Shown here piece by piece: positions 1-52,181 of a DNA stretch of 52,181 nucleotides (positions are counted from its first letter, which is position 1; the number at the start of each line of letters is the position of its first letter). A program made the translations under genes and the position numbers. Origin of the DNA: a virus; IMG/VR virus record IMGVR_UViG_3300045988_143416, positions 1 through 52,181 of that record. The stretch is one strand, 5' to 3'. The notes under the pieces are model-generated. The model did no database searches. It saw nothing but the letters and a program-made list of their open reading frames with translations, and had not been told where the DNA came from.

Positions 1-119
1 ATGATTGACAAAAAAGAATTAGTTAATCTTATCAAGAAACAACAAGCCGAGGACGACAAAGCCTATAAAATGTTTAGTTTTGATGATGATTTTACGGTGA
101 TTTACAAGGCAAAAAAAGC
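1..119. repeat. Terminal direct repeat; identical to 52063-52181
   Basis: Read directly. The window opens with ATGATTGACAAAAAAGAATTAG... and the same 119 nt close it. The unit length is 52,062 bp. Confidence 0.95.
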
Positions 120-168
120 TACAAGAAATGCAATTCTTGAAGCTATTGAAAATATAAAAAAGGAGTAA
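1..168 (+). CDS. Hypothetical protein, 55 aa (same gene as the partial copy at 52063-52181)
   Basis: ATG at 1 (=52063) overlaps the TGA of the 51824-52066 ORF. Stop TAA at 166-168. It falls below the ORF-track size cutoff. Confidence 0.5.
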   Translation: MIDKKELVNLIKKQQAEDDKAYKMFSFDDDFTVIYKAKKATRNAILEAIENIKKE

Positions 169-174
169 AACAAT

Positions 175-585
175 ATGAACATTATGTTAGACGAAAAGGC
201 TTTAATGCCGAAAAGAGGACACGCAACAGACGCAGGACTTGACTTGTTATCACCGATTGATACGCTCGTTCCTGCAAAGGGCAGTATCAGCATTGATACA
301 GGCGTACATATTGAGTTACCACCAAATACCGCAGGCTTTCTTAAATCAAAAAGCGGACTGAATGTAAAGTACGGCATTACAAGCGAGGGCGTTATTGATG
401 TCGGCTATACAGGTAGTATCGTTTGTAAACTGTATAATCATTCTAATATGGACTATAAGATTAATAGGGGCGACAAAATCACTCAACTTGTAGTTATGAA
501 GATTGATATACCCGAACTCAATGTTGTTGATGAATTTAAGGCAACAGAGCGTGGCAATAACGGTTTCGGAAGCACAGACAGATAA
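175..585 (+). CDS. dut: dUTP pyrophosphatase (trimeric dUTPase)
   Basis: Motifs DAGLDL, IDVGYTGSI, GDKITQLV and C-terminal RGNNGFGSTD. Confidence 0.9.
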   Translation: MNIMLDEKALMPKRGHATDAGLDLLSPIDTLVPAKGSISIDTGVHIELPPNTAGFLKSKSGLNVKYGITSEGVIDVGYTGSIVCKLYNHSNMDYKINRGDKITQLVVMKIDIPELNVVDEFKATERGNNGFGSTDR

Positions 586-803
586 TGGATATATCCGAGG
601 TTAAAAAGAACTTAAACAAACTTGTTACTTATCAGCCGACTAAAGAAAGCAAAGCAATAGATTACTATTTATCAGGTTGCATTTTACGGCGAAACAAGGA
701 AACAAGAGATATATTTTATCAAGCGGAAATCAAAGATATTAAGGCAAACAGCGTTATGATTGTTGATTTATCGCAGGTAACAGCAAAAGGACTAAAAAAA
801 TGA
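585..803 (+). CDS. Hypothetical protein
   Basis: ATG overlaps the dut stop (TAATG). It lies in a co-oriented, tightly packed gene run. Confidence 0.5.
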   Translation: MDISEVKKNLNKLVTYQPTKESKAIDYYLSGCILRRNKETRDIFYQAEIKDIKANSVMIVDLSQVTAKGLKK

Positions 804-1003
804 TAGTATGCAAAAAGAAACGGTGTGTATGGCGTGTCTATTGTGGCGAGGGCAAATACTATTGTCACAAAGCAGGCGATTGCCCGAATGTGGTTAAAGT
901 AAAAGATACTCTACCAAATGTAAAATGGGCAGGATTGGTTAACAATTCGCTTGGTATTAAATATTATGCGTCAAAACGAAACAAAAAGGGGAATAGTGAG
1001 TAA
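800..1003 (+). CDS. Hypothetical Cys-rich small protein
   Basis: Start overlaps the upstream stop. The protein contains several Cys residues. Confidence 0.5.
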   Translation: MIVCKKKRCVWRVYCGEGKYYCHKAGDCPNVVKVKDTLPNVKWAGLVNNSLGIKYYASKRNKKGNSE

Positions 1004-1384
1004 ATGCAGTATTATTTTATGATTAATGCAAAGTTGCCCTCGCTAAACGAATATATTGCAAAGATAAACAACAACAGACATACAGGCAATAAATTCAAGC
1101 AGGAAACAGAAGAATTGATACAATGGGCGATTAAGTCAGCAAAAATTAAAAAAATGATACAGCCCACTTGCAAGCCTTGTATAGTACATTTTGAATGGCA
1201 CGAAAAAACAAGGCGTAGGGATTGTGACAACATTGCAAGTGCAAAGAAATTCATTCTTGACGCTTTGCAGAAAGAAAACATAATTCCAAACGATAATCAA
1301 AAATACATAAAGGGCTTTACAGATACTTTTGTTAAGGACACAAAAGATTTTGTAATTGTCCGCTTGAAAGAGGTAGAAAAATGA
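1004..1384 (+). CDS. RusA-like Holliday junction resolvase
   Basis: LPSLNEY N-terminal motif, then RRRDCDN...AKKFILDAL and a PNDN motif, at RusA-like spacing. Size is about 126 aa. Confidence 0.65.
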   Translation: MQYYFMINAKLPSLNEYIAKINNNRHTGNKFKQETEELIQWAIKSAKIKKMIQPTCKPCIVHFEWHEKTRRRDCDNIASAKKFILDALQKENIIPNDNQKYIKGFTDTFVKDTKDFVIVRLKEVEK

Positions 1385-1662
1385 AAGCTATAGCATTAGT
1401 AATATACCTTAGCGTAGCAACTCTCTTTGTGGTTATAGCCTATGTTTGCGGCTACAATGACGGTTGCAAGAGCAATGAGTTTTGGAAAGATACTGTTGAA
1501 AAATACAAAGACCTTTTAGAAAGGCAAAATAACGATTGGGCGGTAGCCTATAACGATTTACAAAATGAATGGCTTGGAAAATACAAAGTAACAGTAGAAA
1601 GTTATGAGCGGCAAATTAAAATCGTGAAGCAGATGTTAGAAAAGGAAAGAGGTGAGAAGTAA
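1381..1662 (+). CDS. Membrane-anchored hypothetical protein
   Basis: N-terminal hydrophobic helix followed by a coiled-coil-like tail. Start overlaps the upstream stop. Confidence 0.5.
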   Translation: MKAIALVIYLSVATLFVVIAYVCGYNDGCKSNEFWKDTVEKYKDLLERQNNDWAVAYNDLQNEWLGKYKVTVESYERQIKIVKQMLEKERGEK

Positions 1663-1766
1663 TGTATATCAGTAAATTTGTAATAGGTTTAGTTGTTGGT
1701 GTAGTAGCAACAGTTATTTTCTTTGGCGTTTACGGTAGTGTAACTAATCACAAAGAAAACAAATAG
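1662..1766 (+). CDS. Small single-pass membrane protein, 34 aa
   Basis: ATG overlaps the upstream TAA, with GAGGTGAG upstream. Hydrophobic core VIGLVVGVVATVIFFGVYG. Below the ORF-track cutoff. Confidence 0.4.
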   Translation: MYISKFVIGLVVGVVATVIFFGVYGSVTNHKENK

Positions 1767-1781
1767 CAGGAGGGCTATGTT

Positions 1782-2216
1782 ATGGACTTATTAAAAGAAT
1801 GTTTGCATTTGCGGGATAAAATACGAGATGTTGACGAGCAAATCGAAGAAATCAAGGCTATATTATATTATCCAAAGTGTCAAGACTTATCGGGTATGCC
1901 GAAAGGTGAGGGAAGCGGCGAAAGTATCATTGATAAATTGATAACAAAAAAAGGCAAACTCGAAAAGAAAAAGGCAGAAACAGAAAAGCAGTTGAATACT
2001 AAATGGCTTGATGTAGAAAGAATTTGCAGTAATGCTCATATAAGCAAAACAAACATTAAATTAATGATGTTCAGGTATTATTACGGCTTGCCGTGGAAAG
2101 CAGTTAGAAACAAAATGTGTGATTATACAAAACAAGAATGGAACGAAAACAAAATATTTCGTGTTCATCATAATGTATTGTGCAAAATCAACAATGAAAT
2201 TGATAAATCAGCGTAA
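1782..2216 (+). CDS. Putative late-gene transcriptional regulator (sigma region-4-like; ArpU/RinA/DUF1492 type)
   Basis: C-terminal segment IKLMMFRYYYGLPWKAVRNKM resembles sigma-70 region 4. The gene sits directly upstream of the terS leader, as in RinA/ArpU phages. Confidence 0.5.
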   Translation: MDLLKECLHLRDKIRDVDEQIEEIKAILYYPKCQDLSGMPKGEGSGESIIDKLITKKGKLEKKKAETEKQLNTKWLDVERICSNAHISKTNIKLMMFRYYYGLPWKAVRNKMCDYTKQEWNENKIFRVHHNVLCKINNEIDKSA

Positions 2217-2236
2217 ATTATTGTAAATAATGTGCA

Positions 2237-2265
2237 TTGAAAAAAAGTCATTATTTAGATAAAAT
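2237..2265 (+). promoter_or_regulatory. Sigma-70-like promoter in front of the packaging operon
   Basis: TTGAAA, 17 nt, TAAAAT. Confidence 0.45.
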
Positions 2266-2330
2266 AATATTGTGAAATAATTTAATGTGTTTCACTTCAT
2301 ATTCATTTTAATTTTACCTTTCGCACCGAG

Positions 2331-2359
2331 CCGTCCTTTTTGGGCGGTTTTCGTGTTTT
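2331..2359 (+). terminator. Promoter-proximal intrinsic terminator upstream of terS
   Basis: CCGTCC-TTTTT-GGGCGG hairpin (one G-U pair), followed by TTTTCGTGTTTT. Confidence 0.6.
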
Positions 2360-2389
2360 ATTAAGTAATTAGACAAGGAGGGCTACACT

Positions 2390-2791
2390 TTGGCAAAGAG
2401 CAAGGGCAATGTTGGCAATTTGAAGCCCGTTACAAGCAAAGAGGAAGCAAGAGAAAGAGGCAGAAAAGGCGGTATTCAGTCAGGCAAGACAAGAAAAGCC
2501 CGAAAACAAGCAAAAGAATGTTTGAATATGATACTTTCACTTGATGTTACAGGCGAAAATAACAAAAAACTTTTATCAAATCTCGGCATTGAGGATAAAG
2601 AACAACAAAACATTATGCTTTTAATGGCTCGTATGTATATGAAAGCAGTAGCGACAGGCGACGCAAGTGCAATAGCAAAGATACTTGAAATAGCGGGCGA
2701 CTTGGAAGCAAACACCGCCGAAAAGTCAGCACCCACAATCAATATCAGCGTTCAGCCTGCAACTGAAAAAGATGTTGAAGATATGGAGTAA
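2390..2791 (+). CDS. terS: Putative terminase small subunit
   Basis: TTG start behind AAGGAGGG. Basic N-terminus with GRKGGIQSGKTRK, typical of small terminases of Gram-positive phages. It is the first gene of the packaging block. Confidence 0.5.
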   Translation: MAKSKGNVGNLKPVTSKEEARERGRKGGIQSGKTRKARKQAKECLNMILSLDVTGENNKKLLSNLGIEDKEQQNIMLLMARMYMKAVATGDASAIAKILEIAGDLEANTAEKSAPTINISVQPATEKDVEDME

Positions 2792-2811
2792 ATTTATAAG
2801 GAGGTGAGAAT

Positions 2812-2973
2812 ATGGCGAAACAGAACAAATACGGAAGCAGACAGACCCCTATGCAGTCACGAATTGCAAAGGCGACAGGTCAGTCAAGAGGTATGGCGGG
2901 TGTGTTTGGTCGTACTCGTCGTGACGCTTATAACGGCTTTAGAAGAAAGTCTAACGGCGGAATGGGTGGTTAA
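2812..2973 (+). CDS. Basic, probably disordered mini-protein, 53 aa, C-terminus ...SNGGMGG
   Basis: ATG lies 5 nt after AAGGAGGTG (2798-2806). Stop TAA at 2971-2973. Preferred over the overlapping track ORF 2804-2995. Confidence 0.5.
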   Translation: MAKQNKYGSRQTPMQSRIAKATGQSRGMAGVFGRTRRDAYNGFRRKSNGGMGG

Positions 2974-2975
2974 TA

Positions 2976-3638
2976 ATGAGCAATTTATTATTTGACCCCA
3001 TTAAAACACAGGCAAGCGTTACGGATAGCGTGCTTGTCGGCTTTAGTGGCGGTAAGGATAGCATAGTAACGCTTGATTTGTGCGTTAAGTATTTTAAAAA
3101 TGTTGTGCCGTTCTTTATGTATCTTGTACCCGATTTACAATTTCAAGAAAGAATGTTAAAGCGGTATGAGGATAAATACGGCATAGAAATTATTAGACTG
3201 CCACACTTTGAGTGTTCAAACTTCTTAAAGTATGGCAGTTTTACAATGTTTGACCCGACTGTTGATATTGTAGGTATTACAGACACTTACGAATATTTAA
3301 GGCAGAGAACGGGCATACATTGGATTGCAGCGGGTGAGCGTTGTGCTGATAGTATCGTGCGTAACGCAATGATTAAGCAGAGCGGTAGCATAGACTACAA
3401 GCGAGGACGCTTTTACCCTATTGCATATTGGAACAAACAAGAAGTATTACAGTACATCAAATACAAGAAACTGTATTTAAGCCCCGAACAAAAGAAAATC
3501 GGCTTTTCTTTTCGCAGTTTGGCAGGGTGTGAGTTGGCAACAATCAAAAATATGTACCCCGCAGATTATGAAAAGATATTAAAGGTTTATCCCTTTGCAG
3601 GGGCGGCAGTTGAAAGATTTGAAAAGTACGGCAAGTAA
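2976..3638 (+). CDS. PAPS-reductase-family PP-loop ATP pyrophosphatase
   Basis: PP-loop GFSGGKDS, then IAAGERCADSIVRNA and YPIAYWNKQEVLQYI, matching the CysH/DndC-type pattern. Confidence 0.85.
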   Translation: MSNLLFDPIKTQASVTDSVLVGFSGGKDSIVTLDLCVKYFKNVVPFFMYLVPDLQFQERMLKRYEDKYGIEIIRLPHFECSNFLKYGSFTMFDPTVDIVGITDTYEYLRQRTGIHWIAAGERCADSIVRNAMIKQSGSIDYKRGRFYPIAYWNKQEVLQYIKYKKLYLSPEQKKIGFSFRSLAGCELATIKNMYPADYEKILKVYPFAGAAVERFEKYGK

Positions 3639-3651
3639 AGTAGGTGATTGA

Positions 3652-3852
3652 GTGGCAAGGACATTTTCAAGAACGCATAAAATTGTTAGAACACAACCCG
3701 CTTCTTATTATTCTTCACAATCAAAAGAGGAAAGAGCAAGAAACGCACGAAATCATATGAGTATGTTGCGTGATAAGCCTATGGTAAGAGTTCCTAACAG
3801 AATGAAAGTAAACAGTATGAAAAAGCGTTCAAGCGGTGGAGCAGGAGGCTAA
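3652..3852 (+). CDS. Basic mini-protein, 66 aa, C-terminus ...SSGGAGG
   Basis: GTG start behind AGGTGA. Rich in Arg and Lys. Tightly packed between the PP-loop and ParB-like genes. Confidence 0.45.
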   Translation: MARTFSRTHKIVRTQPASYYSSQSKEERARNARNHMSMLRDKPMVRVPNRMKVNSMKKRSSGGAGG

Positions 3853-3856
3853 ACGA

Positions 3857-4519
3857 ATGGCACAAAGCAAATATCAAAAATTCAAGATTGAAACAATCAG
3901 CAGAGCAGATATTAAGAACGCCGACTATAACCCACGCATTATGGATAAAGAGGCAAAGAAGCGATTAAAAGCAGGCTTAAAGAAACACGGGCTTGTATCA
4001 ACTTTGACTTGGAATAAGCGAACGGGCAACCTTGTAGGCGGTCACCAAAGGCTTGAACAGTTAGACGCTTTAGAGCGTAACAAAGATTATACACTTGATG
4101 TTTGCGTGATTGATGTTGACGAACAAGAAGAAGCAATATTGAATGTGCAGTTAAACAACCCGTCAATGCAGGGCGATTGGGATTTAGACGCATTAGCCGA
4201 TATGACAGAGCAATTTGACATTGACTTTGACGATATGGGCTTTACTAAACTTGATGTGGACTTTATGTATGACGGTGACGAGAAGTTTACACAGCTATTT
4301 GAAACACCTGAAGCACAAGAAGTCAAACAAGGGCTTGAAGAAGTCAAGGCGGCAAGGCAGGCGGGCAAAGAGCGTATGCAAGATAAGAATAACATTAACT
4401 TTTATTCTATCATTGTTTTTGAGGACGAAAAGCAACGCACCGATTTTTACAAGAAAATCAGCACGCCGCCGAGTGAAGAATATTTGACTGTTGATAAAAT
4501 AATGCGAATAGCAAAGTAA
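3857..4519 (+). CDS. ParB/sulfiredoxin-fold (ParB-like nuclease domain) protein
   Basis: Motif NLVGGHQRLEQL in a ParBc-like N-terminal domain. Start moved to ATG 3857, 8 nt after AGGAGG (3843-3848). Confidence 0.75.
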   Translation: MAQSKYQKFKIETISRADIKNADYNPRIMDKEAKKRLKAGLKKHGLVSTLTWNKRTGNLVGGHQRLEQLDALERNKDYTLDVCVIDVDEQEEAILNVQLNNPSMQGDWDLDALADMTEQFDIDFDDMGFTKLDVDFMYDGDEKFTQLFETPEAQEVKQGLEEVKAARQAGKERMQDKNNINFYSIIVFEDEKQRTDFYKKISTPPSEEYLTVDKIMRIAK

Positions 4520-4520
4520 A

Positions 4521-4542
4521 AGGGCGGTTATTATACCGCCCT
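4521..4542. terminator. Bidirectional intrinsic terminator
   Basis: AGGGCGGT-loop-ACCGCCCT between convergent genes. Confidence 0.7.
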
Positions 4543-4722
4543 TGATGTTGTCTTTTTTGGTCTTTTTGATGTTGTATCTTTATATGTTAACTGCAATGTG
4601 CACCCGTTTAAATCAGCGTATATATAACGGCTGTTAAAACGGCTTACATTCAATTTTAAGCCTTTGGGCAATGTACCATAGCCCTGAATATAAATATCAT
4701 TTGCAAGTGTTGTTGTTTTCAT
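4531..4722 (-). CDS. Hypothetical protein, 63 aa
   Basis: Start moved to the internal ATG (MKTTTLAND...) preceded by AAAGGGGG. Confidence 0.5.
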   Translation of the reverse strand: MKTTTLANDIYIQGYGTLPKGLKLNVSRFNSRYIYADLNGCTLQLTYKDTTSKRPKKTTSRAV

Positions 4723-4735
4723 TTTCAAGCCCCCT

Positions 4736-4954
4736 TTAAGCAAATACAGATAACGCAAGCATAAATGCTGCGGCTTCACGGTCACTTGAAATAAAGTCAC
4801 CACGGTACTTGACAAATTCGCCTACAAATTCTTTATGATTTGGCACAAATTCATCAAATGCGGTTACGGCTTCTTTATAGCCCGCTACATTATTATGATT
4901 GTAGAGAAATTCATATTCTTTGTTGAATTGGTCTAAAAATTCTTTGATATTCAT
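4736..4954 (-). CDS. Hypothetical protein
   Basis: 72-aa ORF in a co-oriented three-gene antisense cassette. Confidence 0.55.
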   Translation of the reverse strand: MNIKEFLDQFNKEYEFLYNHNNVAGYKEAVTAFDEFVPNHKEFVGEFVKYRGDFISSDREAAAFMLALSVFA

Positions 4955-4971
4955 AATATTTATGCCCCCCT

Positions 4972-5226
4972 TTATGCTGTCAAGCGGTAATCATAGTCAA
5001 CAAATACAAATGTATTACCGCCTTGCAATATCTCGCCTGTACGCTCGTCACGGTCGTAATTTTCGTATTTCATTGCTGTGCTTTCAATCTCTTTTTTGTC
5101 AATGGCTAATTCTTTAATATTTACCCAAATTGCATAGCCGTCATAAGATACACCGACACGGCGGTTATTGTAGCCGTGTTCTTTTAATTCTTTGCGAATT
5201 GCTGCAAGTCTTTCATCATCTGTCAT
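4972..5226 (-). CDS. Hypothetical protein; weak resemblance to polyvalent-protein-associated domains of conjugative elements
   Basis: First gene behind the minus-strand operator promoter. The AAIRKELKEHG...YDRDERTG pattern is recalled from LPD-type domains, with low certainty. Confidence 0.55.
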   Translation of the reverse strand: MTDDERLAAIRKELKEHGYNNRRVGVSYDGYAIWVNIKELAIDKKEIESTAMKYENYDRDERTGEILQGGNTFVFVDYDYRLTA

Positions 5227-5282
5227 AGTATTTACCTTTCTACGATTATAGCCCGTCGGCTTTATTTCTTATCTTTGTATAT

Positions 5283-5311
5283 ATTGTATCACAAAAGTGA
5301 TATAAAATCAA
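5283..5311 (-). promoter_or_regulatory. Promoter (minus strand) with palindromic operator 5287-5302
   Basis: On the minus strand: TTGATT, 17 nt, TACAAT. TATCACAAAAGTGATA overlaps the spacer and -10. Confidence 0.55.
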
Positions 5312-5369
5312 TAGTAAAATAGTGAAAAAATGCACAAATATCAATGTAAAACTTTGTGAATTATGCCTA

Positions 5370-5398
5370 TTGATATTATAACACATTTGTGATATTAT
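5370..5398 (+). promoter_or_regulatory. Promoter with operator 5379-5394
   Basis: TTGATA, 17 nt, TATTAT. TAACACATTTGTGATA overlaps the spacer and -10. Confidence 0.6.
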
Positions 5399-5455
5399 AT
5401 AAATGTAATGAGGGGCAGGCAATAATAAATAGCCCCCGTACAGAAAGGTAAGACA

Positions 5456-5623
5456 ATGAAAGAGTACATTTGTAGATTAGTTAATAATGAGGGCTTTATT
5501 ATAGACGGTGCTTTTGTTACTGCAAAGAATAAAAAAGAAGCATTAGAAAAGTATTTGATTATTCACCCATACGCTAAAACCGATAAATGCGTATTTGATA
5601 AATATACAGTTGAAAGAGCGTAA
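5456..5623 (+). CDS. Hypothetical small protein, 55 aa
   Basis: ATG behind the conserved leader hairpin and CAGAAAGGTAA SD. Below the ORF-track cutoff. Confidence 0.5.
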   Translation: MKEYICRLVNNEGFIIDGAFVTAKNKKEALEKYLIIHPYAKTDKCVFDKYTVERA

Positions 5624-5637
5624 GAGGGGGTAACGGT

Positions 5638-5772
5638 ATGTTAGAGTATAAAAGTGCTATTGTAGACGAGTGCGGCGACATTGTTTATTGGTGTGAAAAT
5701 TTGACTGAAAATGAGATTAGAGAAATACTCGCAAATCATATTGAATGGCGTAGAACTTGCATAGAAATATAA
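5638..5772 (+). CDS. Hypothetical small protein, 44 aa
   Basis: ATG behind AGAGGGGG. Stop TAA at 5770-5772. Confidence 0.4.
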   Translation: MLEYKSAIVDECGDIVYWCENLTENEIREILANHIEWRRTCIEI

Positions 5773-5793
5773 TGCTAAATAAAGCAATAGACA

Positions 5794-5826
5794 AAAGCGG
5801 TTGAGCAAATCAGCCGCTTTTTTGTG
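5794..5826 (+). terminator. Intrinsic terminator directly upstream of terL
   Basis: 11-bp stem AAAGCGGTTGA/TCAGCCGCTTT (one G-U pair), then TTTTTTG. Confidence 0.7.
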
Positions 5827-5851
5827 TTGTTTTTGATGTGATGTAAGGGCG

Positions 5852-7087
5852 GTGGTAAAAATAAATATTGATGTAAAGATAAACCCCGTATATTTTCCGT
5901 ATCTTGATAAACCGCAATTTGTACAGATATTTTACGGTGGCTCGTCAAGTGGTAAATCTTATTTCAACGGACAAAAGATTGTACTTGATAATATGCACGG
6001 CGTTAATTGGCTTTGTTGTCGTAATGTTGCTAAAACAATGCGTAACAGTATATTCAATGAGGTAACAAAGGCAATAATTAAAATGAATTTGAGCGAGTAT
6101 TACAGGATAAACCGCTCGGATATGGTTATTACTAACACCCTGAATAATAAGCAAATACTATTTGCGGGGCTTGATGATGTTGAAAAAGTCAAGTCAATTA
6201 CACCGATTGAGGGCGTACTCGAAAGGATATTTGTAGAAGAAGCAACAGAGATAAAGTATGCCGCCTATAAGCAATTAACAAAGCGTTTGCGTGGTTATAG
6301 CGAACACCGCAAAGGTATTATTTTAGCATTTAACCCTATCTTAAAATCACATTGGATATATCAAACATTTTTCGGCGGTTGGCAAGACGACAAGAATTGT
6401 TACGAAGATGATAATTTACTAATCTTAAAGACCACCTACAAGGATAATTTGTTTTTGACACCCGAAGATAGAGAGCAATTAGAGAATGAGAGCGACCCAT
6501 ATTTCTATAATGTGTATTCACTCGGTAATTGGGGCATACTCGGCAACATTATCTTTAAGAATTGGCACACAGAGGATTTAAGCGAACAATCAAAGACTTT
6601 CGACCATTTATATTATGGTTGCGACTTTGGTTATTCCTCCGACCCTAACGCTTTGATAAAGGTACATATTGATAAGACCCGCAAAAAGATTTATATACTT
6701 GATGAATTTTATCAAGCGGGAATGAATGATGATGAACTTGTGAGAGTATCACGCAAATTTGTTAAAGACGATTATATCACCTGCGATAGTGCAGAGCCGA
6801 AAACGATTGACTATTTAGCAAATCACGGCGTAAATGCTACACCTGCTGTAAAGGGTGCGGATAGTATCAATCGTGGCATAAGGTGGTTGCAAACATACGA
6901 AATAATTGTTGATGTGCGTTGTCAAAATTTCAAAAACGAGATAGAGCAATACCATTGGCAAGAGGATAAGTACGGTAATGCAATGGCAAAGCCTGTTGAC
7001 GCAAACAATCACCTTTTAGACGCTTTGAGATATGCACTTGAACAAGAAATGTTAGAAGCAGAGGTAGAGGCAGGAATAAGAATATAA
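5852..7087 (+). CDS. terL: Terminase large subunit (PBSX/XtmB-type)
   Basis: Walker A YGGSSSGKS, Walker B-like IFVEEA, and a C-terminal nuclease region. GTG start behind AAGGG. Confidence 0.9.
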   Translation: MVKINIDVKINPVYFPYLDKPQFVQIFYGGSSSGKSYFNGQKIVLDNMHGVNWLCCRNVAKTMRNSIFNEVTKAIIKMNLSEYYRINRSDMVITNTLNNKQILFAGLDDVEKVKSITPIEGVLERIFVEEATEIKYAAYKQLTKRLRGYSEHRKGIILAFNPILKSHWIYQTFFGGWQDDKNCYEDDNLLILKTTYKDNLFLTPEDREQLENESDPYFYNVYSLGNWGILGNIIFKNWHTEDLSEQSKTFDHLYYGCDFGYSSDPNALIKVHIDKTRKKIYILDEFYQAGMNDDELVRVSRKFVKDDYITCDSAEPKTIDYLANHGVNATPAVKGADSINRGIRWLQTYEIIVDVRCQNFKNEIEQYHWQEDKYGNAMAKPVDANNHLLDALRYALEQEMLEAEVEAGIRI

Positions 7088-7242
7088 TGTGTAATCACAA
7101 TTTTGTAACTGTTAATGATGTTAGAGTATGTCAAAAGTGCGGTATTACCGTTACTTTTGATAATAAAGTGCTATTTGATAGAAAAATAGCAAACTATAAA
7201 CCTAAAAAGAAGAAGCGAGGCAAGAAATGGCAAGGAAAATAA
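7087..7242 (+). CDS. Possible small zinc-ribbon protein, 51 aa
   Basis: ATG overlaps the terL stop. It has a CxxxxxxxxxCxxC pattern and a Lys-rich tail, overlaps the portal start, and has a weak RBS. Confidence 0.3.
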   Translation: MCNHNFVTVNDVRVCQKCGITVTFDNKVLFDRKIANYKPKKKKRGKKWQGK

Positions 7243-8714
7243 CTGAATTATATCCCGATTTTACGGCTTTTATTGATGAAATTGACGAAAACGGTATAAC
7301 ACCCGAATTACTAAGCAAGATTATCAATAAACACAGAGGCAATTCACTTTATAACAAGAAACTGTATGACCGCTATATGACTATGGACGGTGGCGTACCT
7401 ATCTTTAAGCGTGAGCCGAGATTTGAAGAAGAAGAAAAGCCGATAAACAACAAAATCAATAATGACTTTTTTAGTGAAATTGTAGATTTTAAGACAGGCT
7501 ATTTTGCAGGCAGACCGATTACATACAGTTATGCGCAGAATGACGAGGCAGAAGAAGCAACGGGCGGTAAAGAAGCAGTTGAAAAGGCTACAAAAGCACA
7601 AAGCGACTTTGTAACCCGTAACAATATGTACGGCGTGGATATGGAAACAACGAAGTTTGCAAGCATATATGGTTATGCGGGCAGGCTTTTTTACATTGAC
7701 ACAGAGGGCAACGAAAGAGTAATGCCCGTACAAGGCTTTGAAACTATCATTTTGTCAAAGACTGATATATCCGAGCCGAAATATGCAATACGCTATTATC
7801 CTGTATGGGATATAAACAATGTAAAGTCGTGGGTAGTTGAATTTTACGACAATACAAACATTTATACATACAAAGGCTATCTATCCAAATTAGAGCAGGA
7901 CGGCGAGCCTAAACCGCATATGTTCGACTTATGCCCGCTGCAAGGCATAGCGAACAATAAAGAGATGTTGGGCGACGCTGAAAAAGTGCTATCTTTGATT
8001 GATGATTACGACAAAGTGTTGTCGGATAATTCAAACGAGGTAGAGGCATTCGTACACGCTTATTTGATTTTTGAAAATCTAAAAATAAGTGAAGATACTA
8101 TAAAAAAAGGTCAAAAGAACGGCTCTTTTGTATTTCCACCAACAGGAACACAGCAGGGCAAGGCTTATTTCTTAACAAAGAATATAAACGACAGTTTTAC
8201 AGAACACCATTTACAGCGTGTGCAGGATAATATCTATCGTTTCAGTAAAACGCCTAATTTGAATGATGAAACTTTCGGAGCGGCGAGCGGTGTATCTCTC
8301 AAATTCAAATTACACGGGCTTGAAACAAAATGCGGTATGTTTGAGGCAAAAATGATGGACGCAGGACAATATATGTGGCGTGTTCTTGCGAGTGCTTGGG
8401 CGAAAAAGCAAATTGCATTTGACCCGTTACAGGCTGATATGGACTTTGTGCGTAACTTCCCGCTTGACCTTGCAAACGAGGCAACAACAGCACAGGCATT
8501 AAAGGCTATCGGCTTGCCTGATGAAATAGTTTACAGTCAGTTGTCATTTATTGATGATGTTGACTATGTTCTATCCCTTAAAGAAAAGGAAATGAACGAT
8601 ATAACACCGTTGCAAAAAGATACGCCCGAAGATGAAGAAACAGACGAAGAAGCAGACGAAGAAAACAACGACAAAGAAGAAAAAGAAAAAAAGGCAAAAA
8701 AGGATAATGAATAA
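7227..8714 (+). CDS. Portal protein (SPP1 gp6-like)
   Basis: 495 aa. The N-terminal pattern and acidic C-terminal tail are typical of SPP1-type portals. It follows terL. Confidence 0.9.
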   Translation: MARKITELYPDFTAFIDEIDENGITPELLSKIINKHRGNSLYNKKLYDRYMTMDGGVPIFKREPRFEEEEKPINNKINNDFFSEIVDFKTGYFAGRPITYSYAQNDEAEEATGGKEAVEKATKAQSDFVTRNNMYGVDMETTKFASIYGYAGRLFYIDTEGNERVMPVQGFETIILSKTDISEPKYAIRYYPVWDINNVKSWVVEFYDNTNIYTYKGYLSKLEQDGEPKPHMFDLCPLQGIANNKEMLGDAEKVLSLIDDYDKVLSDNSNEVEAFVHAYLIFENLKISEDTIKKGQKNGSFVFPPTGTQQGKAYFLTKNINDSFTEHHLQRVQDNIYRFSKTPNLNDETFGAASGVSLKFKLHGLETKCGMFEAKMMDAGQYMWRVLASAWAKKQIAFDPLQADMDFVRNFPLDLANEATTAQALKAIGLPDEIVYSQLSFIDDVDYVLSLKEKEMNDITPLQKDTPEDEETDEEADEENNDKEEKEKKAKKDNE

Positions 8715-10330
8715 TGCCGATTTCAAAAAAGACGCTTGACCGCTATTTTGCTGAATTAAGGCGAATTGAAGCCCACAGAACAGCGGGGGCAGAAAAGAAA
8801 ATAAGACGCTTATACAAAGCCCTTATGAAAGAGTTAATAGGCTTTCTTGGTAATGAGTATGCACAATATGCGGATAGTGACGGTAATTTGAGTATTGCAT
8901 TATTGCAATCACAAAGCCGTTACGCCCGTTTCCTTGAAGAAGTCGAAAAGCAGGTTGACGGTTTAAGCCCGAAATATGCGAAACTTATAAAAGATACCGT
9001 AGAGGAAACATACAAAAATTGCTATGAGGGTATGGTTGAAGCGGTACAAAAATCAAATAACAATGCTGAACTTGCTGCAAATTTGCAAGGTTTGTCAGTA
9101 AGACCCGAAGTAATGAAAAATGCCGTTGAAAATCCCGTCAGTGGCTTAACTTTGCCTGATAGGTTAGAAAAGCACAGGGCAGAAGTTATATACAGCATAA
9201 AGCAAGAGTTAAATATGGCTTTAGTTGTCGGGGATAGGTACGAAACCGTTGCAAAGAAATTGTCAAACAGACTTGATATTGATTATCGAAAGGCAATTAC
9301 AATAGCACGAACAGAAACGCACCAAGTACAAGAGGGCGGATTTATGGATTGTGCCGTTGATTTGCAACAATGCTTTGACGGTAGCGAGTACATTTATGCG
9401 GCAACTTGGCGAACTATGAAAGATGAAAAAGTACGCCCACAAGTAGCAGCATATAAGAGAAAAGCAGGCGTAAAAGCACGAAAAAAGTATACAGCAGGTG
9501 CAAGGGCATATTTTGGCAAGCCTAACCATATCACAATGGAGGGGCGAACAGTTAAAGCAGGCGAATACTTTAAATTTGACGACGGCGTTAAAACAAAAGC
9601 CCCGTCACATAGTGGCGTAGCAGGACACGATTGTAATTGTCGTTGTATTCTTGAATACAATATAATGACATTTGCCGAATTTGAAAAGGCAACAGGCAAG
9701 CCCGTAACTACTGCAAGCGTTCACGGAAGCATTAAGCAACAAATGAACGAAAACGGCATTGCAAGCGTTAATTTACAGCGAACAACCGACGCAAAGGGTT
9801 TTGATACCTCTATCAAAGAAGCGATTAAATCACACCCCGTAGGGGCTTGTGTAGACGCCCACCCTTTGGACGAATTACAAAGTTATAAACTGTATTTGTC
9901 CGAAAATAAAATGGCAGGTGTAGCGGTTAAGCCTGACGGCGATATAACAGCAGTATTCAAAAATGCCGAATATAAACAGCGTGGGGCAGTTAATGATTTA
10001 ATCATTACAGCAAGAGCAAACGGCGGTACAAAAATGGACTGTTTCGGTATTAGCCTTGTTAATAGGTATGAGCAATGCGGCTATGTGCCTGTTGCAAGAA
10101 TACCATTTAATGACAAGTACATTGACGACCCGTATTTACTCAAAACACGCCCTGATGTTTATGTTATGATGAAAAATACAGACGACTTGCAAACAGTTAT
10201 TGAAAAGAACGCTAAAAAGGCTTACAAAGTATCTATGCAAGAGGAATTAGACAAACTGAAAACGATTGAAGATTACGACAAAGCATTGAGTTACCGTGAT
10301 AAGTTGTTAAAAGTGCAAGAGAGTAAATAA
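8714..10330 (+). CDS. Head morphogenesis protein (MuF/SPP1 gp7 family) with a C-terminal GNAT-like extension
   Basis: The MuF core runs through ARTETHQ...GHDCNCRCILEY. About 200 extra residues follow, with the GNAT-like pattern YKQRGAVNDLIITARANGGTKMDCF...RYEQCGYVPVA. Confidence 0.85.
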   Translation: MPISKKTLDRYFAELRRIEAHRTAGAEKKIRRLYKALMKELIGFLGNEYAQYADSDGNLSIALLQSQSRYARFLEEVEKQVDGLSPKYAKLIKDTVEETYKNCYEGMVEAVQKSNNNAELAANLQGLSVRPEVMKNAVENPVSGLTLPDRLEKHRAEVIYSIKQELNMALVVGDRYETVAKKLSNRLDIDYRKAITIARTETHQVQEGGFMDCAVDLQQCFDGSEYIYAATWRTMKDEKVRPQVAAYKRKAGVKARKKYTAGARAYFGKPNHITMEGRTVKAGEYFKFDDGVKTKAPSHSGVAGHDCNCRCILEYNIMTFAEFEKATGKPVTTASVHGSIKQQMNENGIASVNLQRTTDAKGFDTSIKEAIKSHPVGACVDAHPLDELQSYKLYLSENKMAGVAVKPDGDITAVFKNAEYKQRGAVNDLIITARANGGTKMDCFGISLVNRYEQCGYVPVARIPFNDKYIDDPYLLKTRPDVYVMMKNTDDLQTVIEKNAKKAYKVSMQEELDKLKTIEDYDKALSYRDKLLKVQESK

Positions 10331-10351
10331 AAAAGGGGCATAGCCCCTTTT
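10331..10351. terminator. Bidirectional intrinsic terminator
   Basis: AAAAGGGGC-ATA-GCCCCTTTT between convergent genes. Confidence 0.7.
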
Positions 10352-10661
10352 AAATATTATACTTTTGATATTCACTTATCATAATATCGGCAAGTCGCTG
10401 ATTTATCATTGATTTTTGATACTCTCTTACATTGCCGTTAGGGTAGTAAACTTTAATCATCAATGTACCTTTCTTGCTTATTCTTTCTTCTGTTTTTACA
10501 TTGTGATTAGTGATAAATTCTTCAACTGTTTCATATGTTTTAGTTGTATCAACATTAAAGATTTTATCAAGTTTCTTTCTGTCTTTTGCGGGTATGTTTT
10601 TAAAAAGAACACCGCCGTAGTATGAATAAGTTGTTTTATCAATTTTTACTGTATTACTCAT
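10350..10661 (-). CDS. Hypothetical protein, 103 aa (reverse-strand gene inside the head module)
   Basis: Start moved to MSNTVKID..., behind the conserved GCAGAAAGGTTAA SD. Confidence 0.55.
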   Translation of the reverse strand: MSNTVKIDKTTYSYYGGVLFKNIPAKDRKKLDKIFNVDTTKTYETVEEFITNHNVKTEERISKKGTLMIKVYYPNGNVREYQKSMINQRLADIMISEYQKYNI

Positions 10662-10715
10662 AATTTTAACCTTTCTGCATTTATAGGCTGTCGCCTTTCT
10701 TTCTTTGTTGATTAT

Positions 10716-10744
10716 AGTATAACACAAATGCGATACAATGTCAA
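10716..10744 (-). promoter_or_regulatory. Promoter (minus strand) with operator-like dyad 10720-10735
   Basis: On the minus strand: TTGACA, 17 nt, TATACT, with a TG extension. TAACACAAATGCGATA is in the same register as the other operator sites. Confidence 0.55.
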
Positions 10745-10861
10745 TATAATTTTGAATATTCAATATGTAAAATAATTACAAATATTTTGATTAAATTTTG
10801 TGCATTATGTCAATATACTAAAAAAGTATTTTATATTATAATATTGTAGAGGTGAAAATAT

Positions 10862-11071
10862 ATGTTGACGCAAAAAGAAATGGGCGATATGTCCGCAAAA
10901 CAGATTATTGAACGCCTTGAACAAGATTACAAAGACGATAAAGACGCTTTAGAAGAAATAAAGCGGGCTAAACAAAATATAAAGTACATTGAAAGCCAAA
11001 AGGACTATAAAGGGCAATCACCGTGGCAACACGCTGTATCGCTTGCGGGTATGCTTGATTTATGGGGCTAA
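10862..11071 (+). CDS. Hypothetical protein
   Basis: 69-aa ORF with ATG behind GAGGTGA. Confidence 0.5.
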   Translation: MLTQKEMGDMSAKQIIERLEQDYKDDKDALEEIKRAKQNIKYIESQKDYKGQSPWQHAVSLAGMLDLWG

Positions 11072-11135
11072 AACAATAGCGTGGGTTCTCCTTGTTCTCT
11101 ACCTTTCTAAAATATTTTTCGCTCACGCTATTGTT
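11072..11135. repeat. 12-bp perfect inverted repeat with a 40-nt spacer
   Basis: AACAATAGCGTG (11072-11083) pairs with CACGCTATTGTT (11124-11135). Confidence 0.6.
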
Positions 11136-11142
11136 AGTTATA

Positions 11143-11175
11143 AGCAGAAAGAACATTGTTTCTTTCTGCTTTTTA
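11143..11175 (+). terminator. Intrinsic terminator
   Basis: AGCAGAAAGAA-loop-TTCTTTCTGCT followed by TTTTT. Confidence 0.75.
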
Positions 11176-11184
11176 TATGCAAAT

Positions 11185-11211
11185 AAACGCTTCTATATGG
11201 AGCGTTTTTTT
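11185..11211 (+). terminator. Second tandem intrinsic terminator
   Basis: AAACGCTTC-TATAT-GGAGCGTTT followed by TTTTTTT. Confidence 0.65.
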
Positions 11212-11275
11212 ATATTTAAAAACGCTTTCTATACGGAAGCAAACATTATTCTATAAGGATATGGAGGAAAAAGTA

Positions 11276-12010
11276 ATGACAACAGAACAAATCACAACCG
11301 CTGAAAAGACGCTTGACGCAGTAAAAGCAACAAACGGTAGAAATATTTTACCGTTAAATTTACAGTTATTCGCAGACGGTGGCGACGGCGACGGCGACGG
11401 AGCAAACGGAAGCAATACAGGCGATAGCGGAACAGACGGCGACGGCGATAATAAAGCACAAAATCAAAATGCGGCATTATCGACGGAAGCACTTGACAAA
11501 CTTATTCAGTCAAGAGTTGACAAAATCACCGCTGACCTCGGTAAAAAGAACGCAACATTGCAAAAGGAACTTGATAATCTAAAAAAGGCGAAGTTGTCTG
11601 ACGAAGAGATTAAAAATCTTGAAATTGCCGACAAAGAAAAAGCATTGACAGAAAAGGAACAAGCCTTACTTGAAAGAGAAAACAGACTGTATGCTATTAA
11701 GGCAATCAAAGAAGCAGAACTTGACGACGGCAGTGACTTATCGCTTGAACTTATTGACTTTGTAATGGGCGAGGACGAAAAGGCTATTGACGAAAAAGTA
11801 AAGTCTTTCAAAAGCCTTGTTGAAAGATTTGTTACTGCAAAGGTTGACGCTACTTTTAAGGCTAACGGCAGAACGCCAAACGGAAGCGGAAAAAGTGGCT
11901 CGGCTGATGATAAAAAAACAAGTGTTGCGGCTGAACTTGGCAAAGCCAAAGCAGAGCAACAAAAAAAGTCAAATGACATTTTAAATTATTATATTGGAGG
12001 TAACAAGTAA
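11276..12010 (+). CDS. Scaffolding protein (DUF4355-like)
   Basis: Start moved to MTTEQ, behind GGAGGAAAAAG. LNLQLFA motif, Gly/Asp-rich linker, long coiled coil. Located upstream of the capsid gene. Confidence 0.7.
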   Translation: MTTEQITTAEKTLDAVKATNGRNILPLNLQLFADGGDGDGDGANGSNTGDSGTDGDGDNKAQNQNAALSTEALDKLIQSRVDKITADLGKKNATLQKELDNLKKAKLSDEEIKNLEIADKEKALTEKEQALLERENRLYAIKAIKEAELDDGSDLSLELIDFVMGEDEKAIDEKVKSFKSLVERFVTAKVDATFKANGRTPNGSGKSGSADDKKTSVAAELGKAKAEQQKKSNDILNYYIGGNK

Positions 12011-12333
12011 TGAAGTTTACTACAAAAGATGTTACGCAGGGCGTAAATATTCTTGCTAACGACCATTATGTTGCAATTCCTTATGATTGTTCAAAAATCA
12101 CAGCAACAAACGGCGTTATTAAAGCGGGTACTATCATTCCGTCTAATGATGATAAAGCAATCGGCGTATTGCTTAATGATGTGTACCCCGCAGAAAATTC
12201 AAACGGTACTATTGTTATTCACGGATTTATTGAAAAGGCAAAATTGCCTGTTGCACCGACAGTAGACACCGCTTCGGACGGTACTACAACAGTAGGTGCT
12301 ACAACCGTGCTTAAACAAATTACATTTATTTAA
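12010..12333 (+). CDS. Putative head decoration / capsid accessory protein
   Basis: 107 aa, between the scaffold and major capsid genes. The beta-rich pattern is DUF2190-like. Confidence 0.4.
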   Translation: MKFTTKDVTQGVNILANDHYVAIPYDCSKITATNGVIKAGTIIPSNDDKAIGVLLNDVYPAENSNGTIVIHGFIEKAKLPVAPTVDTASDGTTTVGATTVLKQITFI

Positions 12334-12345
12334 GGAGGCAAACTA

Positions 12346-13413
12346 ATGAGATTATCAGAAGTATTTAATGCGGACGCTATTGCTCTTAACTATACTAATG
12401 TGGCAAGTAATGCTATTCCGTATTTTGGTGCAGGTCTTTTCCCCGCACAGAAAAAGGCAGGTCTTGACCTTAAATGGATAAAAGGACACAACGGATTGCC
12501 TGTATCTCTTGCACCGTCAGCGTTTGACGCAAAGTCAAAATTCCGTGACCGTGTAGGCATTTCAATCAATGAAACACAAATGGCATTCTTCCGTGAAAGT
12601 ATGCTTGTAAAAGAAGCAGACGAACAAGAAATTATGCGAGTACAGGACGCAAACGACCCTTATGCTACACAGGTACTCAACAACATTTTCAATGATACAC
12701 AGACACTTATTGACGGTGCTAATGTTGTTCCTGAAAGAATGATTATGCAGTTGCTTGCACCGCTTAACGGCTCAATGGGTATTGCTATTAAGGCAAACGG
12801 CGTTGATTATACATACAACTATGACCCTGACGGCTCGTGGAAGAAAGAACACTACAAGAAAATCACTACTGCCGCTAATAAGTGGTCTGCTGCTGATACT
12901 TGCGACCCTGTAAAGGATATTGAGGACGCACTCGACGCACAGGAGGAGGCAACAGGTAATCGCCCTGCCGTTCTTCTTATGTCAAAGCCTACCTTTAACC
13001 TTATCAAGAACAGCAAGAAAGTACAGAGCGGTGTACTTGCACAGAATGTTACAGCAAATGTAAATTACACTACTGCAAGGGTAAGAGCGTATATTGAGGA
13101 AGAACTCAATATCTCAATCGTTGTTTATAACAAGCAGTATAAGGACGAAAGTGGCACAGCAAAGAAATTTTACCCTGACAATATCATTATGATGTTGCCG
13201 TCGGGCACACTCGGTAACACTTGGTACGGAACTACCCCTGAAGAAAGAAAACTTGCAACTAAAGCAGACGCAAGCGTATCTATCGTAAATACAGGTGTTG
13301 CAGTTGCCGTAACAATTACAGACGACCCCGTTAATACAAAAACAACAGCGTCGGAAATTGTATTGCCGTCCTTTGAGCGTGCTAATGAGTGTTACGCACT
13401 TGAAGTAGCATAA
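12346..13413 (+). CDS. Major capsid protein (capsid protein E-like family)
   Basis: 355 aa. The pattern LPVSLAPSAFDAKSKFRDR...MAFFRESM is typical of gpE-like capsid proteins. Position and strong RBS agree. Confidence 0.85.
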   Translation: MRLSEVFNADAIALNYTNVASNAIPYFGAGLFPAQKKAGLDLKWIKGHNGLPVSLAPSAFDAKSKFRDRVGISINETQMAFFRESMLVKEADEQEIMRVQDANDPYATQVLNNIFNDTQTLIDGANVVPERMIMQLLAPLNGSMGIAIKANGVDYTYNYDPDGSWKKEHYKKITTAANKWSAADTCDPVKDIEDALDAQEEATGNRPAVLLMSKPTFNLIKNSKKVQSGVLAQNVTANVNYTTARVRAYIEEELNISIVVYNKQYKDESGTAKKFYPDNIIMMLPSGTLGNTWYGTTPEERKLATKADASVSIVNTGVAVAVTITDDPVNTKTTASEIVLPSFERANECYALEVA

Positions 13414-13425
13414 GCAGGTGATTAA

Positions 13426-13782
13426 ATGACAAAAGAACAAGCAGAATTGTTAAAACTCGGATTTTCTATTGATGATACTACCTTGCTTGTTGTCGAAAGT
13501 GCTTTACAATGGGTGCTTGATAACACTACATTGCAATTTGATATTAATAAAGACAATGATTTAAAAGCCTTGCCCGCAAATGTAAGGCTTTTTGTTGTTA
13601 AATACAAAGAAGCAATGATAACAGATGTAGGCGTGTCAAGTGAAAGTATAGAGGGCTTGTCACATTCGTTTAATACGGGTGATAAAAGCAATCTCTTATG
13701 GGATTTAGCGAGTAGTTTACTTGGTGACTGCCTTGTATCGCCTGTTTCTTTTGTTTCTGCTACTGATAGGTGGAAATACTAA
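13426..13782 (+). CDS. Putative head-tail connector (gp6-like)
   Basis: Size and position immediately after the capsid gene. Confidence 0.45.
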   Translation: MTKEQAELLKLGFSIDDTTLLVVESALQWVLDNTTLQFDINKDNDLKALPANVRLFVVKYKEAMITDVGVSSESIEGLSHSFNTGDKSNLLWDLASSLLGDCLVSPVSFVSATDRWKY

Positions 13783-13794
13783 AGGGGCGGTGTT

Positions 13795-14295
13795 ATGAGC
13801 ATAAAGTGGAAAACGACAGTAAACAAAATGCCTGATATGATGAAAAACATTGAAACATTAAACGGTAGAAAAGTCGAAGTCGGCGTTATTGAGGGTGAAC
13901 ATCAATGGTTAGCCGCAATCCACGAATACGGCTGTAATATCACCGTAACCGACAAAATGAGAGCCTATTTGCATTATCACGGCTTGCATTTGTCGCCGAA
14001 TACCACAACAATCAAAATTCCTGAAAGGTCTTTTCTAAGAAACGGACACGACACGAATATTGACAAAGTAATGACGCAGGCAGACAGAGCCGTTGAGCAG
14101 GTAGCGGGCGGATATATGACCGACCAACAGTTACTTGATATGATAGGGCAAGTGTTGGCGACGAATATAAAAAAATACGCCCGTGACTTATCAAATCCCC
14201 CTAATCACCCTTATACTGTTGAGCAAAAAGGCAGCAGCAACCCGCTTGTTAATACAGGCGGTATGATAGAGGGTATTTCTTGGAGGACAAAATAA
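13795..14295 (+). CDS. Putative HK97 gp10-like head-tail joining protein
   Basis: KIPERSFLRNG motif resembles the gp10 family. Synteny agrees. Confidence 0.4.
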   Translation: MSIKWKTTVNKMPDMMKNIETLNGRKVEVGVIEGEHQWLAAIHEYGCNITVTDKMRAYLHYHGLHLSPNTTTIKIPERSFLRNGHDTNIDKVMTQADRAVEQVAGGYMTDQQLLDMIGQVLATNIKKYARDLSNPPNHPYTVEQKGSSNPLVNTGGMIEGISWRTK

Positions 14296-14655
14296 ATGCA
14301 ACAGTATTTTCATTTTGAGAGCCTAATAAACAAATTCAGCCGTGAGTTTACCGCTACTTATAAAACGGGTGGCGGCGGATATGACGATAAAGGCGATTAT
14401 ACAAGCGGCGAAGTTGTCAAAGAAACCTTGATAGGTGCAATTATCAATTTCAAAGAAAGCAAAACATACAGAGCAGAGGGAACGCTCAAAACGCAAGATA
14501 AAAGACTGTTTATGTTGCAACCCCTTAAAGGTGCATTGATAGGTGCGACAGTTATTGATAACGGCAACAAATACAGAATAGAGGAAGAAACCGAAAACGC
14601 TATGTTTACAGGCGTTTACTCTTATGTTTTAAGGTGGGTGAGTGCATTTGATTGA
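14296..14655 (+). CDS. Putative head closure / tail completion protein
   Basis: Synteny only. Confidence 0.35.
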   Translation: MQQYFHFESLINKFSREFTATYKTGGGGYDDKGDYTSGEVVKETLIGAIINFKESKTYRAEGTLKTQDKRLFMLQPLKGALIGATVIDNGNKYRIEEETENAMFTGVYSYVLRWVSAFD

Positions 14656-15205
14656 TGTTGATAAACTAAAGCAAGTTGTTGTGAGCGGTCTAAAGGAATA
14701 TTTAGGGTGCGAAGTTATACGAAACAATCAAAATGCCGAGCCGCCTGCCTATCCGTATGTTTCTTTTACAATTACAACGCTTGCAAGTGCGAATAAAGGC
14801 ACTTATGAGGAATACGAGGACGGAACTACCCGAAAGCAATTAACGCAGACTTGGAGCATTACAGCGCAATCTAACAGCGAGAGCGAAAGCGTAAAACTTG
14901 CACTTAAAGCGAGGGAATGGCTCGACTATTCGGGTAGGGTGTATTTAACAAACAACGGCGTTATTGTTCAGTCCGTCACGAATGTAACTAACAGGGATAA
15001 TATTTTGACCGTCGAGTATGAATACAAAAACGGTTTTGATGTTGTCTTTTATCTGTTTGACGAAACAGAAAACAATATTAATAAATCAGGTGTTGTTGAG
15101 GATATAGATTTAATTTATAACGGCGAAAAAACGCCTGTTATAAGTGATGAAAAACAAGCGGCGGAAATCGAAAAAATGATAGACGACAGCGGTATTCTTG
15201 ACTGA
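14642..15205 (+). CDS. Putative neck/tail terminator protein with a C-terminal IEKMIDDSGILD peptide
   Basis: GTG start behind AAGGTGGGTGA. PAYPYVSF motif as in terminator-type proteins. Located directly upstream of the sheath gene. Confidence 0.45.
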   Translation: MHLIDVDKLKQVVVSGLKEYLGCEVIRNNQNAEPPAYPYVSFTITTLASANKGTYEEYEDGTTRKQLTQTWSITAQSNSESESVKLALKAREWLDYSGRVYLTNNGVIVQSVTNVTNRDNILTVEYEYKNGFDVVFYLFDETENNINKSGVVEDIDLIYNGEKTPVISDEKQAAEIEKMIDDSGILD

Positions 15206-15240
15206 TACAATACCAAAAAATAAACAAAAGGAGCGAAATT

Positions 15241-16251
15241 ATGATTAAAGATGTTAATGTCACTATTGACATTCAAAATGTAGTTGGCGCATTAGGTTTA
15301 GGCTATCCGCTCATTGTATTTAAAAATACATCAGCAGTAGCATACGCAGAAACCGACTTGCAGACCGCACGAAACACATACACGGCAATTGATGATGTTA
15401 TTGATAACATTATGTCAGGCACAAATCCGCCCGAAAAAATCGCCGTAATCGGATTGGCAGAAGTGACAGAAGAAACAGTAACAGCCGCAATTAACGCTGT
15501 AATGGAAAAAGGTTGGCGACAACTCGTTATTGCAGATAGTGATTTTTCTGCAACAAAAACTTTCTTAACAGCGATTGAAGCAACAGACAAAATGTTGTTT
15601 ATTCCGACTGCCGCATTGCCTACATTGTCGGGCGGCGATGCTTGGGACTATGAAAGAGTTGTAGCAGTTAGCGGCTCAACATTTGCCGACGCAGAAACAG
15701 GCATTACAAATATTGCTTGTATTTTGGGCGCAACTTGCGGTCAAGAAGTCGGCAGTTTTACTTATAAGAATACCATTGTTAACAATGGCAGTGTAATGGA
15801 TAATGCCGCTTATAGAACTGCAACGGCTTCAACAGCAAGCAACCCACCTTTCTTGGCAATCCTTGAAAAGTGCGGCGACAATGTAATATCCGACGGCTTA
15901 ACTGTTGGCGGTGATTACATTGATGTTATTGATAGTAAGGACTATATTATCAATCAACTTGAATACAAAACACAAAAAACACTTAACAATCAAAAGAAAG
16001 TCCCATATACAAACAATGGCGTTGCAATGCTTGAAAGTGTCGCAATTGATGTACTTAACAGCGCATACAACAACGGTATGATTGCTGAAAAGGAGGACGG
16101 TAGCCCTGATTACAGCGTTAATTACGCACTCCGTGAGGACTCAACAGCCGAGGACATTCAAGCAAGAAAGTATATCGGCGGCAATTTTGGTTTTGTGCTG
16201 TCAGGTGCAATTCACACTGTTAAGATTAACGGCACAATTAAGTATGTATAA
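15241..16251 (+). CDS. Tail sheath protein (short, DUF3383-like)
   Basis: 336 aa, immediately upstream of a tube-like gene. Strong RBS. Confidence 0.6.
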   Translation: MIKDVNVTIDIQNVVGALGLGYPLIVFKNTSAVAYAETDLQTARNTYTAIDDVIDNIMSGTNPPEKIAVIGLAEVTEETVTAAINAVMEKGWRQLVIADSDFSATKTFLTAIEATDKMLFIPTAALPTLSGGDAWDYERVVAVSGSTFADAETGITNIACILGATCGQEVGSFTYKNTIVNNGSVMDNAAYRTATASTASNPPFLAILEKCGDNVISDGLTVGGDYIDVIDSKDYIINQLEYKTQKTLNNQKKVPYTNNGVAMLESVAIDVLNSAYNNGMIAEKEDGSPDYSVNYALREDSTAEDIQARKYIGGNFGFVLSGAIHTVKINGTIKYV

Positions 16252-16267
16252 TAAGGAGGGCTAACAA

Positions 16268-16663
16268 ATGACTACATATGACGCAAAAGATTGTACTGTA
16301 ATGGTAAACGGCGTTTATATTACAGGACTTGGCGAGGATATGATTACAGGCGAAAAGGACGAGGATAACTTTGAAACAACCGTCGGCGCACAGGGTGATG
16401 TTTGCATAAGCATTAAGAATGACCCATTAGGAACTGTTACTGTTTCTATTCAATCAACAAGTCCACAAAAGAACTTCCTTTTAGGTCTTGCAAATGTTAA
16501 ACAGCCATTCCCGATTTGGATTGTTAACAAAACACTTCAAGAGCGTTTAGGCGGCTCAAAAGCATTACTCCGCAAAACCCCTGAATTAAGCAGAGGTTCA
16601 GAAGTAGAGGATATGGAGTTTGAATTTGGCGTATTCGACTATATTTGCGAGGGTATAGAATAA
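16268..16663 (+). CDS. Tail tube protein (DUF3277-like)
   Basis: 131 aa with the pattern VNGVYITGLGEDMI...GDV...GTVTVSIQSTSPQKNFL. Confidence 0.6.
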   Translation: MTTYDAKDCTVMVNGVYITGLGEDMITGEKDEDNFETTVGAQGDVCISIKNDPLGTVTVSIQSTSPQKNFLLGLANVKQPFPIWIVNKTLQERLGGSKALLRKTPELSRGSEVEDMEFEFGVFDYICEGIE

Positions 16664-16690
16664 TTCGGAATTACCGAAAATCTAACAACA

Positions 16691-16714
16691 AAGGCGGCTA
16701 AATAGCCGCCTTTT
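16691..16714 (+). terminator. Intrinsic terminator after the tube gene
   Basis: AAGGCGGCTA-AA-TAGCCGCCTT followed by TTTT. Confidence 0.75.
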
Positions 16715-16749
16715 ATATATTAAATTTACTATTTTTGGAGGGCTATAAA

Positions 16750-17046
16750 ATGGCAACAAAGTTTTACACAGTTGAAAAGGAAATTAACGGAAAGAATTAC
16801 AAAGCACAGTTTAGCGGCTTGTCACTTGCATTAAAAGCCGTAGACGAATGCTATATTGAGGGTACAAACAACACAAGCGTTGAAAAGATGTCACAATATC
16901 TTTTTGATAAAGTTATCGTTGACCCAAAGGGACTTACTGTTGATGATTTCGACAATATGGAAGAACTTAACGAGGTTATCGAATTTGCTCGTAATGTAAT
17001 GCAGGGTGATGTAAAGCCTGAAACTGCAAAGGGCAAAAAAGACTAA
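16750..17046 (+). CDS. Tail assembly chaperone (G-like)
   Basis: ATG behind GGAGGG. Located between the tube and tape-measure genes. Paralogous to the next gene. Confidence 0.55.
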   Translation: MATKFYTVEKEINGKNYKAQFSGLSLALKAVDECYIEGTNNTSVEKMSQYLFDKVIVDPKGLTVDDFDNMEELNEVIEFARNVMQGDVKPETAKGKKD

Positions 17047-17067
17047 TTTGTAGTTGTTTTATTCGAT

Positions 17068-17517
17068 ATGGAAACTATAAGAAAGATTATAAACGGCGTT
17101 GAATATACCGCCGTGTGGAAAGGTTATAACTATACCACAAGACGAATAAACGATTGCTTGACAAAAGATAAAAAACGCTATTCAAACAGCAAGTTATCAG
17201 CCGTTATTTTTGATGAAATAATAATAGACCCGAAAGTAACGGTAGACGATTTTGACGACTTGCAAACATTTAATGAAGTCCTTGAATTTGGCAAAAGCGT
17301 ATTATTTGGCGACTTTGAAAAAAAATCAACGGCTAAATTAAAAACAGAAGTCCTCAAAGAGGAGTGGGACTATTGGCGCTTGGTATTTTGTGATATTGCT
17401 AATTTTGATTACGATACCGTTTTTAATCAAATGACACCTCAACAGGTCAAAAAGGCTAATATAGCCCTTGATATAGTTAACGAAGAGATAAACAAAAAAT
17501 CAAAAAAGAAAAAATAA
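17068..17517 (+). CDS. Tail assembly chaperone paralog with a C-terminal extension (GT-like)
   Basis: The first ~90 aa align with 16750-17046 (IINGVEY.., DPK.TVDDFD.., FNEV.EF). About 55 further residues follow. Confidence 0.55.
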   Translation: METIRKIINGVEYTAVWKGYNYTTRRINDCLTKDKKRYSNSKLSAVIFDEIIIDPKVTVDDFDDLQTFNEVLEFGKSVLFGDFEKKSTAKLKTEVLKEEWDYWRLVFCDIANFDYDTVFNQMTPQQVKKANIALDIVNEEINKKSKKKK

Positions 17518-17541
17518 AACGCTCTTGAAATAGAGTGTTTT
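17516..17541 (+). terminator. Intrinsic terminator-like hairpin
   Basis: AAAACGCTCT-loop-AGAGTGTTTT (one G-U pair). Confidence 0.5.
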
Positions 17542-17568
17542 ATACTTCCTTTTGAAAGGAGGTATAAA

Positions 17569-18446
17569 ATGGCAAATGTTATCCGTCAAGATGTTATTGA
17601 AATAGGCTTTAAATCCGATTTAGGCACTCTCAATAAAATCAATGACGGAATGGATAAATTAAAAAAGTCTGTTGGAAATGATGTAAACGACGGCTTAAAC
17701 AAAATGAAAAAAGGTGCTGACGACGCTAAAAAATCCGTTTCAAGTCTTGGAAAGGATAAAGGCGTTGACAAACTGAAAAACGAAGTCAACAAAACATCAG
17801 ACGAAATGAAAAATTTAGGCGGCGAAACAAAGAAATCAAAGAAAATTCTTGACCGCTTAAAAAACACAGACACAACAAGGCTAAACAAAGGTTTAAGCAA
17901 GGTTAGAGAAAATTTATCAAAGATTGCAAAAAAAGCAGGCGGAGCGGCACTGCGAGGGCTTAAAAAGATAGCGAGTATATCTTTTAAGGCTGTAACAGGC
18001 GGTATCGCCGCTTGCGCAACGGCAATCGGTGGACTTGCTTATAAAGCCGTTGCCGCATATTCCGATTATGAACAACTTATAGGCGGTGTTGAAACGCTGT
18101 TAGGTGCAAAGGGCGCAAAGAGTGTTCAAGAATATGCAAAAATGACAGGTAAATCCGTCAGCAAGGTAAAAGGTGAATATAAGAAATTAATAGAAAGTCA
18201 AAAAACAGTTGTTAAAAATGCAAATAACGCATATAAAACGGCAGGACTTTCGGCTAATGATTATATGGAAACCGTAACAGGCTTTGCCGCAAGTTTGTTG
18301 CAGAGTACAGGCAATGACACTAAAAAGGCGGCAAAACTCGCAGATACAGCCGTATCGGATATGGCAGATAACGCCAACAAAATGGGTACTGATATGAGCA
18401 GTATTCAGTGGGCTTATCAAGGCTTTGCAAAACAGAACTACACGAT
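17569..18446 (+). CDS. Tape measure protein, exon 1
   Basis: The reading frame is conserved up to ...AYQGFAKQNYT. Beyond 18446 the track ORF reads only IKSNSRAA and then stops. Confidence 0.8.
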
Positions 18447-18627
18447 TAAATCTAATAGTCGGGCGGCATAGTGATATGTCGTTCAGCGTGTGTGAACTCT
18501 ATCAGAGGTGTGAGGTTAAAATATAGCAGGAAATGGCTATTGAGATAACCTTGCTAACAGGGGAAGCCTAAGTACAAAAGTATATGGTAATCCTGTGCGA
18601 AATTTATATTAATATGCCAAATTATAC

Positions 18628-18656
18628 TTGACAAACATTACAAATTATGGTAATAT
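18628..18656 (+). promoter_or_regulatory. Near-consensus promoter inside the intron, upstream of the HNH ORF
   Basis: TTGACA, 17 nt, TAATAT. Confidence 0.5.
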
Positions 18657-18774
18657 ATGGGTGTAAAAAGATATATTAATATAATAATCGTCAAACGACT
18701 ATCGGTTCGTCACCGAGTACAATACCTATTGATACGGTATTGGAAGTGCACACCAACTTTTAGGAGTACAGGCT

Positions 18775-19254
18775 ATGGAGATTTGGAAAGAAATTACCGA
18801 TTTAAAAGGTTATTCAGTAAGCAACAAAGGAAGAATAAGAAAAGACAGTACAGGTCAAATAATGGCAGTTAGAGAGAATAACGGCTATTTGAGATTTACT
18901 GTTACAAAACATATTCATAGACTTGTTGCAGAAGCATTTATTGAAAAACCTGCAAATGATGAAAAATGTTGGGTAGACCACATAGACGGTAATCGTTCTA
19001 ACAATAATGTTGATAATTTAAGGTGGGTAACGCCGTCGGAAAATGCGTTGGCGTTTGGTTATCAATCAAGAATTAACAACAAAAAAAGAAAAGTTAGAGC
19101 AACAAATCAAAACGGCGAAACAATCATTTTTAATTCTCGACAAGAAGCGGCTAAATATTTTCGCTGTTCGGATAGTGAAATACATTACAATAGACGCTAC
19201 AAAAAAGGAAATAAAAAAGGTTGGGTACTTGAAAAAGTTGAAGATATAGTCTAA
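18775..19254 (+). CDS. HNH homing endonuclease (NUMOD4 + HNH_3 type)
   Basis: EIWKEI..GYSVSNKGRIR (NUMOD4-like), then VDHIDGNRSNNNVDNLRWVTPSENA (HNH_3). Confidence 0.85.
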   Translation: MEIWKEITDLKGYSVSNKGRIRKDSTGQIMAVRENNGYLRFTVTKHIHRLVAEAFIEKPANDEKCWVDHIDGNRSNNNVDNLRWVTPSENALAFGYQSRINNKKRKVRATNQNGETIIFNSRQEAAKYFRCSDSEIHYNRRYKKGNKKGWVLEKVEDIV

Positions 19255-19320
19255 TCCCTAAAGGGCTTATACATTCGTATAGGCTCTTTTTAAATATCGG
19301 GAAACCGAGGGTAGTAAATG

Positions 19321-22300
19321 GTTAGATAACTTGAAGTTAGGTTATGGCGGTACAAAATCCGAAATGCAAAGACTTGTAAAGGACGCCGCTAAACTTGATA
19401 AAAGCATTGACGCTAACAGTTTGTCATATGGCAATATCGTAAAGGCTATTCACGCCGTACAAAAAGAAACAGGCATTTATGGTACAACGCAAAAAGAAGC
19501 GGAACACACCATACAAGGCTCGCTCAATTCTTTAAAATCAGCGTGGGGCAACCTTTTACCTGCATTGATACAAGGCGGTGACACATTCGACCAATGCGTT
19601 GATAATCTTGTTGACTCCGCAAGCATATTTGCTAAAAATGTTAAGCCTGCAATTTTAAAAGCATTGTCGGGTATCAGTAACTTAATTGAAAAAGTAGCAC
19701 CGATTATTGAAAAGGAATTTCCTACACTCGTTGATGAATTATTGCCGCCTTTACTTAAAGCGGCAACATCTTTAGTTAAAGGCTTAATAAAGGCACTGCC
19801 TAACATAATTAAAGTCATTATTGACGAGTTGCCCGAAATTGCAAAGCAGTTAAGTCAAGCACTAACGGACGCATTCGGCATTAAACTTCCTGCTATTGAT
19901 AATATCGTAAATTTCTTTAAAGAAAAGGGCGACGCTATCAAAAAGAGCATACCGTATTTGCTCGGATTTGTGGCTGTATTCAAGGTATTAAAAACCTTGT
20001 CAGGATTTAAACTTGGCGGTGCTTCAAAGGGCGGCGGCTCGTTCCTTTCAGGATTTACAGATATTTTTAAACAACTTGCCGAATTAAAAACAACAACTGT
20101 ATTAAAGGGTATGGCAAACCTCGCTATTATAATTGGAGGATTTACAGGAATAGCCGCATTGCTTATGTTGGTTGCGCCTAAAATCGCTCAATTGTCCGAC
20201 ACAGGCTCAATACTAAAACTTATTTTAGTGATTGGTCTGTTAGGCTTGGTTGGCGGCGCACTTGCAAAGTTTACAGGTGCGGCAGGAAACATACCTATTA
20301 AAACAGTCCTTAAAGGAATTGCAAATATTGCGTTAGTTGTTGCGGCAATGGCGGCATTGTATATGTTGATAGGTGCGGTATCGCTTGTTAGTTTCAATCT
20401 TGCACAAATAACAAAGATTATCGCTATAATCGGCTTATTAGGCACGGTGGGCGCAATTCTAACAGCCTTTGCAGGATTGGCAGGAATGATACCTATTGCA
20501 ATAGTATTAAAAGGCATTGCGAATATAGCATTAGTTGTAGCAGGAATGTCCGCACTTTATTTACTTATCGGTGCGGTTTCTCTTATAAGTTTTGACCTCG
20601 GTCAAATATTAAAGATTGTTGCTATAATCGGTGCTTTGGGCGTAGTTGGTGCGGCTCTCACGGTGTTGGCAGGTTTAGTCGGATTGATACCCATTGCAAT
20701 TGTACTTTTAGGTATCGCAAATATTGCTTTGGTTGTAGCAAGTATGTCGGCTCTCTATTTATTAATAGGAGCAGTTTCACTTGTTAGTTTCGACACCGCT
20801 CAATTATTGCAAATGGTTGGAATAATCAGCGCAATAGGCACAGTCGGTGCGGCTCTTACAGTATTAGCAGGCGTAGTTGGATTGATACCCATACCGATAG
20901 TAATACAAGGTATCGCCAACATTGCGTTAGTTGTGGCAGGAATGTCAGTGCTGTTTTTAGCACTCAACAAACTTACGCAAGAAGTTACAGTTGATGTAGT
21001 GGCTGTTATGCAATTTGTGACTATCATTTCTGCACTATGTTCAATCGGCTCGGGACTTGCAATGTTAGCAGGCACTGTCGGCGCAATAGCGGTAACAACA
21101 ATTGTTAAAGGCATTGCAAACATTGCTCTTGTAGTTGCAGGAACAAGCGTGTTGCTTGTTGCAATAAACAAGTTGTTCACGGAAACTGTAATCAACATTG
21201 CGCAGATACTGCAATTCGTTACAATAATGACCGCTATAAAAACAATAGCACTGTCAATGGCTTCATTTGCGGCTATAATTGCTTTAATTCCTATTACGGC
21301 TACAATAGCAGGCATTACAGGTATGGGATTGATTGTAACGGCGTTTGCAAAAATCAGTCCGAAATTGCAACAATTCATAACTTCCGCAGGTAAATTTTTC
21401 AATAGCATTGCACCGTTGCCCGTTGCAGGATTTGCAAAGGCAAAAATGCTGTTTAGTACCTTATCGCAAATCGGAAACTTGCCGAAAACAGGCGGTATCG
21501 CACAGTTTTTCACAGGCACAACCGATTTATCAGGACTAACAGATAAATTGCCGCCGTTTGGTACGGCAATGGCAAAGTTTTATTCCGCAATAGCACCGAT
21601 AGACGACGCTAACAAAATATCGTCGCTGTTTAAAGCCTTGCAGAATATTAACGATTTGCCGAAATCAGGCGGACTAAAACAAATGTTTTCAGGCGGAAAC
21701 GACTTAACAAAGTTAGGCGAAGCCCTTAAACAATTCGGTGACGATATACAAGGATTTATTGCGGTAGTAAATAAAATCAATCTTGGTAATCTCAATGGGT
21801 TGTGGAACTCGCTGAAACAGCCGAGCAAAATAACTCAAAATTCACTGCAAGTCGTAACGAAAAACATTAACAATATGGTTAGCAAGGCTAAAGAGTTGCC
21901 GAACAAAATGGGTAACGCCATAAAGAGTACAGGCAATGCGTTAGTCAATGCGATAACGAGCATATGGAGTAGAGCGGCTTCCGCTTCTGCGGCAGGTGCA
22001 AACAAAGTTGTTAAAAGTGCAAACTTTGTGTTAAATCAAATTAACGCAAAGAGCAAACTAAAAACAATAGGTTATGCAAACGGCACAAACGGACACAAAG
22101 GCGGTAACGCTGTTGTTAATGACGGCAGAGGTGCGGAATTAGTACAAATGCCAAACGGTCAATCATTTATTCCGTCGGGCAAAAATGTATTTCTTCCGAA
22201 TGCGCCTAAAGGAATGAAAGTATTACCTGCTGACCGCACGGCTCAACTTATGGGTAGGAAATCACCTACTTATAATTACGCCAAAGGTACAGGCGATATA

Positions 22301-23173
22301 GATGTATGGGACTACATTGACAACCCTAAAGGTTTGACAGAGTATATCCGAAAGTCTGCTACTCATAACGGAAACGGCTTTTATTCATCAATGAGGAACG
22401 GCGTTGTTAATACTATCACAAGTAAAATGACACCGTGGTTTAAAAAACAATTTGATGAAATGGGCGCATTAAGTCTTGCAAACTATGACGCTTCAAAAGG
22501 TGTTGAGCAATGGCGCACAACTGTTATTCGTGCCTTGAAAATGGAGGGACAATACAGTGCGGCAAATGTTAAGAGAACACTTTATCAAATGCAAACCGAG
22601 AGTGGCGGAAATCCGAGAGCAATAAACAAATGGGACAGCAACGCTAAAAAAGGCACACCGTCCAAAGGTTTAATGCAAGTGATTGACCCGACATTCAAAT
22701 CATATGCAAGAAAAGGCTTTAACAAAAATATCTATGACCCATTGAGCAATATACTTGCTTCAATTAGATATGCTGTATCACGGTACGGCTCGTTAGGCAG
22801 AGCATATCAAGGACACGGTTATGCTAACGGCGGATTGGTTACAAAAACAGGCTTAATCGCTGAAAAGAATAAGCCTGAAATGGTAATACCGACTGACCCG
22901 AACAAGAGAAAACGCAGTTTGAGTTTGTGGCAACAAACAGGAAATATGCTCGGTGTTCACACCGCAACATACAGCCCTGATAGTGTTGTATCAACGCAAG
23001 GCGAAACAAGCAAAACCGAAAACAATACTTATGCACCTGTATTCAACTTAACAATAAGCGGCACAACCGACGATAGGGCAACCGCTCGCAAGGTTAAGAA
23101 ATGGGTTAAGGAAGCAATGGACGAAGTATTTGAGGGATTGAGTACAAACAATCCTAAATTAAAACAAGTGTAG
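19321..23173 (+). CDS. Tape measure protein, exon 2 (hydrophobic repeats and a C-terminal lytic transglycosylase domain)
   Basis: Continues the exon 1 frame. SLT motif QTESGGNPRAIN...GLMQV at about 22502-22795. The spliced product is about 1576 aa. Confidence 0.85.
20099..21356 (+). repeat. About 6.5 tandem copies of a ~198-bp (66-aa) hydrophobic repeat in the tape measure gene
   Basis: VLKGIANIALVVA...LLIGAVSL.SF...I.AIIG.LG.VGAALT.LAG recurs with a 66-69 aa period. Confidence 0.9.
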
Positions 23174-23186
23174 GGAGGTCTAATGT

Positions 23187-24080
23187 ATGGCTACGATAAA
23201 CGGAATAGCGATATTTGTTGAAAGCGAAAGTATTAAGCATTCAATAGATAGCACAGACCACCCTACCGAAACAGGATTGCCGATAACAAGTAATATTCAA
23301 AAGCAAGCAATTACTTTGAGTATTAGCGGCAAAATTGTAAATAACGGTAAATATAAAGCGTCCGAAATAAAATCAAAGATTGTCAAATTGCACGACAAAG
23401 GCTCTTTGATAACCTATAAAGGACGCAATACCCTTAAAAATTTACAAATACAATCCTTTGATTGCGATTACAGTAAAGATAATTGGGGCGGTCTTGATTT
23501 TTCAATGGAATTAAAGGAAGTGCGCATAGCAAAATCCTCTTATAAATCCAAAGCAAAGAAAAAGAAAAAGACAAAGAAAAGCACAGTTAATAAGCAAGCA
23601 AAGGTAAAGAAATCAAAGCCTAACTTGAAAGTTGGCGCAAAGGTAGTTTTCAAGGGTGGAAATGTCTATGTATCGTCCGACGCAAAGAAAGCGGCGGCAA
23701 AGCGTGGTCGTTCCACCTGCAAAATTACAATAATCAACAAAAGAAGTTGGGCGAAACATCAATACCACTTGATAAGCACGGACGGTAAAAAAGTCTATGG
23801 TTGGGTTGATAAATCAAATATTGAGGGATTGCCTGTTAAGAGTACGACCAAATCAAAATCAAACGGCGGCACTCAACAAACAAAAAACGGCAAGAGCAAA
23901 GCGGTTTATCATAAGACCAAAAAAGGCGATACAGTTTACATTCTTGTAAACAAAAAATACAAATCTTTAGGCAAAAGCGTAAGTTGGGTTGTAAAAAACA
24001 ATCCAAATGCTTTTAGCAAAAAGAACGACCCGAAAACGCTGAAAGTGGGCGTTAAATTACTTATGGGTTATAAGAGTTAG
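23187..24080 (+). CDS. Tail/baseplate protein with a Lys-rich linker, SH3-like middle and LysM-like C-terminus (XkdP-like position)
   Basis: C-terminal YHKTKKGDTVYILVNKKY...LKVGVKLLM is LysM-like. Follows the tape-measure gene. Confidence 0.5.
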   Translation: MATINGIAIFVESESIKHSIDSTDHPTETGLPITSNIQKQAITLSISGKIVNNGKYKASEIKSKIVKLHDKGSLITYKGRNTLKNLQIQSFDCDYSKDNWGGLDFSMELKEVRIAKSSYKSKAKKKKKTKKSTVNKQAKVKKSKPNLKVGAKVVFKGGNVYVSSDAKKAAAKRGRSTCKITIINKRSWAKHQYHLISTDGKKVYGWVDKSNIEGLPVKSTTKSKSNGGTQQTKNGKSKAVYHKTKKGDTVYILVNKKYKSLGKSVSWVVKNNPNAFSKKNDPKTLKVGVKLLMGYKS

Positions 24081-24094
24081 GAGGTTGATAATAA

Positions 24095-24685
24095 ATGAGT
24101 TTAGCAACCTTAAAAGTAAAAGTACAAAAACTGATTGAAAAGGCAAAATTAATTGACTATATGTGGTACAATACGCCATTCGATTATGTTCTGTCCGATA
24201 AAATAACGGATGAGGTATATATTAATAGTTATATGCTTGGTATTATTCCTGATTACATTACAAGTTTCACTTCTAAGAGATTAACAAATATAGGTAATCA
24301 AATGTTTTCTGAATGTCCTAATCTTACAAAAATTGATATGCCTAATGTAACAACAATTGAAACAAGCGCTATATATAACACCCCATTACTTAAAACTATG
24401 ATTATTGGAACTTTGACCCAAGCAACAAATACAAGTTTTAGGCAAGTACAAATAAAAGGTCGGGGCGCATTGGAAACTCTGGTTATTGGTGCAAATACAA
24501 CAGCAGATTTGTACTTGCAATGGTCACATAAATATCCACAATCAGTATTGCACAATATAATTGATAATCTCGCTGACAAAACAGGGCAAACGACAGGCAT
24601 TATAGATTTTGGCGATGTAAACCTTGCAAAAATCAGTGATGAATATAAAGCAAAATTACAAAAAAAGAATTGGGAATATAAATAA
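24095..24685 (+). CDS. Leucine-rich-repeat (BspA-type) protein
   Basis: LTNIGNQMFSECPNLTKIDMPNVTTIETSAIYNTPLLKTMIIG matches the LRR_5-like pattern. Confidence 0.5.
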   Translation: MSLATLKVKVQKLIEKAKLIDYMWYNTPFDYVLSDKITDEVYINSYMLGIIPDYITSFTSKRLTNIGNQMFSECPNLTKIDMPNVTTIETSAIYNTPLLKTMIIGTLTQATNTSFRQVQIKGRGALETLVIGANTTADLYLQWSHKYPQSVLHNIIDNLADKTGQTTGIIDFGDVNLAKISDEYKAKLQKKNWEYK

Positions 24686-24700
24686 GAGAGGTGTATATTT

Positions 24701-24976
24701 ATGTCAACGAAAGATTACACACTTCCGACAATTGAACACGCAACTGTTACACTTACTCAATACGGCAGAGTTGAAGTCCGAATGGACGACGGTTGGGCTT
24801 TTTATCTTCTCGACGAATATCCCGAGGGAACACCTGCGGAGGAAATTTGTTATTACTGTTATGGCGTATTCTCACCGCAAAGGGATTTTGACAGCACATT
24901 TGTTGTGGTTGATAAATCAACTATCAACCCCGACCAACTTTTCGACGGCGACAATCCGCCTGACGAAACAATCTAA
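24701..24976 (+). CDS. Hypothetical protein
   Basis: 91-aa ORF with ATG behind AGAGAGGTG. Confidence 0.5.
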   Translation: MSTKDYTLPTIEHATVTLTQYGRVEVRMDDGWAFYLLDEYPEGTPAEEICYYCYGVFSPQRDFDSTFVVVDKSTINPDQLFDGDNPPDETI

Positions 24977-24987
24977 AGAGGTAGCAA

Positions 24988-25461
24988 ATGAAAAGGGATA
25001 TAATCGAAATCAACAAAGATTTGATACCATACGAATTTGACATTGTTCTTGCTGACGAAACATTCAAAATAGGCGTTAATTTCAACGAAACCGCAGAACT
25101 GTTTACACTTGATTTATCAAAGTTAGACGAGGAAAGCGGTGAGTATGAAGTAATTTGCAAAGGCGAGCCGATTATATACGGCAAGCCGTTATTTTCAGAT
25201 GTTTTTATTAATGGTAAATATCCTGCAATTGATATAGTACCTTTTGATGAGAGCGGCGAGAACAATGCAGTAACATTTGACAATCTTAACGAAACCGTGT
25301 TTTTGTGTATTGATAACACAGACGAGGAAATTAAGATTGAAGCAAAACAATCTCGACTTGAATTTGGCACAGGCGGTACAGGCGACGAGGACGAATGTAT
25401 CCACGAGGACGAAATAGAAGAGATTGAAAAACTTATTGATGATAGCGCAATACTTGATTAA
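24988..25461 (+). CDS. Putative baseplate plug-like protein with a C-terminal IEKLIDDSAILD peptide
   Basis: Located before the hub gene. The N-terminal pattern IPYEFDIVL...FTLDL resembles small baseplate plug proteins (low certainty). Confidence 0.4.
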   Translation: MKRDIIEINKDLIPYEFDIVLADETFKIGVNFNETAELFTLDLSKLDEESGEYEVICKGEPIIYGKPLFSDVFINGKYPAIDIVPFDESGENNAVTFDNLNETVFLCIDNTDEEIKIEAKQSRLEFGTGGTGDEDECIHEDEIEEIEKLIDDSAILD

Positions 25462-25475
25462 AAATATTGAAAATA

Positions 25476-25504
25476 TTGACAATTAAAAGTTATTCTGCTA
25501 TAAT
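25476..25504 (+). promoter_or_regulatory. Perfect consensus sigma-70 promoter inside the tail module
   Basis: TTGACA, 17 nt, TATAAT. Confidence 0.6.
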
Positions 25505-25570
25505 AATGTATGTAGAGGTTTGGTTTCACTTTTACATTACAATTTCATAGGTTTTTACGAAAAGCACGGT

Positions 25571-25600
25571 AAAAAGCACTCTTGAAAAAGGGTGCTTTTT
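25571..25600. terminator. Intrinsic terminator about 65-95 nt downstream of the promoter at 25476
   Basis: AAAAAGCACTC-loop-GGGTGCTTTTT (one G-U pair), flanked by an A-tract and a T-tract. Confidence 0.7.
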
Positions 25601-25627
25601 GCTATGCGTAAAAAGGGCGGTGATTAT

Positions 25628-26539
25628 ATGAGTAATAATTCACAAATCATAAATTCAAAAGTAAAAAATAATGATGTGTCAAAAATGGCAAAGGCAATGC
25701 AAGGGTGGAACGATAAGTTTTATACCGATATGCCTAACGGTGTATTTGGCAGTGTTGCGGTTATTCGTTGTAACGGCGCAGTTATAAAGTCAAGTGAACT
25801 TGATATTGAATTTACAGTCCCTTTTGATGATGATATGGAAGCGAACGAAGCAGAAGTTACTATATATAATCTCTCAAATACCACGATAAGCCGATTAAAG
25901 AAAAATGCGTCTATTTCTATTGAGGCAGGATTTAAAGGCGATACAGGGGTTATATTTAAAGGCTATGTATCAAAAAGAACAACATCATATGAGGGCGTTG
26001 ACAGAAAAACAACGCTTAAATGTTTGGATAGAGTTAAGAAAAAGAATTTAAAAGAAATAACCTACAAAAAGGGAACGAAAGCAAGCAAGATATTAAAAGA
26101 CTTGCTGAAAAAGACAAACACACCGATAGCAGTGTTTAAAATACGGCGTGACCATACATATAAGGACGAACAAAAGGTTGACGGTGATTTATTTGAGAAC
26201 ATTAAAACCTATGCTGATGTTTGTGGCATTTCCGTATATGTAAGCAAAGGCAAGATTTACGCCCGATATTTAAAAGTCGGTGATAATCTCAATTTTACAG
26301 TGCAAGAAAGCACAGGAATGATTAACACGCCGACGGAATATGAAGAAGAAATTACAGCCGAGGACTTTAAAGAAACAGTTAAAGGCTATGAGATAGAGTG
26401 CTTATTGCAACACAGATTTGCGGCAGGCGGAATTATAAAACTCAAAAGTAAAAACGCAAAAGACGGCAAGTATCGTATTAGAAGCGGCGAACATACATTT
26501 AATGAGGGTGAAGCAACAAGCAAAATTAAAGTATTTTAA
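25628..26539 (+). CDS. Baseplate hub / late-control-D-like protein (XkdQ-like)
   Basis: Start moved to ATG 25628, behind AAGGGCGGTGA. Size and synteny agree. Confidence 0.5.
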   Translation: MSNNSQIINSKVKNNDVSKMAKAMQGWNDKFYTDMPNGVFGSVAVIRCNGAVIKSSELDIEFTVPFDDDMEANEAEVTIYNLSNTTISRLKKNASISIEAGFKGDTGVIFKGYVSKRTTSYEGVDRKTTLKCLDRVKKKNLKEITYKKGTKASKILKDLLKKTNTPIAVFKIRRDHTYKDEQKVDGDLFENIKTYADVCGISVYVSKGKIYARYLKVGDNLNFTVQESTGMINTPTEYEEEITAEDFKETVKGYEIECLLQHRFAAGGIIKLKSKNAKDGKYRIRSGEHTFNEGEATSKIKVF

Positions 26540-26549
26540 GAGGTGACAT

Positions 26550-26879
26550 ATGGGAGCGGAAAAATATTTTGATAGTTTTATCGAAAATAAATTGTTATCC
26601 CTACATACTGCATATTTAGCAAAAGTGTTGTCTGTTAGTGGCAAGACGGCGAAAATACAGCCGTTGGGATTGACGCAAGAAATAGGCGAAAAAGCAATGA
26701 AACAGTCTGTTTTAAGTGCCGTACCATTCACTAAACAGGTTGAAAATTTGGCAAAGGGCGATATTGTTGTTGTGATTTGTTGCGAGCGAAATATCACGGA
26801 AGCAAAAAAGGGCAAGAATGTTTTACCGCCGTCAGGTCACCACAATATGAGCGATAGCATTATTATAGGCGTTTTATAG
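26550..26879 (+). CDS. Baseplate spike/plug protein (gpV / Gp138-N-like)
   Basis: 109 aa. Pattern AKVLSVSGKTAKIQPL...VPF. Synteny agrees. Confidence 0.45.
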   Translation: MGAEKYFDSFIENKLLSLHTAYLAKVLSVSGKTAKIQPLGLTQEIGEKAMKQSVLSAVPFTKQVENLAKGDIVVVICCERNITEAKKGKNVLPPSGHHNMSDSIIIGVL

Positions 26880-26890
26880 GAGGCGATTTT

Positions 26891-27241
26891 ATCAAAGGAT
26901 TTGCGTTAAAAGACGGTGATGTGTTGATTGAAAATAACGAAATACAAATGGTTGAGGGCGACGAACTGTTAAGGCAAACAGTGCAATCAATCATTAACAC
27001 AAATAAAGGCGAATGGTTTACCGATTGGGACGAGGGTATAGAATTTTCAAACATTCTCGGCAAAGGTGTAACCGAAGAAATGGTAATGGCAGAAATTGAG
27101 GACGGCTTGCAACAAGTTGATGAAACCTTGAATATAACTGACTTTTCAATGAGCCTTAAAGGAAGAACACTAACCGTTAAATTTACTTGTACGAGCGAGG
27201 ACAGCGATACAGAATTAGAAGTTGAAACGGAATGGGAATAA
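26891..27241 (+). CDS. Baseplate protein (XkdS / DUF2634, gp25/W-like), probable non-canonical ATC start
   Basis: AGGAGG at 26878-26883 lies 7 nt before the in-frame ATC at 26891. The N-terminal IKGFALKDGDV fits the family N-terminus. The track ORF starts only at GTG 26921. Confidence 0.5.
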   Translation: MKGFALKDGDVLIENNEIQMVEGDELLRQTVQSIINTNKGEWFTDWDEGIEFSNILGKGVTEEMVMAEIEDGLQQVDETLNITDFSMSLKGRTLTVKFTCTSEDSDTELEVETEWE

Positions 27242-27253
27242 AGGAGTGATTAA

Positions 27254-28402
27254 ATGCTGACAGAACAAGGATATGAACGCCCGACATATGATGATATTCT
27301 TGAAAGCCTAATACTTAAAGCACAAGAGTTGTTTGGTGAGGATATAGAAACAGACGACCAAACACCGTTCGGCAAGTTTTTAAGAATAATCGCATATGAC
27401 AGAGCAACAGCCGAGGAAGAAGCAGAAGCGATATATTTCGCACGATTTCCGAATACAGCGAGCGGCACAAGCCTTGATAGACTTTGCCCCTTTGTTGGTA
27501 TTGCGAGAAACCCTGCAACACCGTCACAATATCAGGTTACAGTGACAGGCACAGCAGGATATACCGTACCTTATGGCTTTTTAGTTGCAACCGACGCAGA
27601 GGTTGAATTTTATAATACACAAGATACTGTAATCGGTGAGGACGGCACTTGTGATATTACCGTTGAATGTACCGAAAGCGGAACGATAGGCAATGTTGAT
27701 TATAAGGACATTACGGAAATTGTTAACCCCGAAGCAGACATTGACAGCGTTGCAGGAAAGAGCGTTGTTACAGCAGGTGAGGACGAAGAAAGCGACACCG
27801 AGTTAAGACAACGATTTAAACAGGCAGGGCAAGGGTTAGGCAGTTGCAATCAAACGGCTATTGAAAGTGCTTTAATTCGTGTGCCGACTGTAACGAGCGC
27901 AAAGTTAATTATTAATGATACTGAAACAACGGACAGCGGCGGCAGACCTCCACACAGTTTTACAGCGTATATTGCAGGCGGTGTAGGATATGAACAAGAA
28001 ATTGCCGAAACGATATTTGACAAAAAGCCGATAGGCATTAAAACATATGGCACTATTTCGCAGGATATAACAGACGACGGCGGTTATACGCACACAATCA
28101 AATTTGCGAGAACGGAAAGCGTAAATGTAACCGTCAAAGTTAAAATTGATACAACGGCAGAATTTGAAAGCACAGGTATTGAAAAAATCAAAAAGAATAT
28201 TGAGGAACATATTAACGGTTTGGGTGTTGGTAACAGTGTTATATATTCGGCTCTTTACAGTTATATTTATTCCGTTTCAGGTGTTAAGAAAGTTACGCTA
28301 TTGCAATTATCCACAAACGGCACAACCTTTGGTACAAGCGATATAACAATAGGACAATATCAAAATGCTGTATGTGCGGCGGTTAATGTTGAGGTGAATT
28401 GA
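27254..28402 (+). CDS. Baseplate J-like protein (XkdT-like)
   Basis: 382 aa. The N-terminal pattern YERPTYDDILESL...FGKFLRI and size are typical of Baseplate_J proteins. Confidence 0.8.
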   Translation: MLTEQGYERPTYDDILESLILKAQELFGEDIETDDQTPFGKFLRIIAYDRATAEEEAEAIYFARFPNTASGTSLDRLCPFVGIARNPATPSQYQVTVTGTAGYTVPYGFLVATDAEVEFYNTQDTVIGEDGTCDITVECTESGTIGNVDYKDITEIVNPEADIDSVAGKSVVTAGEDEESDTELRQRFKQAGQGLGSCNQTAIESALIRVPTVTSAKLIINDTETTDSGGRPPHSFTAYIAGGVGYEQEIAETIFDKKPIGIKTYGTISQDITDDGGYTHTIKFARTESVNVTVKVKIDTTAEFESTGIEKIKKNIEEHINGLGVGNSVIYSALYSYIYSVSGVKKVTLLQLSTNGTTFGTSDITIGQYQNAVCAAVNVEVN

Positions 28403-28403
28403 T

Positions 28404-29030
28404 ATGAAATTGTTTCAAGAAAATCATATTAATAATTTGCCCGATTGCTATAACAAGGATAAGACAAGTAACAATTACAAAATACTTGAAGTATCAAAAA
28501 AGAATGTTAACGCTTTTAGAGAGTGTTTAATAAGTATTGATAACTCTTTAAATTTGGATAACGCAAAAGGTGCAACACTTGACCTTTACGGCGACCTTGT
28601 AGGGCAAAAAAGAGGACTTGCAACCGACGAGCAATTTGTTTTGTTGATTAAGACAAGAATAATGCGCAATCTTGCAAACGGCTCATATAAGAGCATTACA
28701 GACGCTTTGCGTGCAATCCTTAATTGTGATAATTCACAGATATTAATTGAGGAAGTTGACGCACCTTGCAAGATAAAAATATCGAAATTGCCGTTAAAGA
28801 CTATTCAGGAAGCAGATTTGTCAACAACGCAAGTCACCGATATTATCAAAACGCTTATGCCTGTTGGAATAATCTTTGACAATATCGTGTATGACGGTAC
28901 ATTTGCTTTTTCGGCAGTAGAGAACGAATACGACGAAACCGCAGGATTTTGTGATGTCGAGGGCGGCACACTCGGCGGTTATTTAGGCGCATTAAGCGCA
29001 AGCACAAACGAAACAATTTTACCGATTTAG
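28404..29030 (+). CDS. Baseplate wedge / tail-fibre-joint protein (XkdU / DUF2313-like)
   Basis: LPDCYNKDKTSNNYKILEV pattern. Follows the J-like gene. Confidence 0.6.
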   Translation: MKLFQENHINNLPDCYNKDKTSNNYKILEVSKKNVNAFRECLISIDNSLNLDNAKGATLDLYGDLVGQKRGLATDEQFVLLIKTRIMRNLANGSYKSITDALRAILNCDNSQILIEEVDAPCKIKISKLPLKTIQEADLSTTQVTDIIKTLMPVGIIFDNIVYDGTFAFSAVENEYDETAGFCDVEGGTLGGYLGALSASTNETILPI

Positions 29031-29042
29031 GAGGTTTGAGTT

Positions 29043-30365
29043 ATGAGTTTTACAGACGCACCGCAATGGACTAATGAGGGCGTTGCACCGAGCGAAACAC
29101 TAAAAGCAAATGGATTTGTGGCAGGATATAAACCGCCTGCAACTGTATTTAACTACTTGTTTAATAAATACGGCATTTGCCTTACGGAATTGCAAAACGC
29201 CGCAAACAGCACGATAGGCAAATCAGGCGAGGGAAATAACGGCGAGATATTTAACAATTATTCACTTAATGTAGCAAACGGCGACTATGCTCACGCCGAG
29301 GGATATTTCACAAAAGCATATGGCGATTATTCACATTGCGAGGGATATGGTACACACACAAGTATAGATTATGCACACGCCGAGGGACATAACACCTATG
29401 TGCAAGGCAGTGCTTCACACGCCGAGGGTAACGGCACAACTGCAAGTCATAACGCTTCACACGCCGAGGGTAGCAATACAAAGGCGATTGGGGAAGCGTC
29501 ACACTCCGAGGGTAGCGGTACAACTGCAAGCGGTAACTACTCGCACGCAGGCGGACTAAATACAATCGCAGGCGGTGACTGTTCTTATGCAACAGGACAT
29601 ACCACAACGGCAGAGGGTATCGTTTCTCACGCAAGCGGCTACAAAACAAAAGCAAAGGCTTATCAAACGGTTACAGGTAAAAACAATGCCGAAAAGAACG
29701 GTTGCACAGGTAGCGAAGACCAATCAACGGACAATTCAATTTTTATCGTTGGATATGGTACAGAAGCAACGCCTGCAAATGCGTTTAGAATAACCGCCGC
29801 AGGCAAATGTTACGGCGCACAATCTTTTGGCGGCAGTGGTGCTGACTATGCCGAGTATTTTGAATGGCTTGACGGCAACGAAAACAACGAGGATAGACGA
29901 GGATTGTTTGTTACTTTGGACGGCGACAAGATAAGACCTGCAAACGCTACTGATGATTATATCGTAGGTGTGATTTCGGCAAATCCGTCTATTATCGGTG
30001 ATGTTCAATCGGAAAATTGGCACGGAATGTATAAAAAAGATATATTCGGTCAACCGCTCACCGAAACAGTAGAGATACCCGAAAGCACAGACGAAATAAC
30101 AGGCGAGGTCATTCCTGCACATACCATTACAAGATATGTTGTAAATCCTAATTATAATCCCGACAAAGAATACACAAGCCGTGAGTTTAGAAAAGAATGG
30201 GCTTGCGTTGGTCTTATGGGTAAATTGATTGTTGTTGACGACGGCACTTGCGAGGTCAACGGATATTGCAAGGCGGCTGACGGCGGCAAGGCAACAAAAG
30301 CCGATACAGGATATAGAGTAATGAAAAGGCTTGATGATACCCATATTCAAATATTGTACCGTTAA
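29043..30365 (+). CDS. Tail fibre with SHAEG-type repeats and a C-terminal intramolecular-chaperone (Peptidase_G2-like) domain
   Basis: About 9 repeats of xxSHAEGxxTxAxG (about 29280-29658). C-terminal ADYAEYFEWLDGNENNEDRRGLFVTLDGDKI pattern. Confidence 0.7.
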   Translation: MSFTDAPQWTNEGVAPSETLKANGFVAGYKPPATVFNYLFNKYGICLTELQNAANSTIGKSGEGNNGEIFNNYSLNVANGDYAHAEGYFTKAYGDYSHCEGYGTHTSIDYAHAEGHNTYVQGSASHAEGNGTTASHNASHAEGSNTKAIGEASHSEGSGTTASGNYSHAGGLNTIAGGDCSYATGHTTTAEGIVSHASGYKTKAKAYQTVTGKNNAEKNGCTGSEDQSTDNSIFIVGYGTEATPANAFRITAAGKCYGAQSFGGSGADYAEYFEWLDGNENNEDRRGLFVTLDGDKIRPANATDDYIVGVISANPSIIGDVQSENWHGMYKKDIFGQPLTETVEIPESTDEITGEVIPAHTITRYVVNPNYNPDKEYTSREFRKEWACVGLMGKLIVVDDGTCEVNGYCKAADGGKATKADTGYRVMKRLDDTHIQILYR

Positions 30366-30371
30366 ACATTT

Positions 30372-30397
30372 AACACGCCTTAATCAGCGTGTTTTTT
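30372..30397 (+). terminator. Intrinsic terminator
   Basis: AACACGC-loop-GCGTGTT followed by TTTTTT. Confidence 0.75.
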
Positions 30398-30422
30398 GTA
30401 TATAAATTAGGAGGTTTTTACT

Positions 30423-30485
30423 ATGAAAAAAGTAAAACAATCATTTAAAGAACATCAAAATCCACCGACAGAGGGGAGGGGTTAA
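30423..30485 (+). CDS. Possible 20-aa upstream ORF coupled to the fibre gene
   Basis: ATG lies 8 nt after AGGAGG. Its TAA lies 2 nt before the ATG of 30488. Confidence 0.25.
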   Translation: MKKVKQSFKEHQNPPTEGRG

Positions 30486-30487
30486 TT

Positions 30488-32968
30488 ATGGCAGTAAATA
30501 TTGATTTTAGTTGCACATCTGACGAAGTTAATTACAAAGGCACAGGCGAAATGCTGACTACAAAGTTAGACAGTATGGACGAAGCCATTGCAAGCAAAGC
30601 AGATAAAAGCGAGTTGCACGAACACAGCAATAAAGCCGTGCTTGACGGTATCACAGCCGAAAAGGTAGCACTTTGGGATAACGGCACAGCAGGAGCAGAC
30701 GGCGAGGACGGCGCAACCTTTACACCGAGCGTATCAAGCGACGGCGTTTTATCTTGGAGCAACAACAAAGGACTTGCCAACCCCTCACCTGTAAATATTA
30801 AGGGTGCGGACGGTACAAACGGCACTAACGGTGTAGACGGTGCAAAAGGTGACAAAGGCGATAAGGGCGATAAGGGCGACCCATTCACTTATGACGATTT
30901 TACAGCCGCACAACTCGCAAGCCTTAAAGGTGAAAAAGGCGACAAGGGCGATAAGGGCGAGCGAGGAATACAGGGTATTCAAGGCGAGCAGGGCGAAAAA
31001 GGCGATACAGGCGAGCAAGGTATTCAAGGTGTAAAAGGTGATAAGGGCGAAAAAGGCGATAAAGGTGAGCAAGGCGAACAAGGAATACAAGGTATTCAGG
31101 GCGTTAAAGGTGACACAGGCGCAACAGGCGCAGACGGTCAAGACGGTAAAAGTGCTTATCAAATTGCCCTTGATAACGGCTTTGTAGGAACACAAGCCGA
31201 ATGGGTAGCAAGCCTTAAAGGAGCAAAGGGCGATAAAGGCGACAAGGGTGAGAAAGGCGACAAAGGCGAGAGCGGCGCAGTAATCACAGCAAGCGAGATT
31301 TTGACAAAGTTAAAGACTGTTGACGGTCAAAACAGCGGACTTGACGCAGATATGCTTGACGGTCACGATACTACATACTTTGCAACCGCTACACAAGTTG
31401 CAGGAAAGGCGGACGCAAATCATACGCACTCACAGTATGCGACGAATGATGATGTAGAAGCACTTGAAACGGAAGTAGCAGGCAAGGCAAACAGCACTCA
31501 CAGCCACGCACAGAGCGATATAACAGGACTTGCAACGGCATTAGGTAATAAGGCTAACGCTTCACATACTCACGCTACAAGTGACATTACAGGTCTTGAT
31601 ACGGCTTTGAGCGGTAAGGCTTCCGCAAGTCACACACATTCACTTGATGATGTATCGGAAACAACCGCAAAAAAGATTATGACGGCTGATGAAAGAACAA
31701 AATTGAGCGGAATTGCGACAGGAGCAAATAAGACAGTGGTTGACACCGCAATGTCAAGCACAAGCACAAATCCTGTTCAAAACAAAACTGTAAATTCGGC
31801 TTTGGGTAACAAGGTTGACAAGGTATCAGGTAAAGGACTTTCGACAAACGATTATACAACCGACGAAAAAACTAAACTTGCAGGAATTGCGGCAGGTGCG
31901 AATAAATACACTCACCCGACCTCACACCCTGCAAGTATGATTACAGGGCTTGCAGATGTAGCCACAACAGGCAGTTACACCGATTTGTCGGATAAGCCTA
32001 CAAGTATGACACCGACAGCACATACACACGCTCAAAGTGATGTGACAGGGCTTGCAACAGCGTTAAGCGGTAAAGCCGATACAGGACATACTCATAGTGC
32101 CGCTTCAACTACTGCAAACGGCTTTATGAGCAAAGAGGACAAAACAAAACTTAACGGCATAGCAACAGGTGCGAACAAAACAATCGTTGATACAGCGTTG
32201 AGTGCTTCAAGCACTAACCCTGTACAAAACAAGGTTATCAATACAGCCCTTGCAGGTAAGTCAAACACAAATCACAATCATAATTCCGCTTATATTGCTA
32301 AATCGTTGCAAATGACAGCGGACGACGGTGATGTAGAGGTTAGTTGGGCTAATCAAGATGTTGTTGCAAAAATTAAGGCTCTTGGTTCAGGAATGACAAC
32401 TGCCTATGCTTCAATCGGCACAACAAATAACCCGAACAGTATTGAGTCGTTCCGTTTTATGGTACATAAGACAGGTTCAGCAAAGTACGGTTGGGTAATG
32501 GCGTTTGGCGGTAGAGGTAGTGTTTACACAGGCTATGTTGATAATGGTACTTGGCGAGATTGGAAAGCTATATTTGAAGCGTCACCTGCACCGCTATGGA
32601 AAGGTGCTATGTATATGAGTAGCCCTGACAGCACACCGCAGACAGTTACACCGTCAAAGAAGTTATCCGAGTGCCGTAACGGTTGGCTTTTGCTTTGGAG
32701 TGATTACGACAAAGACACAAAGAAAGCAAATGACAGCGACTTTGTTACAACAATGATACCAAAGAGAAACCCAACAGGCGGAACTTGGGGCGGTAAAGCG
32801 TTCTATTGTGATATTCCGAGATATATGGGCAGTAATGTTAATGATGTTGACACGGAACGCCGTATTATCAAGAGTATTTACATTCACGATAATTGTATCA
32901 AGGGAAGTTTCAACAATGATAAAGACGAGCGAAACGATGTAGTTTTGCGTTGTGTCTATGAATATTAA
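30488..32968 (+). CDS. Tail fibre with collagen-like triplets and HTH..SDITGL repeats; C-terminal receptor-binding-type domain
   Basis: Long Gly-X-Y runs. Repeated HTHxxSD(I/V)TGLxxAL and T.DE(R/K)TKL.GIA.GANK units. Confidence 0.8.
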   Translation: MAVNIDFSCTSDEVNYKGTGEMLTTKLDSMDEAIASKADKSELHEHSNKAVLDGITAEKVALWDNGTAGADGEDGATFTPSVSSDGVLSWSNNKGLANPSPVNIKGADGTNGTNGVDGAKGDKGDKGDKGDPFTYDDFTAAQLASLKGEKGDKGDKGERGIQGIQGEQGEKGDTGEQGIQGVKGDKGEKGDKGEQGEQGIQGIQGVKGDTGATGADGQDGKSAYQIALDNGFVGTQAEWVASLKGAKGDKGDKGEKGDKGESGAVITASEILTKLKTVDGQNSGLDADMLDGHDTTYFATATQVAGKADANHTHSQYATNDDVEALETEVAGKANSTHSHAQSDITGLATALGNKANASHTHATSDITGLDTALSGKASASHTHSLDDVSETTAKKIMTADERTKLSGIATGANKTVVDTAMSSTSTNPVQNKTVNSALGNKVDKVSGKGLSTNDYTTDEKTKLAGIAAGANKYTHPTSHPASMITGLADVATTGSYTDLSDKPTSMTPTAHTHAQSDVTGLATALSGKADTGHTHSAASTTANGFMSKEDKTKLNGIATGANKTIVDTALSASSTNPVQNKVINTALAGKSNTNHNHNSAYIAKSLQMTADDGDVEVSWANQDVVAKIKALGSGMTTAYASIGTTNNPNSIESFRFMVHKTGSAKYGWVMAFGGRGSVYTGYVDNGTWRDWKAIFEASPAPLWKGAMYMSSPDSTPQTVTPSKKLSECRNGWLLLWSDYDKDTKKANDSDFVTTMIPKRNPTGGTWGGKAFYCDIPRYMGSNVNDVDTERRIIKSIYIHDNCIKGSFNNDKDERNDVVLRCVYEY
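30803..31276 (+). repeat. Collagen-like Gly-X-Y triplet repeats (three blocks)
   Basis: GDKGDKGDKG, GERGIQGIQGEQGEKGDTG and related runs. The underlying nucleotide repeats are GGCGATAAGGGCGA-type. Confidence 0.9.
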
Positions 32969-32981
32969 GGAGGGCGGAAAT

Positions 32982-33287
32982 GTGACAGCAGAAGAAATCG
33001 CAATCAGGTTTACCGACCACGAAAACGAAATTAAAAGCTTAAAACACCGTATGAACGAGCGAGAAGCGAAAGACAAAACATTGACCGAATTAACAATATC
33101 GGTCAAGTCACTTGCTACTAATATGGAATATATGGCAAAGGAACAACAAAAACAAGGTGAACGCCTTGAACGGCTTGAACACGAGCCGACAGACGAATAC
33201 AAGCACTATAAGCGACTTATTATCGGTTGTATCATTACAACGGTAATAGGTGCTGTTATTGGTGCTGTACTTGCAAATGTACTATAA
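32982..33287 (+). CDS. XhlA-like lysis-associated membrane protein
   Basis: GTG start 7 nt after AAGGAGGG. Coiled coil followed by a C-terminal TM helix IIGCIITTVIGAVIGAVLANVL. The start is uncertain; alternatives are 32952 and 32958. Confidence 0.55.
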   Translation: MTAEEIAIRFTDHENEIKSLKHRMNEREAKDKTLTELTISVKSLATNMEYMAKEQQKQGERLERLEHEPTDEYKHYKRLIIGCIITTVIGAVIGAVLANVL

Positions 33288-33299
33288 GGAAGTATCAAT

Positions 33300-33956
33300 A
33301 TGAAATTTGATGAATTTGTAAAAAAGTTTTTAGGTAAGAAAACGGACTATGACAAGGCGTGCGGTGTTCAATGCGTAGACTTGGCAAAGCAATATCTTTA
33401 CTCCGTTTTTGGAATTAAAGCAGGCTCTTGGGGCAATGCAAAATATTATTGGTTAAAATTCAATAGCCATTCAGCATTGACGAGCAATTTTACCAAAATC
33501 AAAAACACACCCGATTTTGTACCGAAAAAGGGCGATATTGTTGTTTGGAACGGTGATATAAGCAGTAAAAACGATTGCGGACATATCGCTATTGCAACAG
33601 GCGAGGGCAACACATCTTATTTCTATTCTTACGACCAAAATTGGGGCAGTAAGAAAATGAAAAAGGTTAAGCACTCATATAAAGCCGTTTACGGTGTTTT
33701 AAGACCTAAAGACCAAAGCAAAATTACAACAAAAAAAGCCACAACAACAAAAGCCACCGTTGACGCTAACGGTGGTTTGCGTATGCGCTCAAAAATTGGC
33801 ACAAGCGCAGGAGTAGTTACCACAATTCCTGACGGCGCAACCGTTGATGTTATAAAAAAGAATTGTGGAAGCAAAAACGGCTATGGTTGGGCGAATGTTA
33901 AATACAAAACCTATACAGGTTATGTAGCAAACGATTTTTTGAAATTCTCAAAGTGA
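33300..33956 (+). CDS. Endolysin 1: CHAP peptidase with a C-terminal SH3 domain
   Basis: The Cys (CGVQCVDL) and His (CGHIAIA) arrangement is CHAP-like. SH3-like tail GYGWANVKYKTYTGYV. Confidence 0.75.
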   Translation: MKFDEFVKKFLGKKTDYDKACGVQCVDLAKQYLYSVFGIKAGSWGNAKYYWLKFNSHSALTSNFTKIKNTPDFVPKKGDIVVWNGDISSKNDCGHIAIATGEGNTSYFYSYDQNWGSKKMKKVKHSYKAVYGVLRPKDQSKITTKKATTTKATVDANGGLRMRSKIGTSAGVVTTIPDGATVDVIKKNCGSKNGYGWANVKYKTYTGYVANDFLKFSK

Positions 33957-33967
33957 GGTGCTTAAAA

Positions 33968-34249
33968 ATGAAAATTAATTGGAAATTGAGATTACAAAAC
34001 AAGACAACCCTTGTAACTTTGATTGCTCTTTGCGTTACTTTTGTGTATCAAGTTTTGGGATTGTTCGGCGTTGTGCCGACTGTATCACAAGACGAGGTTA
34101 TTAATACTATCGGCTTGTTAATCAATATTCTTGTTGTTCTCGGCGTTGTAGTTGACCCGACAACAAACGGAATAAGCGACAGTAACAATGCTTTGAATTA
34201 TAAAACACCGAAAGTAAGTGATGATACGGAGGATAATGCAAATGGCTAA
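33968..34249 (+). CDS. Holin (phi-LC3 / LL-H type)
   Basis: MKINWKLRLQNKTT..., two hydrophobic segments, DPTTNGISDS motif. Start moved to ATG 33968. Confidence 0.75.
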   Translation: MKINWKLRLQNKTTLVTLIALCVTFVYQVLGLFGVVPTVSQDEVINTIGLLINILVVLGVVVDPTTNGISDSNNALNYKTPKVSDDTEDNANG

Positions 34250-35066
34250 AAAGATTATTATTACAATCGGTCACGGCACAGCAAGCGACGGCAAGAGTTA
34301 TGACAGCGGCGCATTATCAAAGGACAAGAAGTATCAAGAGTTTAAAATTGCAAAGGAAATCGGCAAATATGCACAGAAATATTATAACGAGCATTACGCC
34401 GAACATTGCGACTTGATGAACTATGACGGCGGTTTATCCTTGCAGGAGCGTATCAATAAACTTAAAGACGATACATACGACTTTATTGCTGAAATTCACT
34501 TAAACGCAGGCGGCGGAACAGGTACAGAATGTTACTACCACCACCAAAGCGAAAAGGGCAGAAAGTACGCTGACGCAATTTGTAAAAACATTGCTTCCGC
34601 TCTCGGTGTTAAGCAAAGAAACAACGGAACAGACGACGGCGGCGACAAAACAAAACTTAATGCACAAGGTAATGACTATTTTGGAATTATCCGCAGTACA
34701 AAGCCGTGTGCCGTTCTTGTCGAAACGGTGTTTATTGATAATGACAGCGACCTTGCAAAAGTCAAAACCGCCGCAGGACAAAAGAAATGCGGCGAAGCAA
34801 TCGCAAAGGCAATTGCAAGTGTTAGGGGCTTGAAAGAGAGCAAAAAGGCAACTGCCGCAAAAGCGGAAACAAAGTCAAAGTTTCCTTATAAAGTCAAAAT
34901 CACCGCTACCGAACTTAATGTAAGAGCAGGCGCAGGATTGAAATACAAGGTTAAAACAGCCGTACACAAGAATGAAGTTTACACAATCGTTGCAGAAAAG
35001 GACGGTTGGGGTAAACTTTTGTCAGGGGCAGGTTGGCTCAAATTGTCTTTTACAAAAAGAGTATAG
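34242..35066 (+). CDS. Endolysin 2: N-acetylmuramoyl-L-alanine amidase (Amidase_3) with a C-terminal SH3 domain
   Basis: GHG...D, EIHLNAGGG and ETVFIDN motifs. C-terminal LNVRAGAG...GWGKL. Start at ATG 34242, behind GGAGGA. Confidence 0.8.
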   Translation: MAKKIIITIGHGTASDGKSYDSGALSKDKKYQEFKIAKEIGKYAQKYYNEHYAEHCDLMNYDGGLSLQERINKLKDDTYDFIAEIHLNAGGGTGTECYYHHQSEKGRKYADAICKNIASALGVKQRNNGTDDGGDKTKLNAQGNDYFGIIRSTKPCAVLVETVFIDNDSDLAKVKTAAGQKKCGEAIAKAIASVRGLKESKKATAAKAETKSKFPYKVKITATELNVRAGAGLKYKVKTAVHKNEVYTIVAEKDGWGKLLSGAGWLKLSFTKRV

Positions 35067-35190
35067 ACAAAACCGTTAAATTATGGTAAAATAATAAATT
35101 GGGGATAGTGATTGCAACACGACAAGGCGGTTTCCCTGACCGCTTTCCCCAAATTTGTTTATAATAGGGAATTACAGAGGGAGTAATAAA

Positions 35191-35823
35191 ATGGGTGCTT
35201 TTATAGACCTAACAGGACAACAATTTAATAGATTGACGGTTATTGAAAGGGCTGAAAATTATATTAGCCCAAATGGAATTAAGCAAACACAATGGTTATG
35301 TAAATGCGAATGTGGAAACACAGTTATAGTTACGACACAGAAGTTAAAAAGCGGTAGCACTAAAAGTTGTGGTTGTTACATTCACGATAAAGTAACAAAA
35401 CACGGAATGTGGAAATCACGCATATATAAAATATGGCGAAATATTAAAAGCAGGTGTAACAACCCAAATGCTACTCATTATGATTGTTACGGCGGTAGAG
35501 GAATAACCGTGTGTAATGAATGGTTGCACAATTTTCAAGCGTTCTATGATTGGGCAATGGCTAACGGCTATAAAGACGATTTGACTATTGACCGTATAGA
35601 CAACAACAAAGGATATTCACCTGATAATTGCAGGTGGGTATCAATGAAAATGCAAAGCAACAACACAAGAGCCACACATATTATTGAATTTAACGGTGAA
35701 AGACATTCAATATCTGAATGGGCTGAAAAATTAGAGATTAACAAAAACACATTATCAAATAGAATATTGAGAGGTTGGAACATTGAAAAAGCACTAACAC
35801 AAAGTGTTCATCATAACCCATAA
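35191..35823 (+). CDS. HNH_3-related DNA-binding protein with a degenerate HNH motif
   Basis: YGGRGITVCNEW and IDRIDNNKGYSPDNCRWV, with Arg where the catalytic His is expected. Start at ATG 35191. Confidence 0.5.
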   Translation: MGAFIDLTGQQFNRLTVIERAENYISPNGIKQTQWLCKCECGNTVIVTTQKLKSGSTKSCGCYIHDKVTKHGMWKSRIYKIWRNIKSRCNNPNATHYDCYGGRGITVCNEWLHNFQAFYDWAMANGYKDDLTIDRIDNNKGYSPDNCRWVSMKMQSNNTRATHIIEFNGERHSISEWAEKLEINKNTLSNRILRGWNIEKALTQSVHHNP

Positions 35824-35826
35824 CAA

Positions 35827-35860
35827 AGGGGCTATCTTAATTGATAGCCCCTCTTTTTTT
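35827..35860. terminator. Bidirectional intrinsic terminator
   Basis: AGGGGCTATC-loop-GATAGCCCCT followed by TTTTTTT. Confidence 0.8.
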
Positions 35861-36116
35861 ATTGTTCTTCTAATTCGGATAGTTGCCATTTCAATTCGTT
35901 TTTCATTTGTTCGAGTTTTTCAATTTCGGCTTTTTTCTTTTTGTAAATATTTTCAATTTCATAAATCGAAAGTTTTGTTTTAAGGGCTTCGCCTTTGTAA
36001 TATGCGTCAATCATTTGCCCGCCTTTTCTTGCTGCCTTGTCTAATTCTTCAATGTCTCTGTTGATACCTTTTACAGCATATTCAAGAATTTGTTTTTGAT
36101 TTAACATTTTAATCAC
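35859..36116 (-). CDS. Hypothetical coiled-coil protein
   Basis: 85-aa ORF, divergent from the 36318 operon. Confidence 0.5.
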   Translation of the reverse strand: MIKMLNQKQILEYAVKGINRDIEELDKAARKGGQMIDAYYKGEALKTKLSIYEIENIYKKKKAEIEKLEQMKNELKWQLSELEEQ

Positions 36117-36162
36117 CCTTTTTTATAATATCATATTTATAATATCTTATCTCTACATTATT

Positions 36163-36191
36163 ATTATACCACTTTTGTGATAATATTAAAC
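36163..36191 (-). promoter_or_regulatory. Extended -10 promoter (minus strand) with operator 36167-36182
   Basis: On the minus strand TGGTATAAT, with a poor -35. TACCACTTTTGTGATA is in the standard register. Confidence 0.4.
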
Positions 36192-36235
36192 AAAAATACA
36201 CAATAAAATCAATAAATATTTGTGAGTTTTGCTAA

Positions 36236-36264
36236 TTGATTTTATACCACATTTGTGATATTAT
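36236..36264 (+). promoter_or_regulatory. Promoter with operator 36245-36260
   Basis: TTGATT, 17 nt, TATTAT. TACCACATTTGTGATA overlaps the spacer and -10. Confidence 0.6.
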
Positions 36265-36317
36265 ATAAGTGTAATAAAGAGAGGGCAACAGCCCTTTAAG
36301 AAAGAAAGGTAATTATT

Positions 36318-36629
36318 ATGAAACTTATTACAAAAGAAATTGAGAGAAAACTCAATAAAACACCGATTTACAGCAAAGACGGTCAAGGCGTTGACGCTGA
36401 AATCATTGTAAAATTTTTCAACCCGTGCGGTGCTGCTACTTGGCTTATTACAGAGGCAGAGAAGCAAGACAACGGCGACTATCTATTATATGGCTATATC
36501 ACATTAGGCTATGGCTATGAATGGGGCTATGTGATGTTGTCAGAGTTGCAGAAAATTAGAAACGGTTACGGCTTAGGTATTGAGCGTGACAGATACGCAC
36601 ACGGCACAGTTAAAGAGAATGTAGCATAA
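36318..36629 (+). CDS. DUF2958-like protein
   Basis: The pattern VKFFNPCGAATWLITEAE...GYGYEWGYVMLSEL...GIERD matches my recollection of DUF2958. Confidence 0.6.
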   Translation: MKLITKEIERKLNKTPIYSKDGQGVDAEIIVKFFNPCGAATWLITEAEKQDNGDYLLYGYITLGYGYEWGYVMLSELQKIRNGYGLGIERDRYAHGTVKENVA

Positions 36630-36695
36630 CAGCAAGCGGGCTATAAACGCCCGCAATGCGTCAAAAAGAAACATTTATAAAAAGGGTGATGAAAT

Positions 36696-36935
36696 ATGTT
36701 AGTAAGAGATAAAGACAGTCAAGAGGGCTATATTCACATTTGCGACGATTATAAAAGATATATTAAGTCAGCATTAAAAGAGCGTATGCCGATTTATGTA
36801 CACGATATGAAAGTTTACACGCTTATCGAAACAAAAAAAGGTCACGAACTCAAAGATATAAAATATTGTCCTTATTGTGGGGCTGAAATAGAAAAAGAAG
36901 AAAGAAAGCAGGTATATAACAATGAGATACTATGA
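36696..36935 (+). CDS. Hypothetical protein with a C-terminal CPYCG zinc-ribbon-like motif
   Basis: 79-aa ORF behind AAAGGGTGA. Confidence 0.5.
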   Translation: MLVRDKDSQEGYIHICDDYKRYIKSALKERMPIYVHDMKVYTLIETKKGHELKDIKYCPYCGAEIEKEERKQVYNNEIL

Positions 36936-37842
36936 AATCAACGAAACAGCAGCAAGACAAGCCCGTCAAATGTGGTCTTTTAGCGATTATGAACACGGCA
37001 GTAAGACAGCAGAATACAGGGCAGCGGTTGACAGATGTTATGCAGAAGTTGACCGCCTACCCGAAGAATTGAAAGAGAAAGGGGCGACAATGGCAGACAG
37101 ATACGCCCGCCGCCTTGCAGAGTGGTATAACAAGCAATTTAGAATTGAAATGATGTGTCCGTCCGTTATGATTAGTGGCGGCAGTAATTTCCCCGTAAGA
37201 AAGAAAGAGAAACAGAACGCCGCACAAGATAGGCATTATCAATTATACAAAGAAATTCAGCAGATACCCGAAAAGATAGCAGGGCTATTAAGAGGCACAA
37301 ATGTCATTAAATCAAGCGACGCAGACGCTTTAGAGAAATTGCAACAGAAAGTTGAAAAACTTGAAGCGTGGCAAACCGAAATGAAAGAGGCAAACGCATA
37401 TTACAGAAAGCACAAATCATTGAAAGGGTACAAAGATTTTAGCGACGAAAGAGCAGAGAAACTTGACAAGGCTATTTCAGAAACTTGGTATCAAAAGCCC
37501 TTTGCACCTTTTGAATTAACAAACAATAATGCAAAGATTAAAAGTGCAAAGGCAAGAATTGCAGAGATTGAAAGATTAAAGAAAGAAGCAGCAGAAGCGG
37601 CAGAACAGCCCGAAAGCGAAAATACAACAACTTTATTTAAGATTGTTGAAAATGCCGAAATAATGCGTTTGCAAGTGATTTTTGACGGCAAGCCAAACGC
37701 CGAAGCAAGACAGATTTTGAAAAGCAACGGCTTTAGGTGGGCACCGTCAAATAGTGCTTGGCAAAGACAATTAACAGACAATGCAAGATATTCAGGTAAG
37801 AGAGTAAAAGAGCAGTTACAAGAGTTAGGCGAGATTTACTAA
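36922..37842 (+). CDS. DUF3560-like protein
   Basis: C-terminal FDGKPNAEARQILKSNGFRWAPSNSAWQRQ pattern, recalled from DUF3560. Confidence 0.55.
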   Translation: MRYYEINETAARQARQMWSFSDYEHGSKTAEYRAAVDRCYAEVDRLPEELKEKGATMADRYARRLAEWYNKQFRIEMMCPSVMISGGSNFPVRKKEKQNAAQDRHYQLYKEIQQIPEKIAGLLRGTNVIKSSDADALEKLQQKVEKLEAWQTEMKEANAYYRKHKSLKGYKDFSDERAEKLDKAISETWYQKPFAPFELTNNNAKIKSAKARIAEIERLKKEAAEAAEQPESENTTTLFKIVENAEIMRLQVIFDGKPNAEARQILKSNGFRWAPSNSAWQRQLTDNARYSGKRVKEQLQELGEIY

Positions 37843-37884
37843 TTTTGCACAAAAAAGCACTTGAAAGTTTGTATATTTTGTCAC

Positions 37885-37913
37885 TTGAAAATGTAACACA
37901 AAAGTGATACAAT
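37885..37913 (+). promoter_or_regulatory. Promoter with operator 37894-37909
   Basis: TTGAAA, 17 nt, TACAAT. TAACACAAAAGTGATA overlaps the spacer and -10. Confidence 0.6.
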
Positions 37914-37970
37914 ATAGATGTAATGAGGGGTCAGAAACTATAAGCCCTCTGTACAGAAAGGTGAATTACA

Positions 37971-38141
37971 ATGAAGATTTACACAGCAGACAAAGAAGCA
38001 GGCAATAAGATAGAAGCGTTCAACACGATTGAAGAAGCGAAAAAGGCAATTATTGCTTACGAAGAAGAAGATAAACACGACGGCACATATACGCCCGACT
38101 TTTATGATGTTGTAAACGAAAATTGCGAAAGTCTTATCTAA
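37971..38141 (+). CDS. Hypothetical acidic small protein, 56 aa
   Basis: ATG behind the conserved leader hairpin and CAGAAAGGTGA. Below the ORF-track cutoff. Confidence 0.5.
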   Translation: MKIYTADKEAGNKIEAFNTIEEAKKAIIAYEEEDKHDGTYTPDFYDVVNENCESLI

Positions 38142-38243
38142 CGCAGAGCGACTACCACCCTTGCAAGGGTGGTAGGTAATGCGGTCAGGCAGACGGTCGC
38201 AAACCCGACAGCCGCAAACAATAAAGAAAGGGGGGGCGTAAGA

Positions 38244-38435
38244 ATGACAGAATACTATGCTTGCGGGCTTGTTTTCTTTGCCTTTATAGCAATAACGCTA
38301 TTACTTTATTTTGCTTATTATTCCATTAACAAGGCTATTAGAAAGCGTAAAATCAAGCAGTTAAAGAGAGAATACAGGCGCAGAAAGCAAACACAAACAT
38401 ACGCCGAATTTGTGGCAGTATCTGAAGCATTTTAA
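38244..38435 (+). CDS. Small membrane protein, 63 aa
   Basis: Start moved to ATG 38244, behind AAGGGGGGG. One TM helix followed by a basic tail. Confidence 0.5.
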   Translation: MTEYYACGLVFFAFIAITLLLYFAYYSINKAIRKRKIKQLKREYRRRKQTQTYAEFVAVSEAF

Positions 38436-38455
38436 ATTAAAGAAAGAGGTATTTA

Positions 38456-38872
38456 ATGAAAGCAATATCTATTAAGCCGCATTTTGCACATCAAATATTG
38501 TGTGGCACAAAAACAACAGAATACAGAACTTGGCAGACAAAATACAGAGGCAACTTGCTTATATGCAGCAGTGCAGCACCGAAAGAGAAAGGCACAATAA
38601 GCGGTCACGCTTTGATTGTTTGCAGGCTGAACGACATTGAGCCGTTAAGTAAAAGAGAGTTAAGAGAAATCGGCGTTGATGAAAACCCCGACAAGCCTAT
38701 TTACGGTTGGCGGCTGACAGACTTTAAAACTATAAAGCCGTTTCCTGTAAAGGGCAAACTAAATCTTTACGAGGTTGACGACAATTTAATTGAGTACATT
38801 GACGACGAGCAAATGACAAGCAAAGAACTTGACGAGGTATTCAACAAGTATTTCAAGCCGTTATTTGATTGA
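38456..38872 (+). CDS. ASCH domain protein
   Basis: N-terminal MKAISIKPHFAHQILCGTKTTEYRTW...RGNLLI pattern is typical of ASCH domains. Confidence 0.65.
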   Translation: MKAISIKPHFAHQILCGTKTTEYRTWQTKYRGNLLICSSAAPKEKGTISGHALIVCRLNDIEPLSKRELREIGVDENPDKPIYGWRLTDFKTIKPFPVKGKLNLYEVDDNLIEYIDDEQMTSKELDEVFNKYFKPLFD

Positions 38873-38966
38873 GTGCAAACGGGGCTTATAATACAGCGTG
38901 TGCAGTATGAAAAAGCCCCGCATTGTGGCATAATTAAGTTGAATTTTAGGCAAACGGAGGTAGCGT

Positions 38967-39191
38967 ATGACATTACGAGAAAGGCGAGTAAAAAAAGGTT
39001 ATTCACAAAATGACCTTGCCGTTGCGTCAGGTGTAAGCAAAAGGGCGATACAGTGTTATGAGCAAGAAATAAGGGATATAAACGGGGCACATATAAAATC
39101 ATTGTGCGACCTTGCGATAGCACTTGATTGTAAAATATCAGATTTGCTAACTGACGAAGAACTGAAAAAGCGGTACAAAATGGTAAAATAA
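38967..39191 (+). CDS. XRE-family HTH protein (last gene of the operator-controlled operon)
   Basis: HTH_3 pattern KKGYSQNDLAVASGVSKRAIQCYEQ. Confidence 0.75.
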   Translation: MTLRERRVKKGYSQNDLAVASGVSKRAIQCYEQEIRDINGAHIKSLCDLAIALDCKISDLLTDEELKKRYKMVK

Positions 39192-39200
39192 ACTGTTAAA

Positions 39201-39230
39201 AAGGCAGGGAATACACCCCGCCTTTTCTTT
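39201..39230. terminator. Terminator hairpin between convergent genes
   Basis: AAGGC(A)GGG-loop-CCCGCCTT followed by TTTCTTTT. Confidence 0.55.
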
Positions 39231-39234
39231 TGCC

Positions 39235-39516
39235 TTATTTACTTATTATAAGTTTTTTATCGAACTTGTTAAGGTAAATTCGGAAGAATATATTATCCTG
39301 AAAATCACCTATACAAGTTTGGTTGTATATTACAACGCTGTCTATATCATCATTGAATACGGCTTTATCAACTGCCTGATAGAAATTGCCACCCTCAAAA
39401 TCAAGGACTTTATCGGCAATGGATATTCCGCAACGATTACAATACTGACTGCAACTATTCCATTGGTCAAAGATTGATATATCTATATTATCGCAAACAT
39501 ATATAACACAATTCAT
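39235..39516 (-). CDS. Degenerate resolvase-catalytic-domain-like protein lacking the nucleophile Ser
   Basis: Start at MNCVIYV, behind AAGGAGGGTG. It aligns by eye with the integrase N-terminal domain (YxRxS replaced by YVCDN; ..IDSVVIY.. matches ..IDVIVVY..). Confidence 0.45.
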   Translation of the reverse strand: MNCVIYVCDNIDISIFDQWNSCSQYCNRCGISIADKVLDFEGGNFYQAVDKAVFNDDIDSVVIYNQTCIGDFQDNIFFRIYLNKFDKKLIISK

Positions 39517-39518
39517 TG

Positions 39519-41072
39519 TTACACCCTCCTTTTCGTTTTTGTGTATAAACTCCACTCGGGCTGTCCGTGCGGTAGCTTATGCCCAATTTGTACAGCAGTG
39601 GGGGAGGCATAGAGAAATACCTCTATTACCTCATTATCAATCACGATTTTTTTTACAAAATTATTAAAAATGGTTTGCAAAACTTCATCATCTGTTGTGT
39701 CGGATATTGACAACATTTTATTGAGATAGTCAACAATCATAGCGTGTGAAATTGTCATTTTTGTTTGTTGCTCAATAGCCATAATTTGACTATCAATTTC
39801 CTTTGCTCTATCCTCACACTTTGTCATATGTTCAGCGACATAAGCATTGTTGACTAATTTTAATGACCTCAACTCCAACAACTCGGATATTTGAGACTCT
39901 ACAGTAGACAATTCCTTTTTCAGTTGTTTAAGTTTGCTTTTTTGGCTATCGGGATTTTCGCCTAATTTTACTATAATCTCATTTGCAATTTGATAAATCG
40001 ACTTTTCGTTTAATATGTGTTTCTTAATTTCATTCAATACGGTTTCTTCTAAATAATCTTTTCTTACCCTCTTGCAGGAACACTCGGCGTATGTTTTACT
40101 TGTGGAACATACATAGTATTTATAATCGTATTTCTTGCCACGCTGTACGCTTGCACTTCTTATCCCGAAAAAGTGCTTGCCACATTTTCCGCATATTATT
40201 TTTCCTGTTAAAGAGTATAAATCTTTTCGTTTGCGAGGTTTTACATAGGTTTGGCTCTTATGCCGTTGTTGTACTCTATCCCATAAGACTTTATCAATGA
40301 TAGGTGGAATTACATCATATACAACAATCGGCTCGTGTCCTTGTGCATTGTATCTTAATATGCCGATATAAAAATCATTCCGCAACATTCGGGCAATGGA
40401 GGTAATACCGAACGGCTTACCTTGCCTTGTCGAAGCCCCTATACTTTTAGTGTAATCTTGCAAATATTTCAAGGAATAGTTATCCGCATACAATTCAAAC
40501 AGTTTGTTGACAACCTCTTTTTCATATTCGTCAGGCGTGTACTTTTTCTTTTTCTTTTTACCGTTATCAAAGACGGTTTCTAATTTATAGCCATAAGGAA
40601 CAGTACCGCCTGTAAAATAACCTTGCTTTGCCATTTCTCGCATACTTGATTTTACAAAGTCCGATATAGTTTCACTTTGGAATTGGTCTATATCTGCAAG
40701 AACATTTATCATTAACCGTCCTGCACTTGTTTCGTCGTCCATAAGTTGAGTAATTGAGACTAACCGTACATTGTGCTTTTTGAACAATTTGCGGTACTTA
40801 TGACTTTCGTAAGCGTTACGGAATATGCGGCTGAATTTATAAACGACAATTACATCTATCAACTCATTTTTGACATCATTTATCAATTCGTGGAACGCTT
40901 CACGCCCTGCCACCTTTGTACCTGTTATTGCTTGGTCTATATATGTTTTAGTCAATGGCAGTCCTTGTTTGTTCAGGTATTCTTGACATTCAGACATTTG
41001 ATATTCGATTGAATATCCGTCGTCTTGTTTCGTGTCGGAATATCTTGCATATAACCCTGTTCGTTCGTTCAT
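39519..41072 (-). CDS. int: Large serine recombinase (integrase)
   Basis: N-terminal LYARYSDTKQ resolvase domain, recombinase domain, Cys-rich zinc ribbon (CGKCG...C..C) and a coiled coil. 517 aa. Confidence 0.9.
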   Translation of the reverse strand: MNERTGLYARYSDTKQDDGYSIEYQMSECQEYLNKQGLPLTKTYIDQAITGTKVAGREAFHELINDVKNELIDVIVVYKFSRIFRNAYESHKYRKLFKKHNVRLVSITQLMDDETSAGRLMINVLADIDQFQSETISDFVKSSMREMAKQGYFTGGTVPYGYKLETVFDNGKKKKKKYTPDEYEKEVVNKLFELYADNYSLKYLQDYTKSIGASTRQGKPFGITSIARMLRNDFYIGILRYNAQGHEPIVVYDVIPPIIDKVLWDRVQQRHKSQTYVKPRKRKDLYSLTGKIICGKCGKHFFGIRSASVQRGKKYDYKYYVCSTSKTYAECSCKRVRKDYLEETVLNEIKKHILNEKSIYQIANEIIVKLGENPDSQKSKLKQLKKELSTVESQISELLELRSLKLVNNAYVAEHMTKCEDRAKEIDSQIMAIEQQTKMTISHAMIVDYLNKMLSISDTTDDEVLQTIFNNFVKKIVIDNEVIEVFLYASPTAVQIGHKLPHGQPEWSLYTKTKRRV

Positions 41073-41082
41073 TATTTGCCCC

Positions 41083-41457
41083 CTATTTGCGGTATTCCTC
41101 TATTTTTATAATGTCTGCAATGTAATCACGCACTTTGTCTAACCCTGTTTTATTCAGTTTTGCTAACGGCAAGAATAAATCCTCTGCTTCCTCACCGAAT
41201 ACACTTCTCAAAGCCGCAGTATGCGACATACCATATTCGGAGTGTCTTGTGTTGCCGTCAAAGATAAAATCCCACGGAACTTTGTTAAACAGATAGCATA
41301 ATTTTTTGATATGTGCGGACTTTAAGTTTTGTACTTGGTTGCTTTCGTATTTCTGCACAGCCGCCCTCCCAACGCCTAACTCCTTTCCTAATTCCTCTTG
41401 CGTCATTCCCTTTTCAAGTCTGTACTTTTTGATTTTTTCACCTACTGTTAAGGACAA
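41083..41457 (-). CDS. XRE-family HTH regulator (repressor candidate)
   Basis: TTG start behind AAAGGAGGTGA. HTH_3 pattern KGMTQEELGKELGVGRAAVQKYES. Confidence 0.75.
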   Translation of the reverse strand: MSLTVGEKIKKYRLEKGMTQEELGKELGVGRAAVQKYESNQVQNLKSAHIKKLCYLFNKVPWDFIFDGNTRHSEYGMSHTAALRSVFGEEAEDLFLPLAKLNKTGLDKVRDYIADIIKIEEYRK

Positions 41458-41582
41458 TACTAATCACCTCCTTTGTAGAATAGCATAGCATTATTGTATC
41501 TTAAAAGTAAAAAAATTATGCTCAAAGTATCTAAAAAGTAGTTGTGCCGATAAATTCCCTATGTTAATATAATTTTGTCAAT

Positions 41583-41612
41583 AAAAAAAGAATACAATAA
41601 ATTGTATTCTTT
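41583..41612 (-). terminator. Intrinsic terminator between the two repressor-like genes
   Basis: AAGAATACAAT/ATTGTATTCTT hairpin. The A-run on the + strand gives a U-run on the minus strand. Confidence 0.65.
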
Positions 41613-41616
41613 GAAT

Positions 41617-41949
41617 TTATTTCATATTCAAATACATTTTCATTATCTCTTTATAAAGATGTTCCCTTTCTTCTTTAGGGATAGTTTCATTAAGAAATAC
41701 GCTCTTTGCACGGCTTAATAACTCAAAACTTTCGTCTGTTGTAGTAACGCCGAAGTAATCAAGACTAACGCCGTAAAATTCAGCAAAACGGCGTAAATCG
41801 GATAAATGCGGACTTCTTCTGCCTACTTCATAATTTGAAATTGTGGCACGGCTTAACCCCATTCTTTCGGATAATTCTTGTTGCGTTAGTTTTCTGCCTT
41901 TCCTCAATGTTTTCAGTTTCGTGCCGATAGTACACACTATTTTTTCCAC
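41617..41949 (-). CDS. XRE-family HTH regulator (CI-like repressor candidate)
   Basis: HTH_3 pattern RKLTQQELSERMGLSRATISNYEVG. Divergent from the early rightward genes. Confidence 0.75.
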   Translation of the reverse strand: MEKIVCTIGTKLKTLRKGRKLTQQELSERMGLSRATISNYEVGRRSPHLSDLRRFAEFYGVSLDYFGVTTTDESFELLSRAKSVFLNETIPKEEREHLYKEIMKMYLNMK

Positions 41950-42059
41950 CTCTTATTAAATATTTAGCGATAGCACCATTTTAGCACACTTTGTTTACAT
42001 TGTGTAGAATTATGAAACATATATGTAACATTGTGATTATATTTTGTGAAAATTGCCGA

Positions 42060-42088
42060 TTGATTAAAAATAATTATAGTAGTATAAT
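42060..42088 (+). promoter_or_regulatory. Rightward early promoter
   Basis: TTGATT, 17 nt, TATAAT. Confidence 0.55.
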
Positions 42089-42127
42089 GATAACGAAAGT
42101 TAGCAATATTATTGTAATGATAACGAG

Positions 42128-42337
42128 GTGTCGCAAATTTTGATTAACAGCAGAGGAAACACCATACAAGATAGATTGTCGTTTGATATTGAATTAGCGA
42201 AAAACGCAAAAGATATAGAGAATAAAAAGGCGTTAGCATTTCAAGCACTCGGAGCAGTAGAAATAGCCGTAGAATTTGGACTAATTACATATTTAGAGTT
42301 TGAAAGATACATAAATAAGATTTTTGAAATAATTTAG
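42128..42337 (+). CDS. Hypothetical protein (start uncertain: GTG 42128 or TTG 42140)
   Basis: GAGGTG at 42125-42130 favours the in-frame TTG at 42140. Confidence 0.45.
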   Translation: MSQILINSRGNTIQDRLSFDIELAKNAKDIENKKALAFQALGAVEIAVEFGLITYLEFERYINKIFEII

Positions 42338-42358
42338 GGCAACCGCCCTTTGTTTTTT
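42336..42358 (+). terminator. Intrinsic terminator
   Basis: AGGGC-AACC-GCCCT followed by TTGTTTTTT. Confidence 0.6.
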
Positions 42359-42443
42359 GCCTTTGATGTGTCATTTTGTTTGCATTTGTATATATTGTGC
42401 AACTTTAACAAAACAATTTGTAAATGTTTGTGTATTTGGCGAA

Positions 42444-42472
42444 TTGTAAAATAATGTAAAAAATAGTACAAT
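42444..42472 (+). promoter_or_regulatory. Promoter of the leader-hairpin family, without the operator dyad
   Basis: TTGTAA, 17 nt, TACAAT, followed by TGTAATGAGGGGG...CCCCCATACAGAGAGGT. Confidence 0.5.
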
Positions 42473-42531
42473 AGTAACTGTAATGAGGGGGTACAAAGAA
42501 CTACAAGCCCCCATACAGAGAGGTAATAACA

Positions 42532-42876
42532 ATGAAAACACTTGATACTAACAAATACCGCTATGAATTTGTCGGCGGTGAATTTAACGGTAAAATGTGG
42601 CAATTTGCCGCACTTGAAATTAGAAATCTTATTAAAGGTTATAGCAAAGATTTAAGTGCACAAAGAGCAAAAGGCATTTTATGCAAGCGTGCAGAACTTG
42701 ACAATCAGCCTTTAGTTGACGGTTATATGCCACCTATGTATGACGGCAAAAGATACATTGTAAATGGCGAATTAAAAAGCGAGTGGCAATGTACCGAAGA
42801 ACAAAAAGCAAATAACGAGTTTGTGCACATTATAAGATATGAAAGCGAAGAAATATACGATATGATGAGCAATTAA
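42532..42876 (+). CDS. Hypothetical protein
   Basis: 114-aa ORF behind the conserved leader. Confidence 0.6.
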   Translation: MKTLDTNKYRYEFVGGEFNGKMWQFAALEIRNLIKGYSKDLSAQRAKGILCKRAELDNQPLVDGYMPPMYDGKRYIVNGELKSEWQCTEEQKANNEFVHIIRYESEEIYDMMSN

Positions 42877-42882
42877 GCAGGT

Positions 42883-42901
42883 AGGGGCTTTTGCCCCTTT
42901 T
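42883..42901 (+). terminator. Intrinsic terminator
   Basis: AGGGGC-TTTT-GCCCCT followed by TTT. Confidence 0.65.
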
Positions 42902-42939
42902 GCGTCACAACGAAACATTATTGAAAGAGGTGTAAAACT

Positions 42940-43152
42940 ATGATATACAATGTTGAAGATATACGCCGTTTTTTTGGTGAGGTGCAAACGATTGAAGCGA
43001 ACAGTCCACTTGAAGCGGCAAAAAAGGCTTATCCCGATTACAAGATTACAAGAAGTTATGACGGTATAGGCGATATAGTGGTAGGCAGATACACAGAGCA
43101 ATATTGGGGCAAAGGTTATAGAACTTATGTTTATAACATTGAGAGAAAGTGA
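42940..43152 (+). CDS. Hypothetical protein
   Basis: 70-aa ORF behind AAGAGGTG. Confidence 0.55.
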   Translation: MIYNVEDIRRFFGEVQTIEANSPLEAAKKAYPDYKITRSYDGIGDIVVGRYTEQYWGKGYRTYVYNIERK

Positions 43153-43156
43153 ACAA

Positions 43157-43333
43157 ATGAAAACTAACGCAAAAATAACTATTTCTCGTAATAGCAATAA
43201 TATAAATCAAATTATTATATCTATTACAGATGATAACTTTAAAAAAGATATTGACATTCTAATTGCTCCTGAACAGTTTGCACTCGCATTAACAGGTTTA
43301 GGTTATCAAGATTGTAATATTGAAAGGTGGTGA
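43157..43333 (+). CDS. Hypothetical protein, 58 aa
   Basis: Start moved to ATG 43157, just after the upstream stop. Confidence 0.45.
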   Translation: MKTNAKITISRNSNNINQIIISITDDNFKKDIDILIAPEQFALALTGLGYQDCNIERW

Positions 43334-43337
43334 GTAA

Positions 43338-43544
43338 GTGAGAACTAAATTAAAACAATTTAGGGTAGGCACAAAACTAACGCAAGCAGAATTTGCCGAA
43401 AAAATAGGCGTAAGCCGTGCAACATATAGTTTTGTTGAAACAGGACAGCGAGGTGGAACACACGAATTTTGGCAGGCAATTCAAGATGTGTTTAATGTGC
43501 CTGACGAGGATATGTATGCACTTCAAAAACTTGATAAGGAGTAG
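43338..43544 (+). CDS. XRE-family HTH protein (Cro-like candidate)
   Basis: GTG start behind AAGGTGGTGA. HTH_3 pattern TKLTQAEFAEKIGVSRATYSFVETG. Confidence 0.7.
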   Translation: MRTKLKQFRVGTKLTQAEFAEKIGVSRATYSFVETGQRGGTHEFWQAIQDVFNVPDEDMYALQKLDKE

Positions 43545-43549
43545 CAACA

Positions 43550-43675
43550 ATGAGAAGCCAAAGAAAAGTAGTTGTAAATCTTATTCAAAGCGAGCAAGTA
43601 CATAATGCAAGGTTAGTAGAATACTTTGCAAATAGAATAAAGGAAAGGGGCGTTGAATATGGCAATAGGAATTAG
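43550..43675 (+). CDS. Hypothetical small protein, 41 aa
   Basis: ATG lies 9 nt after AAGGAG. Below the ORF-track cutoff. Confidence 0.35.
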   Translation: MRSQRKVVVNLIQSEQVHNARLVEYFANRIKERGVEYGNRN

Positions 43676-43829
43676 TCAAGTGACTGTTGAGGTTGATTTA
43701 AAGCGTTATGAACAACTGATACAGGCAGAGCAGAAATTATCAATGTTGGAAATGGCATTATCCCAAAAAGATAATTATTCAAACATTGATGATATAAAAG
43801 AAATTTTCGACATTAAGAAAGGAAACTAA
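43659..43829 (+). CDS. Hypothetical small protein, 56 aa
   Basis: ATG behind AGGAAAGGGG. Stop TAA at 43827-43829. Below the ORF-track cutoff. Confidence 0.4.
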   Translation: MAIGISQVTVEVDLKRYEQLIQAEQKLSMLEMALSQKDNYSNIDDIKEIFDIKKGN

Positions 43830-43832
43830 AAA

Positions 43833-44669
43833 ATGGATAAGGAAATTATCGCAGTAAAGCAGTTGCCAATTATCGTTGAGCAGTTGCACGAAGTCAAAGC
43901 GGAAGTAACCGCAAAAGTTGAACAGGCTTTAAGTCTTGTATGCGCAGAGGACACCGTTAAAGATGTCAAAAAGGTAAGGTCAGAACTCAACAAAGAGTTG
44001 AAAGACTATGAGGAACGCAGAAAAGCAGTAAAAACGGCTATTATGAAGCCATATAACGACTTTGAAGAAATATATAAAGATTGTATTTCCGATACATACA
44101 AAAAGGCTGATACCGAGTTAAAGGGCAAGATTGACAGCGTTGAAAATGAGTTGAAAGAGAAGAAACGCAAAGAAGTATGGTACTACTTTGAGGAATTATG
44201 CGAAGCAAACAGCCTTGATTTTATCACATTTGAAAATGCAAACATCAATGTAACACTTTCGGCAAGTATGAAAAGCCTAAAAGACCAAGCAAAAAACTTT
44301 GTTTTCAAGGTGGTTGACGACCTTAATTTGATTGATACGCAGGAACACAAAGACGAGATAATGTACGAATACAAGCAGTCTTTGAATGTATCAAACGCCA
44401 TTACAACGGTTGCTAACAGATACAAGGCTATTGAGAAAGCAAAGGCGAGAGAGGAAGAACGCAAAGCAAGAGAGCAAGCAGAAGCCGAAGCCGCCGCAAA
44501 GGTTGAGGAAGTTGTTGAAGCAGTAGCACCGCCAACAGTTGAGCCGATTGCACCGCCTGCCCCTGCAAAAGTACAAAAGTTTTCATTTACTGTTACAGCG
44601 TCCGAAAGCCGTATTGAGAAGTTGATTGACTTCTTGGAAAGCGAGGAATTTGATTATGAGCGTATATGA
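43833..44669 (+). CDS. DUF1351-like protein (recombination module partner)
   Basis: 278 aa with a coiled, Ala/Glu-rich region. Located immediately upstream of the Erf-type recombinase, as in many Gram-positive phages. Confidence 0.5.
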   Translation: MDKEIIAVKQLPIIVEQLHEVKAEVTAKVEQALSLVCAEDTVKDVKKVRSELNKELKDYEERRKAVKTAIMKPYNDFEEIYKDCISDTYKKADTELKGKIDSVENELKEKKRKEVWYYFEELCEANSLDFITFENANINVTLSASMKSLKDQAKNFVFKVVDDLNLIDTQEHKDEIMYEYKQSLNVSNAITTVANRYKAIEKAKAREEERKAREQAEAEAAAKVEEVVEAVAPPTVEPIAPPAPAKVQKFSFTVTASESRIEKLIDFLESEEFDYERI

Positions 44670-45285
44670 AAAATTGCTTGATGTTCAAAATGAATTGAAA
44701 GCCCCGAAAAGTCAGTACAACAAATTTGGCAATTACAATTATAGAAATTGCGAGGATATTCTCGAAGCCGCAAAGCCGATTTGTAAAAAGCACAAAGCCG
44801 TTGTTTTTCTTTCCGACAAACTTGTTATGAATGGTGAAAGACATTACATAGAAGCAACCGCAACTTTTGTTGATGTTGAAACAAACGAAACAATCATTGT
44901 TACTGCATACGCAAGAGAGGAAGAAAGCAAGAAAGGTATGGACGGCTCACAGGTCACGGGGGCAAGCAGTAGTTACGCTCGTAAATATGCCTTGAATGGG
45001 CTGTTTGATGTTGACGATACAAAGGACAGTGACGGAAATAATCAAGACGGCAATCAAGCGAATAACGGCAATCAAAAGAAAACAACGAACAAAGCAAAGC
45101 AGGAACAAGATGTATTCTTAGAAATTAACAAGGCAATATCTGCATACAGCAAGCAAAGCGGTATGAAATCAAAAGATGTTGTTGAATACATAGAAAAACA
45201 AATCGGTGAAAAACTTGATAAATCATTGCCAAAAGCAAAGTTAAAAGAGGTTCTTGAAACTATAAAGAGTTGGAGTGCCACCTAA
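44656..45285 (+). CDS. erf: ERF-family single-strand annealing protein
   Basis: KFGNYNYRNCEDILEAAKP and GASSSYARKYALNGLF motifs. Start at ATG 44656. Confidence 0.75.
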   Translation: MSVYEKLLDVQNELKAPKSQYNKFGNYNYRNCEDILEAAKPICKKHKAVVFLSDKLVMNGERHYIEATATFVDVETNETIIVTAYAREEESKKGMDGSQVTGASSSYARKYALNGLFDVDDTKDSDGNNQDGNQANNGNQKKTTNKAKQEQDVFLEINKAISAYSKQSGMKSKDVVEYIEKQIGEKLDKSLPKAKLKEVLETIKSWSAT

Positions 45286-45953
45286 TGAACTACAACATAA
45301 TTTCGACAGGCTCACAGGGTAACGCCGTAGTTGTTAATAATCATATATTGATAGATTGCGGTGTTACCTTTAAGGCACTAAAAGATGTGTATAAAGACTT
45401 GCAAATAGTTTTACTCACTCACATTCATACAGACCATTTCAAACCGCAAACAATAAAACGGCTTGCAGAGGAACGCCCTACATTGCGTTTTGGTTGTTGT
45501 GAATGGTTGGTAAATGACCTTGTAGAAGCAGGAGTACCAAAGCAACAAATTGATGTATTTGAAATAGGCAAGATTTACGATTATAAGGCTTTTAAGGTAT
45601 CGCCTATCAAGTTATATCATAATGTACCAAATTGCGGTTATAGAATATTTGCAAACGGCGAAAAGACTATATATGCAACCGACACGGAACACTTGCAAGG
45701 CATAACGGCAAAAGATTATGACCTCTATATGATAGAAGCGAACTATACCGACGAGGACTTGCAGGAGCGTATCAATGCAAAACTTGAAGCAGGCGAGTAT
45801 AGTTATGAATTAAATGTAGCAAGCCGCCACTTATCCCACGAGCAAGCGAGCGAATGGCTTATGGAAAATATGAGTTTTCACAGTGAGTATGTATTTCTTC
45901 ATCAGCACCAAAGTAAGAAAAAACCGCAAGAGTGGGAGTATGCAGATACATAA
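45285..45953 (+). CDS. Metallo-beta-lactamase-fold hydrolase
   Basis: HxHxDH motif (LLTHIHTDHF). Start at ATG 45285, overlapping the upstream TAA. Confidence 0.75.
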   Translation: MNYNIISTGSQGNAVVVNNHILIDCGVTFKALKDVYKDLQIVLLTHIHTDHFKPQTIKRLAEERPTLRFGCCEWLVNDLVEAGVPKQQIDVFEIGKIYDYKAFKVSPIKLYHNVPNCGYRIFANGEKTIYATDTEHLQGITAKDYDLYMIEANYTDEDLQERINAKLEAGEYSYELNVASRHLSHEQASEWLMENMSFHSEYVFLHQHQSKKKPQEWEYADT

Positions 45954-45990
45954 TGTGTCGGTTTGTTAGCAAAAGAAAGTAGGTGATTAA

Positions 45991-46179
45991 ATGGAAGCTA
46001 AAAAATGTGATAGGTGCGGAAAACTTTATGAGCAAGGAGTACCTAAAATGACACAAATAGGAAAAACATATACATACGGCATAGCGTGGGAATTACATAT
46101 TACTAACAGTTTTATTGATTTGTGTCCTGATTGCTTAAATGATTTTAAAAAATGGTTTGAAATGGAGGCGATTAAATGA
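45991..46179 (+). CDS. Zinc-ribbon small protein
   Basis: Paired CDRCG ... CPDC motifs. Confidence 0.55.
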   Translation: MEAKKCDRCGKLYEQGVPKMTQIGKTYTYGIAWELHITNSFIDLCPDCLNDFKKWFEMEAIK

Positions 46180-46352
46180 CCGCTGATAAAGAGATTGTCA
46201 ATTTGCTAAAGGACATTAAAAAGCAAAACAACACAATCATTAAAATTTTAAGAAATATTGACAATGGTGTTTGTGAAGTAAACGGCTATGATATTGACAA
46301 TGGTGTGAACAAGGAGTTTTTTGGTAATGATAGCGACAGCAAAAATAGTTGA
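46176..46352 (+). CDS. Hypothetical small protein, 58 aa
   Basis: ATG overlaps the upstream TGA, with GGAGG upstream. Below the ORF-track cutoff. Confidence 0.4.
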   Translation: MTADKEIVNLLKDIKKQNNTIIKILRNIDNGVCEVNGYDIDNGVNKEFFGNDSDSKNS

Positions 46353-46974
46353 TTATGACGGCGAATATCTAACTGTAAAGCCCCTTGTTGCTATTGACCG
46401 TGAATTGTTGCAAAAGCAAGTTGATATAATCGAAATCCGCTTGACCGACGGCAGGGAAATATCCGCAGAGCAAAGGCGAAAAATATTCGCAATAGTAAGA
46501 GAAATTGCAATGTGGAGCGGACACGAGCCTGAATACATAAGACAGTATTTAGAGTTTGACTTTAGATTGTTACGAAATTTAGAGCCGTTCAGTTTGTCCG
46601 ATTGTGATATGTCAACGGCAAGGAAGTTTATAAACTACTTGATAGACTTTTGCTTTGAACACGGCGTACCGACAAGAGATACATTGCTCAACAGGACGGA
46701 CGATATAAGCAAATATCTGTACTCCTGCCTTGAACATAGGCGTTGTGCCGTATGCAATGACAGGGCAGATGTTCACCATACAACAGCCGTTGGAATGGGG
46801 CGTAACCGTGATGAAATAAATCATATCGGTATGGAAGCAATAGCATTATGCAGAAAACACCACCAACAAGCGCACGCAGAGGGCAACAAGTTTTTTGAAA
46901 GATACCATATATACGGAATTAAACTTGATGAATACCTTTGTACCGTCTTGAATTTGAACAAAGGGAGTAAGTAA
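46327..46974 (+). CDS. DUF968-like putative HNH-type nuclease
   Basis: C-terminal CAVCNDRADVHH...ALCRKHHQQAHAEG pattern. Confidence 0.5.
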   Translation: MIATAKIVDYDGEYLTVKPLVAIDRELLQKQVDIIEIRLTDGREISAEQRRKIFAIVREIAMWSGHEPEYIRQYLEFDFRLLRNLEPFSLSDCDMSTARKFINYLIDFCFEHGVPTRDTLLNRTDDISKYLYSCLEHRRCAVCNDRADVHHTTAVGMGRNRDEINHIGMEAIALCRKHHQQAHAEGNKFFERYHIYGIKLDEYLCTVLNLNKGSK

Positions 46975-46975
46975 T

Positions 46976-47116
46976 ATGTGGGTACTAAAACAATGTTCGT
47001 GCGGTAGCACAGATTTTTACGACGATTGCGGAACTATGCGTTGTGTAGAGTGTGACAGTGTAGCAGACTTAGCATACATTCCCGAAAAGAAAGAAAGTGA
47101 GGAAAAAGATGATTAA
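46976..47116 (+). CDS. Small zinc-ribbon protein, 46 aa
   Basis: CSCG...CVEC. ATG behind AGGGAG. The stop overlaps the ssb start. Confidence 0.4.
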   Translation: MWVLKQCSCGSTDFYDDCGTMRCVECDSVADLAYIPEKKESEEKDD

Positions 47117-47537
47117 CACGGTAGCATTAACAGGACGCTTGACATATTCGCCTGAACTCAGAACAACACCGAGCGGCGTATCAGTTTTAAGATTTCAAAT
47201 TGCTTGTGATAGAAATTATCAAGCACAAGGGCAGGAAAGGCAAGCAGATTTTATTGACTGCATTGCTTGGCGACAAACAGCCGAATTTATCAGCCGATAT
47301 TTTTACAAAGGCGATATGATAGGCATTGAGGGCAGTATTCAAACAAGCAATTATACAGATAAGAACGGCAACAAGAGAAAACAGGTTGAAGTGCTTACAA
47401 ATAATGTTTCATTTTGCGGAAGCAAACAACAAAGCAACTCAAAGCCTAATTTGAATGTTGCACCGCCGCAATATGCAAGTGCTGATAACAGCGACTTTGA
47501 GGAAATCGTGGACGATGACGACGATTTACCGTTCTAA
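47109..47537 (+). CDS. ssb: Single-stranded DNA-binding protein
   Basis: OB-fold N-terminus MINTVALTGRLT..PELR and an acidic C-terminal tip DDDDDLPF. Confidence 0.9.
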   Translation: MINTVALTGRLTYSPELRTTPSGVSVLRFQIACDRNYQAQGQERQADFIDCIAWRQTAEFISRYFYKGDMIGIEGSIQTSNYTDKNGNKRKQVEVLTNNVSFCGSKQQSNSKPNLNVAPPQYASADNSDFEEIVDDDDDLPF

Positions 47538-47551
47538 AGGAGTGATAAAAA

Positions 47552-48094
47552 ATGCTTGAATATTACTATAATTCAATCCCTGTTGGGCGTGAAAATGCCG
47601 TTACATATCCCACCCTGTGCGAAAAATGGGGTATGAGTGAAAGGCAGGTAAGAAAAAAACTACACGAATTAAGCCGCTTTGACTCGGGCGACAATTTCAT
47701 CATAATTAGGAGCGGTCACGGCAAAGGATTTTACAAGACCGACGATATTAACGAAATTAAAGCCTATAAAAAAGAGATTATGGCAAAGGCAAAAAGCAAC
47801 TTTGCACCGCTCGGCAAAATCAACAGAATACTAAACAGCGATACGGAAGCATTGCAGACAAGCATTTTTAACAATCTTAAAGTAGTGAGATGTCAGCAAG
47901 GCAGATTTCAAAATGAAGTAGTTGAGTATATGCGGAGGTTTGACAAGTCCTTTGATACGCCTATGCTATCAAAGTATGAAAACGGATTTTGCCTGCCTAC
48001 TCCCTATCAGTTGATGAAACTTGCGGACTTCTATCATTGTAAGCCGAGCGACTTAATTTTGATTGATAACAGCGTGCTTGATATTTACGCATAG
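47552..48094 (+). CDS. Putative DNA-binding protein (N-terminal wHTH-like, C-terminal HTH-like)
   Basis: YPTLCEKWGMSERQVRKKLHEL, and a C-terminal region resembling an XRE HTH. Confidence 0.4.
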   Translation: MLEYYYNSIPVGRENAVTYPTLCEKWGMSERQVRKKLHELSRFDSGDNFIIIRSGHGKGFYKTDDINEIKAYKKEIMAKAKSNFAPLGKINRILNSDTEALQTSIFNNLKVVRCQQGRFQNEVVEYMRRFDKSFDTPMLSKYENGFCLPTPYQLMKLADFYHCKPSDLILIDNSVLDIYA

Positions 48095-48126
48095 TGCGTC
48101 ACTTTGTTATCAAAGTAAACTTGATA

Positions 48127-48155
48127 TTGACAAATAATTACTATTTTGGTATAAT
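48127..48155 (+). promoter_or_regulatory. Perfect consensus sigma-70 promoter with extended -10
   Basis: TTGACA, 17 nt (ending in TGG), TATAAT. Confidence 0.6.
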
Positions 48156-48275
48156 ATTCTCGTTGATACAATATGTCGGTATTGTTCAACACAAAATAGA
48201 ATATTGTATCAACACAGGCGTATTGTTTGAAAGTGCCGACACACTTCAAACGGTACGCTATTTTATTAAGAAATA

Positions 48276-48596
48276 ATGGTTATGAAAGCAAAAGAATTAA
48301 GAAAAAAAGCATATAAAGAAAGTAGTTTACCATATTCTTTTAACTATAAAATAAGAAACGCATTTATTGGAAAAAGGTGTCCTGTATGCGGTGTTGTTAT
48401 GGGATATGGTGAATTTGGTACAACTCTTTGTTTTCCGTCAATACAACACAATATACCAATATCAAAAGGTGGCAAACACGAATTAAATAATATATCGGTA
48501 ATTTGTAAAAGTTGCAATGTATCATTACAAGCAAATGAAACAAAGGATTTTAATTCAAAAGAGGTTAAAGAAATATGGCAGAAGTTAAGTGGATAA
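48276..48596 (+). CDS. HNH endonuclease
   Basis: CPVCG ... SIQHNIPISKGGKHELNNISVICKSCN. Confidence 0.75.
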   Translation: MVMKAKELRKKAYKESSLPYSFNYKIRNAFIGKRCPVCGVVMGYGEFGTTLCFPSIQHNIPISKGGKHELNNISVICKSCNVSLQANETKDFNSKEVKEIWQKLSG

Positions 48597-49435
48597 AGAT
48601 ATGCACAGACATATTTGACGACGAAAAAATATTACTCATTGAAAATATGCCCGAAGCCGACGGCATTATAGTTATATGGTTCAAGTTGCTTTGTATGGCA
48701 GGAAAACAAAACAATTCAGGCGTTTTTATGATGAATGAACGAATTGCATATACTGATGAAATGCTTGCAACGATTTTCAGGCGACCTATTAACACCGTAA
48801 GGCTCGCACTAAAGGTATTTGAGCAATACGGAATGATTGAGATTGTTGACGGTGCTATAACTATTCCAAATTGGGAAAAACACCAAAATTTAGATAAGTT
48901 GGAGCAGGCAAAAGAAAAGAACAGGCAAAGGGTAGCAAGACACAGAGAAAAACAAAAGAAACTTGCATTACAAGACAAGTGTAATGATTACAGTAATGAT
49001 GATGTAATGCAATGTAATGCCGACAGAGAAAGATTAGAAGAAGATAAAGAGAAAGATATAGATAAAGATAAGAGGAAGAATATAGATTACGAACAAATCA
49101 AAGATTTGTATAACGATATTTGCATATCGTTCCCTCGTCTAACCGTCTTATCGGACAAACGCAGAAAAGCAATTAAAGCCCGATTACATACATATACCAT
49201 TGAACAATTCAAGCAGATGTTTGAAATGGCAGAGCAAAGCGACTTTTTAAAAGGTGCAAACAATAGAGATTGGAGTGCTAATTTTGATTGGTTGATTAAG
49301 GACGCTAACTTTGCAAAGGTATTAGAGGGCAATTACAGCAATAATACGCCTAACAAAACACAGCAAGGCTATCAAAGACAACAGCCGAGTGGCAATGTCT
49401 TTCTTGAACTTGCAAAAGACGAGGGGATTTTATGA
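48575..49435 (+). CDS. Phage replisome organizer (DnaD-like N-terminal domain plus conserved phage C-terminal domain)
   Basis: N-terminus VKWIKICTDIFDDEKI..IE..P..D...IW.KLL. C-terminal DFLKG...WSANFDWLIK pattern. Confidence 0.75.
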   Translation: MAEVKWIKICTDIFDDEKILLIENMPEADGIIVIWFKLLCMAGKQNNSGVFMMNERIAYTDEMLATIFRRPINTVRLALKVFEQYGMIEIVDGAITIPNWEKHQNLDKLEQAKEKNRQRVARHREKQKKLALQDKCNDYSNDDVMQCNADRERLEEDKEKDIDKDKRKNIDYEQIKDLYNDICISFPRLTVLSDKRRKAIKARLHTYTIEQFKQMFEMAEQSDFLKGANNRDWSANFDWLIKDANFAKVLEGNYSNNTPNKTQQGYQRQQPSGNVFLELAKDEGIL

Positions 49436-49515
49436 GAAAGCAAATAAAATTTGCCACGATATGCACAACGGCGTTAATTGTTGTGATATTAATATCCGAA
49501 ATTCAAATTTATTAA
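49432..49515 (+). CDS. Possible 27-aa membrane peptide
   Basis: ATG overlaps the upstream TGA. Hydrophobic core ICTTALIVVILI. Confidence 0.25.
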   Translation: MRKQIKFATICTTALIVVILISEIQIY

Positions 49516-49526
49516 GGTGATACATA

Positions 49527-49931
49527 ATGACACGAGATGAAACAATTAAAGTGTTGGCGATACTTAAAGCCGCATATCCGAATAGTTATAAAGCAATGAC
49601 TAAAGAGGAAGCAAAAGGAATGATTGCGGTATGGACTATGCAATTTGCCGATATGCCTGCCGATATTGTTTTAATGGCGGTAAACAAATTGATAAGTACA
49701 AATCAATTTCCGCCTACAATAAGCGAGGTAAAGAAAAAAATCAGCACTTTGCATTGGGAAGCATACGATATGATTTGCGATAAGACAACCTCTGCATTGT
49801 TGCAAGATGAAGAACTTGCAAAATATCAACGAATATATGACATAACTAAAAAAATGAAAATTAATACTCATATTGAGCCGACGCTCACAGAAATGATGAA
49901 CGGCGGAACACAAAAGTATTTGAATGGATAA
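49527..49931 (+). CDS. G39P-like helicase loader domain protein
   Basis: The pattern LAILKAAYPN...W...FADMP..IV..AV.K.I....FPPTISEV resembles the SPP1 G39P N-terminal domain. Confidence 0.55.
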   Translation: MTRDETIKVLAILKAAYPNSYKAMTKEEAKGMIAVWTMQFADMPADIVLMAVNKLISTNQFPPTISEVKKKISTLHWEAYDMICDKTTSALLQDEELAKYQRIYDITKKMKINTHIEPTLTEMMNGGTQKYLNG

Positions 49932-50091
49932 AAGCGGTGTGTTGCCTGACTTCTTATCATAATAGTTTGGGTGGGTTAAAAATGCTTGTTTTTAGTAGTA
50001 TTAGGCAAGCGTTCTATTTACTGATTTGAAGTCGGCAAACATCGGGCAACAATTCGGAATTTCCGAACAGTTAATAGAAAGGATAAAGATT

Positions 50092-50229
50092 ATGAAAAGT
50101 TGTAAAAATTGTCCGTTGTTGCATTATTGCCTAACTCAAAAGAGAGAATGGGAAAGTTGCAACGATATGTTACAAAGGTACAATGCAGGGCTGTTGTTAC
50201 CGCCTGAACGATTGGGAGGTACATTTTAA
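50092..50229 (+). CDS. Small Cys-rich protein, 45 aa
   Basis: Start moved to ATG 50092, behind GAAAGGA. CKNC..C motif. Confidence 0.4.
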   Translation: MKSCKNCPLLHYCLTQKREWESCNDMLQRYNAGLLLPPERLGGTF

Positions 50230-50597
50230 TGACTTGTAAAGATTGTTATCACTATGATATATGTTCAAAAAAAGACGGAACGACAAATTTTTATGGAAAG
50301 GAAAGTGCTTGTAGTAATGTTGAAAAATTATGCCAATATTTTAATGACAAATCACTAATTGTTGAATTGCCTTGCAAAATAGGCACAGAATTATTTTTAA
50401 GTGATAATATAATGCAACATCATAGGCTAAAAGAATACAAATTCATAGGTACAAGAGTTGTTATGGTGATTGAATGTTTTGAATTTCAAAGAACTTGTAA
50501 AAGGTTTCTTGACGAACATTTTGGAATAACTGTATTTCTTACTAAAGAAGAAGCAGAAACAAAGTTAAAGGAGCTGAACGGTAATGAAAGATATTAA
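50229..50597 (+). CDS. Hypothetical Cys-rich protein
   Basis: 122-aa ORF. Start overlaps the upstream stop. Confidence 0.55.
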   Translation: MTCKDCYHYDICSKKDGTTNFYGKESACSNVEKLCQYFNDKSLIVELPCKIGTELFLSDNIMQHHRLKEYKFIGTRVVMVIECFEFQRTCKRFLDEHFGITVFLTKEEAETKLKELNGNERY

Positions 50598-50880
50598 AGA
50601 TATTGAATTAAAACAAATGAAAGACCTTAATAATTGGAAAGAAATTACAAGAGGATTGTATCGCTTTGTAGTCGGCACGAGTGCTTGCTATGAAATTCAT
50701 ATCAATATATACGAACACAATACGCCTGTTTTAATGGCAAATGCAAGTTTGTTTTTAGTTGGCGAATGGGTTGACAAAAATGGTGTTAATTTCTTTTCAA
50801 GGGAATGCCTATTAGAAAAACAAAGTGTTTCCGAATGTATTGAAAAAGCAATACAAGATTACAAGGAAAATATGAGTTGA
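50584..50880 (+). CDS. Hypothetical protein
   Basis: 98-aa ORF in a packed, co-oriented gene run. Confidence 0.55.
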   Translation: MKDIKDIELKQMKDLNNWKEITRGLYRFVVGTSACYEIHINIYEHNTPVLMANASLFLVGEWVDKNGVNFFSRECLLEKQSVSECIEKAIQDYKENMS

Positions 50881-50890
50881 GGGAATAGAA

Positions 50891-51169
50891 ATGACAGATA
50901 GAGAGCGTATATATAACCTTGTCAACAAGGTATGTGATTTATCTATTAAAGCAATAGATAAAATAACGGAATTAAAGCAAGAGAACAGCAAATTAAAACA
51001 GCGAGAAGCCAAGCGAAAATTTAGAGCAATGACTTATGATGAATTTTGCAAAAAATTCAATAAGGGTTGTAATGAATGCCCTTTTGAAGATGATTATAAT
51101 TGTATTAAACAAAAAGATTATCCTTGCAAGCCGTATGGCAAATACATATTGATTGAGGTGAAAGAATGA
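50891..51169 (+). CDS. Hypothetical protein
   Basis: 92-aa ORF. Confidence 0.55.
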   Translation: MTDRERIYNLVNKVCDLSIKAIDKITELKQENSKLKQREAKRKFRAMTYDEFCKKFNKGCNECPFEDDYNCIKQKDYPCKPYGKYILIEVKE

Positions 51170-51513
51170 AAGCATATAGGGTTATGGAGCGTGAGGACAG
51201 TTATTGTATTGCCGTAGTTTTCGCAGAAAGTGCAGGAAAAGCAAAGAGTTACGCTCTTACATATATTTTCGACGATGTTAATTATTGCGATTTGATTGCT
51301 AATAGAGTTTCTTTAATCGACAAATATTATCAAAAAAATAAAAAAGAAATGGATTGGACGAACCCGAATGACCGCTTAATACTCGTGAAAGAGTTAGGGG
51401 TACATTGTGCTTTTGATACTGTCGATATTCCCGACTGTCAAAAATGCAGAGCAAAAAATTATTGTGATGTATATGAAGAATATTCCGAACTTCTTAAGGA
51501 GGTAATAAAATGA
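51166..51513 (+). CDS. Hypothetical protein
   Basis: 115-aa ORF. Start overlaps the upstream stop. Confidence 0.55.
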   Translation: MKAYRVMEREDSYCIAVVFAESAGKAKSYALTYIFDDVNYCDLIANRVSLIDKYYQKNKKEMDWTNPNDRLILVKELGVHCAFDTVDIPDCQKCRAKNYCDVYEEYSELLKEVIK

Positions 51514-51830
51514 GCAAGGAGTTGACTAATTTTTTTGCTATTATTGGAATATTATTTTTGATTGTAATAGTTGGATTTACTTTAATCGTAATATTGAGTT
51601 TTATTCAACAAAAAATTGATGAGTTAAAAAACTATTACAGAATTAAACATAGATTTGATAAGCCACCGCTTGCCGATTGTTATTGCATAGATTGCAAGTT
51701 TTACAATCGTGAAAATGAGAGATGTTATATGCTTAACCGAGACACAGCAAATAATTGGTTTTGTTGGAATGCAAAACCGATTGATGTTGAAACGGCAAAG
51801 CAATTAGAAAAGCGAGATAAAAAATGCTGA
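51510..51830 (+). CDS. Membrane-anchored Cys-rich hypothetical protein
   Basis: N-terminal TM helix FFAIIGILFLIVIVGFTLIVILSF. Confidence 0.55.
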   Translation: MSKELTNFFAIIGILFLIVIVGFTLIVILSFIQQKIDELKNYYRIKHRFDKPPLADCYCIDCKFYNRENERCYMLNRDTANNWFCWNAKPIDVETAKQLEKRDKKC

Positions 51831-52066
51831 ACACACCATATAACAGAAAAATACAAAACTTTCTTGAAGAATACATTAACTGCGATACTGACGCTGTTTA
51901 TGTAAACGGAATGATGAAAAAAGAAGCAGTCAAAGAAGCAGTTAGATTGTTGATTGAAGAAAATGTTTTTTTATCCGCTAATGATATGAGGTTACAAGCA
52001 TTAAAAGATTATAACATTTTCTTACCTGCGTGGGTATTTGAAAGGGTAAAGGAAAAAAAGCAATGA
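51824..52066 (+). CDS. Hypothetical protein
   Basis: 80-aa ORF. Its stop overlaps the ATG of the gene that wraps round to position 1. Confidence 0.55.
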   Translation: MLNTPYNRKIQNFLEEYINCDTDAVYVNGMMKKEAVKEAVRLLIEENVFLSANDMRLQALKDYNIFLPAWVFERVKEKKQ

Positions 52067-52181
52067 TTGACAAAAAAGAATTAGTTAATCTTATCAAGAA
52101 ACAACAAGCCGAGGACGACAAAGCCTATAAAATGTTTAGTTTTGATGATGATTTTACGGTGATTTACAAGGCAAAAAAAGC
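52063..52181. repeat. Terminal direct repeat; identical to 1-119
   Basis: Read directly from the sequence. Confidence 0.95.

Follow-up and report, generated by a model that had tools for sequence, protein, structure and literature searches.

Few 'auxiliary metabolic' annotations are commoner in phage genomes than PAPS-reductase-like genes. The usual reading is sulfur metabolism, and in papers of 2024-2025 their role is still described as unclear (PMC11437467, PMC12323421). For ParB-terminase (ParB-Tls) loci, DNA modification at packaging was predicted (Iyer, Zhang and Aravind; cited in PMC4738411). In the passages of PMC4738411 that deal with these loci, ParB-superfamily genes and genes of nucleic-acid-modifying enzymes lie beside terS and terL, and ASCH domains recur in such contexts, as in the phage cassette described here; those passages name methyltransferases and give no account of a PP-loop enzyme with a GG-tailed microprotein. 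A phage thymine dioxygenase depends on a ParB protein, which activates it on double-stranded DNA (PMC13229309), and a region of phage DNA in which a PAPS-domain-Dam fusion gene stands out allows escape from Dnd (bioRxiv 10.1101/2021.05.05.442762). The DndBCDE and SspABCD systems combine a PP-loop enzyme (DndC or SspD, both of the PAPS-reductase family; PMC12707154) with the ParB-family protein DndB and the small basic DNA-binding protein DndE, a composition similar to that of the cassette. On prophage-type DNA, a PAPS-reductase-family protein is paired with a ParB-like protein in IbrA/IbrB of E. coli and in phage PAPS reductase/ParB-like nuclease pairs. IbrA carries a C-terminal DUF3440 besides its PAPS-reductase domain and IbrB is ParB-like; to our knowledge, no microprotein partner of IbrAB has been reported.

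A second group of described systems acts through glycine termini. QueC-family PP-loop enzymes act on a flexible terminal glycine motif of a partner protein (PMC13279940, PMC13376578, bioRxiv 10.1101/2025.04.06.647259). In these conflict systems (Cap9 of type IV CBASS, and QatC with QatB), the essential glycine motif of the partner is thought to enter the active site of the PP-loop ATPase. The motif is N-terminal there, presents an amine nucleophile and belongs to a folded protein of host defence. In contrast, the motif of our cassette is C-terminal, presents a carboxylate and belongs to a disordered microprotein, which is phage-encoded and comes with an enzyme of the PAPS-reductase family. The tail also resembles that of ThiS, MoaD, TtuB, the SAMPs and Pup, small proteins whose C-terminal Gly-Gly(-x) is activated with ATP. 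Pup is intrinsically disordered, as is the microprotein, but Pup is acidic and the microprotein strongly basic. Unlike the ubiquitin-like carriers, the microprotein shows no beta-grasp fold (AlphaFold2 model, charge-hydropathy plot), and its partner is a PP-loop enzyme rather than an E1-like or PafA-type enzyme. In phage Mu, Mom attaches an activated glycyl group, taken from Gly-tRNA, to N6 of adenine in double-stranded DNA (PMC13219725). This post-replicative acylation of a DNA base by an activated glycine carboxyl, used for restriction evasion, is the chemistry that we propose for the cassette, but Mom is a GNAT enzyme using a charged tRNA and works without a PP-loop enzyme, ParB or peptide. 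GG-tailed microproteins are not mentioned in the literature that we found on related systems.

The window analysed here is the whole 52,181-nucleotide stretch of the IMG/VR virus record IMGVR_UViG_3300045988_143416. Its cassette consists of four plus-strand genes, encoding Mini1 (2812..2973, 53 aa, MAKQ...RRKSNGGMGG-stop), a PP-loop ATP pyrophosphatase of the PAPS-reductase/CysD family (2976..3638, 220 aa), Mini2 (3652..3852, 66 aa, ...KKRSSGGAGG-stop) and a ParB/Srx-superfamily protein (3857..4519, 220 aa). An initial annotation, made from the letters of the window, had reported these four ORFs with an SGGKDS motif, a GGHQR motif and two GG tails, and all of them are present. Its interpretation is partly supported overall. 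Its reading of the four genes as a functional unit holds: the genes of the mini-proteins are conserved, are of the translated type and go together with the PP-loop enzyme. The likeness that it drew to known PAPS-reductase/ParB pairs is apt. Its placement of the cassette inside the packaging operon probably needs correcting. A Sigma-70-like promoter candidate (2237..2265, plus strand, TTGAAA-17-TAAAAT), a pattern match only from a consensus scan, lies 5' of the terS-like gene and the cassette, and a candidate bidirectional hairpin terminator (4520..4543, AAGGGCGGT-loop-ACCGCCCTT, 9 pairs), found on both strands, closes the cassette. terL (5852-7087) is separated from this block by three reverse-strand genes. 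From the predicted promoter and terminator, the cassette block looks like a separate transcription unit.

The PP-loop protein matched Pfam PAPS_reduct (PF01507) above the curated threshold (46.3 bits, cutoff 22.5, E 6e-12), which bears out the family call made earlier; there was no further Pfam match, and phrog_424 was matched in PHROG (E 2e-21). The SGGKDS motif, a PP-loop of the SGGxD(S/T) type, is intact at residues 24-29. Over 13 diverse homologues the invariant columns were S24, G26, K27, F40, V43, E65, H77, G120, D125, P148, P195, D197 and P206. An invariant cysteine was sought in the same alignment and none was found; the AGCEL of the window enzyme becomes AGKEL or AGSEL in relatives. 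The enzyme therefore lacks an Fe-S site as well as any persulfide or catalytic cysteine, and because no cysteine is conserved it is neither a true PAPS reductase nor DndC. A true PAPS/APS reductase (CysH) was ruled out by the lack of a conserved C-terminal catalytic cysteine (ECGLH-type) and of the 4Fe-4S cysteines of APS reductases, and the scores against NCBIfam CysH models were far under their cutoffs. DndC/SspD was rejected as well: the DndC cysteines and Fe-S site are missing, the PADLOC DndC match was insignificant (E 0.035 over 18 residues), and no homologues of DndA/IscS, DndD or DndE were seen among the neighbouring genes examined. The QueC family (PF06508) was rejected, the PADLOC QueC match being not significant (E 0.026) and Pfam assigning PAPS_reduct. 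IbrA is set apart by its description, since the window enzyme consists of one domain (220 aa) and has no DUF3440. When the family profile was compared with PDB, the best match was CysD (1zun, E 1.2e-4). An AlphaFold2 model of the enzyme (pTM 0.71) gave NcsA, TilS, LarE, TtuA and APS reductase as top Foldseek matches, with TM about 0.45-0.50. Judged from sequence, with an intact PP-loop and the adenylyl-transferase CysD as best solved-structure match, the enzyme is of the ATP-using type.

The ParB-like protein has a predicted N-terminal NTP-binding-type domain with NPR and GGHQR boxes. The earlier ParB/Srx call was confirmed by PHROG and PDB profile matches but not by Pfam, where the search with ParBc did not reach E 0.1. 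The PHROG matches were phrog_9353 (E 2.6e-66) and the ParB-like phrog_620 (E 2.9e-25), and the family profile matched Spo0J (6sdk, E 2.3e-4), ParB (4umk, 1.1e-3) and Noc N-terminal domains in PDB; membership in the ParB/Srx superfamily rests on phrog_620 and this family profile. The NPR box was aligned in the ParB profile match and GGHQR was aligned with the GERR box, and the invariant residues include N25, P26, R27, G62, H63 and Q64. No profile match (Pfam, PDB) extended beyond the N-terminal domain into the C-terminal 110 residues, where a canonical partition ParB would have its central HTH DNA-binding domain and its C-terminal dimerisation domain. Such a ParB also has a ParA partner, and the cassettes examined showed no parA. 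The most likely start is ATG 3857, which has AGGAGG 8 nt upstream and at which relatives begin with MAQSKYQ; GTG 3836 is less likely. With the start at 3857, the ParB-like gene does not overlap mini2.

Mini1 begins with ATG preceded by AAGGAGGTGA, a good ribosome-binding site, and its stop lies 2 nt before the PP-loop gene start; Mini2 begins with GTG preceded by AGGTGA, also a good ribosome-binding site. Both had been described as basic and probably disordered, which agrees with their K+R versus D+E counts (12/1 for Mini1, 16/3 for Mini2) and with their position on the disordered side of the charge-hydropathy plot. AlphaFold2 gave no confident fold for Mini1 (pLDDT 57, pTM 0.21), but a low-confidence helix plus coil with the tail in coil. 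The identical Mini1 protein was found on 14 independent contigs, and against the relative L006 there were 14 synonymous and 0 non-synonymous changes; in every microprotein pair tested, pN/pS was 0 to 0.44. These substitution patterns indicate that Mini1 is a genuine gene under selection.

The six frames of the window hold 809 ORFs with a length of 20 aa or more, and a terminal GG is confined to two of them, Mini1 and Mini2. Among 77 related loci, 62 have in the cassette at least one small basic ORF ending in G-[GSH]-x-G-G, and this ORF is absent in 15. It abuts the start of the PP-loop gene in 54 of the 74 loci with upstream sequence, the gap between microprotein stop and enzyme start being mostly -4 to +7 nt, against a rate of 0.65% (19 of 2902) among other small ORFs. 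The end of the microprotein gene at the enzyme gene start suggests translational coupling. The consensus tail is R-R-K-S-x-G-G-x-G-G-stop, with G-5, G-2 and G-1 in 43 of 43 distinct tails. An N-terminal motif, Q-R-R-I-x-R-x-T-G, is conserved and the middle is highly variable; loci carry 1-4 copies, whose bodies are divergent and whose tail is constant. By these alignments, the extreme C-terminus is the only strictly conserved feature of the microproteins, and Mini1 is the canonical GG-tailed partner of the PP-loop enzyme. The tail glycines are encoded by GGC (77), GGT (54), GGA (25) and GGG (14), and a canonical Shine-Dalgarno core is present in 9 of the 43 distinct tails. Since the glycine codons vary synonymously, the tail is not a by-product of the Shine-Dalgarno site of the next gene. 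The microproteins had no model match in Pfam, PHROG, NCBIfam or PADLOC, and the family is unannotated.

The cassette was found in phages whose hosts include Clostridia, Lactobacillales, Coriobacteriia, Desulfovibrionia, Beta- and Gammaproteobacteria and Acidobacteriota, and the microprotein family adjoins one PP-loop enzyme clade in phages of at least five bacterial phyla. The linkage of microprotein and enzyme persists in one locus (L008) though ParB is reduced to a 73-aa remnant, and it outlasts the exchange of the head/terminase module, terL being no more than 24-37% identical in many loci and undetectably related in others. Gene neighbourhoods thus describe the cassette as a mobile phage module expressed near terminase genes. 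The most distant relatives are Bacteroidota phages (enzyme identity 25-29%), which have a small basic ORF in the same position, ending in ...GANGSNG or ...RRLKANGAI, and a further relative (LR1) has a longer protein ending in ...GSSGKSSG. Because these ends differ, a free Gly-Gly carboxylate is not universal.

The bracketing pair of mini-proteins that the initial annotation described is not the canonical arrangement: there is usually one microprotein just upstream of the enzyme, and the second slot is accessory. Mini2 resembles Mini1 only in the tail, and in the alignment of the second-slot subfamily the tail is fixed and the bodies are variable. In L004 and L005 (99%-identical), mini2 is precisely deleted. 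On contigs with an identical mini1, the second slot is empty or holds 59-, 66- or 72-aa forms. The conservation that the initial annotation proposed to check was therefore found for the mini1 type, while mini2 is variably absent; the comparisons indicate that Mini2 is an accessory, exchangeable and fast-turning-over paralogue, even between near-identical phages.

In 46 of 76 related loci the cassette has an ASCH gene as its immediate neighbour, which lies upstream on the same strand in 14 of them and convergent after ParB in 32. In the window the ASCH-domain protein is encoded at a distance (38456..38872, plus strand, 138 aa). It matched PF04266 at E 8.9e-8 (33.2 bits, cutoff 21.2) and the cassette-adjacent ASCH of phage JNU_P7 with 38% identity (E 2e-22); the cassette-adjacent homologues in L002, L023, L017 and L050 are also above the PF04266 threshold. 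By this linkage the ASCH gene is a fourth linked component of the cassette, of which the window holds a distal copy. The initial annotation had missed it. The phage ASCH motif is the common GxKxxExR (GTKTTEYR in the window, GSKTIEYR in L002). YqfB amidohydrolases reportedly have their catalytic Thr in a GxKTxTxR motif. A YqfB-type N4-acylcytosine amidohydrolase was rejected, as the phage ASCH has Glu at the position of that Thr, and a hydrolase role is therefore not implied.

Gene content and the analogies above suggest that the cassette set most likely modifies phage nucleic acid chemically, and that the microprotein is likeliest a partner or substrate of the PP-loop enzyme in nucleic-acid modification before packaging. 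DNA modification at packaging had been among the initial speculations, and it fits the ParB-Tls prediction as cited in PMC4738411, the phage PAPS-domain-Dam region (10.1101/2021.05.05.442762) and, by analogy, the ParB-dependent dioxygenase (PMC13229309). In the mechanism that we propose, the microprotein would be a dedicated partner of the PP-loop enzyme, and its flexible glycine tail would enter the adenylation pocket. A constant tail on divergent bodies, in one to four copies per locus, and the absence of a confident fold resemble the behaviour of a substrate. The terminal carboxylate would react with ATP to an acyl-adenylate, a reaction that PP-loop enzymes carry out on other carboxylates, and the activated end would be transferred to an amine acceptor on nucleic acid. 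Through the ParB-like protein the set would reach the double-stranded DNA of the phage ahead of or during packaging, the ASCH protein would read or remove the adduct, and Mini2 would be an extra, exchangeable family member. The pay-off, by analogy with other PAPS-domain phage genes, would be phage DNA shielded from host restriction-type defences. Putative adenylation of the C-terminal glycine by the enzyme is plausible from the analogies; we know of no member of the PAPS-reductase family that adenylates a protein C-terminus. The full chain, from ATP activation of the tail and its joining to nucleic acid through ParB access and an ASCH reader or eraser to anti-restriction, is put forward tentatively, as possible but less than probable. 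A narrower version, in which the Gly-Gly of the disordered peptide would be ATP-activated and covalently joined to a phage DNA base, with a ParB clamp giving access and ASCH as reader or eraser, is decidedly unlikely. The base adduct may then be a peptidyl- or glycyl-nucleobase, or a scaffold for hypermodification. If true, this version would stand to QueC-type deazaguanylation as a mirror image, and to Mom as a peptide-based cousin.

For the cross-phylum clade, the enzyme cannot be a PAPS reductase and comes with an unannotated microprotein, usually together with ParB-like and ASCH proteins. What was a vague annotation thereby becomes a well-delimited minimal system, made up of three or four small proteins and a 10-residue peptide motif and reconstitutable in vitro. 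Should the PP-loop enzyme activate the tail, phage-host conflict systems would gain a new class of enzyme-peptide chemistry; if the proposal is true, the cassette would possibly make a new kind of DNA modification and would add another functional microprotein missed by gene callers and family databases.

The microprotein could also act non-covalently, a reading that we consider somewhat unlikely though possible. An Arg-rich adaptor that binds nucleic acid would dock by its tail, tether or activate the enzyme, perhaps also ParB, on DNA or RNA, and remain itself unmodified, and the enzyme would adenylate a nucleobase or the backbone directly, like tRNA-modifying PP-loop enzymes. The extreme basicity and disorder of the microproteins agree with such a subunit, as does a conserved N-terminal motif beside a variable middle; abutting genes fit equimolar subunits, the structural neighbours of the enzyme mostly modify nucleic acid or cofactors (TilS, TtuA, NcsA, MnmA), and the basic mini-ORF of distant relatives persists without the GG end. 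However, a stop right after G-G in all distinct tails is hard to explain by docking alone, and one to four interchangeable copies with unrelated bodies are more substrate-like than structural.

The target of the modification could be RNA rather than DNA, for instance host or phage tRNA. The enzyme and ASCH would then form a writer/eraser or writer/reader pair, with the microprotein as cofactor or substrate. ASCH proteins are documented as N4-acylcytosine and tRNA ac4C amidohydrolases (PMC6972931; bioRxiv 10.64898/2026.02.27.708502), and tRNA is modified by many PP-loop enzymes. This reading is nevertheless unlikely: the ParB-type partner and the constant vicinity of terS and terL point to DNA (PMC4738411, in the passages on such loci; PMC13229309), and the phage ASCH is without the Thr given above for YqfB.

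A sulfur carrier by the logic of TtuB-TtuA or ThiS, whose GG thiocarboxylate would donate sulfur to DNA (phosphorothioate-like) or to a base, extends the thiocarboxylated carriers suggested initially and is very unlikely. C-terminal Gly-Gly is the hallmark of ThiS, MoaD and TtuB, the best structural neighbours include TtuA and NcsA, a PDB match (5gha) is TtuA bound to TtuB, and DndC and SspD are of the same family as the enzyme (PMC12707154). But this chemistry is at odds with an enzyme without invariant cysteine and with the insignificant PADLOC DndC match, and the microprotein is disordered or helical and not beta-grasp. No E1-like adenylase (ThiF/MoeB), cysteine desulfurase or rhodanese was seen among the cassette genes examined, the search for E1-like enzymes covering 77 loci.

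The microproteins had also been considered as packaged DNA-binding proteins, and the Gly-rich C-terminus might serve as an encapsulin-like capsid-targeting peptide inside the capsid. They are small, basic and expressed near packaging genes. Encapsulin cargo-loading peptides are short, C-terminal and Gly-rich, which the tail resembles. But the microprotein travels with the PP-loop enzyme and not with head genes, moving between phages with unrelated or very divergent terminases, and its stop abuts the enzyme gene start, which makes this role highly improbable.

Finally, GG tails as mere Shine-Dalgarno by-products of coupling leaders without protein function, for which one could cite the overlap of the last codons of both minis with the next ribosome-binding site (GGGTGG for the PP-loop gene, AGGAGG for the ParB gene) and the lack of a GG end in relatives from Bacteroidota, hosts that rarely use Shine-Dalgarno sites, are hardly credible and effectively refuted by the selection and tail-codon data: selection is purifying over the whole ORF, the conserved 10-residue motif exceeds any Shine-Dalgarno site, GGC is the commonest glycine codon, and tails are retained with a 15-19 nt spacer downstream (L002, L058).

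The gene that opens the unit (2390..2791, plus strand, 133 aa, TTG start after AAGGAGG) is context outside the core cassette. Its initial terS label is backed by position but not by function: the sole PHROG match was phrog_2412, of unknown function (E 3e-15), and the gene is called terS because of the position of its homologue in relatives, where it precedes the cassette or sits between ParB and terL (L010, L046, L047). The gene at the terS position of phage BS-TP2 resembles it weakly over a local stretch of 37 aa (32%, pairwise E 0.001). A Pfam scan of that BS-TP2 gene gave no match; the BS-TP2 record annotates it as DUF5681.

The cassette lies within a block of five closely spaced plus-strand genes (2390-4519), as defined by ORF analysis of the window. 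A terS-like gene (2390-2791; TTG start with AAGGAGG in front) is followed by mini1 (2812-2973, 53 aa; AAGGAGGTGA-N5-ATG), the PP-loop protein, hereafter the enzyme (2976-3638, 220 aa), mini2 (3652-3852, 66 aa; AGGTGA-N4-GTG) and the ParB-like gene, which ends at 4519. The best start of the last gene is ATG 3857 (AGGAGG-N8-ATG), because its relatives begin with MAQSKYQ at that point. Pattern matching gave a promoter-like site (2237-2265), and the block is closed by a strong bidirectional hairpin terminator (4520-4543). Matches to Pfam and PHROG place a RusA-like gene and a gene for an ArpU-like late regulator on the 5' side of the block, together with a dUTPase gene that was called on the same contig. 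Between the block and terL (5852-7087; Terminase_3, E 4e-46) are three genes on the minus strand (4531-5226) and a few further small ones.

The initial annotation had described two basic mini-proteins with GG-x-GG ends, and this was confirmed. mini1 ends in RRKSNGGMGG and mini2 in KKRSSGGAGG. Across all six reading frames the window has 809 ORFs with 20 aa or more, and only these two have a GG ending. Lys plus Arg against Asp plus Glu amounts to 12/1 in mini1 and 16/3 in mini2. The charge-hydropathy plot places both proteins on its disordered side. The AlphaFold2 model of mini1 (22-sequence alignment) was of low confidence (pLDDT 57, pTM 0.21), and so are its two helices; the tail is a coil. 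The disorder suggested earlier is thus also predicted here.

The last codons of both microproteins overlap the ribosome-binding site of the following gene, so an artefact was suspected at first. However, selection, codon usage, motif length and spacing ruled out that the GG tails are a Shine-Dalgarno by-product. Between the window and the related locus L006, mini1 carries 14 synonymous and 0 non-synonymous differences (pS 0.385, pN 0), and pN/pS was 0 to 0.44 in eleven further pairs. The conserved element of the GG tail is ten residues long. Among 43 distinct tails, Arg was found at -10 in 39 and at -9 in 35, Lys at -8 in 30 and Ser at -7 in 35, while Gly occupied -5, -2 and -1 in all 43 and -4 in 41. 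The Gly codons of these tails were GGC (77), GGT (54), GGA (25) and GGG (14), and a canonical Shine-Dalgarno core before the enzyme gene was present in only 9 of the 43. The tail was kept even where the copy precedes a 15-19 nt spacer (L002 and L058). Gene calls on 14 independent metagenomic contigs include the identical 53-aa mini1. Lack of conservation in relatives had been raised as a possible objection to the mini-ORFs; they proved to be conserved, and selection was evident for mini1 against L006 as in the eleven other pairs.

The distribution of the family was surveyed in 27 viral contigs, annotated phages and 80 genome loci. Enzymes with at least 50% identity to that of the window occur in prophages of Clostridia, Enterococcus, Lactobacillus, Eggerthellaceae, Coriobacteriaceae, Desulfovibrio, Bilophila, Dechloromonas, Rhodocyclales, Gallionellales, Moraxella, Kingella, Haemophilus and Bryobacteraceae. 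The genomic homologues most similar to the enzyme, at 78-85% identity, come from prophages in gut MAGs of Acutalibacteraceae, Oscillospiraceae and other Clostridia; megablast of the region gave no close relative of the window among deposited phages. An ORF ending in G-[GSH]-x-G-G abuts the enzyme start codon in 54 of the 74 loci with upstream sequence, mostly with a gap of -4 to +7 nt. The same ending was found in 19 of 2902 other plus-strand ORFs of 25-160 aa in these loci (0.65%), and many of the 19 are extra cassette copies. When the whole cassette was considered, 62 of 77 loci have at least one tail ORF (one in 53, two in 7, three in one and four in one), with a median length of 53.5 aa (range 32-146 aa). 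Many of them share the N-terminal motif MA..(V/I)(K/Q)(Q/R)(R)I.R.TG. Judged from these sequences, the microprotein family appears to be coupled to this enzyme clade in a near-obligate manner.

Among deposited phages, the only cultured ones with this enzyme clade (57-59% identity) are LR1 of L. reuteri and JNU_P7 of L. gasseri. Both carry the long form of the microprotein; the long forms of Lactobacillus phages have 91-146 aa, lie after the enzyme and after ParB, and end in (K/R)xS(T/F)G(S/H)xGG. Two further culturable strains, Lactobacillus kitasatonis DSM 16761 (L058) and L. colini DSM 101872 (L051), have prophages with the long form, whereas those of Moraxella sp. ZJ142 (L064) and Enterococcus florum Gos25-1 (L045) have the short one. 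No match to mini1 was obtained by tblastn against 50,697 deposited phage genomes, and neither the two microproteins nor the long GG proteins matched a family model in Pfam, PHROGs, NCBIfam or PADLOC. Profile searches gave 26 matches in 5.8 billion proteins and 17 in 1.84 billion representatives, all short and unannotated; of the 17, P0152 and P0158 are spurious repeat proteins. No microprotein-enzyme fusion was present in either search. The ParB ends of L015 and L041 were considered as a fused (Rosetta-stone) tail, but the end is ...LAENGG and was regarded as a coincidence. Pasteurella phage Pm86 (L003) has a PP-loop gene and no ParB match, and at 5113-5361, just before its putative terS, two unannotated small basic ORFs end in ...GARSSGS and ...SGSRSSGS; these could represent a tail-family variant that has degenerated or diverged.

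mini2 behaves differently from mini1. The microproteins had been described as bracketing the enzyme, and both are indeed present in the window, but the slot between the enzyme and ParB genes is occupied in only a minority of loci. L004 and L005 share 99% identity with the window in enzyme and ParB, and in both mini2 is cleanly deleted. Alignment of L004 2087-2170 and of L005 with window 3610-3900 showed that the deletion removes the own start of ParB (ATG to ATA). ParB then starts at a GTG inside the Shine-Dalgarno sequence that precedes mini2 in the window, giving VIEIAQSKYQ..., which on sequence grounds is a start-codon capture after gene loss. On contigs with an identical mini1, this slot is empty or holds variants of 59, 66 or 72 aa, whose bodies diverge to 22-50% identity with a fixed tail ...KKRSSGG(A/S)GG. 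Direct BLAST of mini1 against mini2 found similarity in the tail only. The second-slot protein of L011 is 65% identical to mini1 of the window, and therefore both slots draw on one family. On one contig with an identical mini1 (L115), a DarA_C (PF18789) gene starts at 6155-6162, where other contigs have terL.

The microprotein remains with the enzyme where ParB is reduced to a remnant (L008), where homing HNH genes have been inserted (L009 and L033), and in many loci through exchange of the terminase/head module, with terL at 24-37% identity or undetectable and the enzyme above 50%. This speaks for the enzyme as its partner rather than for targeting to the capsid, and the suggestion that the microproteins are packaged DNA-binding proteins is disfavoured since they follow the enzyme rather than the terminase/head module. 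The insertion in L009 (5905-6456, between enzyme and ParB) is a free-standing homing-type endonuclease with NUMOD4 (E 8e-16), HNH_3 and I-HmuI NUMOD-like matches; that in L033 (3295-3996, between microprotein and enzyme) encodes 233 aa and is HNH-like by eye.

The assignment of the enzyme to the PAPS-reductase family held up, with 46.3 bits against a Pfam cutoff of 22.5. Across 13 homologues, down to 25% identity, S24, G26 and K27 of the PP-loop are invariant, as are F40, V43, E65, H77, G120, D125, P148, P195, D197 and P206. No cysteine is common to all 13, so the enzyme has neither the catalytic Cys of CysH nor the Fe-S ligands of APS reductase and DndC. Cys36 was rejected as a catalytic residue, being invariant only in close homologues and Ala or Leu in distant ones; given its place in the helix that follows the PP-loop, it is probably structural. 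Searching solved structures with single protein sequences gave nothing useful, and matches came with family profiles; the best PDB match of the enzyme profile was CysD 1zun, an ATP-using adenylyltransferase (E 1.2e-4). The AlphaFold2 model (pTM 0.71) resembles generic PP-loop enzymes, namely NcsA, TilS, LarE, TtuA and APS reductase (TM about 0.45-0.50). The intact SGGKDS and the CysD match point to ATP alpha-beta cleavage, i.e. adenylyl transfer, as the predicted reaction.

The ParB fold proposed for the last gene was borne out by phrog_620 (E 2.9e-25) and by the family profile, which matched Spo0J, ParB and Noc in PDB (best E 2.3e-4) with GGHQR aligned to the GERR box. Of 76 related loci, 46 have an ASCH-domain gene directly beside the cassette, 14 upstream on the same strand and 32 convergent just after ParB, and from this arrangement it appears to be the fourth component of the gene set. 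The loci without an adjacent ASCH gene are mostly the close clade of the window itself. In the window, an ASCH homologue is encoded at 38456-38872 (+; Pfam ASCH, E 8.9e-8), with 38% identity to the cassette ASCH of JNU_P7 (E 2e-22). The phage ASCH proteins carry the common GxKxxExR motif and not the Thr variant of the YqfB amidohydrolases.

Sequence comparison showed that the gene set is conserved and lies beside terminase genes, that the microprotein gene abuts the enzyme gene, and that selection acts on the precise C-terminus. The microproteins are predicted to be disordered, and their copy number varies whereas the tail is constant; the enzyme has an ATP-type PP-loop and no conserved cysteine, and ParB and ASCH are the partners. 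The microprotein is very probably real and a dedicated functional partner of the enzyme. Beyond this, we infer from precedents that the tail would be a substrate or co-substrate of the enzyme, which would adenylate its terminal carboxylate; the activated tail could then be passed to an amine on nucleic acid, with the ParB-like protein giving access to dsDNA and the ASCH protein acting as reader or eraser of the product. The precedents are QueC-family PP-loop enzymes, which work on a flexible glycine motif at the end of a partner protein (PMC13279940, PMC13376578, 10.1101/2025.04.06.647259), glycyl transfer to adenine N6 of dsDNA by Mom (PMC13219725), a phage thymine dioxygenase that needs a ParB on dsDNA (PMC13229309), the ParB-terminase locus concept (PMC4738411), and a phage region that counteracts Dnd and has a PAPS-domain-Dam fusion as its notable gene (10.1101/2021.05.05.442762). 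This layered mechanism as a whole is tentative, with a somewhat less than even chance of being correct, and the adenylation step taken alone is doubtful.

The main alternative is that the microprotein serves as a non-covalent basic adaptor subunit, which we consider only slightly less probable than this mechanism. It is favoured by the farthest relatives (25-29% enzyme identity), Bacteroides phage BS-TP2 and Riemerella phage RAP44, in which the slot is likewise filled by a small basic ORF, but one that ends differently (...GANGSNG and ...RRLKANGAI). RNA rather than DNA as the target is improbable, and a categorically new peptide-nucleic-acid chemistry is a little less probable again. A sulfur-carrier role of the GG tail, including the thiocarboxylated carrier suggested initially, is very unlikely, as the enzyme has no conserved cysteine and neither an E1-like enzyme nor a desulfurase is among the cassette genes examined.

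PAPS-reductase/ParB pairs and ParB-terminase loci are already known, and the enzyme is routinely annotated. The literature searched does not mention the microproteins, nor does it describe the GG-tailed family or its near-obligate coupling to the enzyme clade, second-slot turnover, or a four-gene set with ASCH.

The window is a 52-kb genome of the temperate siphophage type with a large serine recombinase. At its lysogeny end, near the ASCH gene, are the large serine recombinase-type integrase (39519-41072, minus strand; phrog_95, E 4.6e-112) and a DUF2958 protein (36318-36629, plus strand; E 1e-19). A type P5 twister ribozyme (38142-38208, plus strand) precedes the ASCH gene by about 250 nt and overlaps the 5' end of ORF 38169-38435; it matched the Rfam model RF02684 over its full length (45.3 bits; gathering score 37.6; E 2.7e-6). 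The minus-strand genes at 4531-5226 (94, 72 and 84 aa) occupy the place that the convergent ASCH gene has in most relatives; on contigs with an identical mini1, this place holds two or three small reverse-strand genes of differing sizes. In the gap between terL and portal, a 51-aa ORF (7087-7242, plus strand), whose N-terminus is CxxC..CxxC-like (MCNHNFVTVNDVRVCQKCG...) and whose tail is rich in lysine, gave no match in Pfam. It is kept at the same position in the relatives L004-L008 and L028, and is another unannotated microprotein of the packaging region.

Follow-up and report, generated by a model that had tools for sequence, protein, structure and literature searches.

A palindromic dyad in six dispersed promoters of a temperate phage of gut Firmicutes and a small XRE protein as its candidate ligand

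Described systems with small regulators and repeated operators

The described systems closest to the locus presented here are the acr-aca operons, as in the cases of Aca1 of Pseudomonas phage JBD30, Aca2 of ZF40 and Aca11 or Aca13 of Streptococcus mobile elements, in which a small HTH gene lies at the end of an operon, downstream of small and fast-evolving cargo genes, and its dimeric product binds an inverted repeat in the strong promoter. Aca11 recognizes inverted repeats located in the interval from -35 to -10, which control two promoters (PMC12282945), the operators of Aca1 carry a CAC/GTG core, ATTAGGCACAATGTGCCTAAT (PMC8633003), and for Aca proteins joint control of as many as three adjacent operons has been predicted or demonstrated, with structured 5'-UTR RNA motifs accompanying Aca (PMC13551039). 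The DNA that we analyzed, a stretch of 52,181 nt hereafter called the window, derives from a ~52-kb temperate phage of gut Firmicutes and shows the same arrangement in the operon of its promoter P6 (table 1), where an HTH gene comes last after the cargo and an inverted repeat, here called the dyad, is embedded in the core promoter; binding of the latter by the HTH protein is in our case a candidate property. There are also clear differences. The CAC/GTG core is common to both, but the Aca1 operator has N3 spacing and GGC/GCC flanks whereas the dyad has N4 spacing and TA flanks. Moreover, acr-aca systems comprise adjacent operons, whereas the dyad occurs in six promoters at three loci separated by as much as 33 kb, with three of these promoters inside the packaging/head module. 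Finally, the HTH protein of our phage is a generic XRE protein and its cargo contains no recognizable Acr or anti-defence gene.

Other systems resemble the present one in part. Many dispersed short operators serving one phage repressor, several of them at accessory or early promoters, are known as the C1 operators of phage P1, the stoperators of mycobacteriophages L5 and Bxb1 and the conserved inverted repeats of phiC31. The binder is in these cases the immunity repressor, which has its operator at the immunity switch as well, and the sites of phage P1 and L5 are asymmetric, often working as roadblocks rather than as dyads overlapping the -10 box. Our phage has similarly short and multiple copies, but its presumed switch is devoid of the dyad. 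The moron is reportedly defined, following Hendrix and colleagues, as an independent promoter-gene-terminator unit that has entered between conserved genes of a phage, some genomes having it and others lacking it. Morons are usually regarded as individually regulated; the units described here, in contrast, all carry one promoter-operator, several of them sharing also the leader, and may thus be considered one putative regulon. In the variable regions of T4-type phages, PeSL (promoter-early stem-loop) cassettes made of a promoter and a stem-loop stand ahead of many novel small ORFs, the stem-loop preceding the promoter and acting as a terminator. The repeated regulatory cassette of our phage is a comparable, plausible substrate for the shuffling of cargo, but its hairpin follows the promoter, being part of the 5' UTR, and its operator lies in the spacer.

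The dyad, its promoters and the units that they head

Searching the whole window for the pattern TAHCACNNNNGYGATA returned only six places, starting at 5287, 5379, 10720, 36167, 36245 and 37894, which are exactly those listed in the initial annotation and have the 16-bp consensus TAHCAC-N4-GYGATA. Shuffled sequence gave a mean of 0.03 matches and none of 100 shuffles reached seven, the site at 5287 being counted on both strands because it is a perfect palindrome. A check for stray copies, here run with up to two mismatches, added three sites only (29390, 39366 and 43304), a count at the level of chance, and none of them lies in a promoter context.

The last TA of the dyad coincides in all six sites with the TA that opens the -10 hexamer. 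The promoters invariably have a 17-nt spacer, TGn and TAnnnT, and five of them a TTGAnn -35 box; their assignment as sigma-A (sigma-70-type) extended -10 promoters is based on sequence match rather than on mapped start sites. Our alignment thus reproduces the constant register, the spacing and the five TTGAnn boxes that had been reported. The poor -35 box of P4 is likewise evident, but the TGn that had been singled out in this promoter is shared by all six. Equally, the variant base noted in the site at 10720 is present, but the orientation of the promoter places it in the distal half. In the form TAnCAC-N4-GTGnTA the dyad covers about -26 to -11, and the centres of its half-sites are 10 bp apart, hence on the same helical face. 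The proximal half, GTGnTA, supplies the TGn of all six promoters and is equivalent to an ordinary extended -10 or -16 promoter element; consequently, the distal half alone counts as independent evidence. A role of the dyad as a DNA or RNA hairpin was rejected, for it lies upstream of the predicted start and its stem is just 6 bp long and AT-rich.

Table 1. Positions of the promoters, dyads and associated features in the window
Feature	Positions	Strand	-35 / 17-nt spacer / -10	Dyad	Predicted genes and remarks
P1 promoter	5283-5311	-	TTGATT / TTATATCACTTTTGTGA / TACAAT	5287-5302, TATCAC-TTTT-GTGATA	ORFs 4972-5226 and 4736-4954
P2 promoter	5370-5398	+	TTGATA / TTATAACACATTTGTGA / TATTAT	5379-5394	55-aa ORF 5456-5623 and 44-aa ORF, then terminator
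P3 promoter	10716-10744	-	TTGACA / TTGTATCGCATTTGTGT / TATACT	10720-10735, TATCGC-ATTT-GTGTTA in promoter orientation	103-aa ORF 10350-10661
P4 promoter	36163-36191	-	GTTTAA / TATTATCACAAAAGTGG / TATAAT	36167-36182	82-aa ORF 35859-36107; poor -35, TGG-TATAAT
P5 promoter	36236-36264	+	TTGATT / TTATACCACATTTGTGA / TATTAT	36245-36260	DUF2958 (36318-36629), DUF6980-like ORF (36696-36935), 306-aa DUF3560-like protein (36922-37842)
P6 promoter	37885-37913	+	TTGAAA / ATGTAACACAAAAGTGA / TACAAT	37894-37909	ORF 37971-38141, twister ribozyme, small membrane ORF, ASCH protein (38456-38872), HTH gene
5'-UTR hairpin of P1	5250-5261	-
5'-UTR hairpin of P2 cassette	5404-5442	+
5'-UTR hairpin of P3	10685-10696	-
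5'-UTR hairpin of P4	36127-36146	-
5'-UTR hairpin of P5	36280-36297	+
5'-UTR hairpin of P6	37919-37955	+
Terminator closing unit	4520-4543	bidirectional
Terminator closing unit	5793-5821	+			intrinsic
Terminator closing unit	10331-10351	-
Terminator closing unit	35827-35852
Twister-P5 self-cleaving ribozyme	38142-38208	+			part of P6 operon; preceded by the variable first cargo gene, followed by the conserved small ORF-ASCH-HTH module
74-aa XRE/HTH_3 protein	38967-39191	+			last gene of P6 operon; candidate Aca-like autorepressor
Seventh promoter-leader cassette	42427-42531	+	spacer AATAATGTAAAAAATAG	absent	gene 42532-42876; same upstream element, hairpin and ribosome-binding site

The dyad is under visible constraint. 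Across 10 metagenomic genomes that encode an HTH protein identical to that of the window, its copies in P4, P5 and P6 keep T1, A2, C4, C6, G11, G13, T15 and A16, and the variation falls on positions 3, 5 and 14 and on the N4 spacer; an ortholog of P3 in a related contig has the consensus TATCAC. Positions 3 and 14 form a complementary pair in ~20 of 29 distinct matches from unrelated phage contigs (hand count) and in 36 of 75 in a wider scan, versus 25% expected. The initial annotation had interpreted the dyad as the operator of a dimeric protein that occludes RNA polymerase. Its symmetry, constraint, covariation and position agree with this interpretation, which stands in part, repression itself being a prediction.

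Further information derives from a sister clade with an HTH protein 84-85% identical to that of the window, hereafter called L-type. Its distal half-sites read TACT[TG]C or TA[CT]CGC, as in the dyad TACTGC-TTTT-GTAGTA, with CAC in none of the 26 that were compared, and in its promoter P1' both halves have changed with symmetry retained (T:A to C:G at positions 3/14, C:G to T:A at positions 4/13). The non-CAC pattern extends to promoters 33 kb away in the one L-type genome of which both regions were recovered (L054 plus L262). This genome and the window are the basis for any genome-wide covariation of dyad type with HTH allele, for look-ups with the P3 protein and terL, intended to pair distant promoters, retrieved only the window, one record of the window's type (W-type) and short contigs. 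The type of dyad appears from these comparisons to follow the allele of the 38967 gene; P4, P5 and P6 are physically linked to this gene, and co-inheritance could produce part of the correlation between allele and operator.

Each promoter is followed by a hairpin in the 5' UTR (unlike the DNA dyad in sequence), a strong ribosome-binding site, AGAAAGGT, and one or more small genes, with a terminator in at least three of four units. Having their own promoter and terminator, lying between conserved genes and being missing in close relatives, the units show the features of morons. The P3 unit (~430 bp) is a clean indel with respect to a relative lacking it entirely, the terL of which is 100% identical, and the units of P1, P2 and P3 are missing in relatives with ~70% terL identity. 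The gene content of the six units agrees with the earlier view that the targets are mostly small accessory genes. Conversely, the suggestion that P2 might also serve terL is weakened by the intrinsic terminator that follows the P2 genes, which has a 12-bp stem and ends 31 nt ahead of terL (start at 5852); given its strength, a dedicated role of P2 as terL or late promoter is improbable.

Pfam and PHROG searches of the cargo identified DUF2958, DUF6980, DUF3560-like and ASCH domains and nothing else, and PADLOC and NCBIfam searches returned nothing convincing, no homology to anti-defence proteins being recognized. The cargo proteins gave no significant match among PDB chains, and thus none to a solved Acr. 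A megablast of positions 5000-12000 against GenBank phages found no match either, so there is no annotated relative in that collection.

A 74-residue XRE protein as the candidate ligand

The four XRE-type HTH proteins that had been named as possible ligands all pass the Pfam HTH_3 threshold: the product of the gene at 38967 scores 35.5 bits versus a cut-off of 23, and the proteins encoded at 41083, 41617 and 43338 are also above it. Only the first is specifically linked to dyad promoters in other phages, the remaining three fitting worse, and the general proposal of a phage HTH protein as binder narrows accordingly to the 38967 protein, which on comparative grounds is the best candidate. No strong terminator separates P6 from its gene, and 20 related genomes share this gene order; expression of the HTH gene might be partly independent of P6 owing to a possible internal promoter (38865-38892). 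The metagenome collection lists the identical protein in 197 blocks and the L-type allele in 236.

The association emerges from both directions of search. Among 136 loci selected by DNA pattern alone, homologues of the 38967 protein (39-56% identity) are present in six lineages, and in five of these the gene follows a dyad promoter within ~1.2 kb and has the same orientation, its start codon in L018/L023 being just 22 nt past the -10 box. An XRE-like ORF follows 12 of 88 dyad promoters, versus a base rate of 2% in the same loci. Loci selected by protein alone contain 13 strict dyads versus 0.115 expected; relaxed variants of the dyad are found in L059, and in L100 the dyad is 84 bp upstream of the HTH gene. 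When an association with dyad promoters was sought for other proteins of the window, none comparable to that of the 38967 protein was found. A query with the single protein retrieved only four related loci, and a search for homologous proteins only four close clusters. In GTDB cellular genomes the best matches, 53-56% identical, belong to Acutalibacteraceae, Clostridia and other gut MAGs, but only one of 80 loci with HTH homologues of 40-56% identity carries a dyad. The link between dyad and HTH protein therefore holds for the phage subfamily alone, and a dyad shared by the distant GTDB homologues was ruled out.

The solved structures closest to the 38967 protein by sequence profile are C.BclI, C.AhdI and CylR2 (E values of 1e-7 to 1e-6), and no chain named as Aca appears among its PDB matches obtained with the single sequence and the profile. 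C proteins such as C.BclI and C.AhdI, as well as CylR2, are XRE dimers of ~66-77 residues that autoregulate their expression via palindromes overlapping the promoter. The likeness to the C proteins of restriction-modification systems is at the general level of the XRE fold only, and no restriction-modification genes are found under the dyad promoters.

The recognition helix of the L-type protein differs little from that of the 38967 protein, namely by the substitution A27T. Homologues with T27 elsewhere adjoin CAC dyads, and the L-type residues Q4, T27 and G34 all correspond to the family consensus and occur beside CAC dyads. This pattern of residues therefore fails to explain the change in operator, and a specificity switch based on the recognition helix was discarded.

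Alternative binders and the proposed regulon

The dyad might instead be the operator of the CI-like protein 41617, the Cro-like protein 43338 or the 41083 protein, in which case the main lysis-lysogeny circuit would silence or time the accessory units, in the manner of the C1 operators of phage P1 or the stoperators of L5. Genes for CI-like and Cro-like proteins are indeed present in every dyad-bearing relative, one contig with at least eight dyads also carries homologues of 41617 (63%) and of 43338 (54%), and two direct TAGCAC hexamers adjoin the CI gene. We nevertheless deem this alternative unlikely. The presumed switch at 41950-42127 contains different repeats of its own and, as the initial annotation had maintained, no dyad, a result that we extend to two mismatches. 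Furthermore, neither the two alleles of CI (95-99% versus ~85% identity) nor the occurrence of 41083 follows the type of dyad, being reshuffled across both types; the 41083 protein has no close homologue (37-38% identity over ~50 residues at best) in four dyad-bearing relatives; and the loci selected by DNA pattern yield homologues of 38967 downstream, with no specific family of 41617 or 43338. A transcription factor of the host would be another possible ligand, with the morons responding to host physiology and the two operator types reflecting different host strains. CAC-W4-GTG dyads over an extended -10 box are common in the promoters of unrelated phages, most of these loci have no homologue of 38967 in the DNA examined around them, and the operator change of the L clade is left unexplained by HTH residues. 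Against a host factor stands the strong enrichment of 38967-family genes directly downstream of dyad promoters on the same strand, and we consider it improbable. The known host boxes CIRCE, Cheo/LexA, Rex, NrdR, PlcR and DnaA were rejected for differences in sequence or spacing, and we know of no box of a Firmicute global regulator that has the sequence and spacing of the dyad.

It could also be argued that the dyad has no dedicated binder, its copies resembling each other by recent duplication or gene conversion of one cassette combined with selection for a TRTG/TGn extended -10, with the palindrome being incidental. The initial annotation had raised this alternative of duplicated promoter cassettes, and the sites do sit in a longer repeat of ~100-110 nt, common to P2, P5, P6 and the locus at 42427, which consists of an upstream TTTGTGnATTnTGC element, the promoter, an GTAATGAGGGG hairpin and ACAGAAAGGT. 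The region of P3 is in addition homologous to the divergent region of P1 and P2, and the proximal half-site is, as seen above, a promoter element. Yet the cassette at 42427-42531 and its orthologs have the same flanks without the dyad; this cassette is an internal control, in which the dyad is separable from the cassette, and it speaks against duplication as the full account. The leaders of P1, P3 and P4 differ around the same dyad, and the invariant core within the population, the complementarity of positions 3/14 in unrelated phages and the symmetric change of P1' in the L-type also contrast with an incidental palindrome, for which the odds appear poor. Even less probable as a ligand of the dyad is an activator, or a factor of the MerR kind that remodels the spacer. 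The position of the site in the spacer, where MerR-type activators bind, and the poor -35 box of P4 would agree with it. However, MerR-type promoters have spacers of 19-20 nt, the 38967 protein is a single-domain XRE of 74 residues devoid of an effector domain, and five of the six promoters, with near-consensus -35 and -10 boxes, an optimal 17-nt spacer and TGn, need no activator.

Of the readings considered, we find slightly more probable than not the one in which a dimer of the 38967 protein binds the dyad and the six sigma-A-type promoters, together with the accessory units (morons) that they head, constitute a co-repressed regulon, as judged from sequence comparisons. The bound dimer would sterically exclude RNA polymerase. 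Since the 38967 gene is the last of the P6 operon, P6 would be negatively autoregulated, and accumulation of the repressor would silence the remaining five promoters jointly. Expression may then follow a strong early burst with subsequent self-limitation, as in acr-aca operons; the conserved 5'-terminal hairpin and the strong ribosome-binding site would fit high and stable early expression. The cargo may have an anti-defence role.

A broader proposal is more tentative and in our opinion doubtful, namely that the promoter-operator-leader cassette is a portable module, such that genes placed behind it would join a phage-wide early counter-defence regulon under one Aca-like XRE repressor, from the packaging module to the attR-proximal end. 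Operator and repressor would then co-diversify (TAnCAC in the W-type versus TACTnC in the L-type), and the conserved twister ribozyme might cut the repressor part of the P6 mRNA from the variable cargo, thereby tuning the feedback.

Should the 74-residue protein not bind the dyad, the latter would still belong to a well-defined strong promoter cassette that is useful for annotating uncultured Firmicute phages. If it does bind, an abundant lineage of gut phages would provide a compact natural case of six dispersed accessory units under the common control of a single small repressor, and the two natural types of operator, together with the two alleles of the repressor, would offer a ready test of operator-repressor co-evolution. 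The dyad promoter would moreover become a flag for guilt by association, by which the small ORFs behind it may be prioritized as candidates for counter-defence or host manipulation in Clostridia and their relatives, where almost none are known.

Six dyads in a common promoter register

The palindromic pattern TAHCAC-N4-GYGATA matches the window only at the six sites P1 to P6 (table), exactly those of the initial annotation, with 0.03 matches expected by chance and the observed count reached in 0 of 100 shuffles. A wider scan for stray copies, proposed at the time, added at two mismatches only three further sites, all lacking promoter context and no more numerous than chance. Read in promoter orientation, all six promoters show one register of -35, 17-nt spacer and -10, in which the dyad's first 14 nt fill the final 14 nt of the spacer and its closing TA opens the -10 hexamer (6/6). 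The earlier account of a constant register, 17-nt spacing and a poor -35 in P4 is thus accurate; the TGn extended -10 reported for P4 is indeed present there, but it is supplied in all six promoters by the promoter-proximal half of the dyad, GTGnTA. This element is the -16 TRTG region of Gram-positive promoters. Since the proximal half doubles as extended -10, only the distal half, TAnC[A/G]C, is free of the usual promoter constraints. It is in this distal half that the 10720 site has its atypical base (TATCGC); a close relative carries TATCAC at the orthologous site.

Promoters, RNA elements, terminators and landmark genes of the window
Feature	Position	Strand	-35	-10	Leader hairpin region	Remarks
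P1	5287 (dyad start)	-	TTGATT	TACAAT	5224-5279	
P2	5379 (dyad start)	+	TTGATA	TATTAT	5402-5460	
P3	10720 (dyad start)	-	TTGACA	TATACT	10659-10712	
P4	36167 (dyad start)	-	GTTTAA	TATAAT	36105-36159	
P5	36245 (dyad start)	+	TTGATT	TATTAT	36268-36322	
P6	37894 (dyad start)	+	TTGAAA	TACAAT	37917-37975	
Seventh cassette	42427-42531	+				Drives gene 42532-42876, early region, just after terminator 42336-42349
Twister-P5 self-cleaving ribozyme	38142-38208	+				Rfam RF02684, 45.3 bits versus gathering score 37.6
Unit-bounding terminator	4520-4543					Bidirectional
Unit-bounding terminator	5793-5821					
Unit-bounding terminator	10331-10351					
Unit-bounding terminator	35827-35852					
terL	5852-7087					Terminase_3
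Large serine recombinase	39519-41072					

Downstream of every dyad-promoter come a 5'-UTR hairpin, a ribosome-binding site (AGAAAGGT) and one to several small ORFs. The hairpin stems vary by unit (GGGGC/GCCCC, AGGGC/GCCCT, GAGGG/CCCTC, AGCC/GGCT, AGGC/GCCT and one AT-rich), with folding z-scores of only -1.1 to -2.7, and could be 5'-terminal mRNA stabilisers or protein-binding RNA motifs like those of Aca1/Aca2. In the P6 operon, the twister ribozyme immediately follows the stop codon of the first cargo ORF and precedes the small ORF-ASCH-HTH module, a position kept in W-type relatives (with the HTH allele of the window), in L-type relatives (with the sister-clade allele, P0002) and in L063, a phage further removed (61 bits); by cutting there, the ribozyme would separate the repressor-encoding part of the mRNA from the variable cargo. 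Between the ASCH and HTH genes (38865-38930, plus strand), a promoter-like site (TTGATT / 16 nt / TATAAT) overlaps a GGGGCTT...AAGCCCC hairpin that has no T-run after it, and the two may form an internal promoter or attenuator for the HTH gene. A related phage (L059) carries an int-alpA RNA motif at 754-825 (plus strand; Rfam RF02996, 42.9 bits) directly 3' of a perfect consensus promoter at 721-749 (TTGACA / 17 nt / TATAAT with TG); no counterpart of this motif was found in the window.

Accessory units of a temperate phage

The window is a temperate tailed phage, in which further structural genes encode an SPP1-type portal, a Mu-F-like protein, a scaffold protein and the major capsid protein, and the four XRE proteins counted previously are all present. 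As had been stated, the genes under the dyad-promoters are mostly small and accessory, with no known domain or with DUF2958, DUF6980, DUF3560-like or ASCH domains; searches of the cargo proteins against PDB, Pfam, PADLOC and NCBIfam recognised no anti-defence gene. The P3 unit, comprising terminator, 103-aa gene, leader and dyad-promoter (10331-10762), is missing from a contig with 100% identical terL (L299, 8235-8341) as a clean indel of about 430 bp, and so represents a discrete mobile insertion. Such units were not found near terL in relatives with about 70% terL identity. Together with their own promoters and bounding terminators, these features identify the dyad-promoter units as morons in the classical sense. 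P2 had been noted as the only visible promoter upstream of terL, but a link to terL is doubtful, because a terminator intervenes 31 nt before terL and makes P2 unlikely to be a dedicated terL promoter.

In L299, five additional small ORFs lie between P2 and terL, marking that position as a cargo hotspot. Just upstream of the P1/P2 island, and not behind a dyad-promoter, are genes for a PAPS-reductase-domain protein (2976-3638) and a ParB-like nuclease/partition-domain protein (3836-4519), both on the plus strand; PAPS reductases of similar kind, from variable regions of phages, have been discussed as candidates for a DNA-modification or anti-defence role (PMC13551039).

Conservation of the dyad and its candidate binder

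The initial annotation had offered duplication of promoter cassettes as the alternative to an operator, and this has some truth: P2, P5 and P6 share about 100-110 nt (upstream TTTGTGnATTnTGC element, promoter and GTAATGAGGGG...CCCC...TACAGAAAGGT leader), and the P1/P2 divergent region has a homologous counterpart around P3. However, the dyad is a separable part of this longer repeat. The seventh cassette has the same upstream element, hairpin (GTAATGAGGGGG) and ribosome-binding site (CAGAGAGGT), but its spacer (AATAATGTAAAAAATAG) contains no dyad, nor do its orthologs in relatives, whereas P1, P3 and P4 possess the dyad with different leaders; the dyad is therefore an add-on rather than a passenger. 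Comparison supports well the reading of the dyad as a putative operator. The exact 74-aa XRE protein encoded at 38967-39191 is listed in 197 metagenome-collection blocks, with contigs up to about 50-54 kb. Across ten genomes with identical HTH, P4 is TATCAC-AAA[A/T]-GTGGTA (10/10), P5 is TA[T/C]CAC-[A/T]TTT-GTG[T/A]TA with one exception (L078, GGGTTA) and P6 is TAACGC-AAA[T/A]-GTGATA, so that the variable positions are 3, 5 and 14 and those of the central N4; the promoter and leader around the dyad hardly vary. Scanning IMG/VR with TTGA-N5-TAnCAC-W4-GTGnTA-NNAT retrieved 53 loci, about 29 of them distinct. The -35 is a complete TTGACA in nearly all, and a manual tally of the sequences listed finds the free position 3 pairing with position 14 in about 20 of the 29. 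With positions 1-3 left free, TA was the commonest outer dinucleotide (19/75) and positions 3/14 were complementary in 36/75 among the matches listed, versus 25% expected. Judging from these scans, CAC-N4-GTG dyads overlapping the extended -10 are widespread among phage promoters and keep their symmetry, as expected of dimer-binding sites.

The suggestion that a dimeric phage HTH protein on the dyad would occlude RNA polymerase gains comparative support for one XRE protein, 38967, as a putative repressor. We consider it the most likely binder, at somewhat better than even confidence. The 136 loci picked by DNA pattern alone include six lineages with homologues of 38967 (39-56% identity). In five of these lineages the homologue follows a dyad promoter at a distance of up to about 1.2 kb and on its strand (in L018/L023 the HTH gene starts 22 nt past the -10); no comparable association was found for any other window protein in these loci. 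XRE-like ORFs follow 12 of 88 dyad promoters, whereas the base rate across those loci is 2.0% of positions. Conversely, viral loci picked by the 38967 protein alone contain 13 strict dyads versus 0.115 expected; at least eight dyads, arranged as divergent pairs, are present in one 58-kb phage and six relaxed variants in another, and in a Clostridia MAG the HTH gene is preceded by TATCACTGCAGTGATA at a distance of 84 bp. Only 1 of 80 loci of more distant homologues in cellular genomes has the dyad, which confines the link to a phage subfamily. The other HTH proteins (CI-like 41617, Cro-like 43338 and 41083) are less likely binders: the switch lacks the dyad, the two CI alleles and the presence of 41083 are shuffled among genomes regardless of dyad type, and 41083 has no close homologue in four dyad-bearing genomes. 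The presumed lysis-lysogeny switch (41950-42127) is dyad-free, as had been noted, and has repeats of its own, which are probable immunity-protein operators: a direct pair of TAGCACnnTTT units, 11 bp apart, at 41971-41992, the hexamer being a half-site variant of the dyad, and two 21-nt direct repeats (ATAnTAnTnTAATGATAACGA) 30 bp apart at 42076-42126, downstream of the rightward promoter.

A sister clade (L054, L087-L096, L262, L263), whose P0002 allele is 84-85% identical and listed in 236 blocks, has the same cassettes with distal-half CAC in 0 of 26 sites; instead, TACTTC, TACTGC, TACCGC, TATCGC or TACTTT are found. One L-type genome with the distant region recovered has P1' TACTGC-TTTT-GTAGTA, a new near-palindrome, P3' TACTGC-ATTT-GTGGTA and P2' TATCGC-AAAT-GTGTTA, and P1' in another contig is TACTTC-TTTT-GCAGTA. 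P1' has changed in both halves with symmetry kept (3/14 from T:A to C:G, 4/13 from C:G to T:A), as a dimer-binding site of altered preference would do. This correlation of allele and operator may be confounded, the clades differing throughout and P4-P6 being linked to the HTH gene. Moreover, the L-type residues Q4, T27 and G34 are the family consensus and stand beside CAC dyads elsewhere, so that the residue pattern fails to explain a specificity switch; the L clade may have relaxed operators, or another protein may be the binder.

Relation to Aca systems and proposed mechanism

The system appears to work like an Aca system and has the architecture of acr-aca operons. In the acr promoter, Aca1 recognises ATTAGGCACAATGTGCCTAAT (PMC8633003), Aca11 acts on two promoters through inverted repeats between -35 and -10 (PMC12282945), and most Aca families are predicted to co-regulate up to three neighbouring operons, as demonstrated for Aca14 in a 2026 study that also found structured 5'-UTR motifs (PMC13551039). 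In contrast, the operator of the window has N4 spacing and TA flanks, its six promoters occupy three loci up to 33 kb apart, packaging/head module included, and its cargo contains no recognisable anti-defence gene. The 38967 protein is a generic XRE; among solved structures, restriction-modification C proteins, CylR2 and SinR are closest to it, with no Aca chain among its PDB hits. The likeness to Aca systems proposed here is one of function and architecture, not of membership in a named Aca family. The immunity switch without the dyad distinguishes the system from the P1 C1 / L5 stoperator type.

We infer the following mechanism from sequence. With half-site centres 10 bp apart and a span of about -26 to -11, an XRE dimer on the dyad would shield both the extended -10 and the first bases of the -10 hexamer, and so keep RNA polymerase out. 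The candidate repressor gene closes the P6 operon, so that P6 would limit its own expression and the remaining five units would be repressed along with it, while the possible internal promoter (38865-38892) could add basal HTH expression. Near-consensus promoters, 5'-terminal hairpins and the strong ribosome-binding site would fit a burst of stable mRNA right after DNA entry. An Aca-like autorepressor as such is unlikely to surprise a specialist; with its dispersed regulon of six units, portable cassette, two natural operator types and embedded twister ribozyme, this phage would nevertheless make a good experimental system.

Follow-up and report, generated by a model that had tools for sequence, protein, structure and literature searches.

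Results

Organization of the operon

The DNA analysed (hereafter the window, 52,181 nucleotides) is that of a temperate gut phage or prophage carrying an accessory operon, and the host is probably a member of the Acutalibacteraceae. The operon comprises a promoter with an inverted repeat (the dyad), a leader, and genes encoding a 56-aa protein, a 63-aa protein with a transmembrane helix, an ASCH-domain protein and an XRE-family helix-turn-helix protein (HTH74), followed by a terminator. Coordinates are given in Table 1. A megablast search of the 36-42 kb region against GenBank phages returned zero matches.

Table 1. Positions of the operon features and of the other dyad-bearing promoters in the window.
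Feature	Position	Strand	Remarks
Conserved upstream element GCACAAA..N..TTTGTAT..TTTTGTC	37846..37884	+	By alignment; common to promoters at 5379, 36245, 42060 and 42444
Sigma-70-type promoter TTGAAA-17-TACAAT with TG (-16) element	37885..37913	+	Conserved in all related loci
16-bp dyad TAACAC-AAAA-GTGATA (TAACACAAAAGTGATA)	37894..37909		One of six genomic sites; the others start at 5287, 5379, 10720, 36167 and 36245
5' leader: predicted transcription start at about GUAAUGAGGGG, then hairpin 37925-37949, then ribosome-binding site ACAGAAAGGUG	37920..37970	+	
Cargo gene, 56-aa acidic protein	37971..38141	+	Beta-beta-alpha-beta fold, confident model
Type-P5 twister ribozyme, self-cleavage predicted	38142..38208	+	Rfam RF02684; conserved tail CAGCCGCAAAC to about 38219
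63-aa protein, one N-terminal transmembrane helix, strongly basic tail	38244..38435	+	
ASCH (PUA-like) domain protein, 138 aa	38456..38872	+	Pfam PF04266, phrog_3193
Conserved ASCH-HTH spacer with long hairpin CGGGGCUU..AAGCCCCG and promoter-like hexamers	38873..38966	+	
HTH74, 74-aa XRE-family protein, proposed dyad-binding autorepressor	38967..39191	+	Pfam HTH_3
Intrinsic terminator, hairpin then U-tract	39199..39235	+	Further genes in its place in some relatives
Divergent dyad promoter pair	36167..36260	both	Minus: 85-aa gene 35859-36116; plus: DUF2958, DUF6980-like and 306-aa DUF3560-like genes
Divergent dyad promoter pair, upstream of large terminase gene (5852-7087)	5287..5394	both	Minus: 84-aa gene 4972-5226; plus: 55-aa and 44-aa ORFs, 5456-5772
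Dyad promoter TTGACA-17-TATACT	10716..10744	-	Drives 103-aa gene 10350-10661

The promoter matches the consensus at 10 of 12 positions and has a TG upstream of the -10. The first-pass annotation had placed the dyad across the -10, consistent with the finding that it takes up the spacer and extends into the -10 hexamer by two bases. The leader, described there as conserved, indeed recurs: GTAATGAGGGG..CCC..ACAGAAAGGT is common to the promoters at 5379, 36245 (as a variant) and 37894, with copies at 5405, 36270 (the variant) and 42480, the last belonging to the dyad-less early promoter at 42444. A search of the leader against Rfam at E values up to 1 matched no known RNA family.

The four annotated genes are real as judged by homologues or conservation and by Pfam matches. 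The 56-aa protein has a net charge of approximately -8 and belongs to a family of 32 homologue clusters; a structure search gave no significant match in the PDB and only uncharacterised viral matches (best Foldseek E value 1.0). The ASCH protein matched PF04266 with an E value of 8.9e-8 (33.2 bits, gathering score 21.2), and its N-terminal 40 residues match ASCH structures of human ASC-1 in the PDB. HTH74 matched HTH_3 with an E value of 1.1e-8 (35.5 bits, gathering score 23), and an exact copy is present in 197 index blocks of the contig collection, the contigs examined being approximately 50-54 kb; a variant with 85% identity is present in 236 blocks. The promoter-like site in the spacer preceding the HTH74 gene may be an internal promoter, in which case expression of the HTH would rely only in part on the dyad promoter.

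A terminator after the HTH gene was also borne out, with a hairpin at 39199-39226 (-13.5 kcal/mol) followed by UUUUCUUUU. The HTH gene is the last of the operon in the window as previously described; the position is not always terminal since several relatives have genes 3' of it.

A twister ribozyme between the first and second genes

The 102-nt gap between the genes for the 56-aa and 63-aa proteins, in which nothing had been annotated, contains a full-length type-P5 twister that is predicted to self-cleave. The Rfam model RF02684 matched over positions 1-58 of 58 with 45.3 bits (gathering score 37.6), the twisters of relatives score 40-64 bits, and a model built in this analysis gave 64.9 bits for the window. 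The core elements GCAGAG, UAAUGCG, CGGUC and CAA..CCCG are all present, as are stems P1, P2 and P4 and pseudoknots T1 and T2. The assignment is backed by covariation: among 15 distinct variants (31 copies) every T1, T2 and P1 pair is canonical, with four pair types in T1, four in T2 and at least six different P1 stems. According to the U-A scissile dinucleotide rule for twister cleavage (PMC5408937), the predicted cleavage site is U38177/A38178, directly after the 3' strand of P1.

Exchange of cargo genes together with ribozymes

More than 25 relatives among phages and prophages retain the promoter, ASCH gene and HTH gene, and their operons open with one to three small orphan ORFs that are unrelated; the cargo proteins have 56, 87, 88, 132, 75, 73 and 69 aa, among other sizes. 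A ribozyme directly follows each of the variable ORFs, such that two or three ORFs are accompanied by two or three ribozymes (L107 has a triple array), and the window has one cargo gene and one twister. The cargo-associated ribozymes are twisters except for a type II hammerhead after the second cargo gene of one relative (L022). Many cargo ORFs end at a stop codon located within the ribozyme (CGCAGAGUGA). The exchanged DNA unit runs from the 3' half of one twister across the ORF to the 5' half of the following twister, up to and including P1, and is nearly equal to the RNA predicted to be freed by two cleavages. Two loci (L002 and L003a) have the same cargo and P1 joined to different twister 3' halves, and in another (L001) the junction with the leader lies within a twister-like AAGCCC. 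The leader of the primary transcript, GUAAUGAGGGG..AAGCCCC, resembles the 5' end that cleavage would make, AAUGCGG..AAGCCCG. The 56-aa family is also present in other phages, and a search beside those homologues found no ribozyme.

The back end is more constant. The close family keeps the 63-aa protein downstream of the final ribozyme, and the protein is missing in L022, L023 and L107. The ASCH protein is the conserved partner of the ribozymes and the HTH, and in seven genome loci twisters lie directly upstream of the genes for its closest homologues, on the same strand only.

Six promoters with a common dyad

A search of the 52-kb genome for TAWCAC-N4-GTGATA with at most one mismatch returned 11 strand-matches representing six sites, where 0.44 were expected, and in a position-weight scan the six sites scored 21.0-23.4 with the next best at 7.5. 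All six lie within spacers of sigma-70-like promoters, in full agreement with the five additional dyad-bearing promoters reported in the first-pass annotation. A scan of the immunity region and the early-promoter region found no dyad. The 103-aa gene driven by one of the minus-strand promoters is inserted between the scaffold gene and a Mu F-like head-morphogenesis gene (8714-10330) that is directly downstream of the portal gene.

The dyad might be regarded as a promoter feature only, an extended -10/-16 element with a mirrored copy for which there is no dedicated repressor, and the six promoters as paralogous copies. The right half of the dyad, which overlaps the TG and the -10, coincides with the TRTG element found at -16 in Firmicute promoters and with the beginning of the -10, and the motif is therefore partly a promoter constraint. 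The three plus-strand promoters are paralogues because they share approximately 60 bp of upstream sequence and the leader. The motif is also widespread: a dyad within a promoter was found in approximately 15-20 unrelated phage families in IMG/VR, with an HTH74 homologue in the fetched flanks of four, and the uniqueness of the design is weakened by this occurrence in unrelated phages that have no HTH74 homologue nearby. However, the left half is conserved although it plays no part in the promoter, and its changes are mirrored in the right half, palindromy being kept in relatives as TAACGC..GTGATA, TACTTC..GTAGTA, TACTGC..GTGGTA and TACCTC..GTGGTA. Moreover, the three minus-strand promoters have the dyad in common and differ in their flanks, whereas the paralogous early promoter at 42444 has kept the flanks and leader and has no dyad. 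A promoter feature without a repressor is thus considered highly improbable. Host regulators were also considered, and the dyad does not match the sites of CRP and Rex (GTG..CAC order), the Cheo box of LexA or the Fur box.

The candidate dyad-binding protein

Comparative co-occurrence favours HTH74 as the protein that binds the dyad, with the operon probably repressed by its own regulator. Among homologues of HTH74 with 55-85% identity, a dyad promoter is always located before the operon encoding the homologue or adjoining it; the cases comprise the family of the window, L022, L023, L061 and L065 and the genome loci L098, L099, L101 and L107. The phage represented by L024/L025 is otherwise unrelated, having only the HTH in common with the window over 10 kb, and the promoter of its HTH operon contains a single perfect TAACACAATTGTGTTA; no ribozyme was found when that operon was scanned.

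An alternative is that the dyad is bound by another protein, either the CI-like 110-aa protein (41617-41949), the Cro-like 68-aa protein (43338-43544) or a host regulator, and that HTH74 acts on some other target. Every member of the family encodes both the CI-like and the 68-aa protein, the recognition helices of which hardly vary, and the dyad occurs in many phages whose flanks have no HTH74 homologue. In the class with 85% identity to HTH74, the operator of the HTH operon itself (TACTTC/TACTAC) differs from the two neighbouring operators. The 68-aa early HTH varies between the same classes as the operator, and covariation therefore fails to single out HTH74. Against this alternative, the region of the immunity and early promoters, where CI and Cro must act, is free of dyads; the operator of the HTH operon differs between classes while the CI helix is constant; the L024/L025 phage has a dyad in its promoter despite sharing only the HTH; and among 80 genomic ASCH loci the strong dyads, twisters and HTH74 homologues largely coincide in the same few loci. 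Binding by one of these other proteins is rated as unlikely, and HTH74 is the favoured candidate.

Both repressor-like proteins that had been put forward earlier as alternative binders fared poorly. The 124-aa HTH protein encoded at 41083 is excluded because many phages that keep the dyads lack the gene, and the CI-like repressor at 41617 is disfavoured by the dyad-free immunity region. Footprinting of that region for CI operators gave two sequence types and many TTGTG-like repeats, with no clear operator. The argument against CI based on differing immunity repressors was dropped, since the apparent length variants proved to be one CI-like protein whose recognition helix is identical. The recognition-helix change A27T could not be tied to operator type, as L025 has T together with TAACAC half-sites. 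The nearest cultured relative of the HTH, in FP_Lagaffe (46% identity), is uninformative because its context is Mu-like and free of dyads.

Discussion

Proposed function of the operon

The results are most consistent with an autoregulated accessory operon in which ribozymes would split the mRNA into a cargo portion and a regulator portion, a reading to which we assign a probability of roughly 0.55. The operon is composed of four modules: a strong promoter of host type with the dyad, one to three exchangeable units of cargo and ribozyme, the back end of membrane protein, ASCH and HTH, and the terminator. It is proposed that host RNA polymerase fires the promoter once the DNA is available and that the twister cuts the transcript at U38177/A38178. 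The 3' end of the cargo mRNA would then be formed by the stable P1 hairpin and carry a 2',3'-cyclic phosphate, and the transcript encoding the membrane protein, ASCH and HTH would begin with a 5'-OH, so that cargo and regulator would differ in stability and output. A dimer of the HTH would bind the dyad and turn off its own promoter, and would also shut off the five other dyad promoters that drive small accessory cassettes elsewhere in the genome.

Alternatively, the six cassettes could be lysogenic-conversion or superinfection-exclusion genes of the resting prophage, with HTH74 holding expression at a steady low level rather than imposing early shut-off, the membrane protein and ASCH acting as effectors and the cargo comprising host-directed morons. 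The operon lies between lysis genes and integrase, a classic moron position, and has the attributes of a moron, with its own promoter and terminator, a location between conserved modules and content that varies among close relatives. Every cassette has its own promoter and terminator and three oppose structural genes. The ASCH protein weakly matches the candidate defence protein PDC-M11B and the HTH weakly matches restriction-modification controller proteins and capH. In L065, the HTH homologue is linked to a putative DNA methyltransferase (NPPF motif, by sequence reading) and a dyad promoter precedes an ORF pair resembling a Phd/ParE toxin-antitoxin. On the other hand, the PADLOC matches are weak and partial, and such fast turnover of small orphan ORFs downstream of a near-consensus promoter is found more typically at counter-defence loci. 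This alternative is possible, if unlikely, and the autoregulated operon with a processed mRNA is preferred.

A further proposal concerns the RNA ends. The ribozymes, instead of being passive cutters of RNA, may organise the cassette system such that all of its mRNAs, primary or processed, start with the same module, and ASCH, which is always adjacent, would read these ends to set translation or decay. If true, ASCH, with its PUA-like RNA-binding fold, could be the protein partner that has long been sought for a bacterial self-cleaving ribozyme and would be a second, RNA-level arm of control beside the HTH. We regard the proposal as quite improbable.

What twister and hammerhead ribozymes do in bacteria and phages has been an open question ever since these RNAs were discovered (PMC6765202). 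Here the ribozymes are found in a defined and testable setting of one promoter, one candidate repressor and exchangeable cargo genes each with a ribozyme, and a conserved ASCH protein adjoins the last predicted cut site. The set of six operators would place accessory cassettes scattered over the genome of one phage under a single small regulator. The combination of dyad promoter, ribozyme and ASCH-HTH also provides a guilt-by-association handle for small orphan proteins of abundant human-gut phages, and proteins collected in this way are candidates for counter-defence or manipulation of the host.

Comparison with known systems

Collins and colleagues reportedly found in 2007 that self-cleavage of the glmS ribozyme leaves a 5'-OH on the downstream mRNA, altering its decay in Firmicutes. 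Control of downstream mRNA stability through self-cleavage is likewise proposed for the twister; in contrast, glmS is metabolite-dependent and located in the 5' UTR, whereas the twister of the window is intercistronic and has no known ligand.

Restriction-modification controller (C) proteins and the SinR/Xre repressors resemble the candidate regulator in being small XRE HTH dimers whose autoregulation works through palindromic promoter boxes. The best neighbours of HTH74 by PDB sequence search were SinR, C.AhdI, C.BclI and 434 Cro with E values of only 0.01-0.5, and PADLOC returned weak matches to 'control protein'. Unlike the controller systems, the window operon contains no restriction-modification system and has a different operator sequence.

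In known ribozyme-flanked prophage cassettes (hammerhead arrays, Perreault et al. 2011, PMC3088659; twister contexts, PMC6765202), as in the window family, self-cleaving ribozymes flank single varying genes near an integrase; processing of polycistronic mRNA was suggested, and one array flanks the anti-restriction gene ardA. The window family differs in having mostly type-P5 twisters and in the placement of the cassettes within a defined operon with an operator, an ASCH-HTH back end and a terminator. No earlier description of ribozyme cassettes linked to an autoregulator and a genome-wide operator set was found in the literature searched.

The first-pass annotation had likened the operon to acr-aca operons, which have inverted repeats in their core promoters (PMC9410906) and Aca proteins that control several operons (PMC13551039). 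The architecture stands, whereas no anti-CRISPR or anti-defence gene was recognised: searches with Pfam, PHROGs, PADLOC, PDB sequences and Foldseek gave no such similarity for the genes of the operon, and a search of the HTH against the PDB at E values up to 1 returned no solved Aca protein among the matches. Since none of the cargo proteins is similar to an established anti-CRISPR or anti-defence protein, the acr-aca label is an analogy of architecture and not a matter of membership. Homology gives no backing to an anti-defence role of the cargo, which is nonetheless plausible. The window operon and acr-aca operons are alike in a strong, near-consensus promoter with an inverted repeat within the core, here between the -35 and -10, in fast-changing small orphan genes placed first with a conserved small HTH (XRE-type in the window) downstream of the cargo, in one regulator predicted for several operons and in structured 5' UTRs (PMC9410906, PMC13551039). 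They are unlike in that the window operon has no known Acr and no solved Aca protein was among the PDB matches of its HTH, while its predicted regulon spans 33 kb, beyond neighbouring operons, ribozymes lie between cargo and regulator, and ASCH and the membrane protein are fixed partners.

Ribozymes behind the exchangeable genes

A full-length type-P5 twister ribozyme, absent from the first-pass annotation and the sole Rfam family found in the window, was identified in the 102 nt that separate the 56-aa gene from the 63-aa gene of the operon (37885-39235). From the U-A rule beside stem P1 (PMC5408937), the transcript should be cut between U38177 and A38178. Comparison of 15 distinct twister variants revealed only canonical pairs in pseudoknot T1 (GU/AC, GC/GC, AG/CU, GG/CC), pseudoknot T2 (four types) and stem P1 (at least six sequences), a pattern that strongly indicates selection acting on the twister fold. 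The operon leader GUAAUGAGGGG..CAAUAAGCCCC (37920-37950) resembled the twister 3' cleavage product AAUGCGGC..CACAAGCCCGC (38176-38220), and the leader of comparison locus L001 (8930-9006) was a hybrid joined at AAGCCC to a post-twister UTR; no Rfam match favored homology between leader and product.

The comparison set comprised 19 metagenome-contig loci encoding the same terminal 74-aa XRE HTH protein (HTH74, 38967-39191) or its 85% and 78% variants, together with MAG prophages and with relatives from IMG/VR at 55-58% identity. Promoter, dyad (the 16-bp inverted repeat TAWCAC-N4-GTGATA), leader, ASCH gene and HTH gene were conserved over these loci. The first one to three genes, termed cargo, differed and were unrelated small ORFs of 49, 56, 65, 67, 69, 72, 73, 75, 79, 87, 88, 91 and 132 aa; none of the 10 alternative cargo ORFs tested matched a Pfam family. 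Each variable ORF had a self-cleaving ribozyme directly behind it. A regular-expression search counted 29 twisters over the window plus 21 loci, with Rfam scores of 40-64 bits in the relatives. Loci with two cargo genes contained two ribozymes (e.g. L003 and L017), and L107 contained three of each. The second twister of L023, which carried a P3 insertion, reached 30.6 bits (E 5e-4), under the gathering score, and the second cargo gene of L022 was followed by a type II hammerhead (5967-6028; 40.0 bits versus a gathering score of 37) in place of a twister. Several unrelated cargo ORFs finished with ..AE-stop, reading into CGCAGAGUGA of the ribozyme.

One 87-aa cargo gene with its P1 stem was found fused to either of two distinct twister 3' halves: type A, ahead of the 63-aa gene, or type B, ahead of the 56-aa gene (L002, 9184-9243, versus L003, 8925-8982), the junction lying just 3' of UAAUGCGG. 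The arrangement suggests cassette exchange through recombination inside the ribozyme.

A custom twister model, in which three rows of source alignment A7 were hand-edited to regularise P1 or P3, was run over 80 genome loci encoding ASCH homologues and detected 13 twisters in seven loci, all upstream of the ASCH gene and on its strand, the last ending just before the ASCH start. In the other, more distant ASCH loci, some 70 in number, this model found no twister. HTH74 homologues lay behind ASCH in five of the seven twister loci; the only other match among the 80 was marginal (L159, E 7e-8) and far from the ASCH gene. Twister/HTH74 loci contained the highest-scoring dyads, as well as the sole cluster of several dyads (L107), and the other ASCH loci had a few single dyad matches scoring 12-17. 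The seven loci are probably homologous prophage operons, and thus one conserved design rather than many independent events.

Operon genes, phage genome and host

All four genes proposed in the first-pass annotation are real: homologues of the 56-aa acidic protein fall into 32 clusters, relatives conserve the 63-aa membrane protein, and the ASCH and HTH_3 matches exceed Pfam cut-offs. The terminator was likewise recovered as a hairpin followed by a U-tract behind HTH74. Structure prediction gave a confident beta-beta-alpha-beta fold for the 56-aa protein (pLDDT 92.4), with no significant match in the PDB and only uncharacterised viral matches. The ASCH-HTH spacer (38880-38920) contains a conserved long hairpin, CGGGGCUU, a 24-nt loop and AAGCCCCG, adjoining TGgCATAAT; covariation was absent among the relatives seen, and the region could be an internal promoter or RNA element.

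The window is a temperate tailed-phage genome of 52 kb, with genes for Mu F-like and scaffold proteins, for the tail and for lysis, and with a rightward early region after the repressor-like genes. The identical HTH74 protein appears in 197 index blocks of the contig collection; of the contigs read, almost all measured 50-54 kb, and they came from human-gut metagenomes and are labelled uncultured Caudoviricetes by NCBI. The host is probably in the Acutalibacteraceae, since a 56-aa homologue and the closest ASCH homologues are in Acutalibacteraceae or Clostridia MAGs. A PAPS-reductase-domain gene (PF01507, E 6e-12; 2976-3638) lies upstream of the packaging genes; in phages, such reductases have been tied to escape from Dnd-type defence (PMC13551039). 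A minus-strand 106-aa ORF (39235-39555) without a Pfam match overlaps the end of the integrase gene and lies immediately downstream of it; this ORF has a conserved 94-aa counterpart in relatives and might encode a recombination directionality factor.

Features of the window
Feature	Position	Strand	Evidence or remark
Large terminase	5852-7087
Portal	7227-8714
Type-P5 twister	38142-38208		45.3 bits vs gathering score 37.6, E about 1e-7 to 3e-6
Serine integrase	39519-41072
Two XRE repressor-like genes	41083 and 41617	minus	past serine integrase
Dyads	5379, 36245, 37894	plus	pattern and promoter reading
Dyads	5287, 10720, 36167	minus	pattern and promoter reading
Dyad cassette: small ORFs	flanking 5.3 kb on both sides		just ahead of large terminase gene
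Dyad cassette: 103-aa gene			between Mu F-like head-morphogenesis gene and scaffold gene
Dyad cassette: 85-aa gene			behind lysis genes
Dyad cassette: DUF2958 / DUF6980-like / 306-aa DUF3560-like operon	36318-37842
Dyad cassette: studied operon			56-aa cargo, ASCH and HTH74

Dyads and their promoters

The promoter TTGAAA-17-TACAAT is present at 37885-37913 as annotated, and its dyad TAACACAAAAGTGATA (37894-37909) lies in the spacer and covers the first two -10 bases. A pattern search of the window returned the six dyads previously claimed versus 0.44 matches expected; in a weight-matrix scan these scored 21.0-23.4 and all else 7.5 or less, with no site in the immunity region. All six sit within promoter spacers, and their promoters drive short cassettes inserted between main phage modules. 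Domains of the DUF2958, DUF6980 and DUF3560 types are frequent in the leading regions that conjugative elements carry. The DUF6980-like protein is of zinc-ribbon type, and the 306-aa protein matched phrog_19458, labelled 'primase', over its full length (E 5.7e-93), with only a faint DUF3560 match. An early promoter, TTGTAA-17-TACAAT (42444-42534), driving the 114-aa first early gene, shares the upstream element and leader (GTAATGAGGGGG..CCCCC..ACAGAGAGGT) of the dyad promoters and has no dyad in its spacer.

Candidate dyad-binding protein

HTH74 is the sole HTH protein with a dyad in its own operon, and the HTH-operon operator shifts symmetrically between HTH74 classes while the CI helix stays fixed. 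Homologues at 55-58% identity retain a dyad promoter (L022, TACCTC-AAAA-GTGGTA; L023, TATCGC-ATAT-GTTGTA). L024/L025, which over 10 kb has the HTH alone in common with the window, contains a single perfect palindrome, TAACAC-AATT-GTGTTA, located precisely in the HTH-operon promoter spacer. The 124-aa HTH protein (41083), earlier offered as an alternative binder, was rejected because it is missing from many phages with intact dyads. The CI-like 110-aa protein (41617) and the early 68-aa HTH protein resemble each other in their recognition helices (LSRATISNYEVGRR and VSRATYSFVETGQR), as expected for a CI/Cro pair, and dyads are missing from the immunity and early-promoter region, their necessary site of action.

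Counter to binding by HTH74, an IMG/VR scan for dyad plus -10 returned 67 loci, each one in a promoter context, from about 15-20 phage families, of which only four had an HTH74 homologue in the flanks and one more a distant XRE gene in the operon. The right half-site coincides with the Gram-positive -16 TRTG element. Also counter to it, the HTH-operon operator of the 85% class is unlike neighbouring operators. Weighing both sides, we put the probability that HTH74 binds the dyad at roughly two in three from sequence comparison.

TAACAC-N4-GTGTTA fused to a TATAAT or TACAAT -10 recurred in many unrelated IMG/VR phage contigs (L031-L097) in whose flanks no XRE gene was found; one large family reads TTTACA-N3-TAACACAAATGTGTTATAAT. 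In L065 (6155-9900), a related 53-kb phage, an HTH74 homologue is the last gene of a minus-strand operon that also encodes a 488-aa putative DNA methyltransferase (NPPF motif); an 80-aa gene and a pair resembling Phd/ParE have dyad promoters, and the perfect palindrome TACTAC-ATTT-GTAGTA is present at both 10967 and 13325. Two copies of GTATCTNAAAAGTA between the repressor genes of the window (41496-41540) and two of (A/T)TGTAATGATAACGA at the rightward promoter (42076-42126) may be immunity repressor operators; neither set resembles the dyad.

Proposed mechanism

The six near-consensus promoters would fire first, without need of a phage factor, and the operon transcript would be cut by the twister. 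The cargo mRNA would terminate in the GC-rich hairpin of P1 and bear a cyclic phosphate, and the membrane protein/ASCH/HTH mRNA would start with a 5'-OH. A 5'-OH alters mRNA decay in Firmicutes, as for glmS. Such separate ends would uncouple cargo and regulator outputs, with accumulating HTH74 repressing its own promoter and five others. Expression may be an early burst then shut-off (Aca-like) or homeostatic in lysogens (moron-like).

Comparison with known systems

The locus resembles acr-aca operons (PMC9410906, PMC13551039) in the inverted repeat within a strong core promoter, the small HTH gene downstream and the control of several operons, here predicted from the dyads. The acr-aca reading of the first-pass annotation thus holds for architecture and a likely autoregulator; the anti-CRISPR identity does not, since no operon gene is a known Acr, the defining point on which the locus differs. 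HTH74 also has no match to a solved Aca, its best PDB neighbours being SinR, C.AhdI and 434 Cro (E at least 0.01). Hammerheads beside single variable genes near prophage integrases, including around ardA, were reported in 2011 (PMC3088659). The literature searched contained no account of a twister behind every cargo gene of an operator-controlled operon, of fixed ASCH-HTH partners or of such a genome-wide operator set. The role of phage and bacterial self-cleaving ribozymes is still termed open (PMC6765202), and the locus places phage twister function within direct test.
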